In this document: piece by piece, positions 1-64,000 of the stretch | How positions within the stretch are numbered: the first letter of the stretch is position 1 | How the letters are laid out: each line of letters starts with the position of its first letter | Source: Salmonella phage vB_SenS-3 | Length of the DNA: 64,000 nucleotides | Reading direction: 5' to 3' (one strand) | Sequence record: OR896822.1 | Program-made: the position numbers and the translations under genes | Notes under the pieces: generated by a model | Told to the model about the DNA's origin: nothing | Database searches by the model: none | The model's input: only the letters and a program-made list of their open reading frames with translations

Positions 1-90
1 TTGAGAGAATGTGCCAGGCAACTCCCTGTTATCTAGCACATATTTATTATATCTTGTTGTAATTACGGAATAATCACCTTCCTGCTCAAT

Positions 91-121
91 TGATACAAAC
101 GCCCGTAAAGCATATACGGGC
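91..121 (-). terminator. putative rho-independent terminator downstream of DNA polymerase gene
   Basis: 7-bp inverted repeat GCCCGTA/TACGGGC followed by T-rich run on minus strand, just after pol stop at 131. Confidence 0.4.
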
Positions 122-130
122 AATTTGAAA

Positions 131-2698
131 TCAAGCACCTAAAATCCTTTTCACATTATCCAGATCTTTACATACAGCAATAAACTTATCATCCTTGTAC
201 TTGCTGTGGTCTGGATGCTCTTTATCCATTGCAGCTAACTTCTTATACTCGAAATCTGCATCGAGTAATACACCCTTAACATAACGAGTATATTCATCAT
301 CATCAATACAAGCGATTGATGGGTGCTGTTTCTTCATCTTACCACAAGAGTAGTCGCGAGAACCACCTTTCTCAGAATCAGAATCAATACCGATTGGGCA
401 ACCAGGGATACTAATACCACGATCCTTCTGGATGTTACGAATCAGAATCTCGTTATACTGATCGATCAGATCTTCACGTACAATGGCAACCACGGAGTCG
501 TGAACCAACATGACGATCTTCATCTCTTTTCCTAGACCCAGTGACAGGATTTCTTCATCAGCATCAATAGCACCTAACAACAGGCTATCAGAAGATGCAG
601 ACTGAATGATTGCGTTAAATCCAGAACGGATTTCTTCACCTTGAACACCACGATCTTCGGAATGGATGTTGTGCAGACGACGCTTACGACCAAAGTGACT
701 ATAGATGAATCCAAAGTTCTTGATCTGATCGTGGCACTTATCAATCCAACGCTTAAGCTGAGGGAACTGACCGAAGTAAGTTTCGATATAGTCCTTAGCA
801 TCTGCAACGGTACATTCAACAAACGGTTCGCCTGTCTTAGCAGCCTGTTCCAGAAGAGCTTCGTTAACAGAATGAGCTACTTTCGCTGGGCCAGAACCAT
901 ACAGAATACCGAAGGTAATTGCCTTAGCAGCCTGACGCAGAGCTGGGAACAGCTTTTTAACATCACGTGGTTCACAGGTCAGTTTAAATACCATGTGTGC
1001 GATGTTTGAGTGGAAGTCAGGGTATTTATCCGGCTCATTCTTCATGTTGATAAATACTTGTTGCATGTTTCTGTCACCAGACAGTACAGCAGCGTAATAA
1101 ACTTCCGCAGTTGTTAAGTCCCATGCGATTACACGATATCCAGGGGGAGCTACTACACAACCCTTGATAATAGATTCATCACGTGGTAACTGTTGCAGGT
1201 TTAGCTTACCAGAAGAACTCAGACGACCAGAAGTAGTCATGTGTTCGTGGAAACCGGTACGAATGCAACCATCTGCATCGATGCTCAGAAGAATCTTCTC
1301 AACATAAGTAGAGATCAGCTTAGTCAGCTTACGAATCTCTAGCAGAGTTTTAGCAATCGGGTGCTGAGTAGCCAGTTCATTCAGAGCTTCTGCATTTGTA
1401 GAATCTGCACCTGTATCCGTCAGTTTACCAGTTGGAGTCAAACCAACATAATCAAACAGAAGAACACGGAGTTGCTTAACAGAGTTCGGGTTAAACGCCT
1501 CGTTCTGATTCTTCTCCAGCTGAACGACTTCTGGATAAGTATACAGCTTCTCACGAGCCATATTTAATCGATGTGTCAACTGATACTGAGCTTCTTTCAA
1601 GCGATCAACGGAAATCGGTACACCACGATCTTCAACACGTTGCAGGAATACACAACCAGGCATCAGAACTTCGTAGTATAGACTGCAAAGCTTTTCGTTC
1701 TTCTCAATTTTTGGTAAGAAGAAGTTATGCAGACGCAGAGTAGCATCGGTATCTTTTGCAGCATATGGCCACATAATATCAAAAGGAATCAGATCATAGC
1801 TGAAATCCTCTTTTTTGATCTTATGTGCCTTGCAATAATCATCCTTGAACTTATCCAGTTCAAAGTCATAATCGCCCATGTCAGTATACTTCATAGCCAG
1901 AGATTTCAAGCCGTGAGTACCACGACGTTCATCAAGAACATAGTGTTGCAACATGGTATCATGAAGTCTACGCTCTTTATGTGCTTTCTCGAAGGAAAGT
2001 CTTAGATGATAGGAGTAAAAGTGCATATCGAACTTCAAGTTATGAAAAACGATCTGATGATTCTTGCTATCCAGAATTTTCTGGAGATAATGTACAGCTA
2101 CTTCGGTAATGCTGTCAGAGTCAATATAGACACCCTGATACTCTTGGTGAGACATAGAAACACCAAGAAGATAACCATCACGAGCATACAGAGCTGAGGT
2201 TTCGGAGTCGAATGCGATAGGTCCGATAACCATGTTATACACCATCTTGATGTATTCTTCAGCTTCGTCTGGATCAGTAATAGGACGATAATCACCAGCT
2301 TTTGCAATCTTCTCACGACCATTAATAATGTCGTGAATACTTTCAACAGTAGCATCGAAAACTGGTTTCATTTCAGGTTTAAAGTGTAGCTGAGCTGGAC
2401 TAATACTTGCAATCCAGTTGGCATAGCCACCATGCTCTACACGTTTACCAGTATAATCACCGATACCTTTCTTACCTGCGAAGTACAGGAAAGGTTCAGC
2501 ACCGACTAGCACAACAAAATCGTAATCGTTCGGATCGAACGGGTTATCTGGAGTTCCGATTGTAATATGCTTTTTCAGCAAACGACCAGATAACTTCTCG
2601 TTACACATATGGAATACATCAACTTCCTCACCATAAAGCTGGAAGTGTTTATCATAACGAGTGTTATTTAGAGCTTTATCAACTACTGCAATTTTCAA
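131..2698 (-). CDS. DNA polymerase, family A (Pol I-like) with 3'-5' exonuclease domain
   Basis: 855 aa ORF; exo motif FDSETSALY; motif B RQAAKAITFGILYGSG; motif C VMLVHDSV. Confidence 0.9.
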   Translation of the reverse strand: MKIAVVDKALNNTRYDKHFQLYGEEVDVFHMCNEKLSGRLLKKHITIGTPDNPFDPNDYDFVVLVGAEPFLYFAGKKGIGDYTGKRVEHGGYANWIASISPAQLHFKPEMKPVFDATVESIHDIINGREKIAKAGDYRPITDPDEAEEYIKMVYNMVIGPIAFDSETSALYARDGYLLGVSMSHQEYQGVYIDSDSITEVAVHYLQKILDSKNHQIVFHNLKFDMHFYSYHLRLSFEKAHKERRLHDTMLQHYVLDERRGTHGLKSLAMKYTDMGDYDFELDKFKDDYCKAHKIKKEDFSYDLIPFDIMWPYAAKDTDATLRLHNFFLPKIEKNEKLCSLYYEVLMPGCVFLQRVEDRGVPISVDRLKEAQYQLTHRLNMAREKLYTYPEVVQLEKNQNEAFNPNSVKQLRVLLFDYVGLTPTGKLTDTGADSTNAEALNELATQHPIAKTLLEIRKLTKLISTYVEKILLSIDADGCIRTGFHEHMTTSGRLSSSGKLNLQQLPRDESIIKGCVVAPPGYRVIAWDLTTAEVYYAAVLSGDRNMQQVFINMKNEPDKYPDFHSNIAHMVFKLTCEPRDVKKLFPALRQAAKAITFGILYGSGPAKVAHSVNEALLEQAAKTGEPFVECTVADAKDYIETYFGQFPQLKRWIDKCHDQIKNFGFIYSHFGRKRRLHNIHSEDRGVQGEEIRSGFNAIIQSASSDSLLLGAIDADEEILSLGLGKEMKIVMLVHDSVVAIVREDLIDQYNEILIRNIQKDRGISIPGCPIGIDSDSEKGGSRDYSCGKMKKQHPSIACIDDDEYTRYVKGVLLDADFEYKKLAAMDKEHPDHSKYKDDKFIAVCKDLDNVKRILGA

Positions 2699-2760
2699 AT
2701 TTAGTCTCCTTTTGGTAAGTAAGTATAACTTCAGTGTTTCTTCTCTAACTTACCAATATA

Positions 2761-3651
2761 TTATACCAAATCTTTGAGCGATTCGGCAACTAAAATTTCA
2801 ATACGTTGAGCCAACATATCGATCTCTTCTTTATTTAAATCACCTGGGTCTTTGCCTTCTGGAAGAAGGAAGTTACCAACTATAGGTGTTAAACGTGTTT
2901 TTGTACGAATTAGCTTCGCTAGTGCTTGGGCAGCTTTATTACCAGAGGCATCATTATCTAGCAAGATAACAACTACTCTTACTCCAGCAATAATGTAAGG
3001 ACTAAACTTATCCGCAATGTTATCAGATGTAAACTGATGTGTACCAAAGCAGCAAGAAGCATAATCTACACCATTGTCTTCTAGATTTAACATATCAAAG
3101 ATACCTTCAACTAGAACAAGAACTGGTGTATTATATCGTACAGGGAAAATCGGTGGTGAAACTTGTTTTGGTTTTACTAAGTATTTAGGAGGGGCAGAAC
3201 TGTTTATAGAACGTCCCAGGAATAGGATATTGCGTCCAACAGCATCTGTTATTGGGAATACAATTCTGCCTTCCCAGTCTGCTTGATGTTGGAAAGCAAA
3301 ATATTTCTTCAAGGTCTTAGAACTGATACCTCGGAAATCACCTTCGAAAAGGTAAGCAGATTCAGGAATTGCAAGATTCGTAGATCCATTCCTAATCTCT
3401 GAAATCTTTTTACGTACTTGTGACAATCTTGGGGACTGTCTGTACTGAGTCTCATTAAAATAATGGTAAATGCTCGGTATTCCTCTACCGAAGCCACAGC
3501 TCAAGCAATGCATAATACCTGATTCAGGATCAATACGCAAGCTTGGGTGTTTATCATCATGATCTGGATTGAGACAACAGATGAGGATGTCCCCACCTGT
3601 GTCTTTGTATTCAATGCCTTTCAGATCAAGTAGTTCTGTTATTCTACTCAT
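2761..3651 (-). CDS. DNA primase (DnaG-like, zinc finger + TOPRIM)
   Basis: 296 aa; CxxC zinc-binding region (HCLSCGFGRG); TOPRIM motifs LVEGIFD and VVVILLDNDASG. Confidence 0.8.
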   Translation of the reverse strand: MSRITELLDLKGIEYKDTGGDILICCLNPDHDDKHPSLRIDPESGIMHCLSCGFGRGIPSIYHYFNETQYRQSPRLSQVRKKISEIRNGSTNLAIPESAYLFEGDFRGISSKTLKKYFAFQHQADWEGRIVFPITDAVGRNILFLGRSINSSAPPKYLVKPKQVSPPIFPVRYNTPVLVLVEGIFDMLNLEDNGVDYASCCFGTHQFTSDNIADKFSPYIIAGVRVVVILLDNDASGNKAAQALAKLIRTKTRLTPIVGNFLLPEGKDPGDLNKEEIDMLAQRIEILVAESLKDLV

Positions 3652-5120
3652 ATATCGCTGGCCTGTTCACCTGTTGAATTTTCAGCTTTGTCTTTCTTAG
3701 CACGTTTAGGTTGAGCTGGTTTATCCTTTTCAATAGGAATAACGAACTCAGCTTCCATTTGCGCAATATCTTCCATTGCTAGGTTGGTAGTGTTATCCAT
3801 TCGCAGAGTTTCCCAGTTCATCTTAGGCATAAACTTCACACTATCAGAGGAACGAGTCTTAACGAAGTCAAACATAATAGCACCTTGACCATTATCAGCT
3901 TTTGCAGCATTAAGATTAGCAGCCATATCTGCGGAATCAAGAATCCCTTTAGACATACGCGTTCTACCATCTTGGTCAATCTGATAAGGAGCAACACCAG
4001 CCACGTTATGTTTCTGGCAGATAGATTTGAAAGACGAACTAACAACCATCTGTTCTTTCCAGTCATACATGTCAATGGTCTTTGAATCTGGAAGTCTTGT
4101 TTGGTTAATATAGTCTAGAAGAGCTACAGTAACCTTATCACCATACTTAGCAACTAGTTTATTTAATTCTACGTCAACCGTCGTAATAGACAGTTCAGGA
4201 TCGTAAACGATGATCATAGGAGTGTGAAGTTCATAGCTTTCAAGGAGTTTACTTTCCATATCATAGAAGTCACTCATTTTAGCCATAGTGTACTGCTTAA
4301 CGAAACTATCGAAAAGCTCTTCACCACCATTAAACATTCTAGCCCTAGTTCTGGCTAATCTCAACAGAGCAGCACCTTCAAGAGTGTTATTACGCATTGC
4401 TAATGCAGATACTCCAGCTAACATAGCCAGATTACGTCTAAACACTTCGTGCTCTTTCATCTCAATTGAGAAATATGGAGCAATGTCTCCATTCAAATAT
4501 TGCTGAACCTGTATGTTTGAACAGATAATGGATTTACCAGTACCACGCCAACCACCAAGCAGTAACGTTTCTGTGCGAGCTAAACCAATTTGAGCGTCGA
4601 ACTCATTACAAATACCAAGAGCGATCAAGTTCAGTTTGGTATCTTCTTCTCTCTGGAAAATACGCATTGTGTCCGCGTTGAATACCTTTCCAGTATTCGT
4701 TACTTTCTCTTCTAATTTTAAGTGAAGGGAGGCAACTCGATTGAGAATTTCTCCCTGATCCAGCATTGTTAAATCTTGAAGCACGTCTGTTTCTAGAAGT
4801 TTCAGGAATAGATCCTGTGTATATTCAGCTTCTAGGACTTCAAGTGCCTGTTCCATGCTCACTTCTGGAATTTGAGTGTTAGCTAAGACGACAAGAGCTT
4901 GAGAAAGGCGGGCGTTCCTATTGGCCTCAAGCATCAGTGCGTCAATGGACGGCATTGCGTTATATTTCTTATAATAATTCTGGACGGCTTGGTAAATTGA
5001 GGAGAAAGCGTCATTAAAATGATCTTTATGCAGTTTTGAGAATGTTTCCAATGCTATTTGCTTCTGTTCAGAAGCGAGAAGCATCTTCAACACTACAGCT
5101 TGCACGTTAAACAAGGTCAT
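3648..5120 (-). CDS. replicative DNA helicase (DnaB-like)
   Basis: Walker A GGWRGTGKS; overlaps primase start by 4 nt; ATG at 5120 preceded by AAGGAG chosen over upstream ATG at 5171, which sits inside a terminator hairpin. Confidence 0.8.
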   Translation of the reverse strand: MTLFNVQAVVLKMLLASEQKQIALETFSKLHKDHFNDAFSSIYQAVQNYYKKYNAMPSIDALMLEANRNARLSQALVVLANTQIPEVSMEQALEVLEAEYTQDLFLKLLETDVLQDLTMLDQGEILNRVASLHLKLEEKVTNTGKVFNADTMRIFQREEDTKLNLIALGICNEFDAQIGLARTETLLLGGWRGTGKSIICSNIQVQQYLNGDIAPYFSIEMKEHEVFRRNLAMLAGVSALAMRNNTLEGAALLRLARTRARMFNGGEELFDSFVKQYTMAKMSDFYDMESKLLESYELHTPMIIVYDPELSITTVDVELNKLVAKYGDKVTVALLDYINQTRLPDSKTIDMYDWKEQMVVSSSFKSICQKHNVAGVAPYQIDQDGRTRMSKGILDSADMAANLNAAKADNGQGAIMFDFVKTRSSDSVKFMPKMNWETLRMDNTTNLAMEDIAQMEAEFVIPIEKDKPAQPKRAKKDKAENSTGEQASDI

Positions 5121-5155
5121 TCTCCTTTGCACGCTTTCGTGCCTTCTAAATGCAA

Positions 5156-5186
5156 AAAGGGGAAGGAGCATAGCCCCCTCCCCTTA
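5156..5186 (-). terminator. putative terminator between 5203..5970 gene and helicase gene
   Basis: AAGGGGA/TCCCCTT inverted repeat followed on minus strand by TTTTTGC. Confidence 0.4.
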
Positions 5187-5202
5187 GGTTTAATTTACCA
5201 GA

Positions 5203-5970
5203 TTATTCAGCAGCCGCAGCTTTTGCATCCAGTTTAGCACGCTTAGCGGCACCATCATAGTCCTTAGCAACCAGACCACGACGAGACAGCATAGATTTAA
5301 CACCGCGCTCAGACTTACCAGTTTTCTCAGCGATCTCAGCAACAGTCATGTTAGCCAGATCCAGACCTTCTAACAGATCTTCACGAGTTTTAGCACTTGA
5401 AGTTTCCTGTACCGGCATAGCAGCGATACGACCTTCACGAAGCAGGCTCAGAGCTTTACCACGGATCTGCTTAATATTGCGACCGAAGTGAGCAGCGATA
5501 GCTTCAATAGTAGCACCAGCAACAACCTGATTAACGAAATCAGTTTCTTCGTCAGGAGTGAAGGAACGAACAGCAGCAGTTTTTTCAGTTGGCTTAACAG
5601 AAGCAGTCATTTCCAGACTCAGGATCTTACCCTGTACCTGCTTAGCACCGAACTGACCACCAGCTACAGCAGCAGCGATTTCAGCGTAAGTATACTGACC
5701 AGCATGAGCGTTCAGGAAATCAACCAGTTCAGCTTCCTGTTCAGGAGTCCACGGGGATTTCTGTACTTCGTTAGCTTTCTGTACTTCGAAACCTTCTTTA
5801 CGCAGCTTAGAGCCAACAGAGCGAGCGGTAACGTCTTTACCAGTCTCGGTAGCCAGTTCAGCAGCGATAGCAGCTACTTGTTCTTGAGAGATTACAGCAA
5901 CACCCAGAGCAGTGGCTTTTGCTTTCAGAGACTCGGTTACACCTTCTACGTTCCAGTTCAGTTTAGACAT
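5203..5970 (-). CDS. putative DNA-binding protein with four tandem HTH-like repeats
   Basis: 255 aa, Ala-rich; four repeats of the pattern xEIAxxxGxxxxxxxGKxLSL; RBS present. Confidence 0.6.
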   Translation of the reverse strand: MSKLNWNVEGVTESLKAKATALGVAVISQEQVAAIAAELATETGKDVTARSVGSKLRKEGFEVQKANEVQKSPWTPEQEAELVDFLNAHAGQYTYAEIAAAVAGGQFGAKQVQGKILSLEMTASVKPTEKTAAVRSFTPDEETDFVNQVVAGATIEAIAAHFGRNIKQIRGKALSLLREGRIAAMPVQETSSAKTREDLLEGLDLANMTVAEIAEKTGKSERGVKSMLSRRGLVAKDYDGAAKRAKLDAKAAAAE

Positions 5971-6745
5971 TATTATTTTTCTCCAATAGTTCTTTAATCG
6001 ACAGGATTTCTATCCCATTCGTTTCGGCTTTCTTATAAGATGAGGAAGAACGTTTTGATTCATCCTCACAGATTAGGTATTTGACGTCTTTGGTAACGGA
6101 CTTCTTGACCGTATATCCTAGACTTTCTAAATAGTTTGTTGCATCCGTTCGATTTGCAAAATCTTGCAAAGATCCGGTAATACAGATCGTGATTCCATTT
6201 GGCTGGGCAACTAAATCATCCGTAATGATGATATCAGCTTTAGTACCTCGAATACCAGTTGAGAATTTCCATGGTAATTCAATAACATCCTTGCCTTGTG
6301 GGGAATTTAGCCAGGTTTTGTAATTTTCTCCAGCCTTGCCGTCAGCCTTCACATCGTGGAAGCTAGTGCAATTTTGGGACAGTTTCTTTGCTGCAACCTC
6401 TCCAATAAGAGGAATTCCTAAAGAACCGAGAACCGAACCAAAGTCAATGTCTCCGCGAACCTTAGTATTTAACTCGCTAATCAACTTAGCGGCAACCTTG
6501 CTACCAACAGCTCCGACCAAATCTTCTTCGGTCAGGTAAAACAGTTCTGAGATCTTAGTCAGTTCCAGCTTCTCAATAGTTTTCGGGCCAAAGCCCTTTA
6601 ACTTCATTTTTGTGCAGAAGTTCTCGATTAACTTACTTGATTGCGCTGGACAGTTGGACTTATTCCTACAGAATAATTGCCCGTTGACAAGATCTAGCTT
6701 AGAACCACAAGAGGGACATTGTGTTGGAATTTCGATTTTCATCAA
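5963..6745 (-). CDS. ligB: NAD-dependent DNA ligase, C-terminal part (Zn finger, HhH, BRCT)
   Basis: 260 aa; C4 zinc finger CPSCGSKLDLVNGQLFCRNKSNCPAQ; HhH-like GFGPKTIEKL; C-terminal BRCT-like region. Confidence 0.8.
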   Translation of the reverse strand: MMKIEIPTQCPSCGSKLDLVNGQLFCRNKSNCPAQSSKLIENFCTKMKLKGFGPKTIEKLELTKISELFYLTEEDLVGAVGSKVAAKLISELNTKVRGDIDFGSVLGSLGIPLIGEVAAKKLSQNCTSFHDVKADGKAGENYKTWLNSPQGKDVIELPWKFSTGIRGTKADIIITDDLVAQPNGITICITGSLQDFANRTDATNYLESLGYTVKKSVTKDVKYLICEDESKRSSSSYKKAETNGIEILSIKELLEKNNNV

Positions 6746-6771
6746 ATTTCTTCCTTATCAATTTATATAAA

Positions 6772-6800
6772 TATTATAGCAAGTATTTAAGCATTTAGCA
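6772..6800 (-). promoter_or_regulatory. sigma70-type promoter in the ligA-ligB gap
   Basis: minus-strand -35 TTGCTA, 17 bp spacer, -10 TATAAT, then conserved leader ATTTATATAAATTGATAAGG. Confidence 0.6.
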
Positions 6801-6944
6801 ACTACAATTTTAACTAACTTTGCTTACCCTCGCCATAACTTTCTATCCCTCAACTGAATGATAATAGTATATACCTAAGCGGCGAAAATGTCAATAACCA
6901 CTTTATAATTCCGACATGGTAAACGGGTAGCAAAGGGTTACGAA

Positions 6945-7919
6945 TTAGTCGTATACTCGCTCTACTATACAAGGGATTACACCACCAGCACGAATCACTC
7001 GAATCTGGCAACCGATCTCTAAATCGAGAGCGTTAATATAATCAACGTTATTAAGAGTTGCTTTAACGATTGTGGCATCATCAATAATCACCGGCTCGAA
7101 ATAACCAACTGGAGTTACTTTACCAGAAGCCCCTACTTGCCATTCAACTTTAACAAGTGTGGTAATTTCGCCTTCTTCATCCTCTTTAATAGCAAATGCA
7201 CCGCGAGGAAATTTATTAGTCCAACCTTCACGGAAGAATTTGTTGTTATCATTAATACGAACAACTTTACCATCCGTCGGAATCCACTTAAAGAAGGAAC
7301 GAACATTAACAACTGTCAAGAAGTTCTCATTCTCTAGCCAAAGCATATCTTTTAAATAGGCTTCTGTAATACCGACTGTTTCCGCTGAACACTGGATACC
7401 ATATGCAACGAAGATTAAACCACCTTCACCAATACGTTGCATGAAATCATCACTATCTTTCAGGTTAATAGCACCAGAAGCATAGTTACGTTTGTTCTCT
7501 ACTTCTTTAGTAATGAGAACTTCACCAGTGATTTGAGTTGGTACTTTTTGGGAAATAGTTTTGGGGATGTTCAGCATTTTAACATTATGCGTTACATCAT
7601 TCCCTAGAATACCGTTACCACGAGTTAACGCTTGAACAAACTCACCATTAATATATAATAGAGAAATCGCACAACCATCTAACTTATCAGTTTCAACCTG
7701 ACCAAGTGGGTTGAATGGAGCTTTATCACCACGATCGTAATAGACTTTCTGCAAAGAATACATACGATACAAATGAGGGATATCACCTTTCGGTCCGATT
7801 TCTTCCTCTAGTGGGAATCTTTTAATCAGACGATCATATTCTTCATCGGAAATAAGACTCATTCCCTGGTAGTACGCTTCTTGACAACGTTTAATAAAGT
7901 CTTTTACATTATTCATCAT
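6945..7919 (-). CDS. ligA: NAD-dependent DNA ligase, N-terminal part (adenylation + OB domain)
   Basis: 324 aa; adenylation motif KLDG (TDKLDGCAISLLY); separate ORF from the Zn-finger/BRCT part. Confidence 0.85.
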   Translation of the reverse strand: MMNNVKDFIKRCQEAYYQGMSLISDEEYDRLIKRFPLEEEIGPKGDIPHLYRMYSLQKVYYDRGDKAPFNPLGQVETDKLDGCAISLLYINGEFVQALTRGNGILGNDVTHNVKMLNIPKTISQKVPTQITGEVLITKEVENKRNYASGAINLKDSDDFMQRIGEGGLIFVAYGIQCSAETVGITEAYLKDMLWLENENFLTVVNVRSFFKWIPTDGKVVRINDNNKFFREGWTNKFPRGAFAIKEDEEGEITTLVKVEWQVGASGKVTPVGYFEPVIIDDATIVKATLNNVDYINALDLEIGCQIRVIRAGGVIPCIVERVYD

Positions 7920-8109
7920 CTGCGATTTCCATTTTGAGTTCTTTATTATACTGAGCAGCCATACCAGCTAAATCAGCAGCTTCTTTTAACCACGCATCTT
8001 TGTACGCTTTCTGGTTTGGAGTGCCAGTATTGTCCTGATAATTGATCTTTGCTATGGAAAGCAAATTAAGTTTTGCTTGAATCTTTGGAAGTGTTATTGT
8101 CATTGCCAT
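7909..8109 (-). CDS. hypothetical protein
   Basis: start set at internal ATG after RBS GAGAGGA in the conserved leader; overlaps ligA start by 11 nt. Confidence 0.5.
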   Translation of the reverse strand: MAMTITLPKIQAKLNLLSIAKINYQDNTGTPNQKAYKDAWLKEAADLAGMAAQYNKELKMEIADDE

Positions 8110-8138
8110 AATTGATCCTCTCATCAATTTATATAAAT

Positions 8139-8167
8139 ATTATATATGAAAACTGAGTCGAAAGCAA
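8139..8167 (-). promoter_or_regulatory. sigma70-type promoter
   Basis: minus-strand -35 TTGCTT, 17 bp, -10 TATAAT plus conserved ATATTTATATAAATTGATGAG leader. Confidence 0.6.
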
Positions 8168-8194
8168 GTACATTTATAAAGAAAAAGCCAAGAA

Positions 8195-8503
8195 CTAGGC
8201 ATTCTTGGCTTTGAGTTCTTCAGCTCGTTTCTGTACTTCATGCAAGACCTCGGATTCACTGAGGATTTGCGTAAAAGCGTAGAATAGCTGTGACGTAGTT
8301 TCTAGGGTATAAGGAAAAGAGAAGCCGGATTTCGTTGGAAACCACTCTCCAGTAATATCTTGGAGCCAGTAACGAATTCCCATGTATAGATTCCCACGAA
8401 ATTCAGATACGGTTAGTCTTACTTGTTCTCCCTCCTTCTCCCAAAGCATGATGGACTGGTCGTCAACGTGTCCTTCATAGTTTTGATTTACCTGATCGCT
8501 CAT
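8195..8503 (-). CDS. hypothetical protein
   Basis: 102 aa ORF, coding-like composition, co-oriented with neighbours. Confidence 0.55.
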   Translation of the reverse strand: MSDQVNQNYEGHVDDQSIMLWEKEGEQVRLTVSEFRGNLYMGIRYWLQDITGEWFPTKSGFSFPYTLETTSQLFYAFTQILSESEVLHEVQKRAEELKAKNA

Positions 8504-8519
8504 TTACATATCCCAAATA

Positions 8520-8543
8520 CACAAAAAGCCCCATATAGGGGCT
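8520..8543 (-). terminator. putative rho-independent terminator
   Basis: AGCCCC/GGGGCT hairpin with T-run on minus strand, immediately downstream of gene 8554..8850. Confidence 0.5.
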
Positions 8544-8553
8544 AATTGGTTTC

Positions 8554-8850
8554 TTATCGGCCTACTGGAGAAGCACGATCTAACTCTGACTGGAGGCTCG
8601 TCACACGGCGAACTTTCGCAACAGGAATGAAACGGAAGCTATCATTAGTACGAGAGAAAACGAGGATTTCATCTTCTTTCGGCTTACGGATGCGCTCACG
8701 TTTAATACGCTCAGCCAGGTATTTATCCTGAGCTGGATCAAATTCCATCGTACCCTGAAGGTACGTGGTTCCTTTCTGACGAAGTTTTTCGTAATGAAGA
8801 TAAAACTCACCAAATTTTTCGCATTGAGCAATAATTTCAGCTTTATTCAT
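8554..8850 (-). CDS. hypothetical protein
   Basis: 98 aa ORF; followed by terminator hairpin. Confidence 0.55.
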   Translation of the reverse strand: MNKAEIIAQCEKFGEFYLHYEKLRQKGTTYLQGTMEFDPAQDKYLAERIKRERIRKPKEDEILVFSRTNDSFRFIPVAKVRRVTSLQSELDRASPVGR

Positions 8851-8886
8851 AACTGTATTCCTTGTGTTGGTGGATTTATCTAAGAA

Positions 8887-9297
8887 TTACTTAGTGATAG
8901 CTCGGATAGCTTCTGCCAGATGAGCAGCTGCTTTACCGGTCAGCTTGTCGATGATTGCGTAGTCCAGGAAGTCCGGGGCTAAGCCAGCATCAGAGAATGC
9001 AGAGCGAAGATCGGAGTGAGCCTGAGCTTTGGAAGTACGAGAACCACCAGAAGCTTTTTCTCCAGTAGATGCGCTTGATTTAGAAGTAGAGCCAGCAGCT
9101 TTCTTGATATACAGACCTGCTTTGGTCAGCTTCATACGAAAACCGTTCGGAGTTACACCATTTTCCTGAGCAATTTCGCTAACAATTTCCATGCTAACGC
9201 CCGGACGCTCATCCTCTGGGAATTGCTCCATACGAGCAACGTAGTCGGAAGACATTTTTTCGAACAGTTCATCAGTCCACTGAGTTGGAGTAGTCAT
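8887..9297 (-). CDS. hypothetical protein
   Basis: 136 aa ORF downstream of minus-strand promoter at 9356..9384. Confidence 0.55.
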   Translation of the reverse strand: MTTPTQWTDELFEKMSSDYVARMEQFPEDERPGVSMEIVSEIAQENGVTPNGFRMKLTKAGLYIKKAAGSTSKSSASTGEKASGGSRTSKAQAHSDLRSAFSDAGLAPDFLDYAIIDKLTGKAAAHLAEAIRAITK

Positions 9298-9355
9298 ATT
9301 TTTCGATTTCCTTAATTAAGAATTAAACAGAATAGTTCTTTCAAACTATGAGAAT

Positions 9356-9384
9356 ATTATATCAATAATTACAGGATTAAGCAA
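9356..9384 (-). promoter_or_regulatory. sigma70-type promoter
   Basis: minus-strand -35 TTGCTT, 17 bp, -10 TATAAT. Confidence 0.55.
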
Positions 9385-9404
9385 CTGAAATTTTTCAGTA
9401 ACTG

Positions 9405-9650
9405 CTACACATCTAGTTCAACGATCTCCCAATCGTCAGCCAGGGCTTCGTCTAGGGAGAGTTCTACCTCTTGCTTATACGCTCGCTTTACATCCTCAGC
9501 CGTATCGTTAGGTAATGGCACAAACCTTTTAACAGTATCGGCATCAACGTTAAACTCGAAAAGCATAGTAAATGTTTTACTATTTTCCCAGCAATCTCGC
9601 TGGAGATATTTTACGTCTCCAGCTTTTAACAGATCAGTTAGTTTACTCAC
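9405..9650 (-). CDS. hypothetical protein
   Basis: 81 aa acidic ORF; overlaps upstream gene end by 8 nt. Confidence 0.55.
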   Translation of the reverse strand: MSKLTDLLKAGDVKYLQRDCWENSKTFTMLFEFNVDADTVKRFVPLPNDTAEDVKRAYKQEVELSLDEALADDWEIVELDV

Positions 9651-10347
9651 GGCGTTTTCCTTTCTCTTTATCGAGTTTTAGGGCAGCTTTAACAGCTTCA
9701 TTAACCAACGTGATAACTTCTTCACGACTCCATTTAAAGCCCAGAGCCTTAACATCAACTCCCAGCTTTTCCAGATGTTTAACAGAGGCTAATTCGTAGT
9801 GCATATAGTGAACGTTCTGTTGTTTACCTTCTGATAACAACCAAACACGATAGCAACCAACTGGATTAGTCATTGCTTTCTTGATTTCACCAATACACTG
9901 ATAGCCAGGAACCCAAACAAGTTCACCAACTTCAAATTCTTCTGCCATCGCATCATCAGGAATCAGCGGTGGATTCAATGGATCAACAATATCGTTTAAA
10001 CGAAGCAAAGCACCATAACGTTCCAGAACAGATTTAATCATCGCTACAGAACGATAATTACGATCTGCGATTTCTTCAAAAGAATCACCAGAAAGATACT
10101 GTTCAATTACGTTTGCAAGCTCAACACCTTCAATCAGTGTTCCACGCTTCTTCTTTTTCATTTCCGCAACCTGAACCTGACGATCTCTCCATTCTTCAAT
10201 CATTCGTTCCATAGTTGGGTTAGAAGAAACACCGAGCATTTCACATGCTGCTTTCTTAGTACCACCATTCTCTAGATGTTCAATAACCTTTTTAAAGGTT
10301 TCATCAGGGATTTCATGGATAAGTTTCTTTCTACGAGAACCAGCCAT
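9643..10347 (-). CDS. hypothetical protein with N-terminal HTH-like segment
   Basis: 234 aa; N-terminal TKKAACEMLGVSSNPTMERMIEEW resembles a helix-turn-helix. Confidence 0.6.
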   Translation of the reverse strand: MAGSRRKKLIHEIPDETFKKVIEHLENGGTKKAACEMLGVSSNPTMERMIEEWRDRQVQVAEMKKKKRGTLIEGVELANVIEQYLSGDSFEEIADRNYRSVAMIKSVLERYGALLRLNDIVDPLNPPLIPDDAMAEEFEVGELVWVPGYQCIGEIKKAMTNPVGCYRVWLLSEGKQQNVHYMHYELASVKHLEKLGVDVKALGFKWSREEVITLVNEAVKAALKLDKEKGKRRE

Positions 10348-10378
10348 ATTTAAACTCCTCTCTCAAATTTATGAATCT

Positions 10379-10407
10379 ATTATACAGAAAAATTTTCCTG
10401 AAAGCAA
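10379..10407 (-). promoter_or_regulatory. sigma70-type promoter
   Basis: minus-strand -35 TTGCTT, 17 bp, -10 TATAAT, conserved ATTCATAAATTTGAGAGG leader. Confidence 0.6.
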
Positions 10408-10415
10408 ATAAATTT

Positions 10416-10874
10416 TTAAGCTGGATATAGCTCGGCTTTGAAAGCAGCTCTAACTTCTATGGCCTCTTCTAACGAATTGCATTGTTGGTACTTACGAGTA
10501 TTTCCTTTTTGCATAAGTACACAGTATTTTTCACCGCGCATATAGATATTAGATTCTCCTAACTTATTGTCCTTTCTCACATCTATATTATGCATTTGAT
10601 CAGATCTATTGGAATCTTCTAGATTCTCTATGAAATTACAATCCTTAATTCTGTTATTATGGTCTATCTCTTCAGGAATATATCCTTTATGATACAGAAA
10701 GACTAACTGATGTTCTCCCCATTTCTTGCCTTTGAAACCAATCCTGATATACCCTTTGTGCTTCCCACCCGCAAACTGCCCTATTAACCTCTTTTGGTTA
10801 GTTTTCCTCCATTTGAGGTGGCCAGTTTCTGAATCATATTCAAAGGCTTCTCTAACCTCTTCTTGAGTTATCAT
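10416..10874 (-). CDS. HNH homing endonuclease with AP2-like DNA-binding domain
   Basis: 152 aa; HNH motif EIDHNNRIKDCNFIENLEDSNRSDQMHN; C-terminal AP2-like region. Confidence 0.75.
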   Translation of the reverse strand: MITQEEVREAFEYDSETGHLKWRKTNQKRLIGQFAGGKHKGYIRIGFKGKKWGEHQLVFLYHKGYIPEEIDHNNRIKDCNFIENLEDSNRSDQMHNIDVRKDNKLGESNIYMRGEKYCVLMQKGNTRKYQQCNSLEEAIEVRAAFKAELYPA

Positions 10875-11103
10875 CTTCTTTAATTAATTCTCCTAATTCC
10901 TTATAAACACGTTCTAACTCAAAAGGGATACGTAAGGATATTCGTACCTTACGTTGTTTTAACAGCCATATAGATACGTTCGGAATACCAGCCAATCTGG
11001 GAGGGACCACTCGGCATAGTTTCTCCGCAGTATCGTAAACAGAAGTTTTCCGTTCTTTTACTGAAAACTTCCTTGTTTCCCACTTTTTATTCTTCGCTGT
11101 CAT
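10852..11103 (-). CDS. hypothetical protein
   Basis: ORF overlapping 3' end of helicase gene; start trimmed to internal ATG; basic protein. Confidence 0.4.
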   Translation of the reverse strand: MTAKNKKWETRKFSVKERKTSVYDTAEKLCRVVPPRLAGIPNVSIWLLKQRKVRISLRIPFELERVYKELGELIKEDDNSRRG

Positions 11104-13876
11104 TTCTAGCCCCCAATTCAGCAAGAGCTTCCTCATGCATCTGACGTTCTTCATCTGTCATAAACTTAACTGGAATCGGCATACATTCGATCTTACAGTA
11201 AGTTCTGTACCAGTCCACAATCTTTTCCGTATCCAGATCTTTACCGATACCCATCATGCCAAGATACATACGAGCATATTTTGGGTTAGCGCTCTGACCT
11301 GTCTTAAGGAAGAAATCCTTCTTCTTATTCTTAAGAGCTTCGATAAACGGTTTGATTGTTACGTTTGAACACTTTTTAATATCTTCCCAGAACATGTCGT
11401 GCATCTTATGGAAGAATGCAGCTCTATCGTTTGGTTTATCCTTGATATACTGTTCAACGTGTTCCACTGTTACATCTTTAATAGAATCCAGATGATAATA
11501 GCGAACCAGAAGTAACTTGGCTTCATAGGCATCTGCATGACGTGGTGCACAATATTCAGGAGTTGAGTGCAAAATAGCTTTGATTCGCTCTTCTGTATAC
11601 TCTTTGCCTGCACCTTCGATAGTCCCCCAGCTTTCACTGAAGATATCAATAGTTGCACCTTGATCGAGAAGATAATAACGCAAAGTACTGGTATAGTTTC
11701 TAGATTCCAGCTCACGACGGCGTGCGTACAGTTGCTGAGCTAACTCAATCCAACCCTCGTCAATATTATATTGCTCGGAACCAGCAGAGAATCCACTCGT
11801 AGATTTATCAATAAAATAATAAATGTTCTGAGCACCACGGTCGCGCCTGATTGCTTGAAAACGCATGTTTGGCGCTTGGTTTGAGGTTCTAGTGATTACG
11901 AATACGTTATCAAAATAGTTAAAGTCAACACCACTCGTTACAGATGGACTACATAACAAACAATCAATCTGTTGATCAATTAGCTCATTAGTTGTATAAT
12001 CCAGAATACGTCGGATATCTACATCAGACGTAGAGTTTGAGTGAATTTCTTTAACTAACGCACCAGTATTACGACGTAATGCCATTCCCTTCTCATTCAG
12101 TTCATCCGGGCCACAGTCAGATACTAGGATTGATTTCTCCCCCATCTCTAAAGATGTTTGAAGTGCAACCCAAATACTGGATTCATCAGGGAACTCATAT
12201 GCATGAGCTTTTGCCAGCATTTTACGGTGATGATTATAGAACGCGACCGGTTTATCAAAATCAATCAAAGAACCATAGGCTTCAATCGTTTCTGCACTGA
12301 TATCACCATCAGATAAGATAACCGTTTTTGCAGTAATAAGAATATCGCGAAGAACCTGAATACATTCACGACGGTTTTTAACAACCGGGGCGAATAACAG
12401 ATCATTCATTACTGCGTCACATTCATCAATAAAGATCGTATCAATCTGACCCACAAAGCTCTTGAACTTATGGATAGAGTGAATAGTTGAAGACATACGA
12501 TCAATAGCACCACGTTTGAAGTTCAGCATATCAACTGACTTATCATACTGACCAGCACCGAATTTCTTCGCGTTTGAAGATACAAGTGCCCTAGTATTTG
12601 TGATTGCAATAAAGTTTCCTGGAAGAACACCTGCATCTAGCCACTTAGTTACTGCTGTGGTTTTACCTGTACCAAGACTTGCCTTAACAAATGTTAAATG
12701 TCCTTTTGGGGGTACAATGTTAATCTTCAAGTATGGAACTTCTGGCGGTGAATCTGTGTCCAGACGCTTTAGTGGTACACCTTTTAAGTTGGGTGGAATC
12801 TCACGTTTGGAGTTATTCACAAAGGCTTTTAGAGCCTGCTTACGACCGTTATTAAAGTAATCTTGAATATTACGACTATTATCTTTAGTTGCAATATATT
12901 CAGATAAAGCTGGTTTAATCTCACGTTCTAACCACGTAAAGTCAACACCATCTTCTAACGCTCTGTGATAAAGTTTTGGGATAATACGCAGGTACACCCC
13001 ATCCTCAGCTTCTTCTAGTTCGCTGATGGTTTCTTCCACTTTATCAGATGCAGCTTTCTTGCCTTTAATTTGGTCAAGTAAGGAGTAGAATTCTTCTTTA
13101 AACTCACCTCTAGTTGTTTCAAAGTCAACTAGGTTATTGGGTAGATTCACTTTCGAACCCTTAACATACACAAGACGTGGTTTATTCTCCGCTTTAAACG
13201 GATCGACTATACCATCATCAAACAAGGGATCTGCGAAATAGTGAAGCTGAACAGAAGAATAATAAGCTAAGTCAGCAATATCAAAGCCATACTTTTGCTT
13301 ACTACTGTCATTGATAGATGTAAATAAGAACTTTAACTGTCCCTGCGTTACCTTGACATTAGATTCTAGCATTAAGTGCATTCGGATACCTGGTTTTAAT
13401 CCAGCCGAAGACGATGCATGGGCAATAAACCCTGCATCAAGAGGAAACATATCCTCACTAATACTATTCAACATCTTAATAATATGACGTGCCATGCCAA
13501 CAAGATTAAACTTGTCATAGCCACCAGTATCTACAATACCATCCACGTCCATAGCGATAATATGACTAGGATTGGATACGTTAAAGTTTCCTCTGGTACG
13601 ACGCACATTATCTTTTGGAGCTAGACATTTACCACGAATAGCTACAATATGCGGGTCTTTGGTAAGACGACGCATGATAGATAACATTTCAGCAAGGTTT
13701 TGCGGGTCAAGTTCTTCAAGTACATCAAATTTGAAGGGCATGGAAGCTGGTTTACCTTCTGGATGCTCTTTAGAGAATCGCTTTGCAAAGGTATAATCTT
13801 CCACTTTGATCTCTTTCCAGATGCCAGTGGCTTTATCTCTGGAAAATCCTGCGTGACCTTGTAGGATTGAGAACAC
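11087..13876 (-). CDS. large P-loop NTPase / superfamily helicase (putative replication origin-binding or primase-helicase type)
   Basis: Walker A SLGTGKTTAV mid-protein; six-frame ORF extends to 13999, but a GTG at 13876 follows RBS AGGAG and the upstream N-terminus looks non-coding. Confidence 0.75.
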   Translation of the reverse strand: MFSILQGHAGFSRDKATGIWKEIKVEDYTFAKRFSKEHPEGKPASMPFKFDVLEELDPQNLAEMLSIMRRLTKDPHIVAIRGKCLAPKDNVRRTRGNFNVSNPSHIIAMDVDGIVDTGGYDKFNLVGMARHIIKMLNSISEDMFPLDAGFIAHASSSAGLKPGIRMHLMLESNVKVTQGQLKFLFTSINDSSKQKYGFDIADLAYYSSVQLHYFADPLFDDGIVDPFKAENKPRLVYVKGSKVNLPNNLVDFETTRGEFKEEFYSLLDQIKGKKAASDKVEETISELEEAEDGVYLRIIPKLYHRALEDGVDFTWLEREIKPALSEYIATKDNSRNIQDYFNNGRKQALKAFVNNSKREIPPNLKGVPLKRLDTDSPPEVPYLKINIVPPKGHLTFVKASLGTGKTTAVTKWLDAGVLPGNFIAITNTRALVSSNAKKFGAGQYDKSVDMLNFKRGAIDRMSSTIHSIHKFKSFVGQIDTIFIDECDAVMNDLLFAPVVKNRRECIQVLRDILITAKTVILSDGDISAETIEAYGSLIDFDKPVAFYNHHRKMLAKAHAYEFPDESSIWVALQTSLEMGEKSILVSDCGPDELNEKGMALRRNTGALVKEIHSNSTSDVDIRRILDYTTNELIDQQIDCLLCSPSVTSGVDFNYFDNVFVITRTSNQAPNMRFQAIRRDRGAQNIYYFIDKSTSGFSAGSEQYNIDEGWIELAQQLYARRRELESRNYTSTLRYYLLDQGATIDIFSESWGTIEGAGKEYTEERIKAILHSTPEYCAPRHADAYEAKLLLVRYYHLDSIKDVTVEHVEQYIKDKPNDRAAFFHKMHDMFWEDIKKCSNVTIKPFIEALKNKKKDFFLKTGQSANPKYARMYLGMMGIGKDLDTEKIVDWYRTYCKIECMPIPVKFMTDEERQMHEEALAELGARNDSEE

Positions 13877-14372
13877 AACAATACTCCTATGTTGGTTATT
13901 CGAATATCTTTCTTTAGGACTATTCAAAAGAATAGAACAACTATTACTACCATTTACACAAACATTAATCATCATCAAGCAGTATGAATAAGTTATCATA
14001 CCTCAGTGCTGCGCTCTCTTAACTCTTATCCAGATCAGAACCTAGGTCATTGGCCGCTAAGCCGATTCTGATTGCCCTCACTATCCTATTGGTAGGTGGC
14101 TACTGGACGTGTCACCATTCGCTGCTCTTTTCGTTCGCACCCCCATATAAAGCTCTGCCTATATAACGAGCTAAATATGCACGGTTTGGATTTACCTTTC
14201 CGAATTCAGGGTACGCAGATCACTTAATTGATAATTAACTAATGCAGTATAAACACTAGTAATAGTTAAAACAACCCTTAATGGGGCAGCCTAACTGTTC
14301 CGTATTGCGGACTGTAAACAAGAAAAATTAGCAAAATCAATTTTTACTAATGTCTCTCAATTCAATATAAAT

Positions 14373-14401
14373 ATTATATCAAGATTTTGAGCATCCTGCA
14401 A
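14373..14401 (-). promoter_or_regulatory. sigma70-type promoter reading into the ORF-free region 13877..14372
   Basis: minus-strand -35 TTGCAG, 17 bp, -10 TATAAT, conserved ATTTATATTGAATTGAGAG leader. Confidence 0.55.
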
Positions 14402-14440
14402 GTAAAATTTTTCCGAAGGTGCTATCAGTGTCCTTGAGCA

Positions 14441-14468
14441 CAGAGAAAACCGAGTCAAAATGACTCGG
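14441..14468 (-). terminator. putative terminator downstream of gene 14493..14816
   Basis: 9-bp perfect hairpin ACCGAGTCA/TGACTCGGT followed by TTTCTCT on minus strand. Confidence 0.5.
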
Positions 14469-14492
14469 TAATCAGGATTGAGCTAATGAAAA

Positions 14493-14816
14493 TCAATCAT
14501 CATTTAGGCCTGGGACATAGATTCCAATGCGATTTAATTGACCTTTAGCTTCTTCGAGAATATCTTCGGTGTACTCCCAAATATCATCTTCTACTTGCAA
14601 AAGATAAGGGGATTCACCAGTTTCGGGCTCACGTGTAATGGCTAAGCCACGTGGATGGAATATAGAGAAGTTGAGGGCAACAATCAAGCCCATGCTGGAC
14701 AATTCATTCCAGTCAGCTTCCCAGCCATCATCTTCATCTTCGTCCACAAATACACCTACACTAGGGTCTGTTACAGAAGTAAACGGAAATGTTACACTAA
14801 CCTTGTCAACCCCCAA
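14493..14816 (-). CDS. hypothetical protein, paralog of 14898..15326
   Basis: 107 aa; shares DW-EL-MGL-ALN ... TGE-P ... PGL pattern with the adjacent ORF. Confidence 0.6.
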   Translation of the reverse strand: MGVDKVSVTFPFTSVTDPSVGVFVDEDEDDGWEADWNELSSMGLIVALNFSIFHPRGLAITREPETGESPYLLQVEDDIWEYTEDILEEAKGQLNRIGIYVPGLNDD

Positions 14817-14897
14817 CCAACGTGCAAGGAGCCCCTCAGCACGCTATACCAAACTAGGATCTATCTGACGCCAAAATACTTGTTCCATTCTGCCTCC

Positions 14898-15326
14898 TTA
14901 AGCAGTTAAACCTGGGATCATATACCCGAAACGACGAAGTTTCTGAATCCCCTCATTTACTTCCTCGGGCGAATATGACCAGCCCTCACGTTCATTTACC
15001 TGGAAAGCAGGAGCTTCACCAGTGCGATAGTTTACAATAAGACGGTGATTTGCAGGCATAAACAGCTTATGGTTCAAGGCAAAAACCAGACCCATTTCAT
15101 CGAGTTCTTTCCAGTCTACAATTTCTTCTACTCCCCCACCTAAATCCACGCTAACTCCAATACACGGAGCTTCCTCTAGTGGGCCTTTAAAAGACAGGAA
15201 GATATCGTTATTCTCACACCAAATCTTAAGCAGATTGATGGTTTCATTGTACATACCATTAGGGAGAGAACGCCAGAAGTTGAGGAGCATAGGATTTACC
15301 TCTTTCATGAAAATATTATTGAACAT
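14898..15326 (-). CDS. hypothetical protein, paralog of 14493..14816
   Basis: 142 aa; C-terminal region alignable to neighbouring 107 aa ORF. Confidence 0.6.
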   Translation of the reverse strand: MFNNIFMKEVNPMLLNFWRSLPNGMYNETINLLKIWCENNDIFLSFKGPLEEAPCIGVSVDLGGGVEEIVDWKELDEMGLVFALNHKLFMPANHRLIVNYRTGEAPAFQVNEREGWSYSPEEVNEGIQKLRRFGYMIPGLTA

Positions 15327-15328
15327 GC

Positions 15329-15868
15329 TTATACCTTAAGTTTCTGAAGAGCCTTACACATTTCAAGATCTGGACTAAATTCCAGCATATAGCTTATAGC
15401 ATTTAAATCTTGAAGGTTTATTCCAGTCCTGCCATTTACAATAACAGTAGGAAATTGGTACATCATAGCACCAGCATCATCTAGGACGCACCAATGCTTG
15501 AGCTTATGTTTTTCTACGAAACGTAAGACAGAATTACCTCGAGATAAACCACCTCCAGTAAAATCTGTTGTACCAAGAAAACGATCGATCAAACCGAGTC
15601 CGGTCATAATCTGAACGTTCTCCATTTCATTTCGTACAGAAAACCATGAAGATACCCCAACAATCATTATTGGGGATGGCTTAAGAAAGTTCTGAAAAGC
15701 CTGGAGTAATGGCTTGTAAACCCAATCACCACCAAAGAATAGCTTTTCACTATCTGGAGCATGATGGTGAGAGATGCTCGAATTGAGCACCCCATCAATA
15801 TCCGGGAAAATCACAGGAGTATTACTTATTTCCACCAGTAGCATCCCACGTCCAGACTTTAACTTCAT
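15329..15868 (-). CDS. HAD-superfamily hydrolase-like protein (putative phosphatase/nucleotidase)
   Basis: 179 aa; N-terminal IFPDIDGVL resembles HAD motif I (DxDG); VLDDAG near C-terminus. Confidence 0.5.
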   Translation of the reverse strand: MKLKSGRGMLLVEISNTPVIFPDIDGVLNSSISHHHAPDSEKLFFGGDWVYKPLLQAFQNFLKPSPIMIVGVSSWFSVRNEMENVQIMTGLGLIDRFLGTTDFTGGGLSRGNSVLRFVEKHKLKHWCVLDDAGAMMYQFPTVIVNGRTGINLQDLNAISYMLEFSPDLEMCKALQKLKV

Positions 15869-16007
15869 CAGTAAAAGGAACTGGAACCTTCAATTCACCT
15901 TTACCCCACATAACAGATAGGAACAGAGAATAAATGGTAATCATACCGATTAGGTTGACAAACCATACTAGACCTTTCCAGATACCCTTAAAAATCTTCT
16001 TCACCAT
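15822..16007 (-). CDS. small membrane protein
   Basis: start set at ATG after RBS AGGAGGG; one hydrophobic helix (LVWFVNLIGMITIYSLFLSVMW). Confidence 0.4.
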   Translation of the reverse strand: MVKKIFKGIWKGLVWFVNLIGMITIYSLFLSVMWGKGELKVPVPFTDEVKVWTWDATGGNK

Positions 16008-16170
16008 ATTCTCCCTCCTTAATAAGGAACTCTTTCCATTCTGCTGTATCCTCATAGATAACGCAGAAATCATCACTCTTCCATGAGAAGTCATCAGTAG
16101 CAAATTCGAAACGGTAGCACCAACTACCGTCTGGCCATACTAAAAGATCACACATGCTTTTCTGGGACAT
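15988..16170 (-). CDS. hypothetical protein
   Basis: start trimmed to ATG after RBS GGAGGG; acidic C-terminus. Confidence 0.4.
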   Translation of the reverse strand: MSQKSMCDLLVWPDGSWCYRFEFATDDFSWKSDDFCVIYEDTAEWKEFLIKEGEYGEEDF

Positions 16171-16999
16171 AAATATTTCCCTCCATAAAAGCTTCAACTT
16201 GATCAATAAAGTGTTTATTACCAAAAACTTCGGCAGCTCCAGCACGCCATACAGTAACACCACGTTTCTCATATTCAAGCTGTTCATCATAGCGAACTTG
16301 AGGGTTAACAACCATCATCTTAGTTCCACGACATACAGCAGGGAATAGTTCCCAGTTGAAGTCAATCACTTGGTTGCTACAACCTACTACAATAACCATA
16401 TCATTGCTAGTAAGTGTATCAAACAGGTTAATCTGACCCATATACCACGGAGCCGTCTCACCAAAGAATGTTACGTTTGGTTTTACCCATTCGTAATCTT
16501 CAGGAACAATTGCAGTGTATCCAACATCTTCGATGATTTGATTGCGACCCCGACGATAGATCACCTCTTTCAAGTACCCGTGAGCGTGAATGATTTCATC
16601 ACGAGGGATACCAGCACGTTCCAGAAGGTCATCAACGTTAGTAGTGAAGTTCTTCACGCTATCCGCACCATAACGCTGGAACCATTCTGCAATTCGCAGA
16701 TGGGCAATGTTAGGCTCAACAGTCTGTAATTCCTGACGACGCATGTTGTAGAACTCATGAGTCTTGAGATACAGATCGTTACCCTCTTCATCAATGCCAG
16801 GGAAACGAGCACTGAAGTAGTTAGGATCATCTTCACCACAGAAGCGACGGAAGCCAGCTTCAAAGTTAGGCAAGCTACATACTTCCTCTAGATCGTACTC
16901 ATCCCACAAAGATTTTCCACTAGCAGTATCAGTACGGAAAGCACGAACACCACTATCAACACTTAAACCAGCACCACTAACAATGATTAGTCTACGCAT
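16148..16999 (-). CDS. Sir2-family (sirtuin-like) NAD-dependent protein
   Basis: 283 aa; sirtuin-like motifs SGAGLSVDSGVRAFR, TTNVDDL, IHAHG, VTFFGE. Confidence 0.75.
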   Translation of the reverse strand: MRRLIIVSGAGLSVDSGVRAFRTDTASGKSLWDEYDLEEVCSLPNFEAGFRRFCGEDDPNYFSARFPGIDEEGNDLYLKTHEFYNMRRQELQTVEPNIAHLRIAEWFQRYGADSVKNFTTNVDDLLERAGIPRDEIIHAHGYLKEVIYRRGRNQIIEDVGYTAIVPEDYEWVKPNVTFFGETAPWYMGQINLFDTLTSNDMVIVVGCSNQVIDFNWELFPAVCRGTKMMVVNPQVRYDEQLEYEKRGVTVWRAGAAEVFGNKHFIDQVEAFMEGNIYVPEKHV

Positions 17000-17193
17000 T
17001 ATACGATTCCTTGCTTGAATCCTTCGATGATATTTTGGAGCAGAATTGCTTCTTCTGGGCGAACCTTCTCTTGCTTAATAAGCATATCCAAACCAGCAAT
17101 ACAGGTAGCTACTCCAGCATTATACCCAGCATTCCACTGCTCCATAAGCATATTTTCTAAATTACTTTTTAGATTCTGATTCAAGAAGTCCAT
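16999..17193 (-). CDS. hypothetical protein
   Basis: start set at internal ATG (MDFLNQ...) with RBS GGAGG; upstream part of the six-frame ORF looks non-coding. Confidence 0.45.
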   Translation of the reverse strand: MDFLNQNLKSNLENMLMEQWNAGYNAGVATCIAGLDMLIKQEKVRPEEAILLQNIIEGFKQGIV

Positions 17194-17365
17194 AAAGTTT
17201 TTCCTCCAATTCCATAATACGATTTTCGTAAGAAGCACGCAGCTTCTCGATGGACAAAGCACGAACTGTAACTTCATCTGAATTGATCGCTAGCTGAGCT
17301 AGATCTTCTGTTTCCATACGTCCGTTGTAAATTAAGCGATATTTAAGATGTTTTACGTTTTTCAT
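17162..17365 (-). CDS. hypothetical protein
   Basis: 67 aa ORF with coiled-coil-like composition. Confidence 0.5.
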   Translation of the reverse strand: MKNVKHLKYRLIYNGRMETEDLAQLAINSDEVTVRALSIEKLRASYENRIMELEEKLYGLLESESKK

Positions 17366-17374
17366 TCTTGTTCC

Positions 17375-17656
17375 TTAGTTCTGTACTGTAAATTCATTCT
17401 TATCACAGTGAGCATAATAATACCCATACATACGATAAATTTTCACAGCCTTAGTAGACCCCTTCGATTCTTCATAATCAATCCAGAGCCACTTGTCTTT
17501 ACCTACATAATGTACCCGAAACTTCTTAACTTTCTTATCATTCCATGTTGCAACAACACGACGATAATCAAATCCGCCCAACCAATCTAGAGCCTTACGT
17601 TCTTCACTAGGCTCTCCAAGATGGGAAACATCTACTTTCGGAAGCAATTCGCTCAT
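17375..17656 (-). CDS. hypothetical protein
   Basis: 93 aa ORF directly downstream of minus-strand promoter 17684..17712. Confidence 0.55.
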   Translation of the reverse strand: MSELLPKVDVSHLGEPSEERKALDWLGGFDYRRVVATWNDKKVKKFRVHYVGKDKWLWIDYEESKGSTKAVKIYRMYGYYYAHCDKNEFTVQN

Positions 17657-17683
17657 AGCTTTCTCCTCTCAAATTTATAAATC

Positions 17684-17712
17684 AATTATACATAAGTTTT
17701 AGCTCGAAAGCA
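17684..17712 (-). promoter_or_regulatory. sigma70-type promoter
   Basis: minus-strand -35 TTGCTT, 17 bp, -10 TATAAT, conserved leader TGATTTATAAATTTGAGAGG. Confidence 0.6.
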
Positions 17713-17746
17713 AATAAAATAAAAGCCAGGTCGACTAGCAACCTGG
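17711..17746 (-). terminator. putative terminator downstream of nrdD
   Basis: GCCAGG/CCTGGC stem with T-rich tract on minus strand, just after nrdD stop. Confidence 0.45.
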
Positions 17747-17754
17747 CTGATTCA

Positions 17755-19629
17755 TTATTTAGCGCGAATGTCTTGATGTTTCACTCGACCCATAACCTCA
17801 TGTTGTTTACCTGGGTTAAACGGACGAGCACCTGGATTTCCAAGATATCCACAAACTCGACGAGTTACCTCAAGAGTCTCAGGATCATGATTGCCACAAA
17901 TTGGGCATTTGAAACCATCCTCAGAAGCTATAGTTTCACCCAAGAACCCACATTCCCCACAAGAGTCTACTGGAGTATTAATACCGAAGTAATGAACTTT
18001 ACTTGCAGCATAGTTAATAACCCATTCCAGTGCATCAGGGAATCGTTTCATATCAGGCAATTCCACATAGGAAATGCACCCACCAGAAGCAATTGGGGTA
18101 AAGTTAGACTCATAATCGAACTTCACGTTCGGAGCAACCTTACGCTCCACATCAAGGTGATGAGAGTTAGTGTAATATCCTTTAACCAGAATATCTTCAT
18201 GCTCTGGGAAATACTCACGATCTAGACGACAGAAGCGATCACATAGAGATTCAGATGGTGTAGCATACAGACTATACCCTAATTGAGTCTCTTCCTTCTT
18301 CTGATCAGCACGATCACGCATGTATTGTAGCACACGTTGAACGAACTTGATACAGGATTCAGACATTGTATCTACATCTTTACCAAACATGAACTGTAAC
18401 ATTTCGTGGCAGCCAATATATCCTAGAGATACAGAAGCACGCTTGTAGAAATGATCAAATACATATTCATCTGGCCCCAGACGTAATCCAAAGGCTCCTG
18501 ACATATAGAGGATGGGCGCAGCTTTAGCTTGAATGTACTTTAAGCGATCAACCCTCCACTCCAATGCTTTTAACGCGGTATCCACACGCAGCTCAAGCAG
18601 ATCGAAGAATAGATCAATATTACCTTCCGCTTCGATAGCAATTCGAGGTAGGTTTACAGAAACAACGCCTAAGTTGTTACGACCAGAAGTTTCACCATCT
18701 TCCGCAGCAGCCAGGAATGAACGACAGCCCATAGAGACTTTGTAGTCTCCCGTAACTTCTACAACCTTATCATAACTGATGTAGTCAGGATACATACGTT
18801 CAGCAGTACATTTCATAGCTAACTTCTTGATATCATAGTTAACATCACCAGGTTTCATGTTTACGCCATCACGCAAAACAAATACCAGTTTAGGGAAGAT
18901 AGCTGTACGTTTATTGATACCCAAACCATCCATACGCACTTCTAGGATTGCTTTCTGTACAAGACGTGCTTCCCAAGAAGTTCCTAGACCAAACCCAAAG
19001 GTAATAAACGGACTTTGACCATTAGAGTTGAACATCGTATTGATTTCATACTCCAGGCCCTGACAGGCATCGTAAACTTCTTTCTCAGTCATTTCCGTAG
19101 CCATTACAGATGCTTTAGCTTCATCCTTAGTCCAACGCTTTGCAAACGCATGATTCTTATCATAAGACTTACGAACATAAGGAGCCAATACTTCATCTAA
19201 TCGGTCTACAGAAGTACCCCCATATTGATGTGAACTAACCTGAGTGATAATCTGAGCTGTGATAGCAGCCGCAGTAGTAATAGAGTTTGGTGTACTGATT
19301 TCAGCATTACCAACCTTCATACCATTCTTCAACATATCTTCCAAAGCAACCAGGCAACAGTTAGTCATACCTAACGCAGCGTAATCAGCATCATGGAAGT
19401 GAATATCACCAATCATGTGAGCATTTCGAATCTGGATTGGCATTTCTTCCAGAATCAGATGTTTACTCAATTCCCCTGCAAGCATGTCCCTTTGTGTAGG
19501 GAAACGTTCGCTTGGTTTGTTCGCATTATTAAAGAGTAGCTCTTCATCTGCTGATCCTTCGATAATTTCTTTGCAGTTTCGAATTAAGGACTGCACTCCT
19601 TTATACTTTAGTTCTTCATTGCGATTCAT
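17755..19629 (-). CDS. nrdD: anaerobic ribonucleoside-triphosphate reductase (class III RNR)
   Basis: 624 aa; C-terminal glycyl-radical motif RRVCGYLGNP and Cys-rich zinc ribbon CGECGF...CPICG. Confidence 0.9.
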   Translation of the reverse strand: MNRNEELKYKGVQSLIRNCKEIIEGSADEELLFNNANKPSERFPTQRDMLAGELSKHLILEEMPIQIRNAHMIGDIHFHDADYAALGMTNCCLVALEDMLKNGMKVGNAEISTPNSITTAAAITAQIITQVSSHQYGGTSVDRLDEVLAPYVRKSYDKNHAFAKRWTKDEAKASVMATEMTEKEVYDACQGLEYEINTMFNSNGQSPFITFGFGLGTSWEARLVQKAILEVRMDGLGINKRTAIFPKLVFVLRDGVNMKPGDVNYDIKKLAMKCTAERMYPDYISYDKVVEVTGDYKVSMGCRSFLAAAEDGETSGRNNLGVVSVNLPRIAIEAEGNIDLFFDLLELRVDTALKALEWRVDRLKYIQAKAAPILYMSGAFGLRLGPDEYVFDHFYKRASVSLGYIGCHEMLQFMFGKDVDTMSESCIKFVQRVLQYMRDRADQKKEETQLGYSLYATPSESLCDRFCRLDREYFPEHEDILVKGYYTNSHHLDVERKVAPNVKFDYESNFTPIASGGCISYVELPDMKRFPDALEWVINYAASKVHYFGINTPVDSCGECGFLGETIASEDGFKCPICGNHDPETLEVTRRVCGYLGNPGARPFNPGKQHEVMGRVKHQDIRAK

Positions 19630-19879
19630 TACACCCTCCTTCTCTAATTAAGACTACTATTATAACTCATTCGAAGGCGGATGTCAACAATATTTTACCA
19701 TAAAGTTCTGTAACATGATCTGAGTCAAAAAATTTTATTTGCCAACCTCTATTAAAAATAGTATAATCACACGCCCGTGTACGCGATATAAAATGATTAT
19801 CTAGTACCATACATCTCCCAATAAAAGCAAGTAAATTTTTTATTTAAAAGCAATATCATGGGTTTATTTAAAATTATAC

Positions 19880-19908
19880 TTGCTTTTTGCTGTAAACCTT
19901 GTTATAAT
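19880..19908 (+). promoter_or_regulatory. sigma70-type early promoter
   Basis: -35 TTGCTT, 17 bp, -10 TATAAT upstream of phoH. Confidence 0.6.
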
Positions 19909-19984
19909 ATATTTGTAAGTTGATAAACAAGATCTCTTTGTTGATCCTCTGTTAGAAGCGAAGTACACTATAGGAGTGTTATTT

Positions 19985-20737
19985 ATGGGAAAAGCACGTC
20001 AAAAAAGAGAGAACCGCAATGGTTCAAGAAAGCGTGGCAACAAGTATGATAGTAACGTAATTCAAGCAGATTTCTCTGGTGATTACGCCAATCCAGTTGC
20101 TAAATCCCTAGTTGGTAAAAACCGTGAGCAAAAATCATATATCAATATGATCAAGAACAACACAGTGACTGTTGGTATTGGTGAACCAGGTACTGGTAAA
20201 ACCTTTATTCCGTCCGTTCTTGCAGCTCAGGAACTCGTAGACATTCACTCAGATATTGAGCAAGTGATCCTCGTGCGTCCGAACGAACCTCTAGGTAAAT
20301 CTCTTGGTATGCTCCCAGGTGATCTGGCAGAAAAGCTAGAGCCTTGGTTGGAACCAATAGCCGATGGCATGAAATGGGCAATCGGTGATCACGCCTACAA
20401 AGGATATGTCGAACGTCAGAAAATTAAATTCCTGGCTATCGAACATGCCCGTGGCCGAACTTTCAACAACTCCTATGTAATTGTCGATGAAGCTCAGAAT
20501 ATCTCCGTTGAAGCAATGATCTGTCTCCTGACTCGTGTAGGACAAGATTGTCGTTTAATTATCTGTGGGGATATAGCGCAGAAAGACATCAAGGGTGATT
20601 CAGGTCTAGCACTTCTTATGGAAGTCTATGAGAAGTATGAAAACTCTCCTTTCTCTATGATCGAACTGATCGACAACGTTCGCTCACCAGAGTCTAAAGC
20701 ATTCTACGATATCTTTAAGGATATGGGGAAGGTGTAA
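19985..20737 (+). CDS. phoH: PhoH-like ATPase
   Basis: Walker A GEPGTGKT; ATG at 19985 preceded by RBS TAGGAG (listed ORF starts at GTG 19976). Confidence 0.85.
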   Translation: MGKARQKRENRNGSRKRGNKYDSNVIQADFSGDYANPVAKSLVGKNREQKSYINMIKNNTVTVGIGEPGTGKTFIPSVLAAQELVDIHSDIEQVILVRPNEPLGKSLGMLPGDLAEKLEPWLEPIADGMKWAIGDHAYKGYVERQKIKFLAIEHARGRTFNNSYVIVDEAQNISVEAMICLLTRVGQDCRLIICGDIAQKDIKGDSGLALLMEVYEKYENSPFSMIELIDNVRSPESKAFYDIFKDMGKV

Positions 20738-20738
20738 T

Positions 20739-20981
20739 ATGGGAAACGTCGTACATCTGCACCGCAAAACTAAGATTCACCGTACTTCACTGAGTGCTGC
20801 TAATATGATTACACGTAAGGAAGGGGAAGAAAGTCCTAAGACTACCCTAGCGTGGAAAATTGTAGCCTCTAATCCAAATCGGCCTTTTAATTATAACGAA
20901 TTGAGTACTTCTATAGACATTCTTATGGCTAAGGAAATACGACAGAAACTAACTGATATGACCGATAAACTTAAATGGTAA
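20739..20981 (+). CDS. hypothetical protein
   Basis: 80 aa ORF immediately after phoH. Confidence 0.5.
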   Translation: MGNVVHLHRKTKIHRTSLSAANMITRKEGEESPKTTLAWKIVASNPNRPFNYNELSTSIDILMAKEIRQKLTDMTDKLKW

Positions 20982-20989
20982 GACAGACG

Positions 20990-21022
20990 AGCCTGGGTAT
21001 GAAAATATCCGGGCTCTTTTTA
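20990..21022 (+). terminator. putative rho-independent terminator
   Basis: GAGCC...GGCTC hairpin followed by TTTTT. Confidence 0.5.
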
Positions 21023-21037
21023 TCTGTAAAATTGTAC

Positions 21038-21066
21038 TTGCAAAATGACCCAAAACAAAGTAGAAT
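21038..21066 (+). promoter_or_regulatory. sigma70-type promoter upstream of nrdA
   Basis: -35 TTGCAA, 17 bp, -10 TAGAAT. Confidence 0.5.
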
Positions 21067-21104
21067 ATTTCCTAAATCCTGATAACTACAAAAAGGAAAG
21101 CCAA

Positions 21105-23435
21105 ATGAGCCATCGCATCGAAAAAGTAATTAAACGTGACGGTACTGTTCAGGACTTTGCTCCTGAAAAACTCAATGATTGGGCTGCATGGGCATGTAAA
21201 GATACTGACGTAAGTTGGTCTGCCGTAGTTATGGCTGCCCTGAAAAATCTACCCAAAGGTGTTGTAGACTCCGATACACTCCAAGATGTGTTAATTAAAG
21301 CCGCTGAAGGTCTTATCAAAGACAACCCAGCATATGATACTGTAGCAAAGGAATTACGTCTTGCGCAGATGCGTAAACGCCTATATGATTCCTTTGAACC
21401 TCCTTCTCTGCGTTTCTTCCACGATCATATGATTCGTGTTGGCGCCTGGGAAGACATGAGTGCATGGATTAGCGATGATCAGTTTGATGCTCTGAATCAA
21501 GTTATTGATCATGATCGCGATCGTTTATTCACCAGTGGTGGACTGAAACAGTTCTTCGACAAGTATTCCCGTCGTAATATTGCAACTGGTGAAATTTATG
21601 AAACCCCGCAGTTTGCCTACATGGGTATGGCAATGGCGATGTTATCTCAACCTAACTGGACAATTCTCGATGCAATCGACCTCTACAACGCAATGTCACT
21701 CCATAAAATCAACGTGCCGACTCCACCTCTCGTGGGTCTTAGGAGCAGCGACCGCGGTTTTGCTTCTTGTTGTCTTGTTGATAGTACTGATACCCTCGAT
21801 TCAATCGACACAGCCGAGCACATCGTCTTCAAAATGGTCGCAGCCAGAGCGGGAATCGGGTATCATCTTGAAAGCCGATCAATTGCTGATCCGGTGCGAA
21901 ATGGGGCATTCCCGCATTCCGGAAAACTGCCATATTATCGACACATTGACCGATCAGTAAAAGCTAACACTCAGCAAACCCGTGGTGGTTCTGCTACTGT
22001 GTCTTACCCATACTTCGATCCTGAAATCATTCAGTTGATGCAGGTTAAGCAGCAACGTGCTACAGACGAGAATAAAATCGATAAGATGGATTACTCTCTG
22101 AGCTTTAACAACCTTCTGTTAAAACGTTACCTGAAAAATGAAGATATTACGCTAATGTCCTACTTCTACGCACCAGAAGTTCATGAAGCGTTTTATGGCG
22201 AAGATGAGGCTAAGTTTGAAGAAATCTACGTGGCAGCGGAGAAACGTGTGGCATCTCTTACAAAGATCGACCACGAAGGAAAAACAATTCCAGCAGCTCC
22301 TAGAATCTCTGCAAAAGAAATCCTAGATACTTGGTTACGTATCCGTATGGAAACAGGGCGTATGTATGCTCATCACATTGGTGAATCTAACCGTCATGGT
22401 AACTTCCTTGACCCGATTCGTATGACCAACCTTTGTGTTGAAATTACTCAGCCAACCCGTCCATTCCATCACATTACGGAGCTGTATAAGACCCAAGATC
22501 AGTTAGACGATATGCGTCCAGAAGATATTGGTGAAGTATCTCTGTGTAACTTAGGTGGTGTTGTACTAGGTCGTATGGAATCTCTGGCTGAATGGGAGAA
22601 AACTTGCTACATTCTTCTGAAATTCGTTGATACAATCATCGAGATTCAGGATTACCCATTCCCAACTATGGAGTACACGGCTAAGAAACGTCGTAACGTT
22701 GGTATTGGTCTGATGAACGCAGCAGGTGCAATGGCAGCAGAAGGTTTGGCTTACGAAGGTGTTGAAGCCCGTAACTGGATTCACCGTGAAGCTGAAAAGC
22801 TGTCCTACTTCCTACATAAAGCCTCTGTACGTCTGGCTAAAGAACAAGGTGCATGTGACTGGTTTAATCGTACTAAGCCTTCGCAAGGAACTCTGGTAAT
22901 CGACACGTACAAGAAAACTGTTGATGAACTGGTAACTGTAGGTCTAGAAATGGATTGGGAATCTCTGCGTGCAGATATTCTGAAATATGGTATGCGCAAC
23001 TCTGTTCTGACTGCTCAGATGCCAGGTGAAAGTTCCTCTGTACTGCTAGGTGTTACTAACTCTATCGAACCGCCCCGTAAGATCGTATCTATCAAGGGTA
23101 GTGCAGTGAATAAAGTAATTGCAATTGCTCCAGGTGCAACTGATTGGGATACATTAATGAGCTATAAACTGGCTTATGATGTAGATCGTATCGAGTGGAT
23201 CAAATGGGTAGCAACCATGCAGAAATTATTCAGCCAGTCTATCAGTACGAATATGTACTATGACTACACCAAGTTCGAGAATGAAATCATTCCCGGCCCA
23301 GTAGTAGTTCGTGACTTTATGACTGCTGTTAAGTACGGTTGGAAAACTTGGTACTACGCTAACTTCAACACTGAAAATGGTGGTGGAGCTGGTGAAGAAG
23401 CAGCAGGTTGTGCATCAGGTGGTTGTAACCTATAA
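21105..23435 (+). CDS. nrdA: ribonucleoside-diphosphate reductase large subunit (class Ia)
   Basis: N-terminal ATP-cone-like region; catalytic-site motif NLCVEI; start set at ATG 21105 after RBS AAGGAAAG. Confidence 0.9.
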   Translation: MSHRIEKVIKRDGTVQDFAPEKLNDWAAWACKDTDVSWSAVVMAALKNLPKGVVDSDTLQDVLIKAAEGLIKDNPAYDTVAKELRLAQMRKRLYDSFEPPSLRFFHDHMIRVGAWEDMSAWISDDQFDALNQVIDHDRDRLFTSGGLKQFFDKYSRRNIATGEIYETPQFAYMGMAMAMLSQPNWTILDAIDLYNAMSLHKINVPTPPLVGLRSSDRGFASCCLVDSTDTLDSIDTAEHIVFKMVAARAGIGYHLESRSIADPVRNGAFPHSGKLPYYRHIDRSVKANTQQTRGGSATVSYPYFDPEIIQLMQVKQQRATDENKIDKMDYSLSFNNLLLKRYLKNEDITLMSYFYAPEVHEAFYGEDEAKFEEIYVAAEKRVASLTKIDHEGKTIPAAPRISAKEILDTWLRIRMETGRMYAHHIGESNRHGNFLDPIRMTNLCVEITQPTRPFHHITELYKTQDQLDDMRPEDIGEVSLCNLGGVVLGRMESLAEWEKTCYILLKFVDTIIEIQDYPFPTMEYTAKKRRNVGIGLMNAAGAMAAEGLAYEGVEARNWIHREAEKLSYFLHKASVRLAKEQGACDWFNRTKPSQGTLVIDTYKKTVDELVTVGLEMDWESLRADILKYGMRNSVLTAQMPGESSSVLLGVTNSIEPPRKIVSIKGSAVNKVIAIAPGATDWDTLMSYKLAYDVDRIEWIKWVATMQKLFSQSISTNMYYDYTKFENEIIPGPVVVRDFMTAVKYGWKTWYYANFNTENGGGAGEEAAGCASGGCNL

Positions 23436-23444
23436 TAAAAACAA

Positions 23445-23470
23445 GGAGATCTTCGGGTCTCCTTTTTTCT
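23445..23470 (+). terminator. rho-independent terminator after nrdA
   Basis: GGAGATC-TTCG-GGTCTCC hairpin followed by TTTTTTCTTT. Confidence 0.6.
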
Positions 23471-23482
23471 TTGAAATTTTAC

Positions 23483-23511
23483 TTGCTAATCTCTACCAGA
23501 TTTGCTATAAT
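23483..23511 (+). promoter_or_regulatory. sigma70-type early promoter
   Basis: -35 TTGCTA, 17 bp, -10 TATAAT. Confidence 0.6.
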
Positions 23512-23542
23512 ATTCCTGAAATAGTGAGAAAGAGGAAAATCA

Positions 23543-24688
23543 ATGACTACTTTACTAAACCTGAATTGGGATCATACTAACGCTGACCTTTTCCTGGGCG
23601 ATTCTCTTGGTATCGCAGATTACGTTCGTGTAGCACATCCTGAACTTGAGCGTCTAGCACTTCTGCAACGTTCTCAATTTTGGACTGAAACTGAAATCAG
23701 TCTGGAAGCTGATAAGAAACAATGGCCAAACCTCCCGCGTGATATCCAGGAAATTACTCTCCTGAACTTAGCATGGCAAACTCAAACAGATTCTTTCATT
23801 AGTCGTGCTCCTGAGGCAGCTATTATGCCACTTGTAAGCCGTCCTGAATTGGAAGGTATGCTCAAGCAGTGGAGCTACTTCGAAGATCTACATAGCCGTG
23901 CGTATAGTAACATTATTCGTAACGTTCTGACTGACCCAGCAGAATTTATTGATTCTGTAACTAAAAACCAAGAAGCATTTGCACGTATCGCAGATTCTGT
24001 TGAACTGTTTGATGAATTGTATCTGTTAGGTCAGTATTTCCTTGCAGTACGTGATCATCGTGGTGATAATACTTATCCAGAAACTGAGTTCCCTGAAGTT
24101 AAACGTGAAACTCAGGCTAAACTGTTAGACGCTTACTTTGCAATCTACGGTCTGGAAGCAATGCAGTTCTACGCATCCTTTGCATGTACCTTTGCTCTAG
24201 CAGAGAACGATATTCTGCAAGGTATTGCTAAGAACCTGCAATTAATCGCTAAAGATGAAGCTCTACATACTCAAATGTCTAAAGCTATCATCCAGATTAT
24301 GTTCCAGCAGTTTGATAAAGATCTGGTAGATGAAGCATTAGCTAAAGCACCAGCACAACTCCTAAAAACTCTGAAAACTGAGATTGAATGGGGCCACTTT
24401 ATCTTTAAAGGCCGCAGTCTGATTGGTTTGAACGCAGAATTGCTTGAAGAATACCTTTACTTTGTAGGACGTAACGCATTTATGCACATTGGTGTAGAAT
24501 GGCCAAGCCACTTACCTGTAATTACTAAGAACCCTATTCCGTGGATTATGAACTGGTTGGATACTACATCTTTACAACCTGCTCCACAAGAGATTCAGAT
24601 TGGTGCAGCGTACCGTGTAGGTCAAGTAACTGAAACCTCTGCTGATACTCTGAAAGATCTTGGCAACGAATTTGAGGATATGTTCTAA
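23543..24688 (+). CDS. nrdB: ribonucleoside-diphosphate reductase small subunit
   Basis: 381 aa; di-iron ligand motifs (ExxH) and tyrosyl-radical region. Confidence 0.9.
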   Translation: MTTLLNLNWDHTNADLFLGDSLGIADYVRVAHPELERLALLQRSQFWTETEISLEADKKQWPNLPRDIQEITLLNLAWQTQTDSFISRAPEAAIMPLVSRPELEGMLKQWSYFEDLHSRAYSNIIRNVLTDPAEFIDSVTKNQEAFARIADSVELFDELYLLGQYFLAVRDHRGDNTYPETEFPEVKRETQAKLLDAYFAIYGLEAMQFYASFACTFALAENDILQGIAKNLQLIAKDEALHTQMSKAIIQIMFQQFDKDLVDEALAKAPAQLLKTLKTEIEWGHFIFKGRSLIGLNAELLEEYLYFVGRNAFMHIGVEWPSHLPVITKNPIPWIMNWLDTTSLQPAPQEIQIGAAYRVGQVTETSADTLKDLGNEFEDMF

Positions 24689-25218
24689 TGATAGCAGCAA
24701 TCTATGCAACTGGGCCGAATGGGGAGTTCGGCCTCAATGGTAAGCTCCCCTGGGGTTCTTTCAAAGAAGAACTAGATATCTTCTATGCTACATTGGATTC
24801 TCTGGCACCTGACAATATTATTGTAGGAGCAGGAACTTGGTTAGCATTCCCTGAGACTCTGCAAAAAAGAATACTAGGAGATTCTGACCTATTTATTTAT
24901 GCAAATAGACCACTACCGAACTCTATAAGATCAGCTACACGCATAAGCAACATTGGATACCGTCTGCCTGATTTTCTCAAGGAAGAGGTAACTGTAGTAT
25001 TAGGGGGAGCAACTCTGCTTCTTGAAATGTATGTCAAAAATCATCTAGATATGGCGTATATCTCTACTGTTACTTCAGCCACACCATTATCTGCTGATGT
25101 ACATCTGCATCATCATATTACTTTAACTAATTCAATGGCAACTAGAATGGACTATGTGGCAGGACAGAATGCAGATAAAACGCTTTCATTCTTACAAGAA
25201 TTGGTGATATTTAAATGA
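24688..25218 (+). CDS. folA: dihydrofolate reductase
   Basis: 176 aa; N-terminal [18 protein letters not shown] matches the DHFR signature; start overlaps nrdB stop. Confidence 0.85.
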
Positions 25219-26069
25219 AGCAATATATTGAAACTGGAAAACGTATTCTTGAAGAGGGTGTATGGGTAACGAATCCTAGAACAGGGGTTCGTTGCCTAAC
25301 CATTATTGATGCAGACTTTACCTTTAACGTAGGAGCAGGAGAACTGCCGCTAGTAACTACTCGTAAAGCATTTGCTAAACAAGCAATAATGGAAATGATC
25401 GGATATCTACGTGGGTACGACTCAGCAGCACAATTCCGCGCTATTGGTGTTAATACATGGAATGCTAATGCAAATGAAAATATTGCCTGGCTAGGTAATC
25501 CATTCCGTAAAGGCGAGGATGATATGGGACGAGTCTATGGTGTTCAAGGACGTCATTGGACTAATTCTGATGGTATGGTATTTGATCAGTTAGCCAAAGT
25601 CTACCATAATTTGAAAAGAGGGATTGACGATCGTGGAGAAATTTTAACTTTTTGGAACCCTGGGGAATTTCGTAAAGGATGCCTACGTCCGTGTATGCAT
25701 ACCCATCAATTCTCTATTTTAGGTGATACACTATACCTAAACTCTTTCCAGAGGTCTAATGATTTCTTGCTGGGCCAAGTATTTAATATGGTGCAATGCT
25801 ATGCACTTCTAGCTATTATGGCACAGATTACAGGTCTTAAGCCAGGTATTGCTCGTCAAAAGATTATTAATCTTCATATCTATGAAGATCAGTATAATGT
25901 TCTGATGGAGCACAAGCAATTCGATCGTGAACCTTTTGCACCTCCTACTTTAGAAATCAATCCAAATATTAGAACTTTGGATGATGTATTAACGTGGGTA
26001 AGTAAGGATGATTTTACTGTTCGTGGCTATGAACACCATCCTGCTATTGCATATCCATTTACGGTGTAA
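25215..26069 (+). CDS. thyA: thymidylate synthase
   Basis: 284 aa; ThyA-family active-site region LRPCMH and conserved FQ/RSND segments; overlaps DHFR stop by 4 nt. Confidence 0.85.
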
Positions 26070-26072
26070 CAT

Positions 26073-26426
26073 ATGTTAATTATACTATTATTTGTCATAT
26101 TCTTTCTAAAACATTTTATGGCCGATTATCCACTCCAAACACCATATATGCTAAGAAAGACGCATAAAATAGGGTGGAAACTTCCATTATTAACCCATTC
26201 GCTAGTACATGCTGGATTAACATTTGCAATTCTAATCCTATTCACATCACCAGGAATGTCTATAGCTTTAGCTATTATGGAATTAATTCTACACTTTATT
26301 ATAGATTATTGGAAAGCACAACGCTGTAAATACGCTATAAGCGATGCTAAGTTTTGGATAGCTTTAGGATTTGATCAGTTACTGCATTATCTGACATACG
26401 CCCTAATAATCTTGATTATAATCTAA
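26073..26426 (+). CDS. small membrane protein
   Basis: 117 aa with about three hydrophobic helices. Confidence 0.55.
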   Translation: MLIILLFVIFFLKHFMADYPLQTPYMLRKTHKIGWKLPLLTHSLVHAGLTFAILILFTSPGMSIALAIMELILHFIIDYWKAQRCKYAISDAKFWIALGFDQLLHYLTYALIILIII

Positions 26427-26430
26427 TTCA

Positions 26431-26456
26431 AATAGCCCTTCGGGGCTATTATATTT
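26431..26456 (+). terminator. rho-independent terminator
   Basis: AATAGCCC-TTCG-GGGCTATT hairpin followed by AT-rich run. Confidence 0.55.
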
Positions 26457-26465
26457 AAATTTCAT

Positions 26466-26494
26466 TTGCTTACTGAGTGAAATTCAAATATAAT
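26466..26494 (+). promoter_or_regulatory. sigma70-type early promoter
   Basis: -35 TTGCTT, 17 bp, -10 TATAAT. Confidence 0.55.
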
Positions 26495-26524
26495 ATACTT
26501 CTAATTTGACAGAAGGATTTAATA

Positions 26525-27103
26525 ATGACAGCCATAGTAGCATTTAAATATAAAGATAAAGTATACTTAGCTGGTGATCGTATGGGTTCTAATGGCTATA
26601 CGAAACTGCTGGTTAAAAATCCGAAAGTATTCAAAATCTCTGATGATTTGTACTTCGGATACACTAGTTCCTTCTACATGGGACAATTACTAGAGCATAG
26701 CTTTACTGTACCACCACGTTTAGCAGATATTTCCGATGATAAATATTTATATACGGAAATAGTACCTAAATTACGTGATATGTTTAACCAGAAAGATTTT
26801 GGCGAAAAGAAAAATGAAAAATATGCTGAACCTAATCTGGGACAATTTATTATGCTCTACAAAGGAAGAATCTTTATTTTCCAATCTAATGCTTCTATTC
26901 TAGAAGTTGAATATGCCGGTGTAGGCTGTGGAGGAGAAGATGTACTTTCCAGTATTCGTACAGGTTTAGCTATTGCGGATTGTCGAGCCACAGATTTAGA
27001 TGTAGATGATATATTTGAAATCATTGATCTGGCTTTTACGCATTGTGCAGATTATATGTGTGGTGTATCTTCCCAACATGATGTTTTAGTAATTGGAGAA
27101 TAA
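26525..27103 (+). CDS. hypothetical protein
   Basis: 192 aa ORF with RBS. Confidence 0.55.
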   Translation: MTAIVAFKYKDKVYLAGDRMGSNGYTKLLVKNPKVFKISDDLYFGYTSSFYMGQLLEHSFTVPPRLADISDDKYLYTEIVPKLRDMFNQKDFGEKKNEKYAEPNLGQFIMLYKGRIFIFQSNASILEVEYAGVGCGGEDVLSSIRTGLAIADCRATDLDVDDIFEIIDLAFTHCADYMCGVSSQHDVLVIGE

Positions 27104-27105
27104 AT

Positions 27106-27375
27106 ATGTCTATTCTTTTATCTGCTTTAGAAGCAAAACAAAATACTATTGCTAGCATTAAAAAGGAAGTAATTGACCTAGAATCACTTATTGCCGTAGA
27201 GATTGACAAAGCTATTAAAGATAAAGAATTTAACTGTCACATCCAGGGATTAACTGAATACTCAGAAAACGCTAGAAATAGCGTCATGCAAAAACTTAGC
27301 AAACTAGGTTATGTTGTAGAAGCTAAGTATGAACAGCGTGAAGGTTTTTGGCTTGAAATTGATTGGAGCAAATAA
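27106..27375 (+). CDS. hypothetical protein
   Basis: 89 aa ORF. Confidence 0.5.
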   Translation: MSILLSALEAKQNTIASIKKEVIDLESLIAVEIDKAIKDKEFNCHIQGLTEYSENARNSVMQKLSKLGYVVEAKYEQREGFWLEIDWSK

Positions 27376-27851
27376 TGTCGGTTTTCCACATATATACAGA
27401 TGGTGCATGTAAGGGCAATCCTGGTTTAGGTGCGTGGGGATTCGTTGTCTATAATGATAATGATGATCGTATTGGCTCTAAATCTGGCTTCAGCCATAAA
27501 ACTACTAATAACGAAATGGAACTTACTGCAATTGTTGAAGTTCTTCGTTGGTCTACTAAGAAAGATAATCGTCCAGTAATTATCTACACTGATTCTGCTT
27601 ACTGCAAAAATGGTATGGAAAGCTGGATGTGGTCTTGGCAGAAGAAAGGATGGAAGAAAGGAGATGGTGAAACTCCTCTTAATCTAGAACTCTGGCAAGA
27701 AGCGTTTAAACTAACTCAACAGTATATTAATTTCCATGATACTAACCCAACCTTTGTTAAGGTTAAAGGTCACTCAGGTATTCGTGGTAATGAAGAAGTT
27801 GATGCTCTATGCAATACTGTAATTACTGAGCAAGAACTTGCTGAGATGTAA
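27363..27851 (+). CDS. rnhA: ribonuclease H (RNase HI-like)
   Basis: 162 aa; N-terminal HIYTDGACKGNPGLGAWG and HSG...NEEVD motifs typical of RNase HI. Confidence 0.85.
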   Translation: MEQIMSVFHIYTDGACKGNPGLGAWGFVVYNDNDDRIGSKSGFSHKTTNNEMELTAIVEVLRWSTKKDNRPVIIYTDSAYCKNGMESWMWSWQKKGWKKGDGETPLNLELWQEAFKLTQQYINFHDTNPTFVKVKGHSGIRGNEEVDALCNTVITEQELAEM

Positions 27852-27871
27852 TAAATAAATTAAAAATTCAC

Positions 27872-27900
27872 TTGCTTAAAGCCCTCGAATTTATTATAAT
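27872..27900 (+). promoter_or_regulatory. sigma70-type early promoter
   Basis: -35 TTGCTT, 17 bp, -10 TATAAT. Confidence 0.6.
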
Positions 27901-27927
27901 ATTCGTATTGAAAGTGAGGAGGGCTTT

Positions 27928-28206
27928 ATGCGAATTTACAACTCAAATTCATTAGGATTTAAACCTTTGAGAAAACGCGCACAATCTCCGCGTCAGATCA
28001 GAAAGGCAAATATTGGTGAGCCAGAAACTAGGCTTCCACCACCTCCGGAGCAACGTCTAGTTTACTTAGACGAAGAATTAGCCGAAAGGGAACGTAAAGC
28101 TCAAGAAGAAATTGAGCGTAAGAAACTGTGTACTGCTCCTGCATATAATAAGGGTGGTTATCAGTACGTTTCCAGTGAGGAACAAGCTAAGATGATCGGC
28201 AGATAA
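27928..28206 (+). CDS. hypothetical protein
   Basis: 92 aa ORF with RBS GAGGAGG. Confidence 0.5.
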   Translation: MRIYNSNSLGFKPLRKRAQSPRQIRKANIGEPETRLPPPPEQRLVYLDEELAERERKAQEEIERKKLCTAPAYNKGGYQYVSSEEQAKMIGR

Positions 28207-28222
28207 TTTTTAAAAAATTCAT

Positions 28223-28251
28223 TTGCTAAACGCTTCAAAATTTCGTATAAT
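28223..28251 (+). promoter_or_regulatory. sigma70-type early promoter
   Basis: -35 TTGCTA, 17 bp, -10 TATAAT, conserved leader. Confidence 0.6.
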
Positions 28252-28289
28252 ATATCTCATAAATTGATCAACAAAAAGGAAAACAAATA

Positions 28290-28805
28290 ATGGCTAAGCA
28301 GAAAAACGCAAAAACTCAGGCAGCTCCGGCAGTTAAAACTTTCGCTCAGACCGAAGCCAATCGTAAGGCTCGTCTGGAACGTCATCTGCGTAAGCATCCT
28401 ACTGATGCTCAGGCTCAGACTGCCCTGAAGTCTGCGGCTCCGGTTCGCCAGAAGCCGAAGGCCAAGAACTCTACTCGCGCAACTGCTAAGCAGGTTGTGT
28501 TCATCAAGGGTGAAGGTCATAAGTCTGTACCGGTAACTCTGAGCTTTAACGGTGGTGCTGAGATGTTCGCCCGCAACGGTATGGCTCTGAAAGACTACGA
28601 AAAAGCAGTCAATCAGAAGCGTAAGCCAATGGCTGACGTAATGCGTGAATCGCGTGGACAGTTTGGCTCCGTTAAACCGAATATCTTCGGTGTAGAGTAC
28701 AGCCGTGACAACGTTCGCGCTCTGTGCTACGGTATCGGTATTAAGTTTACTGGTGCTTCTGATCGTAAATCCGCTAAACCTACTCGTAAGCGTAAAGCGA
28801 AGTAA
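28290..28805 (+). CDS. highly basic hypothetical protein
   Basis: 171 aa, Lys/Arg/Ala-rich; opposite-strand ORF 28257..28829 judged spurious. Confidence 0.55.
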   Translation: MAKQKNAKTQAAPAVKTFAQTEANRKARLERHLRKHPTDAQAQTALKSAAPVRQKPKAKNSTRATAKQVVFIKGEGHKSVPVTLSFNGGAEMFARNGMALKDYEKAVNQKRKPMADVMRESRGQFGSVKPNIFGVEYSRDNVRALCYGIGIKFTGASDRKSAKPTRKRKAK

Positions 28806-28866
28806 TGATTGATGGGGCGAAAGCCCCATATACTAACTCTTTCTCTGACTAATCAAGGATATTTTT

Positions 28867-29082
28867 ATGTTCTCTAAGAAACCACGTTCCGTTACTGAAA
28901 TCGTTGCTTCCTTTACCACTATTACTGATGAACTTCAAGCTCGTATTGAAGCTGACCAGAAAACTGCTGCTGATATTCAGAAACAGCAGGAAGAACTCGC
29001 TCTGAAACTGGCTGAAACCAATAAGAGTGAAAAATCTGCTCAAACTATTAAGGAAAATATCCTTAAACTGCTGGGCAAGTAA
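28867..29082 (+). CDS. hypothetical protein
   Basis: 71 aa ORF. Confidence 0.5.
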   Translation: MFSKKPRSVTEIVASFTTITDELQARIEADQKTAADIQKQQEELALKLAETNKSEKSAQTIKENILKLLGK

Positions 29083-29091
29083 TTTAAATCA

Positions 29092-29114
29092 GGGGGCGAA
29101 AGCCCCTCTTATTT
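29092..29114 (+). terminator. rho-independent terminator
   Basis: GGGGC-GAAA-GCCCC hairpin followed by TCTTATTT. Confidence 0.5.
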
Positions 29115-29123
29115 GGAGAAACT

Positions 29124-29336
29124 ATGCGTAACTTCGTTGCAAAGAATGATTTTAACCGTGCTAGCACTCACAAGTCTGCTAGAGACTACACTCGTCTTTC
29201 TAAACATGAGCTTCTAGAAGAAATCATGGAAGAAAACTGGGATGTTAGTGAAAATGGAACAGACCTGTTTGAAGAAGAGGAACTTCCTCTGAAAGACCCC
29301 AAACAGTGGGAGTCTATTAAAGAGACAGCTCTTTAA
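29124..29336 (+). CDS. hypothetical protein
   Basis: 70 aa acidic ORF. Confidence 0.5.
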   Translation: MRNFVAKNDFNRASTHKSARDYTRLSKHELLEEIMEENWDVSENGTDLFEEEELPLKDPKQWESIKETAL

Positions 29337-29366
29337 TAGTTTTCTACAACAATAAAGGACATAATT

Positions 29367-30068
29367 ATGAAATTCAAGCCCTTTGGTATGCTGGACATTG
29401 AATCTCTAGGTACTCCAGGAAATTGCGGTACTACTCATATTGCAATGCCTTCTTTCGCTTTTGTAGCGATGCACGGAATTGATAAAGATCCTGATCTGGT
29501 ATTCGTTACTCTAGACGTTCAAGATCAGCTTAATGCGGGTGCTAAGGTAACTGCCTCTACTATTGCATTCTGGATGGATCAAGCTAAAAACAGTCCATCT
29601 GCGCTCCATATTATGGAGGCTCTAAATGGTCGTAATCCTAAACTGATTGCCTTCCGTGATGGTAAGCATCACTGCACTAATGACGTAGGCTCTAATTATG
29701 CTGCCTTCTCTATGGCTCAGAACATTATGGAATTGTCTCTAGGAGATAATGCTCTGTATTATGGCAATGGCCCAGAGTTTGATATGACAATCTACTCTGC
29801 AAATACGTTCCATGCCGGAACCCATGAAGAAATAGTTCCGTGGAAATTCTGGAACTTAGGTAACGTTCGATCTTTCCGTAATCAGTGGATGCAAGCTGGT
29901 TATAGCTATAAAGATCTAGAAGCCGAAGGTGCTAGCTGGGCAAAAGCTAAAATGGAAAAGATGGACACCATTCGTTATGGAATCTATCCTGTGAAGCATG
30001 ATCCAGCATTCGATGCTTTAGTTGAAAGTTATTGTGTAGCCGTCATGATCGAAAAAATCAAAATTTGA
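29367..30068 (+). CDS. hypothetical protein (possible DEDD-type exonuclease-like fold)
   Basis: 233 aa; N-terminal LDIESLG weakly resembles exonuclease motif I; assignment tentative. Confidence 0.5.
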   Translation: MKFKPFGMLDIESLGTPGNCGTTHIAMPSFAFVAMHGIDKDPDLVFVTLDVQDQLNAGAKVTASTIAFWMDQAKNSPSALHIMEALNGRNPKLIAFRDGKHHCTNDVGSNYAAFSMAQNIMELSLGDNALYYGNGPEFDMTIYSANTFHAGTHEEIVPWKFWNLGNVRSFRNQWMQAGYSYKDLEAEGASWAKAKMEKMDTIRYGIYPVKHDPAFDALVESYCVAVMIEKIKI

Positions 30069-30069
30069 T

Positions 30070-30098
30070 TTGCTTTCAGCTCCAAAATTCTGTATAAT
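30070..30098 (+). promoter_or_regulatory. sigma70-type early promoter
   Basis: -35 TTGCTT, 17 bp, -10 TATAAT, conserved leader. Confidence 0.6.
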
Positions 30099-30138
30099 AT
30101 ATTCATAAATTTGAGAGAACAACAAAAGGAAAATAATT

Positions 30139-30321
30139 ATGCCAGTATCTAAAAACGTCCGTAAAAATGGTAAAGTAGCAAAACGTAACCTGGGTCTGCG
30201 TCGTATGGCTGAGCGTCAGTCCGGCATCCAGAAAATCTTTAATGTGCTGAATCGCGCCAACCCGAATATTGATAACAGTTCTGATACTGTTCTGCGCACT
30301 CTGCTGGCAATCGGTCTGTAA
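30139..30321 (+). CDS. hypothetical basic protein
   Basis: 60 aa ORF downstream of promoter. Confidence 0.45.
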   Translation: MPVSKNVRKNGKVAKRNLGLRRMAERQSGIQKIFNVLNRANPNIDNSSDTVLRTLLAIGL

Positions 30322-30374
30322 TAGACCATTTTTAAAACAAATTCAAATCTCAAACTTCATATAAGGAAGAAATA

Positions 30375-31013
30375 ATGACTACTCGTATCTCTAAAACTCG
30401 TGCTCTGGCAACTATCAAGTCTCTAGAAGCTAAAATCCGTAAAGCTACTGAACAACAGCTTTTGATTGCTGTTGGTGAAGGTAAGGATAAGAACCAAGTT
30501 GTAGTTGGCGCTGCAATCGAAGTAGATGCTCTGTCTACTCGTATTAAGACTGATTTCCAGTCTCTGTTGGATATGATGTCCCAGCGTGATCATCTGAAAG
30601 CAGCGCTGATCAAGAGCAATGCTGAAACTGTTGTAGAGATCGGTTCCCGATCTATGACTGTTGCGGAAGCAATCGAAGCTAAGCGTTCTATGGAACTCAA
30701 AGCTCAGTTGCTGGCTAACATGCGTAAGCAGTTCCATGCTGCTACTGTTAAGTTTAACACTCAGAAGGCTCAGTTTGATAACAAGTATGAGCGTTTGCAG
30801 GATACCATGGCTACCCGCGACAAGAAGACTTCTGAGGATGAAGTTAAGATGCAGCTTAACCTGCTGGAACTCAAGAACACTCCGTTCCTGATCGATCCGC
30901 TGGAGCTGGAAAAGCTGATCAAGCAACACGACGAAGAATACCAGGATTTTGCAACCAACGTTGACTTTGTTATGTCTGAGTCCAACGCCTCTACTTTTAT
31001 CGAAGTAGAGTAA
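30375..31013 (+). CDS. hypothetical protein
   Basis: 212 aa, coiled-coil-like composition. Confidence 0.55.
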   Translation: MTTRISKTRALATIKSLEAKIRKATEQQLLIAVGEGKDKNQVVVGAAIEVDALSTRIKTDFQSLLDMMSQRDHLKAALIKSNAETVVEIGSRSMTVAEAIEAKRSMELKAQLLANMRKQFHAATVKFNTQKAQFDNKYERLQDTMATRDKKTSEDEVKMQLNLLELKNTPFLIDPLELEKLIKQHDEEYQDFATNVDFVMSESNASTFIEVE

Positions 31014-31403
31014 TGATTTAAAAGACTAGTAAATCGGTAGACGAAAGCCCAAGCATCTTACCTCGCAGCAGCGGTTGAAATACGAGGTTAAATAAGACCG
31101 CTGACCATACTATAAAGTATAATCTATTGGAGATTATCTTAATTTATTTTTCGGCAGATGTTGCATCTGTCAAAATAAAACAAGACGTCGTTGGTAGTAC
31201 CAACACAACTTCAAAGATCAACGCTCAAGTATGAAAGCTGAAAAGTTAAAAGCACTCAAACTTCTAACCTTCTAAAGCTAAAAGATGCAAAGTATTCGTT
31301 GATGATTCAAACCCTAGATCAAAGGTACATGGCTCATAAGATATGGCCTGTGGCGCCTCTAGGCTATTTATCGGTTTACTAGTTTCACAATTTAAAAATG
31401 TAT

Positions 31404-31432
31404 TTGCTAATTAGTTTAGTTTTCTGTATAAT
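31404..31432 (+). promoter_or_regulatory. sigma70-type early promoter
   Basis: -35 TTGCTA, 17 bp, -10 TATAAT. Confidence 0.6.
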
Positions 31433-31462
31433 ATATTTTTAAATTGATGAGACGAGGCTATT

Positions 31463-31780
31463 ATGATTTTTCATATTCTTATTGATGATGTGCGTAACCT
31501 TCATGGAATGGACATTATAATTCGAACCCCCGAAGCCGCTGTTGAGTTTCTGAATAAAACCGATACCACAGGTCATTTCGTTTATATGGATAACGATCTG
31601 GCTGTAGATGATATGGAAGGTTATCAAATTCTTCGTTTACTCCTAGAATTTGGTCAGAGACCCAAGAAAGTGGTACTAGTAACCTCGAACCCAGTAGCTA
31701 AAGAGACCATGCGTAATGATCTCTTAGACGAAGGGTATCAAGAAAGCCCTAATCGTATTGAGTACGATTGGCCGGAGTAA
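31463..31780 (+). CDS. CheY-like receiver (REC) domain protein
   Basis: 105 aa; ILIDD acidic pair, YMDNDL putative phosphoacceptor region, VVLVTSNP and downstream Lys follow CheY spacing. Confidence 0.5.
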   Translation: MIFHILIDDVRNLHGMDIIIRTPEAAVEFLNKTDTTGHFVYMDNDLAVDDMEGYQILRLLLEFGQRPKKVVLVTSNPVAKETMRNDLLDEGYQESPNRIEYDWPE

Positions 31781-31785
31781 ATAAA

Positions 31786-32235
31786 ATGAAGGCAGCTTTG
31801 CTTTTAATAGCTGCCCTAACCTATAGCTTCAATAGTCATGCTACCTACGACGCTAAACAGATTGATTGCATTGCAAAAAATGTCTATTTTGAGAGCCGAG
31901 GTGAGGGCACGAAGGGAATGGTTGCAGTTGCACAGGTCACCAAAAACCGTGTTAACTCTGGTACATTCCCGGATTCTTACTGTAAAGTAGTATATCAGTC
32001 TAACCAGTTCTCTTGGGTATCTAAGAGACCAAAAGTTGATAAAACCGATGCGGCTTGGCAAACTGCTAAGAATGTAGCTAGAGTGATATACTACGTTGAT
32101 TTACCCCATGATCCAACATATGGAGCGTTATACTTCCATAGTGGTAAAGAAAAGCCGTACTGGACGAAAACGTTCAAGAAAACAACTAAAATTCAAGGCC
32201 ACACGTTCTATAAGCCTGTGACTAAGAAAATTTAA
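31786..32235 (+). CDS. secreted SleB-like cell wall hydrolase domain protein
   Basis: signal peptide MKAALLLIAALTYSFNSHA; Hydrolase_2-like NVYFESRGEG...VAQVTKNR; ATG 31786 with RBS GGAG. Confidence 0.65.
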   Translation: MKAALLLIAALTYSFNSHATYDAKQIDCIAKNVYFESRGEGTKGMVAVAQVTKNRVNSGTFPDSYCKVVYQSNQFSWVSKRPKVDKTDAAWQTAKNVARVIYYVDLPHDPTYGALYFHSGKEKPYWTKTFKKTTKIQGHTFYKPVTKKI

Positions 32236-32243
32236 AAATTCAA

Positions 32244-32272
32244 TTGCTTTAAGCCTTAAAATTCTGTATAAT
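32244..32272 (+). promoter_or_regulatory. sigma70-type early promoter
   Basis: -35 TTGCTT, 17 bp, -10 TATAAT. Confidence 0.6.
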
Positions 32273-32304
32273 AACTGTATAAATTGATGAGAGGAAAGCG
32301 AACA

Positions 32305-32475
32305 ATGAAAACCTTAGTAATTATTGGTGTTAATACTCATGGTATTCGTACTACGAAAACAGTTAAAACTACTAACATTGCTGAAATTACTACAAATCCT
32401 AAGAAGTTTGATTTCGCCAAAGTCTCAGCAGTTATGACAGAACAATCTTTTAACCAAGCACTGGGAATTAAATAA
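32305..32475 (+). CDS. hypothetical protein
   Basis: start set at ATG after RBS GAGAGGAAAG within the conserved leader. Confidence 0.45.
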   Translation: MKTLVIIGVNTHGIRTTKTVKTTNIAEITTNPKKFDFAKVSAVMTEQSFNQALGIK

Positions 32476-32918
32476 TGGAAGAGAATATTCTAGATGTTTT
32501 GCGTAGGGCTTTGCAGGAATCCAAGTTTGATGGTTCTGATAAAGAAGTAGCTAAAAGCTACCAGACCATAATCGGAGATCTTCAGCGTGTTGATAAAGAC
32601 TTCATTACTTCTGAACAGTTTATATCTTATCTAAAAGCTCAACTGAAAAGCATTAATCAGACGAAAGCTAAACTTCACAGTCAAGATCTTGATAATTATA
32701 GCTTGCAGTCTGCTCAGTATGAATATATACTGAACAAATGGTTACAGCAGTATTTGCCTCCTCAGCTATCTGATTCTGAGATTCGCAAATACTTCGCAGA
32801 ATTAGTTAAGCTGAATCCTGGGATTACAAAGGGTATGCTGATGAAAGCGATTAAGGAAGAGTTTCCTGGTCGTTACGACGGTGGCATTGCTGCTCAGGTT
32901 GCTGGCGAATTTAATTAA
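32475..32918 (+). CDS. GatB/YqeY-like domain protein
   Basis: 147 aa; N- and C-terminal segments resemble the YqeY family. Confidence 0.55.
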   Translation: MEENILDVLRRALQESKFDGSDKEVAKSYQTIIGDLQRVDKDFITSEQFISYLKAQLKSINQTKAKLHSQDLDNYSLQSAQYEYILNKWLQQYLPPQLSDSEIRKYFAELVKLNPGITKGMLMKAIKEEFPGRYDGGIAAQVAGEFN

Positions 32919-32927
32919 AAATTAATT

Positions 32928-32956
32928 TGCTAAACGCTTCAAAATTCTGTATAATA
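32928..32956 (+). promoter_or_regulatory. sigma70-type early promoter directly abutting the HNH endonuclease ORF
   Basis: -35 TTGCTA, 17 bp, -10 TATAAT; ATG of 32962 lies 6 nt after the -10 with no RBS. Confidence 0.6.
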
Positions 32957-32961
32957 TATTC

Positions 32962-33444
32962 ATGAAAAGGAAAGAATACCCTACTAAAGAAATACTTGAA
33001 AAATATTTTGTAGCTGATCCTGATAATGGGATACTATATAGGAAAACAAAGAAAGGTTTGAAAGAGTGTTGTGCCAATAATAAGAAATCACATCCAGATG
33101 TGGGATTTCAGGGCGACACCTATCAACTGCATGTCTTATTATTTATTATGTACTATGGATATATGCCTGAAGAAGTAGATCATAAGGATACTAATCCTAG
33201 AAATAATAGGAAAAATAATCTAAGGGACGCCTCTAGATCGCAAAATAATGCGAATAGAAACCAACAATGCAATAATACTTCTTGGTACAAAGGAGTAAGT
33301 TGGGAAGGCTCTTCCTTGAGATACCAAGTAAGACATGAAGGAAAAAATTACAGTAAAAGAGGGTTTAAAACTGCGGAAGAGGCTTTCGAGGCCTCTAAGA
33401 TATTAAGAGAATCCTTACATAAAGAATTTACTAACTTTGGTTAG
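32962..33444 (+). CDS. HNH homing endonuclease with AP2 domain
   Basis: 160 aa; HNH core EEVDHKDTNPRNNRKNNL...N; AP2-like WYKGVSWEGSSLRYQVRHEGKNYSKRGFKTAEEA. Confidence 0.75.
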   Translation: MKRKEYPTKEILEKYFVADPDNGILYRKTKKGLKECCANNKKSHPDVGFQGDTYQLHVLLFIMYYGYMPEEVDHKDTNPRNNRKNNLRDASRSQNNANRNQQCNNTSWYKGVSWEGSSLRYQVRHEGKNYSKRGFKTAEEAFEASKILRESLHKEFTNFG

Positions 33445-34074
33445 TAATAGTGGGGTGCCGAAACCACTTATGTAACAACACTGCCGTCCTAGTATAATAG
33501 GTATTATTAGGGCTTCACCGCCTGAAGATGTGGGTTCGAGTCCCACGGTCGGAAAGAGTTGGATAACTGGTGCTTCTAATGGCGAAGCAATCGCAGGCAG
33601 TTGCGCACTGCCAAAACCACGCGGTAGTTGGTTCCAGGCTAACCAACCACTCTTGAAAAGTATATACTACGGTTTTGCTTGTTCAGGAAGCTTCGCATCG
33701 AAAATCGGAGGTGCGATTTTATCAGACCGCGTGGAGGACGTCTCTCCGTTAAGTGACGAAAAGTGGGACGATTCAGGTAGAGCTGGATATGGAACACCTA
33801 TACATATGCGGAGTGCGCACAAAGCATATTGCGGTGGTACTAAACGAAATTAGGAGTCATGACCTGCACAAGTTTAGTATGTCATAACCGATGTACATTC
33901 AGTACAAAAACCACTGAAGCTAAGATAGATAGTCACCTTGACTTAAACTGGAAGATATTGTCTGACGGAAGGGCTGCAGAGCTTAATCTGAGGGGGCTGA
34001 CCCTACCTACCGTCGGGTATCTTTAAGAGTTCTTACGAGAACTCTTAAAGATACCTAAACATTAAGGAATACTG

Positions 34075-34584
34075 ATGAATCTAGGAACTACTTGTATATT
34101 TGATCACAGAGAAATGTGTTGCCCACATATTCTGTATGTAGTTCACTTTGCAGAACGTCTTACTCTGGATGAAGCTCGTGAGAAAATGGGTGGAATTACT
34201 GGATATGATTTCCGTGAAGGTGAATACTTTAGCATTGCTCTTGATTACATTGACAATACCCGTCTCTATCATCTAGTGCAGCTAGGGGAAGAAACTGATG
34301 AAGTGAAAATGGCGAAAGATACTCTACGTCGTTATCGTCCTCAGATTCTAGAACGTACACTTCGTGGAGAACGTAGTGACCCATTGTTCTTGAAGTGCTA
34401 TGACGCAGATGTTAATGAGTATCTAGGACAGCAACGGTTTTACACTGAAATCAAAGAGTTTGTTCGTGAAAAATACGACGCTCTACTAATTGATTCCAGA
34501 GCACGACGTGCAGCTAAAAATGCTGAGAAATCTGCTAAAGCAGCACTAGAAAGCCAAACCAAACTGAACGAAATCGTTAAGTGA
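34075..34584 (+). CDS. hypothetical protein
   Basis: 169 aa ORF ending 8 nt before tRNA-Arg. Confidence 0.55.
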   Translation: MNLGTTCIFDHREMCCPHILYVVHFAERLTLDEAREKMGGITGYDFREGEYFSIALDYIDNTRLYHLVQLGEETDEVKMAKDTLRRYRPQILERTLRGERSDPLFLKCYDADVNEYLGQQRFYTEIKEFVREKYDALLIDSRARRAAKNAEKSAKAALESQTKLNEIVK

Positions 34585-34592
34585 TCTAATTT

Positions 34593-34667
34593 CGGGGTGT
34601 AGTCTAAGGGATAGGCAGGAGTCTTCTAAATTCCTTTATGCAGGTTCGAATCCTGTCACCTCGGCCA
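34593..34667 (+). tRNA. tRNA-Arg (anticodon TCT)
   Basis: hand-folded cloverleaf: acceptor CGGGGTG/CACCTCG, anticodon loop CTTCTAA, T-loop TTCGAAT, CCA encoded. Confidence 0.75.
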
Positions 34668-34693
34668 ATCTTATTACCTGTTAGGAAAATAAA

Positions 34694-34894
34694 ATGAAAA
34701 CACGATATATAGTAAAAGTAGTAGGTGAACATTCGCAAGTAAATACCACGGATGTTACAGCACTAGCATTTGAGGTAGTCTCCGGTATAGTCATATTTCA
34801 TAATGGGGATATCAAAGCTCCTGAATTTGCTGTGGATGCTGGCCTGTTTATTTCTGCAACTAAAGTAACTGTAGTAGCTAACTCTTCTAAATAA
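34694..34894 (+). CDS. hypothetical protein
   Basis: 66 aa ORF with RBS AGGAAA. Confidence 0.45.
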   Translation: MKTRYIVKVVGEHSQVNTTDVTALAFEVVSGIVIFHNGDIKAPEFAVDAGLFISATKVTVVANSSK

Positions 34895-34905
34895 TAAGGA
34901 AATAT

Positions 34906-35850
34906 ATGTTTACTAAAAACACTAAAGAACTGACTTCTGAGCAAAAAGTAATTCGTACTATTAAACGTTGGGGTGTTGGTGCTGCTATTAGTCTTGGTGC
35001 TCTTATTCTGGCTCTCAATTCCTATACAGTTGTTCAGGATGGTACTGTTAAGACCCAAACCTTCCTGGGTAAAGTTAGCCCTAATCCTGTATTGCCAGGC
35101 TTCCATATTGTTAACCCATTTGCTTCTTTTGATACTTTTAGTACGAAAGATATTTCCATGAAACTGGATAAACTTCAGGTTCCTAGCCAGGATAAGTTTA
35201 AGTCCACTGTTGACATTACCGTTATGTTGCAGTTTGATGGTGCTAAAGCTCCTATGAACCGTGTTAACGCAGGTACTCAGGATCAAGCTCTGAACAAGTA
35301 CGTTGAAGAGAAGATGCTGTCTACGATTCGTGAGTTTGGTAAGTCTGTACCAAAAGCACAAGATCTGTTCGACGCTAAGATTCAGGCTCAACTGCAAACC
35401 GCTATTCAGCAAGAAGTAGAAGAGTATGCGCGTCCTTATGGTTACACCGTTAAGCAAGTATTCCTTCAGGATATTACTCTGCCACCGGTAATCATGGAAC
35501 AGGTACAGAACACCAAAGTTCGTGAAGAACAAGTTAACGCTGCAAAAGCTGAACTGGCTCGTGTTGAACAAGAAGCACAGCAGAAAGTTAAGCAAGCTGA
35601 GGCGGATCGTTCCGCTCGTGAAAACATGGCAGTAGCTAACGAACGTGACGCAGATGCTAAACTGTACGCAGCTAAGAAAGAAGCTGAAGCTAACGCCGCT
35701 CTGCAACGTACCATTACTCCTGAAATGATTCGTTGGAAGCAGCTGGAAGTTGAAATGCTTCGTGCTGAAAAATACCAAGGTGGTGTACCACAGACTGTTG
35801 TCGGTACTGGCTACGATGGTCAAATGATCATGGATATGCGTAACAAGTAA
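34906..35850 (+). CDS. SPFH/band-7 (prohibitin/HflC-like) membrane protein
   Basis: 314 aa; N-terminal TM helix, SPFH-like core, C-terminal Ala/Glu-rich coiled coil. Confidence 0.7.
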   Translation: MFTKNTKELTSEQKVIRTIKRWGVGAAISLGALILALNSYTVVQDGTVKTQTFLGKVSPNPVLPGFHIVNPFASFDTFSTKDISMKLDKLQVPSQDKFKSTVDITVMLQFDGAKAPMNRVNAGTQDQALNKYVEEKMLSTIREFGKSVPKAQDLFDAKIQAQLQTAIQQEVEEYARPYGYTVKQVFLQDITLPPVIMEQVQNTKVREEQVNAAKAELARVEQEAQQKVKQAEADRSARENMAVANERDADAKLYAAKKEAEANAALQRTITPEMIRWKQLEVEMLRAEKYQGGVPQTVVGTGYDGQMIMDMRNK

Positions 35851-35873
35851 TAGTTACACGTAATCTTCGAACC

Positions 35874-35908
35874 AAGCCCGCGTTTCCTTCGAGAGCGCGG
35901 GCTTTTCT
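35874..35908 (+). terminator. rho-independent terminator after SPFH gene
   Basis: AAGCCCGCG...CGCGGGCTT hairpin followed by TTCTGT. Confidence 0.55.
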
Positions 35909-36054
35909 GTATTTAAGGCAAAAGAAAAAGCCCATAAGTTATTCAACTAAGGTCTTTAGTATTTAATTCTTTAGAATCATATACTATTATTGCAGCAACA
36001 ACGTGCTAACCTTAAGTGCCCTGCGATTTTCCTCTAAAAAGTTAAAAAATTCGA

Positions 36055-36083
36055 TTGCTTGAATGCTAAATTCTCTGTATAAT
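36055..36083 (+). promoter_or_regulatory. sigma70-type early promoter
   Basis: -35 TTGCTT, 17 bp, -10 TATAAT, conserved leader TATAAATTTGAGAGAGGAATCAAAT. Confidence 0.6.
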
Positions 36084-36113
36084 ATATTTATAAATTTGAG
36101 AGAGGAATCAAAT

Positions 36114-37169
36114 ATGATTAAGACTGGTCTAGTAATTGGTAAGTTCGCACCATTAACGCGTGGTCATATTAACCTAATAAACACAGCAGCAACTATGTGT
36201 GAACGAGTTATTGTTGTAGTTAGTCATGATAATCGTTGGCTGGATAAGCAGAACACACGTGATAAGGAAGTATTACAGTTAAAGAATCGACTTCGTTGGT
36301 TAGAACAAACTTACGCGGATATTGAGCACATTTCGGTAGAGTACATTATTGAAGATGATATTCCTGAATATCCGAATGGTTGGCCGGAATATGCTAGAAT
36401 CCTTAATGAAAATTACGGACATTTGCCTGAGATCACCGTTTTCTCTAGCGAACTAGACTATGATGCAGAATATAAGAAATATCTGCCGAAGTTTGGTCAT
36501 TATATTGTAGATTCTGATCGGACTCGTGTTCCAATCTCAGCTACAATGATTCGTAATGATCTTATGAAGTATTGGGAGTTTCTTCCTAGCGTAGTTCGTA
36601 AAGATTACGTGCGTAAGGTTGTAATCATTGGGACTGAAAGCTCGGGAAAGACTACTTTAACAAAATACCTTGCGAAGCTATACAACACTTCGTGGGTAGA
36701 AGAATATGGTCGAACGTATTGTGAAGTTGATCTAGTTGGTAACGAAAATCTGCTTACCAGCGAAGATTATAGTAAAATTGCGTTCAGACACAAAGAGCTA
36801 GAGTTTGAAGCAGAACGTACTGCAAATAAGATCATGTTTGTGGATACAAATGCTTTTATTACTGAGTTCTACCACAGACTTTATGAACATAGTAAGAATC
36901 CTGTGGTTACAGCAATTGCAAAAGAAGAACATTATGATTTAGTAATTGTTCTAGCGCCTACTGTCAAGTGGGTAGATGATGGTTTACGTATTAACTCCGA
37001 TCGTTCAATTACTTCTGAACTATTCGAGCAGATGAAGAAAGAATTTCCAAATCAGTTCCCTGAAGGGCGTACTGTTTACATCGACTCTCCGGACTACAAA
37101 GTTCGTATGGACGAAGCAGTAAACGCAGTAGACTGGCTGATTCATCACTTTAACGTTGGAGAGTTTTAA
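36114..37169 (+). CDS. nadR: NadR-like bifunctional NMN adenylyltransferase / ribosylnicotinamide kinase
   Basis: N-terminal GKFAPLTRGHINLI (nucleotidyltransferase HxGH-type); C-terminal Walker A GTESSGKTT; ATG 36114 after conserved leader RBS. Confidence 0.8.
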   Translation: MIKTGLVIGKFAPLTRGHINLINTAATMCERVIVVVSHDNRWLDKQNTRDKEVLQLKNRLRWLEQTYADIEHISVEYIIEDDIPEYPNGWPEYARILNENYGHLPEITVFSSELDYDAEYKKYLPKFGHYIVDSDRTRVPISATMIRNDLMKYWEFLPSVVRKDYVRKVVIIGTESSGKTTLTKYLAKLYNTSWVEEYGRTYCEVDLVGNENLLTSEDYSKIAFRHKELEFEAERTANKIMFVDTNAFITEFYHRLYEHSKNPVVTAIAKEEHYDLVIVLAPTVKWVDDGLRINSDRSITSELFEQMKKEFPNQFPEGRTVYIDSPDYKVRMDEAVNAVDWLIHHFNVGEF

Positions 37170-37170
37170 T

Positions 37171-37827
37171 ATGACTAACTATCTCGTAAATGACTTTAAA
37201 AACTGGAAACCTCTGGAATATCTGTGGCTGTTCATAGCGGTTGTCTTCATTAGTTTAGCAAACTATAATGGTACAGCTCTAGATTGGGCTACTGCAATAA
37301 CCAATGTGGTTTGTGTTATTCTGGTTGCAAAAGGACGTATTTCCAACTATATTTGGGGCTTAGTGGGTGTTCTTACATATGGTATTACAGCTTTAAACGC
37401 AGATCTTTATGGTAACGCTGCACTAAACCTGCTATACTACGTTCCTATGCAGTTTTATGGAATGTACTTATGGCATAAAAATAAGCCAAGTAATCTGCCA
37501 GATGTTCCAACTAAGGTTCTGACTAAAGCCCAAGCTCTGCTGACTCTAGGGATTCTAGCAGTAGCCACGTTAGGGTATGGTAGTTTCTTAGCTACTACGG
37601 CTGATCCATTTCCAATGTTGGATGCATTTACTGCTGTAGGTAGTGTGATCGCTATGTGGCTTATGGTTAAGCAATATGCCGAGCAGTGGCTGATCTGGAT
37701 TGCTATTAACATTGGTACTGTGTACATTTGGCTTGTAACTGCTCAATCTACAGGTGCATCTTATGCAATCCTAGCAATGTGGCTAGTATTCTTAGGTAAC
37801 TCTATTATAGGAGCCTATAAAGGATAA
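37171..37827 (+). CDS. pnuC: PnuC-like nicotinamide riboside transporter
   Basis: polytopic membrane protein with W/G-rich helices; adjacent and co-oriented with nadR; ATG 37171 after RBS GGAGAG. Confidence 0.7.
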   Translation: MTNYLVNDFKNWKPLEYLWLFIAVVFISLANYNGTALDWATAITNVVCVILVAKGRISNYIWGLVGVLTYGITALNADLYGNAALNLLYYVPMQFYGMYLWHKNKPSNLPDVPTKVLTKAQALLTLGILAVATLGYGSFLATTADPFPMLDAFTAVGSVIAMWLMVKQYAEQWLIWIAINIGTVYIWLVTAQSTGASYAILAMWLVFLGNSIIGAYKG

Positions 37828-37854
37828 TTTGTACGCGTTAACAAATAAAGTAGT

Positions 37855-37878
37855 TATAGCCCTCGCTTAGAGGGCTAT
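37855..37878 (+). terminator. putative terminator hairpin after pnuC
   Basis: ATAGCCCTC-GCTTA-GAGGGCTAT perfect 9-bp hairpin; weak T-run. Confidence 0.45.
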
Positions 37879-37895
37879 TATACAGAAATTTTCAC

Positions 37896-37924
37896 TTGCT
37901 TAATATAGAAAATTTCTGTATAAT
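37896..37924 (+). promoter_or_regulatory. sigma70-type early promoter
   Basis: -35 TTGCTT, 17 bp, -10 TATAAT; leader identical to the nadR promoter leader. Confidence 0.6.
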
Positions 37925-37954
37925 ATATTTATAAATTTGAGAGAGGAATCAAAT

Positions 37955-38251
37955 ATGAAACGCATTGTACTTGCATTGACTCTAGTATCTACTTCTGTAT
38001 TTGCTGCTCCACAACAGGAACTTTGTCAAGTTCAAGTTTGTAATAAGCTAGAACGATTTACTCTAGACATTTGGTCCCACATTAAAGATAATATGGGTGA
38101 ACAGTGTTTTGATATTGTTCTGCCAAAAGAACAAGCTGTTCCTGGGGCTGTTCTCAGCTCAGAATCACGTTGGTGGCAAGGTTCTTCTATCAACCCAACT
38201 AAGAAGTCAGTGACACGTATCAAACAAGTATATCAGTGCAACGTTCAGTAA
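37955..38251 (+). CDS. secreted hypothetical protein
   Basis: signal peptide MKRIVLALTLVSTSVFAAP; paired cysteines. Confidence 0.5.
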   Translation: MKRIVLALTLVSTSVFAAPQQELCQVQVCNKLERFTLDIWSHIKDNMGEQCFDIVLPKEQAVPGAVLSSESRWWQGSSINPTKKSVTRIKQVYQCNVQ

Positions 38252-38259
38252 AATTTCAC

Positions 38260-38288
38260 TTGCTTAATGCCTAAATTTTCTGTATAAT
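38260..38288 (+). promoter_or_regulatory. sigma70-type early promoter
   Basis: -35 TTGCTT, 17 bp, -10 TATAAT. Confidence 0.6.
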
Positions 38289-38321
38289 ATATTCATAAAT
38301 TTGGAAGATTAGGAACTATTT

Positions 38322-38831
38322 ATGTTAGACTATGAGTCTATACTTTATAGATTCCGTTTAGAAGATGGTGTACTGGTGTGGAATCCGCTCTCCGGAAACT
38401 CCAGAGAGGAGAAGATATTTAATACTAAGTTTGCCAATAAACCTGCGGGATCTTTGCACAAAAGCTCTGGGTATATCAGAGTTAACGTTGATCACCAAGA
38501 TTACTTAGCTCATATCATAGTATTTATACTATATTATGGGTATAGGCCGGAAATGGTTGATCATAAAGACTGCAATAAGTTAAATATACATCCTTTAAAT
38601 TTAAGAGCAGCGGATAGTACCACTAATACTCATAATGCTAGTAAATCTTCTAGGAATACTAGCGGATTTAAGGGAGTATCCTACCACAAAGCATCTGGTC
38701 AGTGGCAGGGTAGAATAATGTTTAAAGGTAAGTCATACTCCGCAGGGCTGCACAGTACTCCTGAAGCAGCAAATGAAGCTCTAATTCAACTGAGAGAGAA
38801 ACTTCATGGGGAATATGCCCGAAATAATTAA
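38322..38831 (+). CDS. HNH homing endonuclease with AP2 domain
   Basis: 169 aa; HNH core PEMVDHKDCNKLNIHPLNL; AP2-like GFKGVSYHKASGQWQGRIMFKGKSY; stop abuts tRNA-Ser. Confidence 0.75.
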   Translation: MLDYESILYRFRLEDGVLVWNPLSGNSREEKIFNTKFANKPAGSLHKSSGYIRVNVDHQDYLAHIIVFILYYGYRPEMVDHKDCNKLNIHPLNLRAADSTTNTHNASKSSRNTSGFKGVSYHKASGQWQGRIMFKGKSYSAGLHSTPEAANEALIQLREKLHGEYARNN

Positions 38832-38920
38832 GGAAGAATAGCATAACGGTATTGCAGCAGATTGCTAATCTGTCGGTTTGAAACATAGCCTTGTGGGTTC
38901 GATTCCCACTTCTTCCGCCA
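38832..38920 (+). tRNA. tRNA-Ser (anticodon GCT), long variable arm
   Basis: acceptor GGAAGAA/TTCTTCC perfect; anticodon loop TTGCTAA; T-arm GTGGG-TTCGATT-CCCAC; CCA encoded. Confidence 0.8.
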
Positions 38921-38925
38921 AATTT

Positions 38926-39003
38926 GGTTCTCAAGCTCATTTGGTATGAGCCGTCGCCTCATAAGCGAAAGGTAGGTAGGTTCGAATCCTCCGGGAGCCA
39001 CCA
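38926..39003 (+). tRNA. tRNA with CAT anticodon (Met or Ile2)
   Basis: acceptor GGTTCTC/GGGAGCC with G-U pairs; D-stem GCTC/GAGC; anticodon loop CTCATAA; CCA encoded. Confidence 0.7.
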
Positions 39004-39152
39004 GATAACTAGGAGACTTTATGTCACGCTTTCACGAAATTAAGCAAGAACTAGAAGAATGTATGTGTACTGAATGTTGGGGTTCTGGCACTTAATGTTC
39101 CAGTGACTGGATTCCCTGATTGGCTGCAAGGTTACGAACTCTAACAAAATTT

Positions 39153-39238
39153 GGATCTGTGGTGGAATTGGCAATACACACCATGCTTAAAACGTGGCGC
39201 TTAAATGATTGAGGGTTCGAGCCCCTCCAGATCCACCA
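39153..39238 (+). tRNA. tRNA-Leu (anticodon TAA), long variable arm
   Basis: acceptor GGATCTG/CAGATCC perfect; anticodon stem CCATG/CGTGG, loop CTTAAAA; T-arm GAGGG-TTCGAGC-CCCTC; CCA encoded. Confidence 0.8.
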
Positions 39239-39399
39239 AATTAAGGAAGTAAAAATGAAATCTATTAAGAAAGCTATTCGTGAACTTATCCGTTGTCGCT
39301 TCCATAGCATCAAGGCTTCAACTAATGGTACTACTTACGATCGCTACGATCGCTATGATCCTAAGTTTGGCTTACATTCTAAATAACTGGAGAAAACAA

Positions 39400-39606
39400 A
39401 TGGCTAATCCTGAAATTACGGCACAACGTTTTATGCTGAAAGGAATTATTGCTGAAGCAGGCGTGACACAAGAAGTGGAAGATTTCCATAAGCAGTTCCT
39501 AAATATTCTCACTCAAGCCAAAGAGCTAGGAGAGAAAGAACATGGCGCGGCTATTATGGCAATCACATTGGTTGGGCTTGATCTGGCAGAAGAATCAGGA
39601 GTTTAA
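39400..39606 (+). CDS. hypothetical protein
   Basis: start set at internal ATG (MANPEITAQ...) with RBS; upstream part of the listed ORF overlaps tRNA-Leu. Confidence 0.4.
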   Translation: MANPEITAQRFMLKGIIAEAGVTQEVEDFHKQFLNILTQAKELGEKEHGAAIMAITLVGLDLAEESGV

Positions 39607-39636
39607 CTTCTCCAAGCAGAAATTTTAAAAATGTAC

Positions 39637-39666
39637 TTGCTTTTTACTTAAGATTTCTGCTATAAT
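39637..39666 (+). promoter_or_regulatory. sigma70-type early promoter
   Basis: -35 TTGCTT, 18 bp, -10 TATAAT. Confidence 0.55.
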
Positions 39667-39695
39667 AGTTATATAAGTTGATGAGAGGAATCAGA

Positions 39696-39971
39696 ATGTT
39701 AAAACGTTTTGCAGCAACTGGTATTGAAAGCTCAGTATGTAAATCCTGGGGTGGTTGGGAAGGTGAGATCGAGTGGCTTTATTTCTACAATGTAGAACTT
39801 CTTCCAGAGATCAAAGCTCAATGTATTAAGGCTGGTATGGCTCCTGATGCTACGGCTGATGTTGAAATCAGCATGAATAAGCTAGAGGGTCGAGTAGTCA
39901 CTGTTACTGATGAAGGTGAAGAGGTATTCGAACTTCCATTCACTTTGAAAGTCACTCCTTCATTTGATTAA
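39696..39971 (+). CDS. hypothetical protein
   Basis: start at ATG after conserved leader RBS GAGAGGAATCAGA. Confidence 0.5.
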   Translation: MLKRFAATGIESSVCKSWGGWEGEIEWLYFYNVELLPEIKAQCIKAGMAPDATADVEISMNKLEGRVVTVTDEGEEVFELPFTLKVTPSFD

Positions 39972-40008
39972 CTGATACAGCACTTGAGCAAGTTCTTTAA
40001 AATTTGAC

Positions 40009-40038
40009 TTGCTCAAGTGCCTTAAAACTTGATATAAT
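40009..40038 (+). promoter_or_regulatory. sigma70-type promoter heading a tRNA transcription unit
   Basis: -35 TTGCTC, 18 bp, -10 TATAAT; about 120 nt leader then tRNA-Tyr. Confidence 0.55.
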
Positions 40039-40162
40039 AGTTACCTAATTTGGAAACATATCTGAATGAGAAGTAATTAAGCGAGTTGCTTTGAGGGATA
40101 AAGTCAGGATAGCCGGAAATATTCCACCTTGAGTTTAACCGACTTACTTTTCATTCAAATAT

Positions 40163-40243
40163 GGGGGATTGGCTCAGTGGCGACGGCGCCTGGCTGTAGA
40201 CCGGGTATATCACGCGGAGGTTCGAGTCCTCCATCCCCCACCA
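40163..40243 (+). tRNA. tRNA-Tyr (anticodon GTA), long variable arm
   Basis: acceptor GGGGGAT/ATCCCCC perfect; anticodon stem CCTGG/CCGGG, loop CTGTAGA; T-arm GGAGG-TTCGAGT-CCTCC; CCA encoded. Confidence 0.75.
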
Positions 40244-40251
40244 AAATTAAT

Positions 40252-40326
40252 GCACCTATCGTCTAATGGTTAGGACATCAGGATTTCAATCTGAGAATTG
40301 AACTCCGATTCTCCGTGGGTGTGCCA
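40252..40326 (+). tRNA. tRNA-Glu (anticodon TTC)
   Basis: acceptor GCACCTA/TGGGTGT; D-stem GTCT/GGAC; anticodon stem TCAGG/TCTGA, loop ATTTCAA; atypical T-arm; CCA encoded. Confidence 0.6.
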
Positions 40327-40335
40327 ATTAATAAT

Positions 40336-40406
40336 TGGGGTACGCATAGGTTGCTAGTGGGCCTCCAAAACCCATGAAAAGGTTTCGAATACCTTTACCC
40401 CTGCCA
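40336..40406 (+). tRNA. tRNA-Trp (anticodon CCA), atypical
   Basis: T-arm AAGGT-TTCGAAT-ACCTT perfect; acceptor 6 bp with U1/U72 mismatch; anticodon loop CTCCAAA; CCA encoded. Confidence 0.55.
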
Positions 40407-40412
40407 ATATTT

Positions 40413-40487
40413 GCACCTTTAGCTGAGATGGATTAGCGCTTGCCTGAAGAGCTTGAGAGGTTCGTTCAATTCGAACAGGGTGCACCA
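40413..40487 (+). tRNA. tRNA, probable Phe (anticodon GAA); anticodon stem imperfect
   Basis: acceptor GCACCTT/AGGGTGC; T-arm GTTCG-TTCAATT-CGAAC perfect; loop CTGAAGA fits Phe but stem has two U-U mismatches; CCA encoded. Confidence 0.55.
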
Positions 40488-40504
40488 ATTTGAAGGAGAT
40501 GCTG

Positions 40505-40777
40505 ATGCATCCTGAAAACTTCTTTATATACTGTACTAGTCCTTTGCTTAAACGCCGGATTAATAAAGTATATCACTACAGAGCTAGTCAACAGCCTTAT
40601 GTTTATGATTCTAGTGGAGATCATATTCCACTTGAGCAACTAGGGACTGATTATATGGTTTTGAAGCACTTTAATGAGGCGAAGATCTCTAGCGTTCATA
40701 ACCGACAAAACTCTAAAACGTGGTGGCATAAGAAGCGTAAGAAAGGCATCAAATTTCTTAAAAATGTAGTTGCTTAA
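40505..40777 (+). CDS. hypothetical basic protein
   Basis: ATG 40505 six nt after RBS AAGGAG, immediately downstream of the tRNA cluster. Confidence 0.45.
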   Translation: MHPENFFIYCTSPLLKRRINKVYHYRASQQPYVYDSSGDHIPLEQLGTDYMVLKHFNEAKISSVHNRQNSKTWWHKKRKKGIKFLKNVVA

Positions 40778-40798
40778 ATCCTTAAAGTTCTGTATAAT
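40770..40798 (+). promoter_or_regulatory. sigma70-type early promoter
   Basis: -35 TTGCTT, 17 bp, -10 TATAAT; -35 overlaps stop region of 40505..40777. Confidence 0.6.
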
Positions 40799-40826
40799 TA
40801 TTACATAAATTGAACTGGAGAACTAG

Positions 40827-41015
40827 ATGAAAGCACCTAAACCGAAATTAGTTAAGTTCGACTGCTGTGATACTGAAATCTTATTTACTAAGTTTGGTGA
40901 ATTTAAGATGTGTGAATGTGGAACATGTGGTTACGATCATGGTGATGGATATTATTGCAGAACCCTAGGGCCTTCTGAACTAATCCACTTCTCATGGCCG
41001 GAAAGTAAAGAATAA
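40827..41015 (+). CDS. small Cys-rich (zinc-ribbon-like) protein
   Basis: 62 aa; CC...CEC..CGYDH..YC cysteine pattern. Confidence 0.45.
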   Translation: MKAPKPKLVKFDCCDTEILFTKFGEFKMCECGTCGYDHGDGYYCRTLGPSELIHFSWPESKE

Positions 41016-41083
41016 TACGACCGTTGGCTGAATGGCTTAGGCGGAGGCCTGCAAAACCTCCTTATGTGAGTTCGAATCTCATG
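41008..41083 (+). tRNA. tRNA-Cys (anticodon GCA)
   Basis: acceptor CGACCGT/GCGGTCG; anticodon loop CTGCAAA; T-arm GTGAG-TTCGAAT-CTCAT; CCA encoded; 5' end overlaps stop of 40827..41015. Confidence 0.7.
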
Positions 41084-41235
41084 CGGTCGTCCAATTTGCT
41101 GAAAGAATTGTTAAATCAATTCAGGCACGCGTAGGAACACTGCCTCAGTAATTGAAAGATGAGGCACGGTTTGGAGAGGTATGCCGCTACACGCTACGGT
41201 GCTAACTCCGTCTAGGTGAAAATCCTAGTCAGCAA

Positions 41236-41318
41236 TATAAATTTAGGGTCGTTAGCCAAGCGGTTTGGCGGTGGACTGTTAATCCATGTCGAAAGACAAC
41301 GTAGGTTCGAATCCTACA
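41236..41318 (+). tRNA. tRNA with GTT anticodon (Asn-like) and 13-nt variable arm
   Basis: acceptor GGGTCGT/ACGGCCC; anticodon stem GTGGA/TCCAT, loop CTGTTAA; T-arm GTAGG-TTCGAAT-CCTAC perfect; CCA encoded. Confidence 0.6.
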
Positions 41319-41431
41319 CGGCCCGCCATATTCTATGTAGGATTAAGTAAACCGGTAGCCAACCAGCTATCATTACTGATATCGAATTCAGTCACAGATA
41401 CCATTTTTCACTAACAACTGAGGAAATAGAT

Positions 41432-41617
41432 ATGACAACTCGTGCAATTGCTCGACTAGAAGCTGATCGTGATAATCTGATTAATAATATTAAGGTTCGT
41501 GGTAATATTATTAAGGCTCTGAAAGCTGAACTTCTTGAAGAACTTCAAGGTCAAGTAGAGCGTCGTGAAGCTCTAAAAGAGGTTGAGGAAGCTATCGAAA
41601 AACTCAAGGCTGAATAA
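41432..41617 (+). CDS. hypothetical coiled-coil protein
   Basis: 61 aa ORF with RBS GAGGAAA. Confidence 0.45.
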   Translation: MTTRAIARLEADRDNLINNIKVRGNIIKALKAELLEELQGQVERREALKEVEEAIEKLKAE

Positions 41618-41620
41618 ATT

Positions 41621-42202
41621 ATGCACGGAATATCCTTACCCATTCCAGGGTTTGAGGAGTACTTAGTAAGTTTGGATGGGTTAGTATTTAGTATCAAATC
41701 AAACAAAATACTAACCCCAATAACCAGTAATTACGGATACTTATCTATACGTCTCCATAAAAATGGTCAACAGAGAAATACCGGTGTACATAGGATTTTA
41801 GCATGTGCATTTAAGAAATTACCAAGTCTAGACTCTGAACTAGAAGTTGACCATATTAACACAGACATTACTTATTGGGGTCTTAATAACTTACAAGTGC
41901 TCACAAAAGAGCAGCATCTAGAAAAGACTTTAAAAGATAAAGGATTTAGTAAACTAAACCATGATAATTGTTGTAAGGATTGTGGTAAAGCTATTTCTTT
42001 AAAAGCTGAAAAATGTCAGGAGTGCTCTTCACATAAACCAAAAGATATCTCTATAACTAAAGAAATAATCGAGGTTACAGTAAGAGAGCTAGGCTGGTCA
42101 GGTGCAGGGAGAAAGTTAAATTATTCAGATAATGGGTTGCGTAAAAGATACACTTCTTTAGGAGGCAATCCTAAAGAACTTAAAAAGTTAAAGGTACTAT
42201 AG
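41621..42202 (+). CDS. HNH homing endonuclease (NUMOD-like N-terminus)
   Basis: 193 aa; motifs HRILACAF...VDHINTD...NNLQ; Cys-rich C-terminal region; stop codon overlaps 5' end of tRNA-Asp. Confidence 0.7.
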   Translation: MHGISLPIPGFEEYLVSLDGLVFSIKSNKILTPITSNYGYLSIRLHKNGQQRNTGVHRILACAFKKLPSLDSELEVDHINTDITYWGLNNLQVLTKEQHLEKTLKDKGFSKLNHDNCCKDCGKAISLKAEKCQECSSHKPKDISITKEIIEVTVRELGWSGAGRKLNYSDNGLRKRYTSLGGNPKELKKLKVL

Positions 42203-42267
42203 TCTAACGGTTAGGATACTCCCCTGTCACGGGAGAGGTAGGGTTTCGATTACCCTTAGTACCGCCA
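42193..42267 (+). tRNA. tRNA-Asp (anticodon GTC)
   Basis: acceptor GGTACTA/TAGTACC perfect; anticodon stem CTCCC/GGGAG, loop CTGTCAC; T-arm AGGGT-TTCGATT-ACCCT; CCA encoded. Confidence 0.85.
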
Positions 42268-42273
42268 AATTAT

Positions 42274-42350
42274 ACATCCATAGCTCAACTGGTCAGAGCT
42301 ACCGCCTCTTAAGCGGAGGGTTGAAGGTTCAAGTCCTTCTGGGAGTACCA
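42274..42350 (+). tRNA. tRNA-Lys (anticodon CTT)
   Basis: D-stem GCTC/GAGC; anticodon loop CTCTTAA; T-arm GAAGG-TTCAAGT-CCTTC; acceptor with one A-A mismatch; CCA encoded. Confidence 0.65.
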
Positions 42351-42553
42351 AACAAATAGAGTAAAGGCTACAGTAGGTGCACCCTTACGGACTGCTACAC
42401 CGGACTCTATTCATTAACAAACATTCTAGCGTGGTGGAGAGGGGACACCAGCTGTGCGAGGGTAGAAGCTTGTTCGATTCAAGTGAAAGAATGGTTCTCG
42501 TAAATCCGCAGCAGTGATAGTAGGTTCAAGTCCTACCTAGATTGACTTATTAT

Positions 42554-42627
42554 GCGTTCGTAGTTAAAAGGTATAATTTTTGGTTGCCAACCAGAAGTTG
42601 AGGGTTCGATTCCCTCCGACCGCACCA
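42554..42627 (+). tRNA. tRNA-Gly (anticodon GCC)
   Basis: T-arm GAGGG-TTCGATT-CCCTC; acceptor GCGTTCG/CGACCGC (one mismatch); anticodon stem TTTGG/CCAGA, loop TTGCCAA; CCA encoded. Confidence 0.65.
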
Positions 42628-42878
42628 AATTTAGGTTTCTGCTTCCTAGAGAACGGACTCCTAGATAAACAAGGCGATGAGTTTCCGGCCGGTTCTAGTC
42701 GCTGAAAATCCTCCCGACCAGGTAGGTGTAGGTAAACGAAAGTTTACTTATTGAGTAGGTTCCGATAGATCGGCGGATCTATTCTGGCATTTAAGAGAAG
42801 TCTCGCAAACTTCTTTGTCAGCAGAGCGTTTGAAGCGTGAGGTGGCCTACACAATAAGTAAATTTATTAAAAACTCAT

Positions 42879-42907
42879 TTGCTATTTCACTTAATTCTCT
42901 TTATAAT
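42879..42907 (+). promoter_or_regulatory. sigma70-type promoter heading a tRNA transcription unit
   Basis: -35 TTGCTA, 17 bp, -10 TATAAT; tRNA-Pro begins about 33 nt downstream. Confidence 0.6.
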
Positions 42908-42939
42908 ATATCTTATAAAGTGAGTTAACAAAGAATATT

Positions 42940-43017
42940 CTCCGTGTAGCTCAGTTTGGCCAGAGCGTTCCGTTTGGGGCGGTAGGGTCGGGGGTTCAAA
43001 TCCTCCCACGGAGACCA
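42940..43017 (+). tRNA. tRNA-Pro (anticodon TGG)
   Basis: acceptor CTCCGTG/CACGGAG perfect; D-stem GCTC/GAGC; anticodon loop TTTGGGG; T-arm GGGGG-TTCAAAT-CCTCC; CCA encoded. Confidence 0.8.
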
Positions 43018-43023
43018 AACAAT

Positions 43024-43101
43024 TGCGGGTTAGATCTCTGGTAGAGATCGCTAGTCTCATAAGCTAGAAAGAGGTAGGTTAGATTCCTACACCCGCTTCC
43101 A
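43024..43101 (+). tRNA. tRNA with CAT anticodon (Met or Ile2), U1/U72 mismatch
   Basis: D-stem GATC/GATC; anticodon stem CTAGT/GCTAG, loop CTCATAA; T-arm GTAGG-TTAGATT-CCTAC; CCA encoded. Confidence 0.7.
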
Positions 43102-43120
43102 ATTTAATAGAGGATACGAA

Positions 43121-43285
43121 ATGAAATTATTTCGATTGGTAGTAAGTGATAGACGGTCTAGCAAAGATCGTTCGAAGTATACCTTAGCCCATTATGGGAA
43201 AGATGAAAATGAAGTAATGGCTGAATTTGGTATTAATCATCGCTACTTAGAAGTTTACTCTATTAAGGAAGTTTATCCGTATTAA
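43121..43285 (+). CDS. small hypothetical protein (54 aa) between tRNAs
   Basis: ATG-initiated ORF found by eye (not in the six-frame list, under 60 aa); ends at the nucleotide before tRNA-Lys. Confidence 0.3.
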   Translation: MKLFRLVVSDRRSSKDRSKYTLAHYGKDENEVMAEFGINHRYLEVYSIKEVYPY

Positions 43286-43363
43286 GGGTCGTTAGCTCAA
43301 TTGGTTAGTAGCACTTGCCTTTTAAGCAATAGGTTGAAGGTTCGAGTCCTTCACGACCCACCA
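43286..43363 (+). tRNA. tRNA-Lys (anticodon TTT)
   Basis: acceptor GGGTCGT/ACGACCC perfect; anticodon loop CTTTTAA; T-arm GAAGG-TTCGAGT-CCTTC; CCA encoded. Confidence 0.8.
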
Positions 43364-43372
43364 AATTACTTT

Positions 43373-43446
43373 GCTCGGTTAGTTTAATGGGAGAACCCCG
43401 TCTTTACACGGCGGTTGCGATAGTTCGATTCTATCACCGAGTACCA
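43373..43446 (+). tRNA. tRNA-Val (anticodon TAC)
   Basis: acceptor GCTCGGT/ACCGAGT; anticodon stem CCGTC/GGCGG, loop TTTACAC; T-arm GATAG-TTCGATT-CTATC; CCA encoded. Confidence 0.75.
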
Positions 43447-43471
43447 ATTAACTCAAAATAAGGAATTGCAA

Positions 43472-43825
43472 ATGCAATTATCAAGCAAGATTCAAGGCTA
43501 TTTTGGTCATGTAACAATGGAGTTCGCTATCTCTAAAGGTTGGGATTTCGAGCAAGATCTAGCTGAGTTCTACAAAGATATTGATCTGAACGTACCATAC
43601 ATGGGACTCTCCACTGGTCAAGAGATCACAGAAGGCGATGTGTTCAAGGCAAGTCAAGGTGAGGTAACACCTAGTTTTGCCAAGTTCTGGTTAGGACTTA
43701 CTTTGAAGGAAGATGCACCAGAGGATGGTGTGGTTATGCAGAGTATGCACTCTGGAAGCTCTGATTACCTTTTCGTTAGCGACGTTAAGGAACTACAAGA
43801 AATCGCTAAAAATGTACTTGCTTGA
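43472..43825 (+). CDS. hypothetical protein
   Basis: ATG 43472 after RBS AAGGAA (listed ORF starts at TTG 43466); acidic protein. Confidence 0.5.
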   Translation: MQLSSKIQGYFGHVTMEFAISKGWDFEQDLAEFYKDIDLNVPYMGLSTGQEITEGDVFKASQGEVTPSFAKFWLGLTLKEDAPEDGVVMQSMHSGSSDYLFVSDVKELQEIAKNVLA

Positions 43826-43846
43826 TGCTTAATTTCTTGTTATAAT
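43818..43846 (+). promoter_or_regulatory. sigma70-type promoter overlapping the 3' end of CDS 43472..43825
   Basis: -35 TTGCTT, 17 bp, -10 TATAAT; leader then forms an 8-bp hairpin GATGAGGA/TCCTCATC. Confidence 0.55.
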
Positions 43847-44108
43847 ATTTATATAAATTGATGAGGAGAAATCCTCATCAAAGTTCACTAAGGTATTAGC
43901 TCGACCTAGGGCTGGCTGCCAAAAAGCACAATTGCAATTAGACCCCTAATGGCGGGGGATACTTTGCAATAAGTTCTAGATTAGTCCACTAGATTCAGTG
44001 GCAACTGAATAGTGTATCGGGTTTGTGAAGAGCGGTTATCCTCTACTGGCTAATGTCTGAGGGTAATACGCACACCGAGCTAATAGCCTTAGTAAACTTA
44101 AAGATTTT

Positions 44109-44187
44109 GGGGAATGGGTCTGCTTGGAGTGGACACCTCGCTTGCACCGAGGATATCAGAAGAGTTCGAATCTCTTATTCTCCACCA
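44109..44187 (+). tRNA. tRNA-Ala (anticodon TGC), copy 1
   Basis: acceptor with G3-U70 wobble pair (Ala identity element); anticodon stem CCTCG/CGAGG, loop CTTGCAC; CCA encoded. Confidence 0.65.
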
Positions 44188-44192
44188 AATTC

Positions 44193-44268
44193 GGGGTCAT
44201 AGGTTATTTGGTTAAACTTACTGCCTTGCAAGCAGTGGAACTCAGTTCAATTCTGAGTGACTCCACCA
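44193..44268 (+). tRNA. tRNA-Ala (anticodon TGC), copy 2
   Basis: acceptor GGGGTCA/TGACTCC with G3-U70; anticodon stem ACTGC/GCAGT, loop CTTGCAA; T-arm CTCAG-TTCAATT-CTGAG; CCA encoded. Confidence 0.75.
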
Positions 44269-44287
44269 AACAAATTAAGGAAATAAT

Positions 44288-44506
44288 ATGGTATTCTTAG
44301 CAGCCTCTGTAGTTCTTGCAGCTTTAGCACTAGCTATCTATTTTAGAACTATTAAAGATTTAGCTAAAGAAAAGAAAACTTTCTTTACTGATTATTCTTG
44401 GGGCGCTCCATATAACGTCCGCTTTATCAGCTTAGAAGCTATGCTGATAATGGTATTCAGTGGCATAGGTTCCATTGTTGCAGGGTTACTATTTATTTCT
44501 AACTAA
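44288..44506 (+). CDS. small membrane protein
   Basis: 72 aa with two hydrophobic helices. Confidence 0.45.
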   Translation: MVFLAASVVLAALALAIYFRTIKDLAKEKKTFFTDYSWGAPYNVRFISLEAMLIMVFSGIGSIVAGLLFISN

Positions 44507-44513
44507 ATAAAAT

Positions 44514-44594
44514 GGGGATGTGGCGAAATTGGCAGACGCGCTAGATTTAGGTTCTAGTCTTCGGGTGTGGGTTCGAGTCCCTCCATCCCTACCA
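44514..44594 (+). tRNA. tRNA-Leu (anticodon TAG), long variable arm
   Basis: acceptor GGGGATG/CATCCCT; anticodon stem CTAGA/TCTAG perfect, loop TTTAGGT; T-loop TTCGAGT; CCA encoded. Confidence 0.7.
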
Positions 44595-44768
44595 AACATT
44601 GGATTAACTCATGATGAAAACTCCTATAACTGATATCTGGTTAGCTGTTAATACATCAACTAAAGAGTATGTGTTTATAGAGTATGGTCAGAGGTATGAC
44701 CAAAAGATGTATAATCTCATACTTCCAGTATCTGCTAATGAAGTTTATGATTTAATCCTGAGATCTAC

Positions 44769-44861
44769 GGAAGAGCAAATCGATTAGGTGACGAAAACCG
44801 CTTGGAAAGTGGCTGACTTGTTAAAGCAGGCTTGAGAATTCGAATCTCTCTTCTTCCGCCA
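44769..44861 (+). tRNA. tRNA-Ser (anticodon GGA), long variable arm
   Basis: acceptor GGAAGAG/TTCTTCC; anticodon loop TTGGAAA; T-loop TTCGAAT; CCA encoded; 93 nt. Confidence 0.6.
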
Positions 44862-44882
44862 AACAACTAATAGGGAATATAA

Positions 44883-45125
44883 ATGAAAGTCAAGATTATG
44901 ATGTTGGATTTAGCTAATGATAAGTTTTTCTTGCGTCATACATTCCCTAGTAAGCAAGCTTTAGAGTTTCATATCAAGTACGCAATAGGCATGAAACTTC
45001 CTGAGCGAGAAATATTTGATAAAGCATGTGATACTGGAGTTATTTATGTATGGCAAACAACCTATCATGATAATCCAGAAGATCTTCGAAAAGAAGTAGA
45101 ACAAATACTAGAAGATAGGACGTAG
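44883..45125 (+). CDS. hypothetical protein
   Basis: 80 aa ORF; 3' end overlaps the start of tRNA-Ser(TGA). Confidence 0.5.
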   Translation: MKVKIMMLDLANDKFFLRHTFPSKQALEFHIKYAIGMKLPEREIFDKACDTGVIYVWQTTYHDNPEDLRKEVEQILEDRT

Positions 45126-45199
45126 TGGTATGTAACCGGTCTTGAAAACCGGCCCGCTGTAGTGATACGGTGATGGTTCGACTCCATTATCTTCTGCCA
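45109..45199 (+). tRNA. tRNA-Ser (anticodon TGA), long variable arm
   Basis: acceptor AGAAGAT/ATCTTCT perfect; anticodon stem CCGGT/ACCGG perfect, loop CTTGAAA; T-arm GATGG-TTCGACT-CCATT; CCA encoded. Confidence 0.75.
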
Positions 45200-45524
45200 A
45201 ATCTTGAAGTATGCCGGAATCGGTAGACGGGGCTTCCTAAAGGGCGTAAGGGGAACATCCACTCCTCATAAGATACCCGAAAACGAGGCTGAGATAACTG
45301 GTCTATCTCGTGAAGGTTCGAGTCCTTCTGCTTCTTGATATTCATCAATGGCTCAAAGTGTAACGGTGCTATTTGATGCTCTTAGTAAGACTTTCCCGAC
45401 ATGCGTTCGGGAGTAAGCTGCTAAGGCTAGAGTAGAAGAGTTTCGGAGAGCCGCCACAATTGAAGTCTTTAGAATGGGTATCGCCCTTTAGCCCCTCCGA
45501 AAGGGATAACTAGAGATTTCAATT

Positions 45525-45601
45525 GTGGTTATATCATAATTGGTTAATGATCCTGATTGTGAATCAGGCCTATGTGGATTCGAATTCCACTAACCACCCC
45601 A
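45525..45601 (+). tRNA. tRNA-His (anticodon GTG)
   Basis: acceptor GTGGTTA/TAACCAC perfect; D-stem TCAT/ATGA; anticodon stem CCTGA/TCAGG, loop TTGTGAA; T-arm GTGGA-TTCGAAT-TCCAC; CCA encoded. Confidence 0.85.
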
Positions 45602-45607
45602 AATATT

Positions 45608-45682
45608 GCGTCCTTATTTCAATGGAAAGAATGTAAAGCTACGAACTTTACGATCGGGGTTCGATTCCCTGAGGATGCACCA
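45608..45682 (+). tRNA. tRNA-Arg (anticodon ACG)
   Basis: acceptor GCGTCCT/AGGATGC; anticodon stem TAAAG/CTTTA perfect, loop CTACGAA; T-loop TTCGATT; CCA encoded. Confidence 0.75.
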
Positions 45683-45706
45683 ATTAACTTATACAGGAAC
45701 TAAAAT

Positions 45707-45907
45707 ATGGCTGATTTCTGCAAAGAATGCTCTATCGATATGTGGGGCAAAGATACTGGTGATCTTTCTGGTCTGATTACAGAAGCCGAAGTTAAAGAAG
45801 GCTATGGTGCTGTTGTAATCTGTGAAGGTTGTGGTATTATTCGTGTTGACCATAATGGTAAACGTCTAGAAGAACCAGATCCAATTGCCACGGTTCCTGT
45901 AGAATAA
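45707..45907 (+). CDS. small Cys-rich protein
   Basis: 66 aa; CKEC...CEGC cysteine pairs (zinc-ribbon-like). Confidence 0.45.
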   Translation: MADFCKECSIDMWGKDTGDLSGLITEAEVKEGYGAVVICEGCGIIRVDHNGKRLEEPDPIATVPVE

Positions 45908-45914
45908 AAATTAT

Positions 45915-45990
45915 TGGGATGTAGATCAATTGGCAGATCGTCGGCCTCTGACTCCGAAGGTTCCACGTTCGATCCGTGGCATCCCAGCCA
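45915..45990 (+). tRNA. tRNA-Gln (anticodon CTG)
   Basis: acceptor TGGGATG/CATCCCA perfect; D-stem GATC/GATC; anticodon loop CTCTGAC; T-arm CCACG-TTCGATC-CGTGG; CCA encoded. Confidence 0.7.
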
Positions 45991-45996
45991 AACAAT

Positions 45997-46072
45997 TGGA
46001 GAGTAGTGTAACGGTTAGCACAACGGCCTTTGACTCCGTTAATGGTAGGTTCGATTCCTCCTTCTCCAGCCA
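45997..46072 (+). tRNA. tRNA-Gln (anticodon TTG)
   Basis: acceptor TGGAGAG/TTCTCCA; anticodon stem ACGGC/TCCGT, loop CTTTGAC; T-loop TTCGATT; CCA encoded. Confidence 0.65.
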
Positions 46073-46078
46073 ATTTAT

Positions 46079-46153
46079 GCGTGATTAGTTCAGTGGCTAG
46101 AATAACTGGCTTCCAACCAGTAGACACGAGTTCGACTCTCGTATCCCGCACCA
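46079..46153 (+). tRNA. tRNA-Gly (anticodon TCC)
   Basis: anticodon stem ACTGG/CCAGT perfect, loop CTTCCAA; T-arm ACGAG-TTCGACT-CTCGT perfect; CCA encoded. Confidence 0.75.
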
Positions 46154-46169
46154 AATATAAGGAAACGTT

Positions 46170-46391
46170 ATGGACGTTTTTGAGTTTCGTAATAAAAACC
46201 CCAATAGACGAGTTTTAATTATTGGTGAAACATATAGAGCTTATGAGCAAGAAGATGGTTCGGTTTTATTAAATGATGAAAAACAAGGCTATAGCTTTCA
46301 TCCAGAAGAAACATATGAAGAATTTCGTACTAAGTTTCTTTTACCAGACTGGCTAGCAATAGCTGAGCAAAGAGAATCCAAAGATGGCTGA
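46170..46391 (+). CDS. hypothetical protein
   Basis: 73 aa ORF with RBS AAGGAAA. Confidence 0.45.
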   Translation: MDVFEFRNKNPNRRVLIIGETYRAYEQEDGSVLLNDEKQGYSFHPEETYEEFRTKFLLPDWLAIAEQRESKDG

Positions 46392-46535
46392 TAATCTAAA
46401 GCTAAAAGTAGATAAACGAATGAAGTGCGTTGAGGTTGAGTTGGGTGAAGAACGTTTAAAACTCTCCTTCGAATTCTTACAGCAGTTGGCTATGACAGTA
46501 ATGTCTGATAAGTCTCCTGTATTTGAAAAAGAAAT

Positions 46536-46558
46536 CCCGTTGAAATAACGGGTTTATT
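46536..46558 (+). terminator. putative terminator hairpin just upstream of tRNA-Thr
   Basis: CCCGTT-GAAATA-AACGGG hairpin followed by TTTATT. Confidence 0.45.
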
Positions 46559-46632
46559 GCTCCTAAAGCATTGCTGGCGATGCAGTTGCCTTGTAAGCAT
46601 CTGAACCGGGTTCGATTCCTGGTGGGAGCACC
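46559..46632 (+). tRNA. tRNA-Thr (anticodon TGT)
   Basis: acceptor GCTCCTA/TGGGAGC; D-stem GCAT/ATGC; anticodon loop CTTGTAA; T-arm CCGGG-TTCGATT-CCTGG; CCA encoded. Confidence 0.75.
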
Positions 46633-46647
46633 AAATTTAAAAATTCA

Positions 46648-46677
46648 TTTGCCTTCTCTCTTATTTCTTGTTATAAT
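46648..46677 (+). promoter_or_regulatory. sigma70-type early promoter
   Basis: -35 TTGCCT, 18 bp, -10 TATAAT, conserved leader. Confidence 0.55.
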
Positions 46678-46707
46678 ATTTATATAAATTAATGAGAGGG
46701 AAACCAA

Positions 46708-47001
46708 ATGAAACGTTATCTTTCTGTCGTATTCCAAACGGGTGGTCAACGCTACACTTATGAATTTCCTGAGTCCTGGAAAATTAAAGAAGGTGATCAA
46801 GTTGTTGTATTAACACCTCGTGAAGGCTTCAAAGTAGTAACGGTTAAACAAGTATTTCCAAAAGATCACGAACCATCTAAGTCTATTCAGTACAAGATGA
46901 TTCATGGTCTAGTTCGTAAAGTACCACGAACTGAGGTAGAAGTAGATAAGACTGGTGAAGCTAAATACCAGTATACTTCTTACTTAGACGAGTTGTTATA
47001 A
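46708..47001 (+). CDS. hypothetical protein
   Basis: 97 aa ORF with conserved leader RBS. Confidence 0.5.
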   Translation: MKRYLSVVFQTGGQRYTYEFPESWKIKEGDQVVVLTPREGFKVVTVKQVFPKDHEPSKSIQYKMIHGLVRKVPRTEVEVDKTGEAKYQYTSYLDELL

Positions 47002-47207
47002 TGAGAATTACTTTCACAGAAAAGATTATGGGCAATGGTGTTATGATCATTACCGCATGGGATGGTAATCAGTGGTGTAGTGTTTCAGGTATTAAGCCTG
47101 AAGAACAAACACTAGAAAATATCTCAAAGATTAAGCGAAGAATGGCAGAACGTGCACGACTTCCAGGTGCTCCTAGAAATGGTAAACGTTCTGCAATTAA
47201 ATGTTAA
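47001..47207 (+). CDS. hypothetical protein
   Basis: 68 aa ORF; start overlaps previous stop (ATGA). Confidence 0.45.
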   Translation: MRITFTEKIMGNGVMIITAWDGNQWCSVSGIKPEEQTLENISKIKRRMAERARLPGAPRNGKRSAIKC

Positions 47208-47208
47208 T

Positions 47209-47285
47209 GCTTCGGTAGCTTAGCGATCTAAAGCACTCGGCTGATAACCGAGAGATCGGGGGTTTAAATCCCTCCCGGAGTACCA
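47209..47285 (+). tRNA. tRNA-Ile (anticodon GAT)
   Basis: acceptor GCTTCGG/CCGGAGT with G-U pairs; D-stem GCTT/AAGC; anticodon stem CTCGG/CCGAG perfect, loop CTGATAA; CCA encoded. Confidence 0.75.
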
Positions 47286-47381
47286 AATTTAGGAAGTAAG
47301 ACTATGCGTCCAGGAAAGTTTAAAAAAGCTAATTGGTCTAAAGAGTATAAAGAATACTTACTTAGTCTAGTAAAACATAAT

Positions 47382-47454
47382 AGTTAGTTGGCAGAGAGGT
47401 TATGCACCTCCTTCATACGGAGCGCCTACAGTGGTTCAAATCCACTACTAACTA
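47382..47454 (+). tRNA. tRNA with CAT anticodon (Met or Ile2)
   Basis: acceptor AGTTAGT/ACTAACT perfect; anticodon loop TTCATAC; T-arm AGTGG-TTCAAAT-CCACT perfect; CCA not encoded. Confidence 0.65.
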
Positions 47455-47821
47455 CTAAACAGAGGATCAGATCATTGTACCAGATCCTGCTGAGAAGAGA
47501 GTCCACATTCTATAAATGGCCGGGCGTGACAGCAGGAAGTAGACTGCAACTCCATGCTATACAGGAGTATAAATGTAGAAGCTAGGGCTTTAGATAGCCA
47601 TTGTCTTAGCGTGAGCAATCACGTAGTTGCAACAGACCAGGGGATAGCAACGTTAAAATCAAAGCTCCTGTGCTTATTAAACTGAATGGGACTATCAATC
47701 CACAAGCCGGACTACGAGCGATTATCGGGTATTCACTTAATAAGCAAGCCTGCCTTCCAGTTTTTATCTTGCTTCTGGGTTAACAAAAAGCTGAGCCAAA
47801 TTCTAGCATCAGGGAGATCTA

Positions 47822-48190
47822 ATGAAAGCATATCAAAGTCTTAAGTCTGGCGTAATTAACCTTGTTCATAACAATCAGATCATTCAACTATATTCTAAAG
47901 ATGGTGAACTTAAACAGAAAGTTCTAGTCGAAGATCTAGAAGGTATCACACCTCACTTTGACCCTGAGGCCTTTCGCATTGTAGATGTGGAAGTGATTCC
48001 TCAAGTCGAGGGTGGTCAGCACCTAAATGTCAACGTGTTAAGCCGTGATCAGCTTTTGGATGCACAGAAACATCCTGAAAAATATCCTCAGTTGACCATC
48101 CGTGTCTCTGGATATGCTGTTCGATTTAACGCATTGACGCGTGAACAACAGAACGACGTTATTAGTCGTACATTTACTCAGGCGATATAA
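47822..48190 (+). CDS. grcA: GrcA/YfiD-like autonomous glycyl radical cofactor protein
   Basis: C-terminal [12 protein letters not shown]...[37 protein letters not shown] closely matches E. coli GrcA and the PFL C-terminal glycyl-radical domain. Confidence 0.8.
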
Positions 48191-48271
48191 TGGGGTTTGG
48201 ATATGATTTCTCCCAGCTACGCAAGGTAGTCGAGCAAACTCCATTTATCTCCCAAGTTTTAGGAGAAATGT

Positions 48272-48571
48272 GTGGATCGAGCATTAAGACGCCATCACCG
48301 GCAACGTGTGAAAAACAATCGCAAAAAGTATTGGACAGTCTTCCCACATGAAGAAAGTCCTAAGCGGTTAGGCATTATCACTACCACTCCTTGCATCTGT
48401 TCTTGTTGGATGTGTGGGAATCCTCGCAAATACTATAAGAATAGTAAAGCAGGTATGAAAATCTCGGAGATTAAAAAGATGGATGCAATGATTATGGGCA
48501 TCACCTTTACAGGCGGTATCTCTGATGAATTCGACGGTTTTGTAACTCAGGATATTGTCGAAATTATCTAA
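48272..48571 (+). CDS. hypothetical protein
   Basis: 99 aa ORF, basic N-terminus. Confidence 0.45.
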   Translation: MDRALRRHHRQRVKNNRKKYWTVFPHEESPKRLGIITTTPCICSCWMCGNPRKYYKNSKAGMKISEIKKMDAMIMGITFTGGISDEFDGFVTQDIVEII

Positions 48572-48582
48572 TTAATAATAAA

Positions 48583-48616
48583 CCCCAGCTATTGAATAGG
48601 TAGTCTGGGGTTTTCT
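48583..48616 (+). terminator. rho-independent terminator
   Basis: CCCCAG...CTGGGG hairpin followed by TTTTCTTG. Confidence 0.55.
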
Positions 48617-48638
48617 TGTAGTATGTAGGATTTTCGAA

Positions 48639-48824
48639 ATGAAAATTTTTAAAGTGAACTATAGCGGCCTGTGGTTAGGTGGTACAGCTATTGTCGTTGC
48701 AGAAACTGCAGAAGAAGCAATCGAACTGGCTAGAAACCATAGAAGTTCTATAGAATTCGAGGATGTGACAGTAGAAGAACTCCCGAGCAGTGGGGTAGTA
48801 TACAACGACAACGGAGATTACTGA
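48639..48824 (+). CDS. hypothetical protein
   Basis: 61 aa ORF. Confidence 0.4.
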   Translation: MKIFKVNYSGLWLGGTAIVVAETAEEAIELARNHRSSIEFEDVTVEELPSSGVVYNDNGDY

Positions 48825-48882
48825 TGTTATATTTTGAAGTTCGCCCACATTAAGTTAATTTAAAAGACTTAATGGAGGTAAT

Positions 48883-49278
48883 ATGAGCCGTACATATCGT
48901 AAACAATCTGGTGATCGTCACTGGCGTGATGCACATCGTTCTACTTATAATTTTCATAGCACTAATATCCGTATTCCGTATATCTACACGGATAGGGATG
49001 GTAGGCAGTGGAAGTATTATCAAGTTCGATCCAATGAAGCATGGGCTAAAACTTGGGATGAAATTGAGAAGGAGATTCAGGAAAATATCATCCGTAACGA
49101 GAAGAAAGATGGGCACTGGTGGGATTCTGTTAGTAGGAATGTTAAGTGGCATTCTAACAAAATGGTTCGTCAGGGAAACCGTCGCGAACTTCATCGTGTG
49201 ATGAAAGATCCAGAAAATTACGACTATAATCGCGATCATGATCTGCGTAAGCGTGGGTTATGGTGGTGCTACGACTAA
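48883..49278 (+). CDS. hypothetical protein
   Basis: 131 aa, Arg/Trp-rich; RBS GGAGG. Confidence 0.5.
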   Translation: MSRTYRKQSGDRHWRDAHRSTYNFHSTNIRIPYIYTDRDGRQWKYYQVRSNEAWAKTWDEIEKEIQENIIRNEKKDGHWWDSVSRNVKWHSNKMVRQGNRRELHRVMKDPENYDYNRDHDLRKRGLWWCYD

Positions 49279-49295
49279 TTTCATAAATAATTCAT

Positions 49296-49324
49296 TTGCT
49301 AAAACCCTCTCCTTTTGATATAAT
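49296..49324 (+). promoter_or_regulatory. sigma70-type early promoter
   Basis: -35 TTGCTA, 17 bp, -10 TATAAT, conserved leader. Confidence 0.6.
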
Positions 49325-49354
49325 ATTTATATAAATTGATGAGAGGGCTTTGAA

Positions 49355-49627
49355 ATGAAAGAAGCAGAAATTAATGAAATGGCTAGAATATTCATCGTTT
49401 CCTATATGCAAGGCAGTTGCAATAGTTTATTCGAGTCTGCTATAGTATTTCAGGAAATGTTAGCCGAGAAAGGCGTACATATGGAAGATACTGAAATTGA
49501 AGATCTTCTAATGGAAACTTGTAGTAGTGCTGAAGTCTTCCAGTGTGGTAACTGTAATTGGTGGTGTCCAGAGCATGATCGTTCTGAAGAAGGTTCCTAC
49601 TGTTCCGATTGTGAAGGAGAAGAATAA
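49355..49627 (+). CDS. hypothetical Cys-rich protein
   Basis: 90 aa; CGNCNWWC and CSDC motifs. Confidence 0.5.
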   Translation: MKEAEINEMARIFIVSYMQGSCNSLFESAIVFQEMLAEKGVHMEDTEIEDLLMETCSSAEVFQCGNCNWWCPEHDRSEEGSYCSDCEGEE

Positions 49628-49926
49628 TGAATAAGTTTATTATTGCTCTAGTAATTTCAGCAGTTAGTTTCGGTTCTCTGGCATCTACCAAAGTTTCTAT
49701 GAAAAATGGTAATGTTAAAGTTCAGCAGAATGGCATTACCACCGAATATGGTAAAGTACGTGATGTAAAAGAACGTAATGGCAAAGTAGAAATATATACT
49801 AATAAAAACTTCTCTACTCCGGCTGTTACTGTTAGTAAACGTGGTGAAATCACTACTCAACGTACTAATAGTTCTGATTCTTTTACTTGCCGTTATGACT
49901 GCGGCTTTGAAGGTGAAGATGAGTAA
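49627..49926 (+). CDS. secreted hypothetical protein
   Basis: 99 aa with N-terminal signal peptide. Confidence 0.5.
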   Translation: MNKFIIALVISAVSFGSLASTKVSMKNGNVKVQQNGITTEYGKVRDVKERNGKVEIYTNKNFSTPAVTVSKRGEITTQRTNSSDSFTCRYDCGFEGEDE

Positions 49927-50338
49927 TTTAGACCCTAGAATTAAACATGCAGTTGAAGAAATCCAAGATCAAATCGATGAGGATTTCACTGTTTGGTCAA
50001 GATTTGGTAATGGTGAAGGTTGTCAGCTTTATAGCATGAAAATGGGTATCTCGATTGAACTTAGTATCAATCCCGAGGGTAACGTAGAAGCCCAACCCAT
50101 GTTCAGTGTTCCAGGCTTCTCTGGATTTGTTATGGGCATGAAACTATGTCTACCAAATAAACATCTTTACCGCGTTATCTGTCAGCTAGAAACAATTAAA
50201 CATTTCTTACCAGAAGATAACATTAATGACTACTATCATGAAGTTGTAGCAGCTTACATGATGAAAGAACGCAAACGTCGGAGAGCAGAACGTGAAAGAG
50301 CTAAATCTCAACAGTCTAGTACAGATTCCAGCAACTGA
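49919..50338 (+). CDS. hypothetical protein
   Basis: start set at ATG overlapping previous stop (GATGAGTAA); upstream extension of the listed ORF unlikely. Confidence 0.5.
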   Translation: MSNLDPRIKHAVEEIQDQIDEDFTVWSRFGNGEGCQLYSMKMGISIELSINPEGNVEAQPMFSVPGFSGFVMGMKLCLPNKHLYRVICQLETIKHFLPEDNINDYYHEVVAAYMMKERKRRRAERERAKSQQSSTDSSN

Positions 50339-50588
50339 TGCTGTACTAGACTTCCCCAAGCAGGAACATATTAAGTTCTGGACTAACTATGCAGAACAGT
50401 ACGAAGAAACTTCTAGTGCAATAACATTCGCGGATAAACGAATAGCTGAGTATACAGATCCTAGAGTTAAAAATGGTATGATTACCTTACCACTTTGGGA
50501 TGTAATGGAAAAGTTTGGTAAAGATTTGTGCCCAGGTTGTATACCATTGTTTGTTACTATTCTAATTGACGAAAAGGATCTTAAATGA
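50292..50588 (+). CDS. hypothetical protein
   Basis: 98 aa ORF; 5' overlap with the previous gene makes the start uncertain. Confidence 0.4.
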   Translation: MKELNLNSLVQIPATDAVLDFPKQEHIKFWTNYAEQYEETSSAITFADKRIAEYTDPRVKNGMITLPLWDVMEKFGKDLCPGCIPLFVTILIDEKDLK

Positions 50589-50869
50589 TTATCTCTCCAT
50601 TTGCTTTGTGGTTTGTTATTGGTGCAGTTGTCGCGATTTACAGTCTGATTGATGATCTGTATATCTCTAAAAATAAAGATGTTATTCTTTATGTTATAAA
50701 CAAATATCGTCCGCCAGAATTAACAGAATTTGACGATGAAAAGATGTTCAAATTCATTATGTCAGGTATGCTTATTATGGATACCTTGTTCGGGCCAGTA
50801 GCTACTTATTTCTTCTTCCGTAAAACTCGTAAGATGAAAAAGTTCCGTGCTGAAATGCAGAGCAAGTAA
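50585..50869 (+). CDS. small membrane protein
   Basis: 94 aa with two hydrophobic helices. Confidence 0.45.
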   Translation: MIISPFALWFVIGAVVAIYSLIDDLYISKNKDVILYVINKYRPPELTEFDDEKMFKFIMSGMLIMDTLFGPVATYFFFRKTRKMKKFRAEMQSK

Positions 50870-50985
50870 AGAACTCGCGTAGGACCGAGTTGCGTCACCT
50901 GCAACTGTTACGGATAAGGGAGTCGTGCCCCTTAGTGCGGTAAGTGGTGAGTTGGTCGCTGACCTCAACTTTAACTGGAGATATC

Positions 50986-51333
50986 ATGAGCTTTATTTTA
51001 TTCATTGTAGCAGCATGGTTTATTATTGGTTTAGGCTATGCTATTGCAGTTATTCGTCATCTGGATGAATATTCTGCTGAATGGTTTATTAAGTACCTAC
51101 GTTTAGACGATCAAGAACACGAGTTCGACAGTGCTGAGGAAAGACAGGCTGTCCAGTCAATGACTCCCAAAGAATGCTTGCTTTACATGCGTGTAATTGG
51201 TTTCTTTGGACTGTTGGTAGCGGGGCCGCTAGGTCTTACTATTGCTCCCTACAAAGAAGTTGTTGACGACATTAAACTATGGAGAACCGCTGGATCGCTA
51301 CGTCGTGCTAGAGAATTAAGTAAACAAGAGTGA
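50986..51333 (+). CDS. small membrane protein
   Basis: ATG 50986 after RBS GGAG (listed ORF starts at GTG 50944); two hydrophobic helices. Confidence 0.45.
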   Translation: MSFILFIVAAWFIIGLGYAIAVIRHLDEYSAEWFIKYLRLDDQEHEFDSAEERQAVQSMTPKECLLYMRVIGFFGLLVAGPLGLTIAPYKEVVDDIKLWRTAGSLRRARELSKQE

Positions 51334-51368
51334 TGATAATCACCTCCTAGCAAGAATAATAATGACAA

Positions 51369-51402
51369 AGCCCAGCCTGCAATTTTGCGACTGGGCTATT
51401 TT
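51369..51402 (+). terminator. rho-independent terminator
   Basis: AGCCCAG...CTGGGCT hairpin followed by ATTTTTG. Confidence 0.55.
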
Positions 51403-51418
51403 TGTAATAAAATTTCAG

Positions 51419-51447
51419 TTGCTCAGATGCCACAAGTATTGTATAAT
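51419..51447 (+). promoter_or_regulatory. sigma70-type early promoter
   Basis: -35 TTGCTC, 17 bp, -10 TATAAT. Confidence 0.6.
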
Positions 51448-51478
51448 ATGTTTATAGATTGAGGCAAAAGGATAATTT

Positions 51479-52177
51479 ATGAGAATCATTTCAAAGTTCA
51501 ATGATGTATACGATTTGCAGAATAGTTTATTTGATCCAGATCGTGTCTGGGAGCGTAAAACTGAAGAGCTGCTAGTAAAAGTAACTGACGATGTAGAAAA
51601 GAATATCGTTCATAATCGTCAGGTGTTTCGTGAGGGTTCCTTATCCTTCCGTGGTGACTTCGAATACTCAGTAAATCCACTGTTTATTGCAGGTGAAGTT
51701 TACTGGTTACATGAACTGTCCTGCTGGCATCCAGCATTCAGTTTCAAAACGTTCAACATCGATGCTGTGTTCGATAAAATGGAAGAAATGGGATTACATG
51801 CCCGTTCTTACTTACTAGATAAGAATCGTGGTGATGTTCGTGAAACCATGCGAGATATGTTGGTTGAAGCAAAACCTAAAGCAGAACGTATCTTATCTGA
51901 ACTGCGCGTACCAATTGCATATGTGAAAGGTATTAAGAAGAACGATAACGATGATGTTCGTAACTTCGTAATTCAGACAAACATTCGTTTCCATCAGTCA
52001 GGTATTCCGTGGCAGGAAATTGAAAGTAACTTATACCGTTTACACCAAGTTCTCGAACAGTATATTTTCGGTGTACTAGGAACTGGTGAGCCTGATATGA
52101 TTACCGTATCAGATAAAGACAGGTTAGCAGCACATGGATTTGATACAAAAACTTCTTTCAGGAATATGGCAAGGTAA
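51479..52177 (+). CDS. hypothetical protein
   Basis: 232 aa ORF downstream of promoter. Confidence 0.55.
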   Translation: MRIISKFNDVYDLQNSLFDPDRVWERKTEELLVKVTDDVEKNIVHNRQVFREGSLSFRGDFEYSVNPLFIAGEVYWLHELSCWHPAFSFKTFNIDAVFDKMEEMGLHARSYLLDKNRGDVRETMRDMLVEAKPKAERILSELRVPIAYVKGIKKNDNDDVRNFVIQTNIRFHQSGIPWQEIESNLYRLHQVLEQYIFGVLGTGEPDMITVSDKDRLAAHGFDTKTSFRNMAR

Positions 52178-52583
52178 GTGGTATATCCTGGGAGCTGGTC
52201 TTGCGATAGGTATCGGATTCGGTGCTTATCACTTAGTAAATAAGGTTGAAACTCTAGCTGGGGATCTTGCAGTTGCGGCTAAAAAGATCTCCACTCTAGA
52301 GACTTCCCTTAATAAGGTGAAAACTGAAAGTGAACTTCGGGAGACTCGAATGAACCAGTATTTCACAATGAATAATATTTCGCAAGCAGATCTAGACAAA
52401 AAGATTAAGCAGTTAGATAAAGCTCTTAATCGTCAAGATGTTATCGCTGCAAAGCCTGGATTGGTAACATTAATTGCTAAAAAGCAGAATAAAGAGTTCG
52501 AGGAAAGATTAGCGTGTTTAACTGGAAACTTGGAGTACTGCTCGCAGCCGCAATCACAATCACAGGCTGTGCAGAAGAAATAA
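52134..52583 (+). CDS. putative i-spanin (Rz-like)
   Basis: N-terminal TM helix YILGAGLAIGIGFGAY followed by coiled-coil region; overlaps lipoprotein ORF. Confidence 0.5.
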   Translation: MDLIQKLLSGIWQGKWYILGAGLAIGIGFGAYHLVNKVETLAGDLAVAAKKISTLETSLNKVKTESELRETRMNQYFTMNNISQADLDKKIKQLDKALNRQDVIAAKPGLVTLIAKKQNKEFEERLACLTGNLEYCSQPQSQSQAVQKK

Positions 52584-52867
52584 AACCAGAGCCATCCCAT
52601 GAGTTAAAGCAAGCTCATATCGATTGGCCTAAAGGACTTCAGCCTTGTAGTTTTGATTTCAAATTCGAAAAGAAATTAGCTACAAATGGTGAAGATGGCG
52701 TAGTAGTTGTTGTACCTTACAAAGATTGGAATGCAAAAGCAAAATGCGAGGAAGCAGTTTACTCTTACATTTCACGACTGACCGGTATGGTTTGCTTCTA
52801 TCGTCAGGATTTACAAGAAAAACGTTGCTTAGTTTATTATCCACCCATTACAAATAGGAAAGATTAA
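52514..52867 (+). CDS. putative o-spanin (Rz1-like outer membrane lipoprotein)
   Basis: GTG start with RBS AGGAAAG; lipobox-like LAAAITITGC; overlaps the i-spanin candidate out of frame. Confidence 0.5.
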   Translation: MFNWKLGVLLAAAITITGCAEEIKPEPSHELKQAHIDWPKGLQPCSFDFKFEKKLATNGEDGVVVVVPYKDWNAKAKCEEAVYSYISRLTGMVCFYRQDLQEKRCLVYYPPITNRKD

Positions 52868-53619
52868 TGTCAGTATTAGTCGGTTTACATGGTGAGGCTG
52901 GTGCGGGAAAAGATACTGTTGCAAAATTAATGATTGACTGGTGTAATGACACGTTCCCAACGTGTTTATCCCGTCGTTATAGTTTTGCTAAACCCGTTTA
53001 CGAACTTGCATCCGTAATCCTCGGGGTAACTCCAGAGTTTCTGGGAGAGCGCAGGAGAAAAGAGATTGACCAATGGTTTACGATCACACAATCTCAATTG
53101 GAGCGAGCTAGAGACGTATGGTTTAAGTATGGTATCGATAAGTTTGAGGACTTCTCGTACGTTTGGCCGATTTTTGAAGGAAAATACCTTGATCCTCAGC
53201 AGTTAATTGGGCAAGCTGATGATGCGCTGTATAGCGTGTTTATCTCCCCAAGAAAAATGCTACAGCTTGTAGGTACTGAGTTAGGAAGGCAGCTGGTGCA
53301 TGAACGCATTTGGCTCATAATTCTGGAGCAATCCATCGATAAAGACGACCCAGACGTCGCAATCGTTACCGATGTGCGTTTCCCCAATGAGGGAGAGCTA
53401 ATCATGGAAACCAATACTCTAGATATGGATTCCATGCTTATTAAGGTTGAATCTGGTATTACTAATAAGTATCGCATCGAGACAGATCATCCGTCTGAAA
53501 GCGGTATTCCTGAAAAATACATTTCTCATAAATTTGAGAATACCTTCAACGGACTTGATGCACTTCGTACCGATGTGTACCACTTCTGTGACTTAGAGCT
53601 AGAACCACTAGTTGGATAA
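52867..53619 (+). CDS. P-loop nucleotide kinase, likely deoxynucleoside monophosphate kinase
   Basis: N-terminal Walker A GLHGEAGAGKDT. Confidence 0.65.
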   Translation: MSVLVGLHGEAGAGKDTVAKLMIDWCNDTFPTCLSRRYSFAKPVYELASVILGVTPEFLGERRRKEIDQWFTITQSQLERARDVWFKYGIDKFEDFSYVWPIFEGKYLDPQQLIGQADDALYSVFISPRKMLQLVGTELGRQLVHERIWLIILEQSIDKDDPDVAIVTDVRFPNEGELIMETNTLDMDSMLIKVESGITNKYRIETDHPSESGIPEKYISHKFENTFNGLDALRTDVYHFCDLELEPLVG

Positions 53620-53631
53620 TTAAGGATCACT

Positions 53632-54231
53632 ATGACTAATAAGAAAGAAGAAAAGACTAACTTGTTTCACACTGTTCGCCAATCTAACGAATATACCTTT
53701 TTCTTTGATGAAGAATTAGGCTCACCGGATGAGTATCGTGACCTATCCATGATACTTATGCAGGCTGGTGAAGAAGATGAAATTAATCTGATGATTAATG
53801 GGCCTGGTGGTTACGTTGATACTGCTGCACAACTATCTAACCTAATCGCTAACTGTCGTGGAACGGTTATTGGACACCTGCTCGGTCCTAGTGCTTCTGC
53901 TTACTGTACAATCTTCCTGTCTTGCCACGGTTGGGTTGTACATCCACATGCTACGCTTATGGGACATACGTTCTCTGGCGGATTCTGCGAGAAAGGTCAA
54001 GAAATCAAGAAAGCCTATGAATCCTACAACCAGTTTGTAGAAGATATGATGCTAGATATTTACTTTCCGTTCTTCTCTGTCGACGAAATCGAGGATATGG
54101 TAAAAGAGAATAAGAATATCTATCTCAACAGCAAAGAAATCAATAAGCGTATTGAAATTTTGGCGAATTATCGTAAAGAGCAGTGTAGTAAAGCTCAAGC
54201 CCCGCATCCAGAAGAACATGGAGAAGTGTAA
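53632..54231 (+). CDS. ClpP-like serine protease family protein
   Basis: 199 aa; INLMINGPGGYVDTAAQL, GPSASAYCTIFL and HPHATLMGH segments align with the ClpP Ser/His region. Confidence 0.6.
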   Translation: MTNKKEEKTNLFHTVRQSNEYTFFFDEELGSPDEYRDLSMILMQAGEEDEINLMINGPGGYVDTAAQLSNLIANCRGTVIGHLLGPSASAYCTIFLSCHGWVVHPHATLMGHTFSGGFCEKGQEIKKAYESYNQFVEDMMLDIYFPFFSVDEIEDMVKENKNIYLNSKEINKRIEILANYRKEQCSKAQAPHPEEHGEV

Positions 54232-54239
54232 GTAGTTTT

Positions 54240-54270
54240 AAGCCAGAGTTTAACGACTCTGGCTTTTCTT
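54240..54270 (+). terminator. rho-independent terminator
   Basis: AGCCAGAGT-TTAACG-ACTCTGGCT hairpin followed by TTTTCTTTTG. Confidence 0.6.
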
Positions 54271-54333
54271 TTGCCTAAAATTCTTCTTGACAACGACAAA
54301 AAATTGTGCTCCAGAAGTGATCTTAAAAAACAC

Positions 54334-54362
54334 ATTGTAATTTTACTCTAGAATTAGTATAA
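54334..54362 (+). promoter_or_regulatory. sigma70-type promoter upstream of holin (distinct -35)
   Basis: -35 TTGTAA, 17 bp, -10 TATAAT; lacks the conserved early leader. Confidence 0.45.
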
Positions 54363-54387
54363 TGGTAGTGGTTAGAGGAGGTTACAA

Positions 54388-55044
54388 GTGGAAAAGTTTA
54401 TACAACTATTAACGATACTGCTACAAGAAGCGAAAGATCCAGCTTCGCTACTAAAACGTCTGCTAACTATCTTAGTTGCTGTCATTATTTTCTTGTTTAT
54501 AAGTAACACTAGCGAGGTGATGTCATTTTTAAAGACTTTCTCCACGTCTTCGGTTTTACAGGATGTTCAAACCCAAAGGATAGATAACTTTCCTAATGTA
54601 GCACGAGAAAAGAGTATGGTTCTTTTCTCCCAGACTGGTGCGGATGCCGTTTTTGTAGTAAAGTATAAACCAGATGCTATAAATGATTATTCAAACATTA
54701 TTGCATGGGAAAGCAATGCGCAATTGGATAGGGCTGACTTGGCAGATAAAGCAGTAAACAAGACGTCTGAACTTTATAGACGTCACCTGGAAGGCTTTAA
54801 CTATGCTGCGGATTTAAGTGTAAAAGTAAATAAATATACGGGGTCAAATATACCAGCGTTTAAGAACATTACTTTTAATTACGTCTACACTTGTCCATAT
54901 TTCAACCTAAATAATATCTATGCTGGATACATAGGTATTGCATGGAAGGATAAACCCGTAGATACAGCTGATTCGGAACAATTTAATGAGTACTTAGCAA
55001 AGCTCTGTTCCCCACAACGGAGATCATTAGGTAGATCTATATGA
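54388..55044 (+). CDS. putative holin
   Basis: 218 aa; GTG start with RBS AGAGGAGG; N-terminal TM helix LTILVAVIIFLFI; immediately upstream of and overlapping the endolysin gene. Confidence 0.6.
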   Translation: MEKFIQLLTILLQEAKDPASLLKRLLTILVAVIIFLFISNTSEVMSFLKTFSTSSVLQDVQTQRIDNFPNVAREKSMVLFSQTGADAVFVVKYKPDAINDYSNIIAWESNAQLDRADLADKAVNKTSELYRRHLEGFNYAADLSVKVNKYTGSNIPAFKNITFNYVYTCPYFNLNNIYAGYIGIAWKDKPVDTADSEQFNEYLAKLCSPQRRSLGRSI

Positions 55045-55454
55045 GTTTTAAATTTGGTAAAAATAGCGAAAAACAATTAGCAACTGTTAAGCCCGAGCTA
55101 CAGAAGGTAGCTCGTAGGGCTTTAGAATTATCTCCATATGATTTCACAATCGTACAGGGTATTCGTACAGTAGCACAAAGTGCCCAAAACATTGCTAATG
55201 GTACTTCATTTTTGAAAGACCCTAGCAAAAGTAAGCATGTAACTGGAGACGCTATCGATTTTGCACCATATATTAATGGTAAGATTGATTGGAAAGATCT
55301 GGAAGCATTTTGGGCTGTTAAGAAGGCTTTTGAACAAGCTGGTAAGGAACTTGGTGTCAAACTTCGTTTTGGTGCCGACTGGAATAGTTCTGGTGATTAT
55401 CATGATGAGATCGATCGTGGTACTTACGACGGTGGTCACGTAGAATTAGTCTGA
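55041..55454 (+). CDS. endolysin, L-alanyl-D-glutamate peptidase (peptidase M15 family)
   Basis: 137 aa; zinc-ligand motifs HVTGDAIDF and DGGHVEL; start overlaps holin stop. Confidence 0.85.
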   Translation: MSFKFGKNSEKQLATVKPELQKVARRALELSPYDFTIVQGIRTVAQSAQNIANGTSFLKDPSKSKHVTGDAIDFAPYINGKIDWKDLEAFWAVKKAFEQAGKELGVKLRFGADWNSSGDYHDEIDRGTYDGGHVELV

Positions 55455-55463
55455 TAATAAATC

Positions 55464-55488
55464 AAGGCGGGGTAATTCCCGCCTTTTA
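55464..55488 (+). terminator. rho-independent terminator after endolysin
   Basis: AAGGCGGG-GTAATT-CCCGCCTT hairpin followed by TTAAA. Confidence 0.55.
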
Positions 55489-55529
55489 AAGCAAAGGGGG
55501 CTTTAAAAACTTAATGATAGGAGAAAGCC

Positions 55530-55946
55530 ATGTTTGCAGAACTATTCACCATGATATTACTAGGAATATGGAAAATAAGCCTAGTAGTTTTCATCTTAAT
55601 GATAATTCTCACTGTTGTCGCACTAGTTACCCAAAATGATACATTAAAGAAAGTCGTTCATGGGCTAGAGTATATAATTATGGGCACATTCGGCGTTTGC
55701 AAATGCAACTGCCAGAGGAATACGAAATATTGTTGGCTTTGGATGGAGTTAGAGAACTGCATCACAGTAGCCTTGGCTGTCTCATTCGGTATGATTCTTA
55801 TGGCCCTTACTCTAGCATTGATACCACTAATGTTAGCTGGGGGAGTCACGGCTTATTTCACCCTTTTCTCCCCTATACTTATGTATTCAATATACCCAAT
55901 AACTATGTACTTAGTTAGGAAGAGATTCCCACATCAAGCACACTAA
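55530..55946 (+). CDS. membrane protein
   Basis: 138 aa, multiple hydrophobic helices, Cys cluster CKCNCQ. Confidence 0.5.
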   Translation: MFAELFTMILLGIWKISLVVFILMIILTVVALVTQNDTLKKVVHGLEYIIMGTFGVCKCNCQRNTKYCWLWMELENCITVALAVSFGMILMALTLALIPLMLAGGVTAYFTLFSPILMYSIYPITMYLVRKRFPHQAH

Positions 55947-55959
55947 TATAAAAAAGTAG

Positions 55960-55988
55960 TTGACTTTCCGCTGAAATTTTTATATAAT
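55960..55988 (+). promoter_or_regulatory. sigma70-type early promoter
   Basis: -35 TTGACT, 17 bp, -10 TATAAT. Confidence 0.6.
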
Positions 55989-56021
55989 ATTTGTATAAAT
56001 TGAATCAGAGGAGTTTCACAA

Positions 56022-56432
56022 ATGTCAGATCGTTACTATACTCAGATGGCTAACCATTACAATATGGCTCCGTATGAATTGAACATCGCATTACGTGACC
56101 TAGATTCACCAGAGCGTGCAAAACTTGAGAAAAAGGCGGGAATTCGTATGTCTAGCAAGGGCAAGAAACTTACTCGTATTGACTTAAATACCATGCTAAT
56201 GGAAGAGCTTGGCGTGAATATTGAAGGTCAGAAGTTGCCTCTCAATGTTCTTGAAACGATGCTGGATAAAGTCAAGAAGAAAACCTATAAGAAAGTACAA
56301 GTACCGGAAGGCAGGCTAAAAGCCCCTTATCAAGCTGCTGTATCCGAGTGCTTAGGTGCTACCTTAGATCTTAGCACTGCAACTGTCAAGGTAATGAAAG
56401 GCTTTTTGGAGGCCATTAATAAACATGAGTAA
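56022..56432 (+). CDS. hypothetical protein
   Basis: 136 aa ORF with RBS. Confidence 0.5.
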   Translation: MSDRYYTQMANHYNMAPYELNIALRDLDSPERAKLEKKAGIRMSSKGKKLTRIDLNTMLMEELGVNIEGQKLPLNVLETMLDKVKKKTYKKVQVPEGRLKAPYQAAVSECLGATLDLSTATVKVMKGFLEAINKHE

Positions 56433-56715
56433 ATTAATATATCTATTAAAAGGTTCCACTTGCAACCCATGTAAACTTTTCGAGCCTGTATTCGATAAAG
56501 TAGTACAGGGCTACAGTCTAGAAGTTCATAAAGAGACTGATAATACAGAACTTATGCAGAAGTTCGGTGTTAGACAAGTTCCTGTAGTAGTTCTAGCAGA
56601 TCGTCTACCGAATGGTCGTGTGGAAGCCAACCACATTCTGATTGATCGTCAGCTTCGTAAGGAAACTATGCACGATGCAATCAAAAACTTCCTGGAAGAT
56701 AATCCAGAAGATTAA
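56425..56715 (+). CDS. thioredoxin/glutaredoxin-like (CxxC) protein
   Basis: 96 aa; CNPC redox motif near N-terminus. Confidence 0.55.
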   Translation: MSKLIYLLKGSTCNPCKLFEPVFDKVVQGYSLEVHKETDNTELMQKFGVRQVPVVVLADRLPNGRVEANHILIDRQLRKETMHDAIKNFLEDNPED

Positions 56716-56724
56716 TAAATCCAA

Positions 56725-56752
56725 CCCAGATCTTAGCTGATCTGGGTTTTTC
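56725..56752 (+). terminator. rho-independent terminator
   Basis: CCCAGATC-TTAGCT-GATCTGGG hairpin followed by TTTTTCTTT. Confidence 0.6.
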
Positions 56753-56756
56753 TTTA

Positions 56757-56785
56757 TTTGCTAAACGCTTAAAATTTTGATATAA
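56757..56785 (+). promoter_or_regulatory. sigma70-type early promoter
   Basis: -35 TTGCTA, 17 bp, -10 TATAAT. Confidence 0.6.
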
Positions 56786-56817
56786 TATACCTATAAACTT
56801 GAGAAAGGAACCAGATA

Positions 56818-57681
56818 ATGAAAAAAGAATTTAACCTGCATGAAATGTTAGTAGTACCAGACGATGTTAACCTGTTCTTCGTAGGAGATATTCACGGCTG
56901 TAATGATATGCTGGAAGATGCTCTTAAACTAGCAGGATATAAAGAGAAGCGTGACTATGTTGTCTGTGTTGGCGACTTAATTGACCGTGGCCCGCAGAAC
57001 TTACAGGTTCTAGCCAAATTCTTATATAACCCACGCTTCCGCAGCGTTCGTGGCAACCATGATCAGTTTATGATTGCTGGTGACTACGCCAACTGGATGT
57101 ATAATGGTGGAATGTGGGCAATGAATGATCTAGATACCGATACAATTAAAGGTATCGCAGAAGATATGGCAGTTAAAATGCCAGTATTCATGACTGTACT
57201 CCATCGTGGCAAGAAATATGGTGTTGTTCATGGTGGAATACCATTCCAATATAAAGATGCGGGATTCGATGTACATACACCTAATTGGGATGATATTATT
57301 GATCATATCGCTGCAAGTGAAAATGATCCTAATGATCATCCTAGTTATTACATTGAGCCATATCTATGGGATCGTGATGTAATTCAGGAAATTGGTTTTC
57401 ATCTGTCTAAGCAAGGTGCAGAGCACCCCTATTTCCAGCGTTATGCAGGATTTAAAGATGAATTGACGGTGGAAGTACCAGAAGTTGAAAGTGTGGATTT
57501 CGTATTCCACGGCCACACTGGTGTTCCTTACCCGATTCTATATAAGAACCGTGTTTATCTTGATACTGGCGGTGTTTTCAACGGGCAGTTGACGGTTGCG
57601 CAAGTTAATGATGAAGCCGGTAAAATCATGACATTTACCACAGATAAAAATGATAGCTGTGGTGTACAGAGGATTCTATAA
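56818..57681 (+). CDS. Ser/Thr protein phosphatase (calcineurin-like, lambda PPase type)
   Basis: 287 aa; motifs GDIHG, GDLIDRG, RGNHD. Confidence 0.85.
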   Translation: MKKEFNLHEMLVVPDDVNLFFVGDIHGCNDMLEDALKLAGYKEKRDYVVCVGDLIDRGPQNLQVLAKFLYNPRFRSVRGNHDQFMIAGDYANWMYNGGMWAMNDLDTDTIKGIAEDMAVKMPVFMTVLHRGKKYGVVHGGIPFQYKDAGFDVHTPNWDDIIDHIAASENDPNDHPSYYIEPYLWDRDVIQEIGFHLSKQGAEHPYFQRYAGFKDELTVEVPEVESVDFVFHGHTGVPYPILYKNRVYLDTGGVFNGQLTVAQVNDEAGKIMTFTTDKNDSCGVQRIL

Positions 57682-58049
57682 TGGAACGTGAAGAACGTTA
57701 TGTAGTAATAAAGTTGTCTGATATTGAGAAAGCCCTAGAATTAGGGCATATCACTCAAAGCAACTTTACCACTTTGGAACATATCTTATCCAAACTGTGG
57801 TATAGTCGAGCACAACGTGGAAAAGAGGATCTCAAAACCGTTGTGGTAGAGCATGACTGGCCAGAGTATGAAGAAGTCTGGAAAATGCTAGAGAATCGTG
57901 TTGATTTTGAGCAAGCACGACAAGAAGAACTTGACAAAGGATATCAAGAAGCAAAAGAACATCATGAGATTCATGATGAAATATTCAAACTTCGTGGTAT
58001 TAGTAGTTATTGTCAGGGTTGGAATAAATATGCGGAGGAAGTTCTGTAA
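57681..58049 (+). CDS. hypothetical protein
   Basis: 122 aa acidic ORF. Confidence 0.5.
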   Translation: MEREERYVVIKLSDIEKALELGHITQSNFTTLEHILSKLWYSRAQRGKEDLKTVVVEHDWPEYEEVWKMLENRVDFEQARQEELDKGYQEAKEHHEIHDEIFKLRGISSYCQGWNKYAEEVL

Positions 58050-58567
58050 TGAAAGTTTATTTTTGGAGCGACCTACACTTAGGGCATGTTAATATCCCTA
58101 AGTTTCGAACTATGTTCTCTAGTATGGAAGAGCACGACGAATTTATCATGGATACTATTACGTCTATGAAGGATAAACGTACTGTATTTTTCATTTTAGG
58201 GGACGCATTTGTATCTAGAAAGGGTCTGGAGAAGTTTGAAAAACTATTTAGCAATGTTAGGACTACTTTAGTTCTGGGAAACCACGATTTGGAACGAGAA
58301 GGCTTATCTTTTACAGACTTAGTAGGTGTAGTAGATAATGTGCAGTCTTTAGTTAAATATAAGAACTTCTGGCTTTCTCATGCCCCCGTGCACCCAGGAG
58401 AGTTAAGGGGTAAAAAGAATTTACATGGGCATACTCACTTTGAATTAATGGGAGATCCACGTTACATTAACGTTTGTGTTGAGTATGCAAAGTCGCCTGT
58501 ACGATTAGAAGATATTATGAGTGGTAAGTATACTTCTCATGATAAAACTAGCTGGATGTTGGAATGA
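58049..58567 (+). CDS. metallophosphoesterase
   Basis: 172 aa; motifs SDLHLGH, GNHD, GHTH. Confidence 0.7.
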   Translation: MKVYFWSDLHLGHVNIPKFRTMFSSMEEHDEFIMDTITSMKDKRTVFFILGDAFVSRKGLEKFEKLFSNVRTTLVLGNHDLEREGLSFTDLVGVVDNVQSLVKYKNFWLSHAPVHPGELRGKKNLHGHTHFELMGDPRYINVCVEYAKSPVRLEDIMSGKYTSHDKTSWMLE

Positions 58568-59031
58568 TATGGATACAAATTACAGAATATCCTAACTATG
58601 CTGTATCAGAAGATGGTGAAGTTAAGAATATATCACGAGGTAGACTTTTAACTCCCCATATAGATAGAGATGGATATGTTATTTATACACTATATAACAA
58701 GGGTAAACCTAAAAAGTTAAAAGCCCATAGATTAGTCGCGCAATACCATCTAGATTTACCAGATAACTGGGAAAACCTACCTGTTAATCACAAGGATGGG
58801 GATAAGCAGAATAACCATAAATCTAATGTAGAATGGTCTACTATACTGGAAAATAATAGACATACTAGAATTAATGGGTTAACTACAGATGCGCTTACAG
58901 TAGAACAAGTATGGGAAATTAGAAGTCTGCTTATACAAGGCAGATCTAATACCGAAATTGCCAAAATCTATAAAGTAGATCAGTCTACTATCAGTAATAT
59001 AAAGACAGGAAGAACGTGGAATTATGTTTGA
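58564..59031 (+). CDS. HNH homing endonuclease (NUMOD-like N-terminus, C-terminal HTH)
   Basis: 155 aa; HNH_3-like AHRLVAQYH...VNHKDGDKQNNH..N; C-terminal NTEIAKIYKVDQSTISNI HTH. Confidence 0.7.
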   Translation: MIWIQITEYPNYAVSEDGEVKNISRGRLLTPHIDRDGYVIYTLYNKGKPKKLKAHRLVAQYHLDLPDNWENLPVNHKDGDKQNNHKSNVEWSTILENNRHTRINGLTTDALTVEQVWEIRSLLIQGRSNTEIAKIYKVDQSTISNIKTGRTWNYV

Positions 59032-59133
59032 TTTTGATGGCATGGCTCGTGAGATATTTATAGCAATAGGGATAGTAGTTCTTATCTCTTTCTTTACGGG
59101 CCTAGGCTTAGGCCTTTTATTTTAAAACTTCAT

Positions 59134-59162
59134 TTGCTAAAATGCTTAGTTTTCTGTATAAT
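59134..59162 (+). promoter_or_regulatory. sigma70-type early promoter
   Basis: -35 TTGCTA, 17 bp, -10 TATAAT. Confidence 0.6.
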
Positions 59163-59193
59163 TACTTTATAAATTGATGAGAAGGAATCAAAA

Positions 59194-59625
59194 ATGCAAA
59201 AGATTGATAAAGCACTTTTAATCGCAACAGCAGATAAGTTTGAGCAAGTTAAAACTACTTTTAAGGCAGTCTTTCAGTCCTATGTTCAAGACAAATCGAA
59301 CCCGATTTCTGAGCGTTTGATGATGTGGGAATGTTTTACTTGCAATGCTCTGCTAATTTCCGATTATAGGGGAGAAGTATCTGAGGAATTGCAGGAGATC
59401 TTTATTAATGAAGATACTACACGCTATCAGTTAGTGAACTTCCAGGATCTAGCCGAGCAAGTTATTCCAGATGATCTTTGGGACAAGTATTACGGTGATC
59501 CTGAAGAAGATGGTATGGAACCTGAGAAGTGCATCGAACTGATCTGTAAGGATTATCCTGAAATTGCTGAGAAATTTGAGTTAGTATTTGCTTCGGAGTT
59601 CTCAGGTTTCGTTAACGATTGGTAA
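59194..59625 (+). CDS. hypothetical protein
   Basis: 143 aa acidic ORF. Confidence 0.5.
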   Translation: MQKIDKALLIATADKFEQVKTTFKAVFQSYVQDKSNPISERLMMWECFTCNALLISDYRGEVSEELQEIFINEDTTRYQLVNFQDLAEQVIPDDLWDKYYGDPEEDGMEPEKCIELICKDYPEIAEKFELVFASEFSGFVNDW

Positions 59626-59638
59626 ATAAATAATTTAC

Positions 59639-59667
59639 TTGCTAAATGTCCAGAAATCTTATATAAT
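59639..59667 (+). promoter_or_regulatory. sigma70-type early promoter
   Basis: -35 TTGCTA, 17 bp, -10 TATAAT. Confidence 0.6.
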
Positions 59668-59699
59668 ATATTTATAAATTAATGAGAGAGGAAGTTCAA

Positions 59700-59960
59700 A
59701 TGGAAAACATGACTAAAACTGAAATGGCAAACGTATTGGCTATCCTGCTGGACATGCAAGGGTTTGAAGGTCAGCTCATGAAGATGTCTATTCCGGCAAT
59801 GAAAAAGATGTATGATTCTCTGAACAAGAATGCTATGGCATTCAACCTAGCAAAACAGGAAGCACGTTTTGCGAAAGAGCATCAGGCAACTGCCGAACGT
59901 CGTGCAGCATCTTTTGAGCGTGAAGTTAAGCAACTGAAAGGTAAGAAAAATGGAAGCTAA
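59700..59960 (+). CDS. hypothetical protein
   Basis: start set at ATG after leader RBS GAGAGAGGAAG. Confidence 0.5.
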   Translation: MENMTKTEMANVLAILLDMQGFEGQLMKMSIPAMKKMYDSLNKNAMAFNLAKQEARFAKEHQATAERRAASFEREVKQLKGKKNGS

Positions 59961-60092
59961 ACTAGCTATATTAGTAGTATTAGCTTTCCAAGCAATGGTA
60001 TTAGGATTTATTCATGGTAAAGTGTCCCATTTAGAGAATTCAGTGAAGGAATTAAAAGTAGAAATGTGCAAAAATATCCCAGATAATGAAAA

Positions 60093-60389
60093 ATGCAGGA
60101 GCACTTAATGATTATAGAAATTTTAATTGGATTGCTGGTTCTTACTACTTTAGCAGCAATTGGAGGAATCATTGGCATTCTTAATGCTAGTAAAAATATG
60201 GAAGCAATGAAGGCTACCAACAATGCGCTTTGGGAAAAATATATAGCTGCGGAAAAAGATATCGAGGACACACAAAGACGTTCAGATCTTCTTAAAGAAA
60301 AGCTAAAGAATGTTGAAACTCTTGTTGGTAACACTAAACTTCCTATTAAAGTCCTGCGCGCTCAGGTAATCACGGAGATTAAGAAATGA
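60093..60389 (+). CDS. small membrane protein
   Basis: 98 aa; N-terminal TM helix; opposite-strand ORF 60008..60334 judged spurious. Confidence 0.45.
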   Translation: MQEHLMIIEILIGLLVLTTLAAIGGIIGILNASKNMEAMKATNNALWEKYIAAEKDIEDTQRRSDLLKEKLKNVETLVGNTKLPIKVLRAQVITEIKK

Positions 60390-60631
60390 TGTTAATTATC
60401 TTAGCTTTTTATCTGGTTATTGTTGGTGTTCTGGTTACTAAGTATCACACCTGGACTCCGAAGAACGTTGGTAAAGTAGCACTGTTTGTTCTGCCAGTTC
60501 CTATCATCATCGTTGCAATGCTGTTCACGATGTTGGCCGGTAAAGTGACAAAAACTGACGTTAAACGCATTGTAGACGAACTACAGCAATCTTCTGACAT
60601 GATCGAGGATATTCTGAAAGATGAAGCTTAA
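60386..60631 (+). CDS. small membrane protein
   Basis: 81 aa, two hydrophobic helices; overlaps previous stop. Confidence 0.45.
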   Translation: MMLIILAFYLVIVGVLVTKYHTWTPKNVGKVALFVLPVPIIIVAMLFTMLAGKVTKTDVKRIVDELQQSSDMIEDILKDEA

Positions 60632-60953
60632 TTTTAGTGAATTAACCCTGCTGGACGAGTTTCTAGGTTTTGTTACTGAACGTGGGTTTATTAACGTAGA
60701 CCACCAGACACTAGAAGTCCTTCAATCTATCCAGAATAAAACTAAAACAGATCTGGAAGACTTATGGCGACCGCTTTCTGAGTTAACTCCTCTTAATATG
60801 AAAGTGATTATTAAAAATATTGAAACTGGTGAAGAACGTGAGATGGTTCGTAAAGAACTGGCTAATAGTTATTCTCCAGAGTCCCTAGTGATGCATCATG
60901 ACGATGAACCAGAAACACTTTGGACAGCCCATTATATTTGGCGTCTGCCTTGA
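60621..60953 (+). CDS. hypothetical protein
   Basis: 110 aa ORF. Confidence 0.5.
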   Translation: MKLNFSELTLLDEFLGFVTERGFINVDHQTLEVLQSIQNKTKTDLEDLWRPLSELTPLNMKVIIKNIETGEEREMVRKELANSYSPESLVMHHDDEPETLWTAHYIWRLP

Positions 60954-61052
60954 TTGATTTAACAACTGTTACGGCAATCTTAATCTTCGGTTTAGTGGTT
61001 GCAGTTTTCATAATCGTTGAGCAGGCCAAAGTAATACGGAGACTTAAAAACA

Positions 61053-61253
61053 ATGCTAAGACTTCTTAGTTCCAAGCTCTCCCAATCCATTTGGGAGTAT
61101 TTTATAATTCTACCAGCTTTTATGTTAAGTTGTGCAATCATTAACATTATGTATCAAGAAGCTGGTTGGACAGTCCAAGATTTCCACATTTCACAAGTTC
61201 TTCCCTTCATGTATGAAGGCGTTATCGCAGCAATAAATGGAGTTCGTAAATGA
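61053..61253 (+). CDS. small membrane protein
   Basis: 66 aa with a hydrophobic helix. Confidence 0.4.
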   Translation: MLRLLSSKLSQSIWEYFIILPAFMLSCAIINIMYQEAGWTVQDFHISQVLPFMYEGVIAAINGVRK

Positions 61254-61717
61254 CAGCACTGCAAAGATTACAAAATTACTGGTTTGATGGCCAATTTAAT
61301 GATTTATTCATCCAGTTGTTTGTCGAAACGAATGGACGCTTTAACTACCGCTTCTTTAATACCTTCCATGAAACGAAGTTCTCACATACAGAGATTAATG
61401 CGGCGATTCAAGATCTCACCGGTTCTAAGGTAGTTCCTTATCGTGATGTAGATTTTGCACCTGACTGTTTTGGTTTTGAACTGTTCAAGAAAGCATATAA
61501 GTTCGGTAAGTTTGAAAATGCACGACATTGGGTTCATGACTTCTGGTATAATACCGATATCGTTCCTAGCCGTGTACTGATCCTCAACTGGATTGCTAAA
61601 CAACATCCGCCGAAAGCACAATCGGCATTCCTTCCAACTGATACAGGAAACCTTTACCATGACACAAAAGAAAAATCCAGTGCTAGAGCAGATGAAGCAG
61701 TTGGAGAAGCAGATTGA
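61250..61717 (+). CDS. hypothetical protein
   Basis: 155 aa; start overlaps previous stop. Confidence 0.5.
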   Translation: MTALQRLQNYWFDGQFNDLFIQLFVETNGRFNYRFFNTFHETKFSHTEINAAIQDLTGSKVVPYRDVDFAPDCFGFELFKKAYKFGKFENARHWVHDFWYNTDIVPSRVLILNWIAKQHPPKAQSAFLPTDTGNLYHDTKEKSSARADEAVGEAD

Positions 61718-62042
61718 GGAAGGAAGCGTTGATGGGCAGTCAATTGTCAATCATGCTTTCGATCTTACAGTAGGATGTGCTAATCCGCTGGTGGCAGGTG
61801 AAACAACAGATATTCTTGGGCTTTTAATGGCTGTTGGCCAGTTAATTGAGATTACCAAAGAAGAGTTAGACAAGGATGAAGAAGTAACTGTTCATGATGT
61901 TCTTGGTGCTCTAGATCTGATTGTTAATGCTTATGCCTATAAACGCCGCCACTCAATTGATGAATATCTAGTTTCTCGAGAGATTACCGAATCTCTTCTG
62001 GAAACCGCTGATATGGCCTTAAACGGCAAGCAACTTCACTAA
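61659..62042 (+). CDS. hypothetical protein
   Basis: start set at internal ATG (MTQKKNP...) after RBS AGGAAA. Confidence 0.45.
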   Translation: MTQKKNPVLEQMKQLEKQIEEGSVDGQSIVNHAFDLTVGCANPLVAGETTDILGLLMAVGQLIEITKEELDKDEEVTVHDVLGALDLIVNAYAYKRRHSIDEYLVSREITESLLETADMALNGKQLH

Positions 62043-62048
62043 TCCTAG

Positions 62049-62077
62049 AGGCCAGGACTTAATTGTTCTGGCCTTTC
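62049..62077 (+). terminator. putative terminator
   Basis: AGGCCAG...CTGGCCT hairpin followed by TTCG/T-rich. Confidence 0.45.
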
Positions 62078-62605
62078 GTGTATGCTATGAGAGATAAAAT
62101 AAACGAATTACTTTATGAGGAAGCATTACAATTCCCCATAAATAGCTTCACTAAATCAGATGGATCTATTAATAGAACTAAGCTCAAACAACTTCATCCA
62201 GACTTCCAGCAAGACGCACTTAATCTTATCTTTATCAGGAGAGCTGTAGAAGCACATGGTAAGTTCTTTGGATATGAAAGAGTTAAGTATAGAACTATGC
62301 AGCAGCAGGTTGAGATCTATTGCCCAGATCACGATGGTTACTTCTTGCAAACTGCACGGTCTCACTTAGAAGGACATGGTTGCCGATTATGCGCTCATAA
62401 AGTTGTGACACGCTTAACAGAGTATGGAGTGTACACCGTACCAGCACCTTTCCACAAATTTGTAGTTGACGGTGAGCATATAATTTGGTATAATAAAGAT
62501 CAAAAGTTAAAACAGGAGTTAAAGAAAGATGGAGTACGTAGTCTGGTCAAACCCATTAGCTCTACTCTCCCACAAACTGTTCAAGACGACGTGGGGAAGG
62601 CATGA
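62063..62605 (+). CDS. hypothetical protein
   Basis: 180 aa; Cys/His cluster CPDHDG...HGCRLCAH. Confidence 0.5.
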   Translation: MFWPFVYAMRDKINELLYEEALQFPINSFTKSDGSINRTKLKQLHPDFQQDALNLIFIRRAVEAHGKFFGYERVKYRTMQQQVEIYCPDHDGYFLQTARSHLEGHGCRLCAHKVVTRLTEYGVYTVPAPFHKFVVDGEHIIWYNKDQKLKQELKKDGVRSLVKPISSTLPQTVQDDVGKA

Positions 62606-62813
62606 AGTCTTTATAGATACAAATCCTTATCCAAATAGCCCTCCATTAGTTCCTACATTATTTAAGGTAAAAATTGATGGTAAAGAATATTTACTAGATT
62701 CTTTTGGGCATGAGTTTGTAATAGAAGCTGTAGAAAATAATAGTATCTCTATGCGTGAAGTAATTAATAGAGTAGCCACCTTTGATAAGAGTTGGATGTT
62801 AATCTGGGGTTAA
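62529..62813 (+). CDS. hypothetical protein
   Basis: 94 aa ORF overlapping previous gene by 77 nt; start uncertain. Confidence 0.35.
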   Translation: MEYVVWSNPLALLSHKLFKTTWGRHEVFIDTNPYPNSPPLVPTLFKVKIDGKEYLLDSFGHEFVIEAVENNSISMREVINRVATFDKSWMLIWG

Positions 62814-63039
62814 TATGGAAATTATAGTAAGTGTCTTAGTAGTTATGTTATTCATCGTAATACTCGTATCTTTCGCTATTATGCGTAGAACTAGCAGCAG
62901 ATCTAACAAAGTTACGTGGCGAAGTAGCTGGTTTTAAACTACAACGTGAAGCTCTCAAGTTATTCGTGGCTCAAGGTAGCCTAGAACATAAAGCGGAAGA
63001 CTTTATCGTATATCTTAAACATTACATGGGAATCAAATA

Positions 63040-63225
63040 ATGGAAACATTACTTCTTGTATTACTAGGCGGCTCACTCTTAACCATCCTAGGCTTGATAA
63101 TTGTGTGCAGTCGCCTCAATACTAAGAATCTAGAGTTAATCTGTGAGAATGAAATTCTCAATAATGAACTCTTTCAATATAACATCGCAGCTCATAAACT
63201 GTTAGACAAACTGGAGAATATATAA
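63040..63225 (+). CDS. small membrane protein
   Basis: 61 aa, N-terminal TM helix. Confidence 0.4.
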   Translation: METLLLVLLGGSLLTILGLIIVCSRLNTKNLELICENEILNNELFQYNIAAHKLLDKLENI

Positions 63226-63830
63226 TGTTTACACAACAACCTATTCAAGTAGTACCGGATCATGAACTGAACACATGGGATTATAGCTTTAAAGATTTAA
63301 CTGCTACTGTACAATTCAAATCTATGAAGCTAACATTTGCACACAATGACCTTAGAGCATGTAAAGATCTTGAGGGTAAGCTCGAAGATGCTCGCAAGAT
63401 TTTTGGTAAGGCCCGCATCCCGGCGGATAATCTGATTAATGCACTGATCGATGCAGGATACAAACTCGTGAAGACTGAGGTGAACCGCCCGAGTACTACA
63501 ACTATTCCTCGTAATGACCCTTGGCATATTACTGCACTGACTAATTCTGATAAAAGATTAATGTCTGATATGCACAATGTTCCTTGTGGTGGCGTGGTAA
63601 GCAATACGCAATCATATAAGTTTGGGGAGGATTGCAGTCCTTCTGTACAATTGAAACATACTCAAGAAGCTCTTGAATCTGATATGCGAAGCGTAGCACC
63701 AGCGGATACTGGAGTTTCTAGGAACTCATACACCATTCATCTGAGTACACCATCTAGTAGAAATGAGAGCTTTGCTGATGCAGTTATGGAAGCTCTTGTT
63801 GATCTGACTAATAGTAAGGGTTTTAATTAA
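63225..63830 (+). CDS. hypothetical protein
   Basis: 201 aa; start overlaps previous stop. Confidence 0.5.
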   Translation: MFTQQPIQVVPDHELNTWDYSFKDLTATVQFKSMKLTFAHNDLRACKDLEGKLEDARKIFGKARIPADNLINALIDAGYKLVKTEVNRPSTTTIPRNDPWHITALTNSDKRLMSDMHNVPCGGVVSNTQSYKFGEDCSPSVQLKHTQEALESDMRSVAPADTGVSRNSYTIHLSTPSSRNESFADAVMEALVDLTNSKGFN

Positions 63831-64000
63831 TGGAACTAGTTACTGAATTTACTATAGGCCACTGCAAGGTGGCTTTTCTCAATGAAAAGTCTTTTAATAA
63901 CGAAGAAACTATTGGGATCTTTGAAATTAAGGAGGATGAATATGAACGTGTGGAAAGGCTAGCGTATTTATTCTTTGCTGATGGTCATTTAATGAATGAT

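What the first reader, a model, noticed from the sequence alone, without database searches (positions are those of the whole stretch)
31463..32235. Stand-alone CheY-like receiver domain protein next to a secreted SleB-like cell-wall hydrolase
The 105 aa ORF shows the acidic pair (ILIDD), a candidate phosphoacceptor Asp region (YMDNDL) and the conserved Thr/Ser and Lys spacing of receiver domains, but no output domain. A phage single-domain response regulator could titrate phosphoryl groups or partner proteins of host two-component systems. It overlaps a signal-peptide-bearing hydrolase-domain protein.
Basis: inference. Interest (0 to 1): 0.6.

Follow-up and report, generated by a model that had tools for sequence, protein, structure and literature searches.

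The report
Phage T5-type cREC receiver-like enzyme gene
The 105-residue gene is real and does have a receiver-like fold, but it belongs to the already catalogued phage "cREC" family, which is a predicted cyclic-phosphate esterase with no experimental test yet, and it is not a CheY-type signalling protein; its position next to the secreted cell-wall hydrolase appears to be incidental.

Summary
The window is a T5-like Salmonella phage (Epseptimavirus). ORF 31463-31780 (+) is the orthologue of T5 gene T5.084.

**Identity**
- It matches Pfam PF20274 (cREC_REC, "cyclic-phosphate processing receiver domain") at 55.6 bits against a cutoff of 27.
- It does not match Response_reg.
- Public databases already give its orthologues the cREC name.

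**Structure**
- Helices alpha1 and alpha5 are missing.
- The acidic pair (D8, D9), the acceptor-equivalent D43 and T74 are kept.
- The conserved receiver Lys is absent.
- The family adds invariant D45 (a HAD-like DxD motif) and invariant R21, plus the nearly invariant R11 and N76.

**Context**
- No histidine kinase appeared in any context examined.
- The gene has its own T5 early promoter. It lies 1.7 kb upstream of a 28-tRNA array.
- The window also encodes a sirtuin, a "Swiss-army-knife" HAD RNA-repair phosphatase, and NadR/PnuC NAD salvage.
- Distant homologues sit near RtcB, RNA ligases or tRNAs in only a minority of loci.
- The hydrolase does not overlap the ORF (its ATG is at 31786). It occurs without cREC in other phages.

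**Verdict**
This is a known but biochemically untested family, so the finding is ordinary. The host two-component "phosphate sink" idea is not supported.

The parts
31404..31452 (+). T5-type early promoter: -35 TTGCTA, 17 nt spacer, -10 TATAAT at 31427-31432, then the conserved downstream box TAAATTGATGAGA
   Evidence: Promoter scan gives 10 of 12 consensus matches. The motif TGTATAATn7TAAATTGATGAGA occurs 13 times in the window against 0.01 expected. The T5 record annotates a promoter at the same place upstream of T5.084.
31463..31780 (+). cREC gene, the orthologue of T5.084: a 105-aa stand-alone cyclic-phosphate-processing receiver-like domain
   Evidence: PF20274 at 8.5e-15 and 55.6 bits, cutoff 27. 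phrog_1479. 91% identical to proteins named cREC by UniRef and NCBI. AlphaFold pLDDT 96.5. dN/dS 0.10.
31484..31495 (+). Codons for D8, D9, V10 and R11: the acidic pair after beta1 (equivalent to CheY D12/D13) plus the family-specific Arg
   Evidence: D8 and D9 are invariant in 94 of 94 members; position 11 is R in 90 and K in 4. Alignment to receivers.
31589..31597 (+). Codons for D43, N44 and D45: the acceptor-equivalent Asp after beta3 and an invariant Asp at +2, a HAD-like DxD motif
   Evidence: D43 and D45 are invariant in 94 of 94; position 44 is H or N in 89 of 94. D43 aligns to CheY D57.
31682..31690 (+). Codons for T74, S75 and N76 after beta4: T74 is equivalent to CheY T87, and N76 is family-specific
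   Evidence: Position 74 is T in 70 and S in 24 of 94; N76 is present in 93 of 94. Alignment.
31786..32235 (+). Co-transcribed neighbour: a secreted SleB-like cell-wall hydrolase (Hydrolase_2), the T5.083 orthologue. Residues 1-19 (31786-31842) look like a signal peptide. It appears functionally independent of cREC.
   Evidence: PF07486 at 3.7e-26. Hydrophobic N-terminus. Annotated start is ATG 31786. The hydrolase is found in 1175 phage records against 493 for cREC. Sugarlandvirus has it without cREC; in phage My1 the two genes are 2.8 kb apart.
32265..32292 (+). Next T5-type early promoter motif, which closes the two-gene unit
   Evidence: Exact motif match. The T5 record annotates promoter P-D/E 33 at this position.
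33482..47455 (+). Array of 28 tRNA genes starting 1.7 kb downstream; a possible substrate pool (inferred)
   Evidence: ARAGORN.
15329..15868 (-). HAD_SAK_2 "Swiss-army-knife" RNA-repair phosphatase; a possible pathway partner (inferred, 15.6 kb away)
   Evidence: PF18143 at 4.1e-17. The SP15-type sirtuin plus HAD pairing is described in PMC9503650.
16148..16999 (-). SIR2-family protein; a possible pathway partner (inferred)
   Evidence: PF02146 at 2e-21. Homologues occur in 978 phage records.
36063..37827 (+). NadR-like NMN adenylyltransferase/kinase and the PnuC transporter (NAD+ salvage), 4.3 kb downstream
   Evidence: CTP_transf_like plus AAA_28, and NMN_transporter at 3.3e-43. Annotation in phage rokbiter.
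29367..30068 (+). Rv2179c-like 3'-5' exoribonuclease-family protein, the T5.087 orthologue, 1.4 kb upstream
   Evidence: PF16473 at 1.3e-07. The same family occurs once among the neighbours of distant cREC genes.

Best explanation
**Identity (near certain).** The ORF is the T5.084-type member of the cREC family (Pfam PF20274). It is a roughly 100-residue stand-alone domain derived from the receiver fold, and it is widespread in phages.

**Mechanism (inferred, moderate confidence).** It is an enzyme, not a signalling switch.
- The receiver active-site face is kept: D8/D9 probably hold a divalent cation, D43 is the probable nucleophile, and T74 is the probable phosphate ligand.
- The face is rebuilt with an invariant Asp at +2 (D45). 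In HAD phosphatases the Asp at this position is the general acid/base that protonates an alcohol leaving group.
- A His or Asn sits between the two Asp residues. Conserved R11, R21 and N76 are also present.
- The partner-docking helices alpha1 and alpha5 have been deleted.
- This residue set fits hydrolysis of a phosphoester through an aspartyl-phosphate intermediate.

**Substrate (following the published prediction, inferred).** The most likely substrate is a cyclic phosphate: either the 2',3'-cyclic ends left on tRNA/RNA by host metal-independent nucleases, or the ADP-ribose 1'',2''-cyclic phosphate made when an NAD-dependent transferase removes a 2'-phosphate.

**Role in this phage (inferred).** The gene is expressed early from its own promoter. 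It would act with genes dispersed across the genome: the 28 tRNA genes, the sirtuin plus HAD_SAK phosphatase pair, and NadR/PnuC NAD+ salvage. Together these would keep the tRNA pool usable or clear NAD-derived by-products during infection.

**The hydrolase.** The adjacent periplasmic hydrolase merely shares the transcript.
For: **Family membership**
- PF20274 at 55.6 bits against cutoff 27. All 94 of 94 diverse relatives match it.
- The best viral structural matches are cREC proteins, TM 0.70-0.93.
- Orthologues are already named cREC.

**Fold**
- pLDDT 89.9 and 96.5, both with the same topology lacking alpha1 and alpha5.
- hhalign against receivers gives 87% probability, with an 8-residue gap where alpha1 would be.

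**Catalytic-type conservation**
- D8, D9, R21, D43, D45 and G53 are invariant. R11, D17, N76 and T/S74 are nearly invariant across about 30-45% identical sequences.

**Context in this phage**
- Own early promoter.
- tRNA array; SIR2 plus HAD_SAK_2; NadR/PnuC.

**Context of distant homologues**
- RtcB two genes downstream, with tRNAs nearby (L027).
- Rnl1-like ligase two genes downstream (L019).
- RlaP four genes upstream (L009).
- An RNA_ligase 2.3 kb upstream (L003).
- Metallophos phosphoesterases in four loci (two among the IMG/VR neighbours, plus L039 and a weak match in L040).
- tRNAs within 6 kb in 4 of 19 distinct IMG/VR loci and in Vibrio phage D481.

**Literature**
- Published prediction of cyclic-phosphate processing and absence from histidine-kinase contexts: PMC7824862 and PMC9503650.
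Against: - No biochemical data exist for any family member. Only two computational papers mention the family, and no solved structure exists.
- In my own sample most cREC neighbourhoods (about 75-80%) contain only small unknown ORFs, so the RNA-repair link is a minority signal with no background control.
- No RNA ligase or polynucleotide kinase is annotated in the related T5-like genomes.
- The sirtuin/HAD pair is 15 kb away on the other strand. Klebsiella T5-like phages keep the sirtuin but lack cREC.
- The protein is very acidic: pI 4.6, net charge about -10, family median pI 5.2. That is not what one expects of a protein that grips RNA.
- The T5 clade lacks the K/R at position 103 that most members have.
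- I could not read model coordinates, so the clustering of the conserved residues into one pocket is inferred from topology and was not measured.
Confidence: 0.5

Rival explanations
1. Counter-defence enzyme or sponge for small-molecule immune signals. In this reading cREC cleaves or sequesters cyclic nucleotides or ADP-ribose-derived messengers (Thoeris gcADPR, CBASS or Pycsar cyclic nucleotides, type III CRISPR cyclic oligoadenylates), not RNA ends. It would be functionally analogous to the 2H-fold Acb1.
For: - It is a small, acidic, stand-alone early protein with its own early promoter.
- It is an accessory gene, present or absent among related phages.
- One of 146 neighbours of distant homologues matches the anti-Thoeris protein Tad3. 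One neighbour is a YAcAr (SLOG) domain protein.
- The literature also proposes cADPr processing.
- The phage invests in NAD+ salvage.
Against: - No structural match to any characterised anti-defence protein in the viral structure library.
- The Tad3 and YAcAr neighbours are single occurrences.
- No experiment exists.
Confidence: 0.2
2. An ordinary nucleotide phosphomonoesterase of phage nucleotide metabolism, such as a nucleotidase, using HAD-like chemistry.
For: - The gene lies just downstream of the nrdA/nrdB/frd/thy/RNase H block.
- Neighbours of distant homologues include thymidylate synthase, DHFR, dCMP deaminase, ribonucleotide reductase, adenylosuccinate synthetase and Thy1.
- The DxD plus T/S plus DD constellation is that of HAD phosphatases (established knowledge of HAD motifs).
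Against: - Such neighbours are generic to early and middle regions of large phages.
- T5-like phages already encode a dedicated dNMP phosphatase.
- Nothing specific ties cREC to these genes.
Confidence: 0.1
3. A non-catalytic receiver-like module that binds a host or phage protein, with the conserved acidic face serving binding and not catalysis.
For: - Pseudo-receivers that act by binding exist (established knowledge).
- The protein is small and acidic.
- In one phage lineage the next gene encodes a ribosomal L7/L12 C-terminal-like domain protein.
Against: An invariant set of charged residues in active-site-type positions (DD, DxD, R, T/S, N), held across about 30% identical sequences, is more typical of catalysis.
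Confidence: 0.1
4. One reading: a CheY-like single-domain response regulator that accepts phosphoryl groups from host histidine kinases (a phosphate sink) or titrates their partners, possibly linked to envelope stress through the neighbouring hydrolase.
For: - Receiver-like fold.
- The acidic pair, the acceptor-position Asp and the Thr are retained.
- 7 of 94 family members weakly match Response_reg.
Against: - No Response_reg match for this protein.
- Alpha1 (the kinase-docking helix) and alpha5 are deleted.
- The conserved Lys is absent.
- No histidine kinase or Hpt protein in any context examined, and none reported in the literature.
- The family spans phages of Enterobacteria, Vibrio and many uncultured hosts, which argues against matching to particular host kinases.
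- The hydrolase adjacency is not conserved.
Confidence: 0.04

Closest known systems
cREC, cyclic-phosphate processing receiver domain (Pfam PF20274; Iyer, Aravind and co-workers 2021 and 2022: PMC7824862, PMC9503650)
   Same: A member by sequence (55.6 bits), by predicted structure (TM 0.70-0.93 to viral cREC proteins) and by the conserved DD and DxD aspartates. It is phage-encoded, stand-alone, and has no histidine kinase nearby.
   Different: - In T5-like phages the gene is not in a compact RNA-repair or NAD operon. The candidate partners (sirtuin, HAD_SAK, NadR/PnuC, tRNAs) are dispersed over 1.7-16 kb.
- The T5 clade has N, not H, between the two Asp residues.
- The T5 clade lacks the C-terminal K/R found in most members.
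Canonical response-regulator receiver domains (CheY, Spo0F; Pfam PF00072)
   Same: - Equivalent acidic pair, acceptor-position Asp and Thr/Ser.
   Different: - No PF00072 match.
- Alpha1 and alpha5 are absent.
- No conserved Lys.
- Invariant Asp at acceptor+2, plus conserved Arg and Asn residues.
- No kinase partner. It is therefore not a member.
HAD-superfamily phosphatases (DxD nucleophile and acid/base motif)
   Same: Analogous constellation of catalytic-type residues: nucleophile Asp with an Asp at +2, a Thr/Ser, an acidic pair for Mg2+ and a basic residue. On this basis cREC may work like a HAD enzyme (inference).
   Different: - The motif follows beta3 of a receiver topology, not beta1 of the HAD fold.
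- No HAD Pfam match.
- No cap, squiggle or flap elements. It is not a member.
2H phosphoesterases (LigT, CPDase; viral Acb1-like enzymes)
   Same: The function proposed in the literature is the same: opening 2',3'- or 1'',2''-cyclic phosphates, or cleaving cyclic nucleotides.
   Different: - Unrelated fold.
- No pair of H-x-T/S motifs; the three His residues here (H4, H14, H38) are not followed by x-T/S. This is a functional analogy only.
SleB / Hydrolase_2 cell-wall hydrolases (PF07486), for the neighbouring gene
   Same: The neighbour matches the whole domain (92 bits) and has an N-terminal signal-like segment.
   Different: It is an early-region gene separate from the phage's holin and lysozyme lysis cassette, and it is distributed independently of cREC.

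Membership tests
cREC (PF20274) | Match to the family profile above Pfam's gathering score | tested here: met
   55.6 bits against cutoff 27, E 8.5e-15, covering profile positions 2-86 of 88.
cREC (PF20274) | Receiver-related Rossmann-like fold | tested here: met
   [not shown]
cREC (PF20274) | Conserved catalytic-type aspartates shared with receivers | tested here: met
   D8, D9, D43 and D45 are invariant in 94 of 94 relatives.
cREC (PF20274) | Never associated with histidine kinases | tested here: met
   No kinase or Hpt protein is annotated in related T5-like genomes. None appears in the gene tables of 8 metagenomic loci, nor among the 25 most frequent Pfam families of 146 neighbours. Caveat: 30 rarer families in that search were not listed.
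cREC (PF20274) | Genomic association with RNA-repair or NAD/ADP-ribose genes | tested here: inconclusive
   The window encodes SIR2 plus HAD_SAK_2, NadR/PnuC and 28 tRNAs, but 1.7-16 kb away. Among distant loci, RtcB, RNA ligases or RlaP occur in about 4 of 27, and tRNAs occur in 4 of the 19 IMG/VR loci. No background control was run.
cREC (PF20274) | Cyclic-phosphate phosphoesterase activity | not testable with these tools
   This is a prediction only. No experimental paper was found.
Response-regulator receiver (PF00072, CheY-like) | Match to the Response_reg profile | tested here: not met
   No hit at E up to 1 or 0.1. Only 7 of 94 relatives match weakly.
Response-regulator receiver (PF00072, CheY-like) | Complete (beta-alpha)5 fold with alpha1 and alpha5 | tested here: not met
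   Both models have strands at 4-7, 18-20, 39-42, 69-72 and 100-102, and only three helices. hhalign places an 8-residue gap where alpha1 would be.
Response-regulator receiver (PF00072, CheY-like) | Conserved quintet: acidic pair, acceptor Asp, Thr/Ser, Lys | tested here: not met
   The acidic pair, D43 and T74 are present. The Lys is absent: the C-terminus reads YDWPE, and no K or R follows the last strand.
Response-regulator receiver (PF00072, CheY-like) | Cognate histidine kinase or phosphotransfer partner; phosphorylation on Asp | not testable with these tools
   No kinase is encoded nearby. Phosphotransfer from host kinases needs an assay.
HAD superfamily | DxD motif at the end of the first strand of the HAD fold, with squiggle and flap; HAD profile match | tested here: not met
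   No HAD family hit. The DxD follows beta3 of a receiver topology.
2H phosphoesterase | Two H-x-T/S motifs | tested here: not met
   The sequence has His only at positions 4, 14 and 38, and none is followed by x-T/S.
Hydrolase_2 (SleB-like), neighbouring gene | Match to PF07486 above the gathering score | tested here: met
   92.1 bits against cutoff 27, covering profile positions 1-100 of 100.

The most novel reading that the evidence does not exclude
cREC is a real enzyme class that grafts HAD-type chemistry onto a stripped-down receiver scaffold: an Asp nucleophile with an Asp at +2 acting as general acid. In T5-like phages it would be the missing cyclic-phosphate-opening step of a dispersed, NAD-dependent RNA end-healing route. 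That route would comprise cREC, the sirtuin, the HAD_SAK phosphatase and NadR/PnuC, and it would protect the phage's 28 tRNAs from host anticodon nucleases. Because T5 is a tractable model phage, this would make the so far purely computational sirtuin/cREC RNA-repair hypothesis directly testable.
Probability: 0.3. Interest if true: 0.6.

Novelty: already known. Interest (0 to 1): 0.3.

Why it matters
As it stands, this is a correct re-annotation. A gene that looks like a viral CheY is in fact a member of a catalogued phage family predicted to process cyclic phosphates, so there is no evidence that the phage tampers with host two-component signalling.

The residual interest is that the family is large: at least 3,500 sequence clusters, and 493 phage genome records for this clade alone. 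It has never been tested biochemically, and it is present in phage T5. There it coexists with a sirtuin, an RNA-repair-type phosphatase, NAD salvage genes and a large tRNA set, which makes T5 a convenient system for finding out what cREC does.

Tried and rejected
- **Sequence search of PDB** with the orthologue profile gave only chance-level resolvase hits at E of about 0.5 or higher. Foldseek against PDB found nothing at E up to 0.001. No family member has a solved structure.
- **The word-indexed protein search** with the single sequence reached only T5-like orthologues. The exhaustive profile search was needed to see the family.
The afdb50 structure library was unavailable.
- **Functional coupling to the hydrolase** is rejected. 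In Pectobacterium phage My1 the two genes are 2.8 kb apart. Sugarlandvirus has the hydrolase directly after the exonuclease gene with no cREC. None of the 146 neighbours of distant cREC genes resembles the hydrolase, YqeY, NadR or PnuC.
- **Strict co-occurrence with the sirtuin** is rejected. 978 phage records carry the sirtuin against 493 for cREC, and Klebsiella T5-likes have the sirtuin only. In Vibrio phage R10Z the two genes are about 97 kb apart. No sirtuin lies within 35 kb of cREC in Vibrio phage PVA8.
- **Single-sequence hhalign to CheY** placed D45 on D57. The deeper profile comparison and the secondary structure place D43 there, and I use the latter.
- **The antisense 62-aa ORF** (31439-31627) has no support and was ignored.
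Full report
**Where we are.** A 2-kb stretch around the finding is 100% identical to Salmonella phages vB_SenS-3, vaffelhjerte and gmork, and it matches 449 phage records in all. These are T5-like siphoviruses: Demerecviridae, Markadamsvirinae, Epseptimavirus.

**The observation.**
- ORF 31463-31780 (+) encodes 105 residues. A GAGG ribosome-binding site lies 5 nt upstream of its ATG.
- It is annotated as a CDS in phage rokbiter and as T5.084 in phage T5 ("hypothetical protein, similar to KVP40.0304").
- Against the T5 orthologue, dN is 0.059 and dS is 0.585, a ratio of 0.10. It is therefore a real gene under purifying selection.
- The downstream gene matches Pfam Hydrolase_2 (SleB-like) at 92 bits. 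It begins MKAALLLIAALTYSFNSHA, a hydrophobic signal-like segment.
- The stated overlap depends on an upstream TTG at 31768. Every annotated record instead uses ATG 31786, which has a GGAG 9 nt upstream and lies 5 nt after the first gene's stop. The two genes abut and do not overlap.

**What the ORF is.**
- Pfam gives one significant hit: PF20274 cREC_REC, "cyclic-phosphate processing receiver domain", at E 8.5e-15 and 55.6 bits against a cutoff of 27. There is no Response_reg hit at E up to 1.
- PHROGs places it in phrog_1479, function unknown.
- Orthologues at 87-91% identity are already called [quoted passage not shown] by UniRef and NCBI. At least one GenBank phage record also uses that name.
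- An exhaustive profile search found 400 representative clusters (50% identity level) at E up to 0.001. A second search found at least 3,514 clusters at the 90% level. Nearly all are stand-alone proteins of about 100 residues. The few longer ones show no recurrent second domain; one carries an HNH domain.
- All 94 diverse members I aligned match PF20274. Only 7 weakly match Response_reg.

**Structure.**
- Two AlphaFold runs, with 16 and 94 sequences, gave pLDDT 89.9 and 96.5 and identical secondary structure. Strands are at 4-7, 18-20, 39-42, 69-72 and 100-102. Helices are at 23-32, 53-62 and 77-89.
- Foldseek against PDB finds nothing at E up to 0.001. The best hits are again receivers, at TM 0.55-0.61.
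- In the viral structure library the best matches are proteins named cREC, at TM 0.70-0.93.
- The fold is therefore receiver-derived but clearly divergent, and no member has been solved.
- Compared with the canonical (beta-alpha)5 receiver, helix alpha1 and helix alpha5 are missing.
- A profile-profile alignment of the family against five canonical receivers gave 87% probability and E 3.8e-6. The alignment independently places an 8-residue gap where alpha1 would be.
- That alignment maps D8/D9 to CheY D12/D13, D43 to D57, G53 to G65 and T74 to T87.

**Conserved residues.**
- Across the 94 sequences (about 30-45% identity to the query), D8, D9, R21, D43, D45 and G53 are invariant.
- R11, D17, G47, P67, N76 and Y92 are at least 90% conserved.
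- Position 74 is always T or S. Position 44 is H or N.
- No Lys corresponds to the receiver Lys. Most members have K or R at position 103, after the last strand, but the T5-like clade has W, L or F there.
- The invariant Asp two residues after the acceptor-position Asp is not a receiver feature. In HAD phosphatases that residue is the general acid/base needed when the leaving group is an alcohol (established knowledge of HAD motif I).
- Together with T/S74, the acidic pair and conserved arginines, this reproduces a HAD-like catalytic set on a receiver scaffold.
- These positions all lie at or just after strand C-termini, or in the loop following beta1, on the active-site face of the receiver topology. 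That is an inference; I could not read coordinates.

**Why it is not a two-component protein.**
- Beyond the failed profile match and the missing Lys, alpha1 is the principal histidine-kinase docking surface of response regulators (established knowledge), and it is deleted here.
- No histidine kinase or Hpt protein is annotated in the related T5-like genomes.
- None occurs in the gene tables of eight metagenomic loci.
- None is among the most frequent families of 146 neighbours in 19 distinct viral contigs.
- The two papers that describe the family state that it is never found with histidine kinases. They predict a phosphoesterase acting on 2',3'-cyclic RNA ends or cyclic ADP-ribose derivatives, and they note that it is experimentally uncharacterised (PMC7824862, PMC9503650).
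- A full-text search found no other paper on the family and none on T5.084.

**Genomic setting in this phage.**
- A sigma-70-type promoter lies at 31404-31432: TTGCTA, 17 nt, TATAAT.
- It carries the conserved T5 early-promoter downstream box. The motif TGTATAATn7TAAATTGATGAGA occurs 13 times in the window against 0.01 expected, and exact copies at 31425 and 32265 bracket the cREC and hydrolase genes.
- The T5 record annotates promoters at both corresponding places. The two genes therefore form a small early transcription unit.
- Upstream are the nucleotide-metabolism block, RNase H and an Rv2179c-like 3'-5' exoribonuclease-family protein.
- Downstream are a DUF7616 protein, a YqeY-like protein and an HNH endonuclease. 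From 33482 onward there are 28 tRNA genes.
- A NadR-like NMN adenylyltransferase/kinase and a PnuC transporter lie at 36063-37827.
- On the other strand, at 15329-16999, are a HAD_SAK_2 "Swiss-army-knife RNA repair" phosphatase and a SIR2-family protein.
- That pair is exactly the "SP15-type" pairing that PMC9503650 proposes as a sirtuin-based RNA end-healing system.
- No RNA ligase or polynucleotide kinase is annotated in the related T5-like genomes.

**Is the hydrolase a partner?** No.
- In Pectobacterium phage My1 the cREC gene sits upstream of the DUF7022 and exonuclease genes, 2.8 kb from the Hydrolase_2 gene.
- Klebsiella Sugarlandvirus phages keep the hydrolase at 65% identity, directly after the exonuclease gene. 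They have no cREC, either by tblastn or by a family HMM on six-frame translations.
- The hydrolase occurs in 1,175 phage records, including Pseudomonas and rV5-like phages. This cREC clade occurs in 493.
- None of the neighbours of distant cREC genes resembles it.

**Independent look at the family's contexts.** I examined 19 distinct IMG/VR loci, taking four genes on each side (146 ORFs from a simple longest-ORF call). I also examined eight loci with precomputed Pfam hits.
- RtcB lies two genes downstream in L027, with two tRNAs upstream.
- An Rnl1-like RNA ligase lies two genes downstream in L019.
- RlaP lies four genes upstream in L009.
- An RNA_ligase lies 2.3 kb upstream in L003.
- Metallophos phosphoesterases occur in four loci (two among the IMG/VR neighbours, plus L039 and a weak match in L040).
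- There is one match each to an Rv2179c-like exonuclease, the anti-Thoeris protein Tad3, a YAcAr domain and a queuosine-salvage protein.
- Several nucleotide-metabolism enzymes are also present.
- tRNA genes lie within 6 kb in 4 of the 19 distinct viral loci, and once cREC is inside a 10-tRNA array. This is also true in Vibrio phage D481 and in the T5-like phages.
- Most loci, however, show only small unknown ORFs, and I had no background control.
- My sample is therefore compatible with the published RNA-repair and NAD association but does not prove it.
- The sirtuin link is not strict. The sirtuin is in 978 records, including Klebsiella T5-likes that lack cREC. In Vibrio phage R10Z the two genes are about 97 kb apart.

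**Most likely mechanism.**
- Shown: family membership, the receiver-derived fold lacking alpha1 and alpha5, the conserved residue set, early expression signals, and the absence of kinases.
- Inferred: the protein is a phosphoesterase that uses D43 as nucleophile and D45 as general acid/base, with D8/D9 holding a metal and T74 and the arginines holding the phosphate.
- Inferred: it opens cyclic phosphates on cleaved tRNA/RNA, or on ADP-ribose 1'',2''-cyclic phosphate.
- Inferred: it serves tRNA maintenance or NAD-linked counter-defence together with genes dispersed across the genome.
- Points against: the protein is very acidic (pI 4.6, family median 5.2), the related genomes annotate no RNA ligase, and nothing has been tested experimentally.
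- I put about 0.5 on this reading. The rest is spread over an anti-defence small-molecule hydrolase or sponge (0.2), a plain nucleotidase (0.1), a non-catalytic binder (0.1) and the original phosphate-sink idea (0.04).

**Verdict.** The feature is real. The host two-component reading is not supported, and the hydrolase adjacency is incidental. Novelty: already known. Interest is low to moderate, resting only on the fact that this large phage family is still biochemically untested and is present in the model phage T5.

Noticed in passing
window 15329-15868 (-) and 16148-16999 (-): A HAD_SAK_2 "Swiss-army-knife RNA repair" phosphatase and a SIR2-family protein lie close together. This matches the SP15-type sirtuin-centred predicted RNA-repair pairing of PMC9503650. 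The same genome also carries cREC, NadR, PnuC and 28 tRNAs, so all the parts of that hypothetical pathway except a ligase are present but dispersed.
   Followed up: partly
window 8119, 10359, 30091, 31425, 32265, 36076, 37917, 39659, 43839, 46670, 49317, 59155, 59660: The motif TGTATAATn7TAAATTGATGAGA (up to 3 mismatches) occurs 13 times against 0.01 expected. It is a T5-type early promoter with a conserved downstream box, and it marks the early transcription units.
   Followed up: partly
window 33482-33555 (+): A 74-nt tRNA with anticodon UCA. ARAGORN calls it tRNA-SeC, and the rokbiter record calls it tRNA-OTHER. At normal tRNA length it looks more like an opal-suppressor-type tRNA than a selenocysteine tRNA.
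   Followed up: no
window 30375-31013 (+) and 29367-30068 (+): These look like inherited mis-annotations. The early 212-aa ORF is labelled "tail fiber protein" (phrog_1491) although it sits in the early region and has no structural-protein domain. The Rv2179c-like 3'-5' exoribonuclease-family protein is labelled "metallopeptidase" in several records.
   Followed up: no
L008:6320-6874, L011:6306-6665, L018:774-1331, L020:2182-2736: In one lineage of uncultured phages, the gene immediately downstream of cREC encodes a protein with a ribosomal L7/L12 C-terminal-like domain (Pfam Ribosomal_L12; phmmer against E. coli L7/L12, E 5e-9 to 3e-7). This is a possible translation-related link.
   Followed up: partly
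L037 (Klebsiella phage Spivey, MK630230.3 41099-46533): Sugarlandvirus T5-like phages keep the Hydrolase_2 gene and the sirtuin but have no cREC gene. cREC is therefore an accessory gene within Demerecviridae, not a core one.
   Followed up: yes
protein P0030 (273 aa): An HNH_3 homing-endonuclease domain is fused in frame to a cREC domain that is 51% identical to the query. This is probably a homing-endonuclease insertion merged with the gene, or a gene-calling fusion.
   Followed up: no
window 32962-33444 (+) and 38322-38831 (+): Two HNH_3 homing-endonuclease genes are interspersed in the tRNA region; the second also has an AP2 domain. Such insertions vary between otherwise near-identical phages.
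   Followed up: no
window 14493-15326 (-): Two tandem paralogous DUF7415 genes lie next to the HAD_SAK gene.
   Followed up: no
L007 (Vibrio phage D481) 351-2803 and 4992-5348: In a schizoT4-type Vibrio jumbo phage, the cREC homologue lies about 2.2 kb downstream of an 11-tRNA array. About 1.9 kb further downstream is a 477-aa DUF2828/DUF7788 protein annotated as "RNA-binding protein".
   Followed up: partly

What the first reader, a model, noticed from the sequence alone, without database searches (positions are those of the whole stretch)
32928..33444. HNH endonuclease genes wedged against promoters and tRNAs; one starts 6 nt after a promoter -10 with no RBS
The ORF at 32962 begins 6 nt after the -10 of a consensus promoter, replacing the conserved leader and RBS, so its mRNA would be near-leaderless. 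The HNH at 38322..38831 ends at the nucleotide before tRNA-Ser, and the stop of 41621..42202 overlaps the first bases of tRNA-Asp. This pattern is typical of free-standing homing endonucleases inserting at conserved sites. Five such genes occur in the window.
Basis: partly seen in the sequence, partly recalled or inferred. Interest (0 to 1): 0.6.

Follow-up and report, generated by a model that had tools for sequence, protein, structure and literature searches.

The report
Homing-endonuclease gene fused to promoter start
In this T5-like Salmonella phage, a selfish HNH nuclease gene starts exactly where a strong early promoter is predicted to begin transcription, so its mRNA probably has no leader or ribosome-binding site; nuclease genes of this kind are already known in these phages, and only this way of being expressed is unusual.

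Summary
The window is a T5-like Epseptimavirus. TTGCTA (32927-32932), a 17-nt spacer and TATAAT (32950-32955) are followed 6 nt later by the ATG (32962) of a 160-aa HNH_3 protein with an AP2-like C-terminal domain. About 25 sister promoters in the window carry ATAAATTTGAGAGAGGA at that position.

In phage T5 the orthologous promoter is annotated "P 16-17". It drives a non-coding unit, stable "RNAX" followed by tRNA-Arg. The ORF replaces only the 5' part of that leader. About 78 of 433 related genomes carry an HNH gene here.

Four alleles, down to 47% amino-acid identity (dN/dS about 0.2), behind four different promoter spacers, all keep the ATG 7 or 8 nt after the -10 box. A leaderless mRNA is therefore the best explanation. 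It is inferred, not shown.

The tRNA claims hold. Each tRNA-linked HNH sits next to a strongly divergent tRNA allele, the expected homing signature. All five HNH genes are confirmed.

Caveats:
- The window's copy carries three G->T changes at conserved residues.
- Some relatives carry pseudogenes.
- The cleavage target of this HNH is unknown.

Verdict: a known kind of element with a new expression variant, of moderate interest.

The parts
32908..32926 (+). A/T-rich upstream (UP-like) element of the promoter (tttaattaaaaattaat)
   Evidence: The same 'aaaaatt' tract precedes the -35 box of most sister promoters.
32927..32932 (+). -35 hexamer TTGCTA
32950..32955 (+). -10 hexamer TATAAT, after a 17-nt spacer
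   Evidence: Orthologue of the T5 feature 'promoter P 16-17'.
32962..32964 (+). ATG start codon at the predicted transcription start (7th nt after the -10 box)
   Evidence: Sister promoters have the A of ATAAATT at this position. T5 promoter features span -55..+20 around this A. The modal start site is 7 bp after the -10 box, with a purine preferred (PMC5730371).
32962..33444 (+). HNH endonuclease ORF, 160 aa (allele A)
33121..33255 (+). HNH (His-Me finger) motif region, residues 54-98 (DH74, N86, N95, N98)
33274..33420 (+). AP2-like C-terminal DNA-binding domain. It carries the window-specific G108W (33283) and W119L (33317); R68M (33164) lies upstream of it.
33445..34060 (+). Homologue of T5 'RNAX' stable RNA. 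It includes a conserved element (33446-33481) and a weak tRNA-like gene with anticodon tca (33482-33555).
34593..34667 (+). tRNA-Arg(tct), the end of the promoter's non-coding transcription unit
38260..38288 (+). Early promoter that drives tRNA-Ser directly in HNH-less relatives
38303..38311 (+). GGAAGATTA, a remnant of the first 9 nt of the displaced tRNA-Ser allele, now part of the leader of HNH 38322
38322..38831 (+). HNH_3 + AP2 endonuclease ORF, annotated F-TflVI in vB_SenS-3. Its stop codon abuts tRNA-Ser.
38832..38920 (+). tRNA-Ser(gct), the divergent allele linked to the HNH (62/94 identical to the Sepoy allele)
41621..42202 (+). NUMOD4 + HNH endonuclease ORF. Its last 10 nt, including the TAG, lie inside tRNA-Asp.
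42193..42267 (+). tRNA-Asp(gtc), the divergent allele linked to the HNH (54/76 identical to the rokbiter allele)
10416..10874 (-). HNH_3 endonuclease ORF. Its stop codon lies 9 nt upstream of the -35 box of the promoter that I recognise as T5 PN25.
58564..59031 (+). NUMOD4 + HNH_3 + HTH endonuclease ORF

Best explanation
**What it is.** ORF 32962..33444 is a free-standing homing-endonuclease-type gene. The protein has an I-HmuI-like HNH nuclease domain and an AP2-like DNA-binding domain.

**Where it sits.** It occupies the very 5' end of a non-coding early transcription unit. The promoter is the orthologue of T5 'P 16-17', and the unit continues through stable RNAX to tRNA-Arg. That unit offers no ribosome-binding site.

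**How it is probably expressed.** The ORF is fused to the promoter so that the A of its ATG is the predicted transcription start. Host RNA polymerase would then make a 5'-AUG leaderless mRNA that continues into RNAX and tRNA-Arg and is trimmed by tRNA/RNA processing. 70S ribosomes would start directly on the terminal AUG. This gives a low, SD-independent dose of a potentially toxic nuclease early in infection.

**What the protein probably does.** It most likely nicks or cuts the corresponding region of co-infecting relatives that lack the gene, and spreads by recombinational repair.

**Shown:** promoter geometry, loss of the leader and RBS, the domains, the sporadic distribution, conservation of the fusion, and purifying selection.

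**Inferred:** the exact 5' end, leaderless initiation, nuclease activity and homing.
For: **Geometry.** The ATG is the 7th nt after TATAAT, where sister promoters have the A of ATAAATT. This is the only one of 35 such promoters with that spacing.

**T5 annotation.** T5 places +1 of the orthologous promoter at this A and annotates a stable non-coding RNA after it.

**Start-site rules.** The modal start site is 7 bp after the -10 box, with a purine at +1 and a pyrimidine at -1. Here that is C then A (PMC5730371).

**No alternative start.** No other start codon or SD is available. N-terminal residues 1-12 are conserved in homologues, so translation must begin at this ATG.

**Conservation of the fusion.** The ATG lies 7 nt after the -10 box in the following (8 nt in L016):
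- allele A: window, MET_P1_137_112, JLBYU43, RA40, vB_SenS-3, L020, L022
- allele B (47% aa identity): PRF-SP12, atrejo
- allele C (L015, 71%)
- allele D (L016, 70%)

These sit behind four different promoter spacer sequences.

**Selection.** dN/dS between alleles A and B is about 0.2.

**mRNA 5' end.** The first 50 nt are unstructured (-1 kcal/mol) and A-rich.

**Related HNHs elsewhere.** HNH genes of the same family at another site have ordinary leaders, so the fusion is specific to this site.

**Junctions.** Homology to HNH-less genomes stops at 32966 and resumes at 33441-33446. The cassette is therefore essentially the ORF alone.

**Protein.** HNH_3, I-HmuI similarity, and invariant H74, N86, N95 and N98.

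**Distribution.** About 63 records carry allele A and 15 carry allele B, out of 433 related records.
Against: - No transcript 5' end, ribosome-binding, protein or nuclease data exist for this gene, and none were found in the papers searched.
- A start at the G two bases downstream would give an untranslatable RNA.
- No terminator separates the upstream yqeY-like gene from the promoter. Read-through transcripts carrying an internal ATG must therefore also exist.
- Leaderless mRNAs are rare and usually poorly translated in enterobacteria (PMC9031893).
- The window's copy has R68M, G108W and W119L at conserved positions.
- rutana and KKP 3953 carry broken copies, and L022 has the catalytic change H74N. 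The element is therefore often decaying.
- The flank to the right is 99% identical in genomes with and without the gene, so no target or immunity site was identified.
Confidence: 0.6

Rival explanations
1. The gene is translated mainly from longer read-through transcripts that start at the upstream promoter (32244) and run through the yqeY-like gene. Initiation at the internal ATG would be SD-independent: 70S scanning or re-initiation after the upstream stop, or S1 binding to the A/U-rich stretch. On this view the overlap with the promoter is only a by-product of where the cassette recombined.
For: No terminator is predicted between the yqeY-like stop (32918) and the ATG. The gap is 43 nt here and only 21 nt in L016, where the upstream stop lies inside the promoter spacer. 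Half of T4's free-standing endonuclease genes lack a recognisable initiation region and rely on coupling (PMC2988022). 70S scanning is an accepted route (PMC9031893).
Against: It does not explain why the distance from the -10 box to the ATG stays at 6-7 nt across four alleles while the promoter spacer, the discriminator and even the upstream gene differ. The promoter has every feature of the active family and is an annotated T5 promoter.
Confidence: 0.22
2. The gene in this genome is a decaying, essentially unexpressed relic. The ATG at +1 is an accident of the recombination junction, helped by the similarity of ATGAAA to the consensus start ATAAAT.
For: The window differs from the consensus allele by three G->T changes and no synonymous change. 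Two of them hit residues that are invariant in eight homologues. rutana has a frameshift, KKP 3953 is a chimera and L022 carries H74N. A homing-endonuclease cycle of invasion, decay and loss is expected (PMC3326045).
Against: The ORF is intact in four alleles that differ by up to 53% in protein, with dN/dS about 0.2 and catalytic residues kept. This requires that the protein has been made from this ATG over a long period.
Confidence: 0.1
3. The protein has been domesticated for a job other than homing. It might act as an autorepressor or processing factor at the RNAX/tRNA unit, or as a weapon that excludes related phages. The promoter fusion would then serve that regulatory role.
For: T4 intron endonucleases double as repressors of their own promoters (PMC2988022). 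The right flank is unchanged between genomes with and without the gene, unlike the tRNA-linked HNHs.
Against: There is no direct evidence. The sporadic distribution and the frequent pseudogenes fit a dispensable selfish element.
Confidence: 0.06

Closest known systems
I-HmuI (HNH homing endonuclease of Bacillus phage SPO1, PDB 1U3E)
F-TflI, F-TflII, F-TflIV (and the annotated F-TflVI, P-TflVIII, P-TflX) HNH endonucleases of phage T5
   Same: Same phage group, same enzyme class and the same tRNA-gene neighbourhood. They are known to be the main source of differences between T5-like genomes (PMC10644984; PMC3326045). GenBank records already label this ORF 'P-TflX'/homing endonuclease and label 38322 'F-TflVI'.
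   Different: T5 itself has no gene at this site; it has promoter P 16-17 followed directly by RNAX. No description of a promoter-ATG fusion or leaderless expression was found. The original 2004 paper could not be read.
T4 SegB (GIY-YIG homing endonuclease in the T4 tRNA cluster)
   Same: It is a free-standing nuclease gene inside a tRNA cluster. tRNA maturation cuts the transcript between the last sense codon and the stop codon, which is proposed to lower expression. The same was proposed for the T5 F-Tfl genes (PMC2330249). This matches 38322 (stop abuts tRNA-Ser) and 41621 (stop inside tRNA-Asp).
   Different: SegB belongs to a different nuclease family. Its 5' control is by RBS sequestration and a late promoter, not by loss of the leader (PMC2988022).
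Leaderless mRNAs of enterobacteria and their phages (for example lambda cI from PRM; from my own knowledge)
   Same: The 5'-terminal AUG is created by a promoter placed directly before the start codon, there is no SD, and 70S ribosomes are expected to initiate (PMC9031893).
   Different: The known cases are mostly repressors of temperate elements transcribed from weak, regulated promoters. Here the gene is a selfish nuclease behind a strong early promoter of a lytic phage, and the same transcript continues into a stable RNA and a tRNA. The 5' end is only predicted.

Membership tests
HNH / His-Me finger endonucleases (Pfam HNH_3) | Profile match above the curated cut-off | tested here: met
   PF13392 at 46.8 bits against a cut-off of 24.8, E 2.3e-12. 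phrog_99 'HNH endonuclease' at 3.4e-44 over residues 1-158.
HNH / His-Me finger endonucleases (Pfam HNH_3) | Catalytic His and metal-binding Asn residues of the beta-beta-alpha motif | tested here: met
   D73-H74, N86, N95 and N98 are invariant or nearly invariant in alignments A3 and A5 and align to the I-HmuI motif.
HNH / His-Me finger endonucleases (Pfam HNH_3) | Fold similar to a solved HNH homing endonuclease | tested here: met
HNH / His-Me finger endonucleases (Pfam HNH_3) | Metal-dependent DNA nicking or cleavage | not testable with these tools
   Needs a biochemical assay.
Free-standing homing endonuclease genes | Presence/absence polymorphism at one locus among close relatives, with sharp junctions | tested here: met
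   About 63 (allele A) and 15 (allele B) of 433 records. Junctions lie at 32966/33441-33446 against bastian and T5.
Free-standing homing endonuclease genes | A nuclease-resistant variant of the target next to the gene, with a sensitive variant in genomes that lack it | tested here: inconclusive
   For 38322 and 41621 the adjacent tRNA is highly divergent (62/94 and 54/76 identical) while the next tRNA is 97-100% identical. For 32962 the right flank is 99% identical with or without the gene, and no candidate target was found.
Free-standing homing endonuclease genes | Site-specific cleavage of the gene-less allele and biased inheritance in mixed infection | not testable with these tools
   Needs an in vitro assay and phage crosses.
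Leaderless mRNA | Primary transcript 5' end at (or within about 1 nt of) the start codon | not testable with these tools
   Predicted only, from the -10 to ATG distance of 6 nt, C/A at -1/+1, sister promoters and T5 promoter features.
Leaderless mRNA | AUG start codon with no SD and no alternative start | tested here: met
   The start is ATG. The upstream sequence is TATAATATATTC. The in-frame stop at 32923-32925 is followed by no ATG, GTG or TTG. No downstream Met is conserved among alleles.
T5-type early promoters | TTGCTx, 17 nt, TATAAT, with an A-rich upstream tract | tested here: met
   Exact match; 27 of 29 identical to the promoter at 28223. Orthologous to the T5 feature 'promoter P 16-17'.
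T5-type early promoters | Conserved transcribed leader ATAAATT(T)GAGAGAGGA | tested here: not met
   The leader is replaced by ATGAAAAGGAAAGAAT, which is coding sequence.

The most novel reading that the evidence does not exclude
A lineage of homing-endonuclease genes has persisted, through more than 50% protein divergence, as an exact +1 fusion to the promoter of a stable-RNA/tRNA operon. One primary transcript would then be at once a leaderless mRNA, a stable RNA and a tRNA precursor. The nuclease dose would be set by leaderless 70S initiation, and perhaps by start-site wobble between A+1 and G+3, possibly tuned to the state of the translation apparatus in T5-infected cells. That would make it a natural, strongly transcribed leaderless early mRNA in a lytic enterobacterial phage, and a new control mode for selfish nucleases.
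Probability: 0.2. Interest if true: 0.6.

Novelty: new variant of a known kind. Interest (0 to 1): 0.4.

Why it matters
Free-standing HNH endonuclease genes are already known as the main source of mosaicism in T5-like phages, so the gene itself is ordinary.

Two points would be new if confirmed.

- **A conserved leaderless mRNA in an enterobacterial system.** Such mRNAs are rare there. This one would come from a well-studied class of strong promoter, giving a convenient model for 5'-AUG initiation and for how a changed initial transcribed sequence affects T5 promoter output.
- **How a selfish gene gets translated after landing in a non-coding RNA operon.** It adds 'no leader at all' to the known ways phages limit endonuclease expression: hidden RBS, translational coupling and tRNA-processing cuts.

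The linked divergent tRNA alleles also give concrete candidate targets for two other nucleases in the window.

Full report
**Source and setting.** The window is a T5-like Salmonella phage (Demerecviridae, Epseptimavirus). The 1.3 kb around the finding is 99.8-99.9% identical to phages RA40, bux and vB_SenS-3. The region holds 28 tRNA genes.

It also holds a family of near-identical early promoters. TTGCTA-N17-TATAAT with at most one mismatch occurs 26 times, against 1.08 expected. One copy, at 10407-10379 on the minus strand, reads TTGCTTTCAGGAAAATTTTTCTGTATAAT-AGATTC-ATAAATTTGAGAGAGGAG. I recognise this as the classical T5 PN25 promoter (the recognition is my own knowledge).

**The observation.**
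- The -35 TTGCTA lies at 32927-32932 and the -10 TATAAT at 32950-32955. Six bases (ATATTC) follow, then the ATG at 32962. The ORF ends with TAG at 33442-33444.
- The preceding in-frame stop is at 32923-32925. No ATG, GTG or TTG lies between it and 32962, and no SD-like sequence is present.
- In about 25 sister promoters the 7th base after TATAAT is the A of a conserved leader, ATAAATT(T)GAGAGAGGA, which carries the ribosome-binding site.
- The distance from the -10 box to the genuine gene start is 27-40 nt. Three 14-nt cases in the scan are an ATG inside the conserved leader. Only the 32927 promoter has a distance of 6.

**What the ORF encodes.**
- Pfam HNH_3 matches at 2.3e-12, above the cut-off. 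PHROG 99 'HNH endonuclease' matches at 3.4e-44 over residues 1-158.
- The only solved relative found by sequence is the nicking homing endonuclease I-HmuI (1U3E), aligned through VDHKD...NN...NLR...N..N.
- H74, N86, N95 and N98 are invariant among nine homologues.

**What lies at this site in relatives.**
- Of 433 phage records that match the flanks, 61 cover the ORF. tblastn finds 63 records with 90% or more protein identity (allele A).
- A second allele (B) has 47% protein identity and occupies the same slot in 15 records.
- Most other genomes match only up to query base 568, which is window 32967.
- Against bastian, homology stops at 32966 and resumes at 33446. The ORF takes the place of 371 nt of ORF-less sequence.
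- Phage T5 gives the clearest picture. The orthologous promoter is annotated 'promoter P 16-17'. What follows it is 'rnaX, stable RNA with unknown functions', 719 nt running up to tRNA-Arg.
- T5 promoter features are 75 nt long, which corresponds to -55..+20. That places +1 on the A seven bases after TATAAT.
- In T5 the RNA begins with a perfect 13-bp 5' hairpin (-11.6 kcal/mol, z -3.0). The window's ORF replaces just T5 +6..+28.

The gene therefore sits at the very start of a non-coding RNAX/tRNA-Arg unit, whose leader never had a ribosome-binding site.

**Is the fusion accidental?** I collected more alleles.
- Two Logan assemblies carry alleles about 70% identical in protein (L015 at 71%, L016 at 70%).
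- One IMG/VR contig and one gut-metagenome contig carry allele A (L020, L022).
- The ATG is the 7th base after TATAAT in the window, MET_P1_137_112, RA40, vB_SenS-3, JLBYU43, L020, L022, PRF-SP12, atrejo and L015. It is the 8th base in L016.
- These genes sit behind four different spacer sequences and five different discriminators.
- In L016 even the upstream gene differs, but alignment shows the promoter is orthologous.
- dN/dS between alleles A and B is about 0.2, with dS saturated.
- The N-terminus MKR-x-x-YP-T/S-K is conserved, and no downstream Met is shared. The protein must therefore have been made from this ATG for a long time.
- Related HNH genes at the phoH/nrdA site of other phages have ordinary leaders.

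**Mechanism.**
- E. coli-type RNA polymerase starts most often 7 bp after the -10 box. It prefers a purine at +1 and a pyrimidine at -1 (PMC5730371). Here that is C-32961 and A-32962.
- The predicted transcript therefore begins 5'-AUGAAAAGG. Its first 50 nt are unstructured.
- Leaderless mRNAs are translated by 70S ribosomes that bind a 5'-terminal AUG, and they are rare in enterobacteria (PMC9031893).
- I infer a leaderless early mRNA that runs on into RNAX and tRNA-Arg. This would give a low dose of nuclease. It fits the general rule that phage homing-endonuclease genes are weakly translated: hidden RBS, translational coupling or no initiation region at all (PMC2988022).
- This step is inferred, not shown. 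Read-through transcripts from the promoter at 32244 must also exist, because no terminator intervenes.

**The tRNA-linked genes.**
- ARAGORN and Rfam agree on the boundaries. tRNA-Ser starts at 38832, the base after the TAA of ORF 38322..38831. tRNA-Asp starts at 42193, so the TAG of ORF 41621..42202 lies at tRNA bases 8-10.
- RNase P cleavage would leave the first mRNA ending at its stop codon and would remove the stop codon from the second. The same situation was described for T4 segB and proposed for T5 F-TflI/II (PMC2330249).
- Both genes are sporadic: 57 of 441 and 50 of 453 records.
- In HNH-less Sepoy the promoter at 38260 drives tRNA-Ser through an 8-nt leader. In the window the first 9 nt of that tRNA (GGAAGATTA) remain upstream of the HNH gene.
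- The tRNA next to each HNH gene is a very different allele. tRNA-Ser is 62/94 identical and tRNA-Asp 54/76. The next tRNA downstream is 100% and 97% identical.
- This is the pattern expected if the nuclease targets the tRNA gene of relatives and travels with a resistant copy.
- In rutana the same slot holds a small Toprim protein instead.

**Signs of decay.**
- The window's copy differs from the consensus allele A (vB_SenS-3, L020) by exactly three G->T changes: R68M, G108W and W119L. There is no synonymous change. RA40 has the first two.
- G108 and W119 are invariant in the eight other homologues and lie in the AP2-like domain.
- rutana has a frameshift (69 aa). KKP 3953 is a patchy chimera (21 aa). 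L022 has H74N in the catalytic motif.
- This fits the invasion-and-decay cycle of such elements. The window's own enzyme may be impaired.

**Comparison with what is known.** HNH homing endonucleases of T5-like phages are established. They include three characterised ones in the tRNA region, and they are the main source of genome differences in the group (PMC10644984; PMC3326045). GenBank already labels this ORF 'P-TflX' or homing endonuclease. I found no report of a promoter-to-ATG fusion or of leaderless expression for any of them.

**Verdict.** The element is of a known kind. The conserved leaderless arrangement inside a stable-RNA operon is a new variant, and it is moderately interesting.

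Noticed in passing
window 34061..34592 (ORF 34075..34584): This is a clean 532-nt insertion exactly at the border between the RNAX homologue and tRNA-Arg, seen against both bastian and T5. It carries a 169-aa ORF with no Pfam or PHROG match. Homologues occur only in T5-like phages. It may be another mobile cassette of unknown type.
   Followed up: partly
window 33445..34060; T5 NC_005859 40848..41566: T5 annotates this region as 'RNAX, stable RNA with unknown functions'. Its 5' part is hypervariable among relatives: a 34-nt hairpin leader in T5, about 210 nt in Sepoy, 371 nt in bastian. No Rfam family matches it.
   Followed up: partly
window 33482..33555: A weak tRNA-like gene with anticodon TCA. 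ARAGORN calls it 'SeC', and the Rfam tRNA score is 33 bits against a cut-off of 29. It lies inside the RNAX homologue and would read UGA if functional.
   Followed up: no
L011 (Salmonella phage KKP 3953, OR067837) 963..1080: This HNH gene's first 115 nt or so carry four short colinear patches identical to the HNH-less leader of Sepoy/bastian. The two sequences otherwise show no similarity. It is either a recombination scar or a mixed-lysate assembly artefact.
   Followed up: partly
window 33164, 33283, 33317: Three G->T transversions (R68M, G108W, W119L) are the only differences from the consensus allele. All are non-synonymous and lie at conserved positions. RA40 shares the first two.
   Followed up: yes
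L017 (Salmonella phage rutana) 520..1038: A 172-aa Toprim-domain ORF occupies the slot between the promoter and tRNA-Ser, where the window has HNH 38322. A partial copy of the promoter's -10 box and leader follows it.
   Followed up: partly
window 38832..38920 and 42193..42267: The tRNA-Ser and tRNA-Asp next to the HNH genes are highly divergent alleles (66% and 71% identical to those of HNH-less relatives). The neighbouring tRNA-Met and tRNA-Lys are 100% and 97% identical.
   Followed up: yes
window 10416..10418 / 10407..10379 (- strand): The stop codon of the HNH gene at 10416..10874(-) lies in the A-rich upstream element, 9 nt before the -35 box of the promoter that I recognise as T5 PN25.
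   Followed up: no
window 40252..40323: Rfam reports a tRNA match (35 bits, E 0.0003) directly after tRNA-Tyr that ARAGORN did not call. It may be a degenerate tRNA.
   Followed up: no
L022 (human gut metagenome contig OXIW01001545) 61..540: A copy of allele A with the catalytic His74 changed to Asn, behind a third promoter-spacer variant and still with the ATG 7 nt after the -10 box.
   Followed up: no
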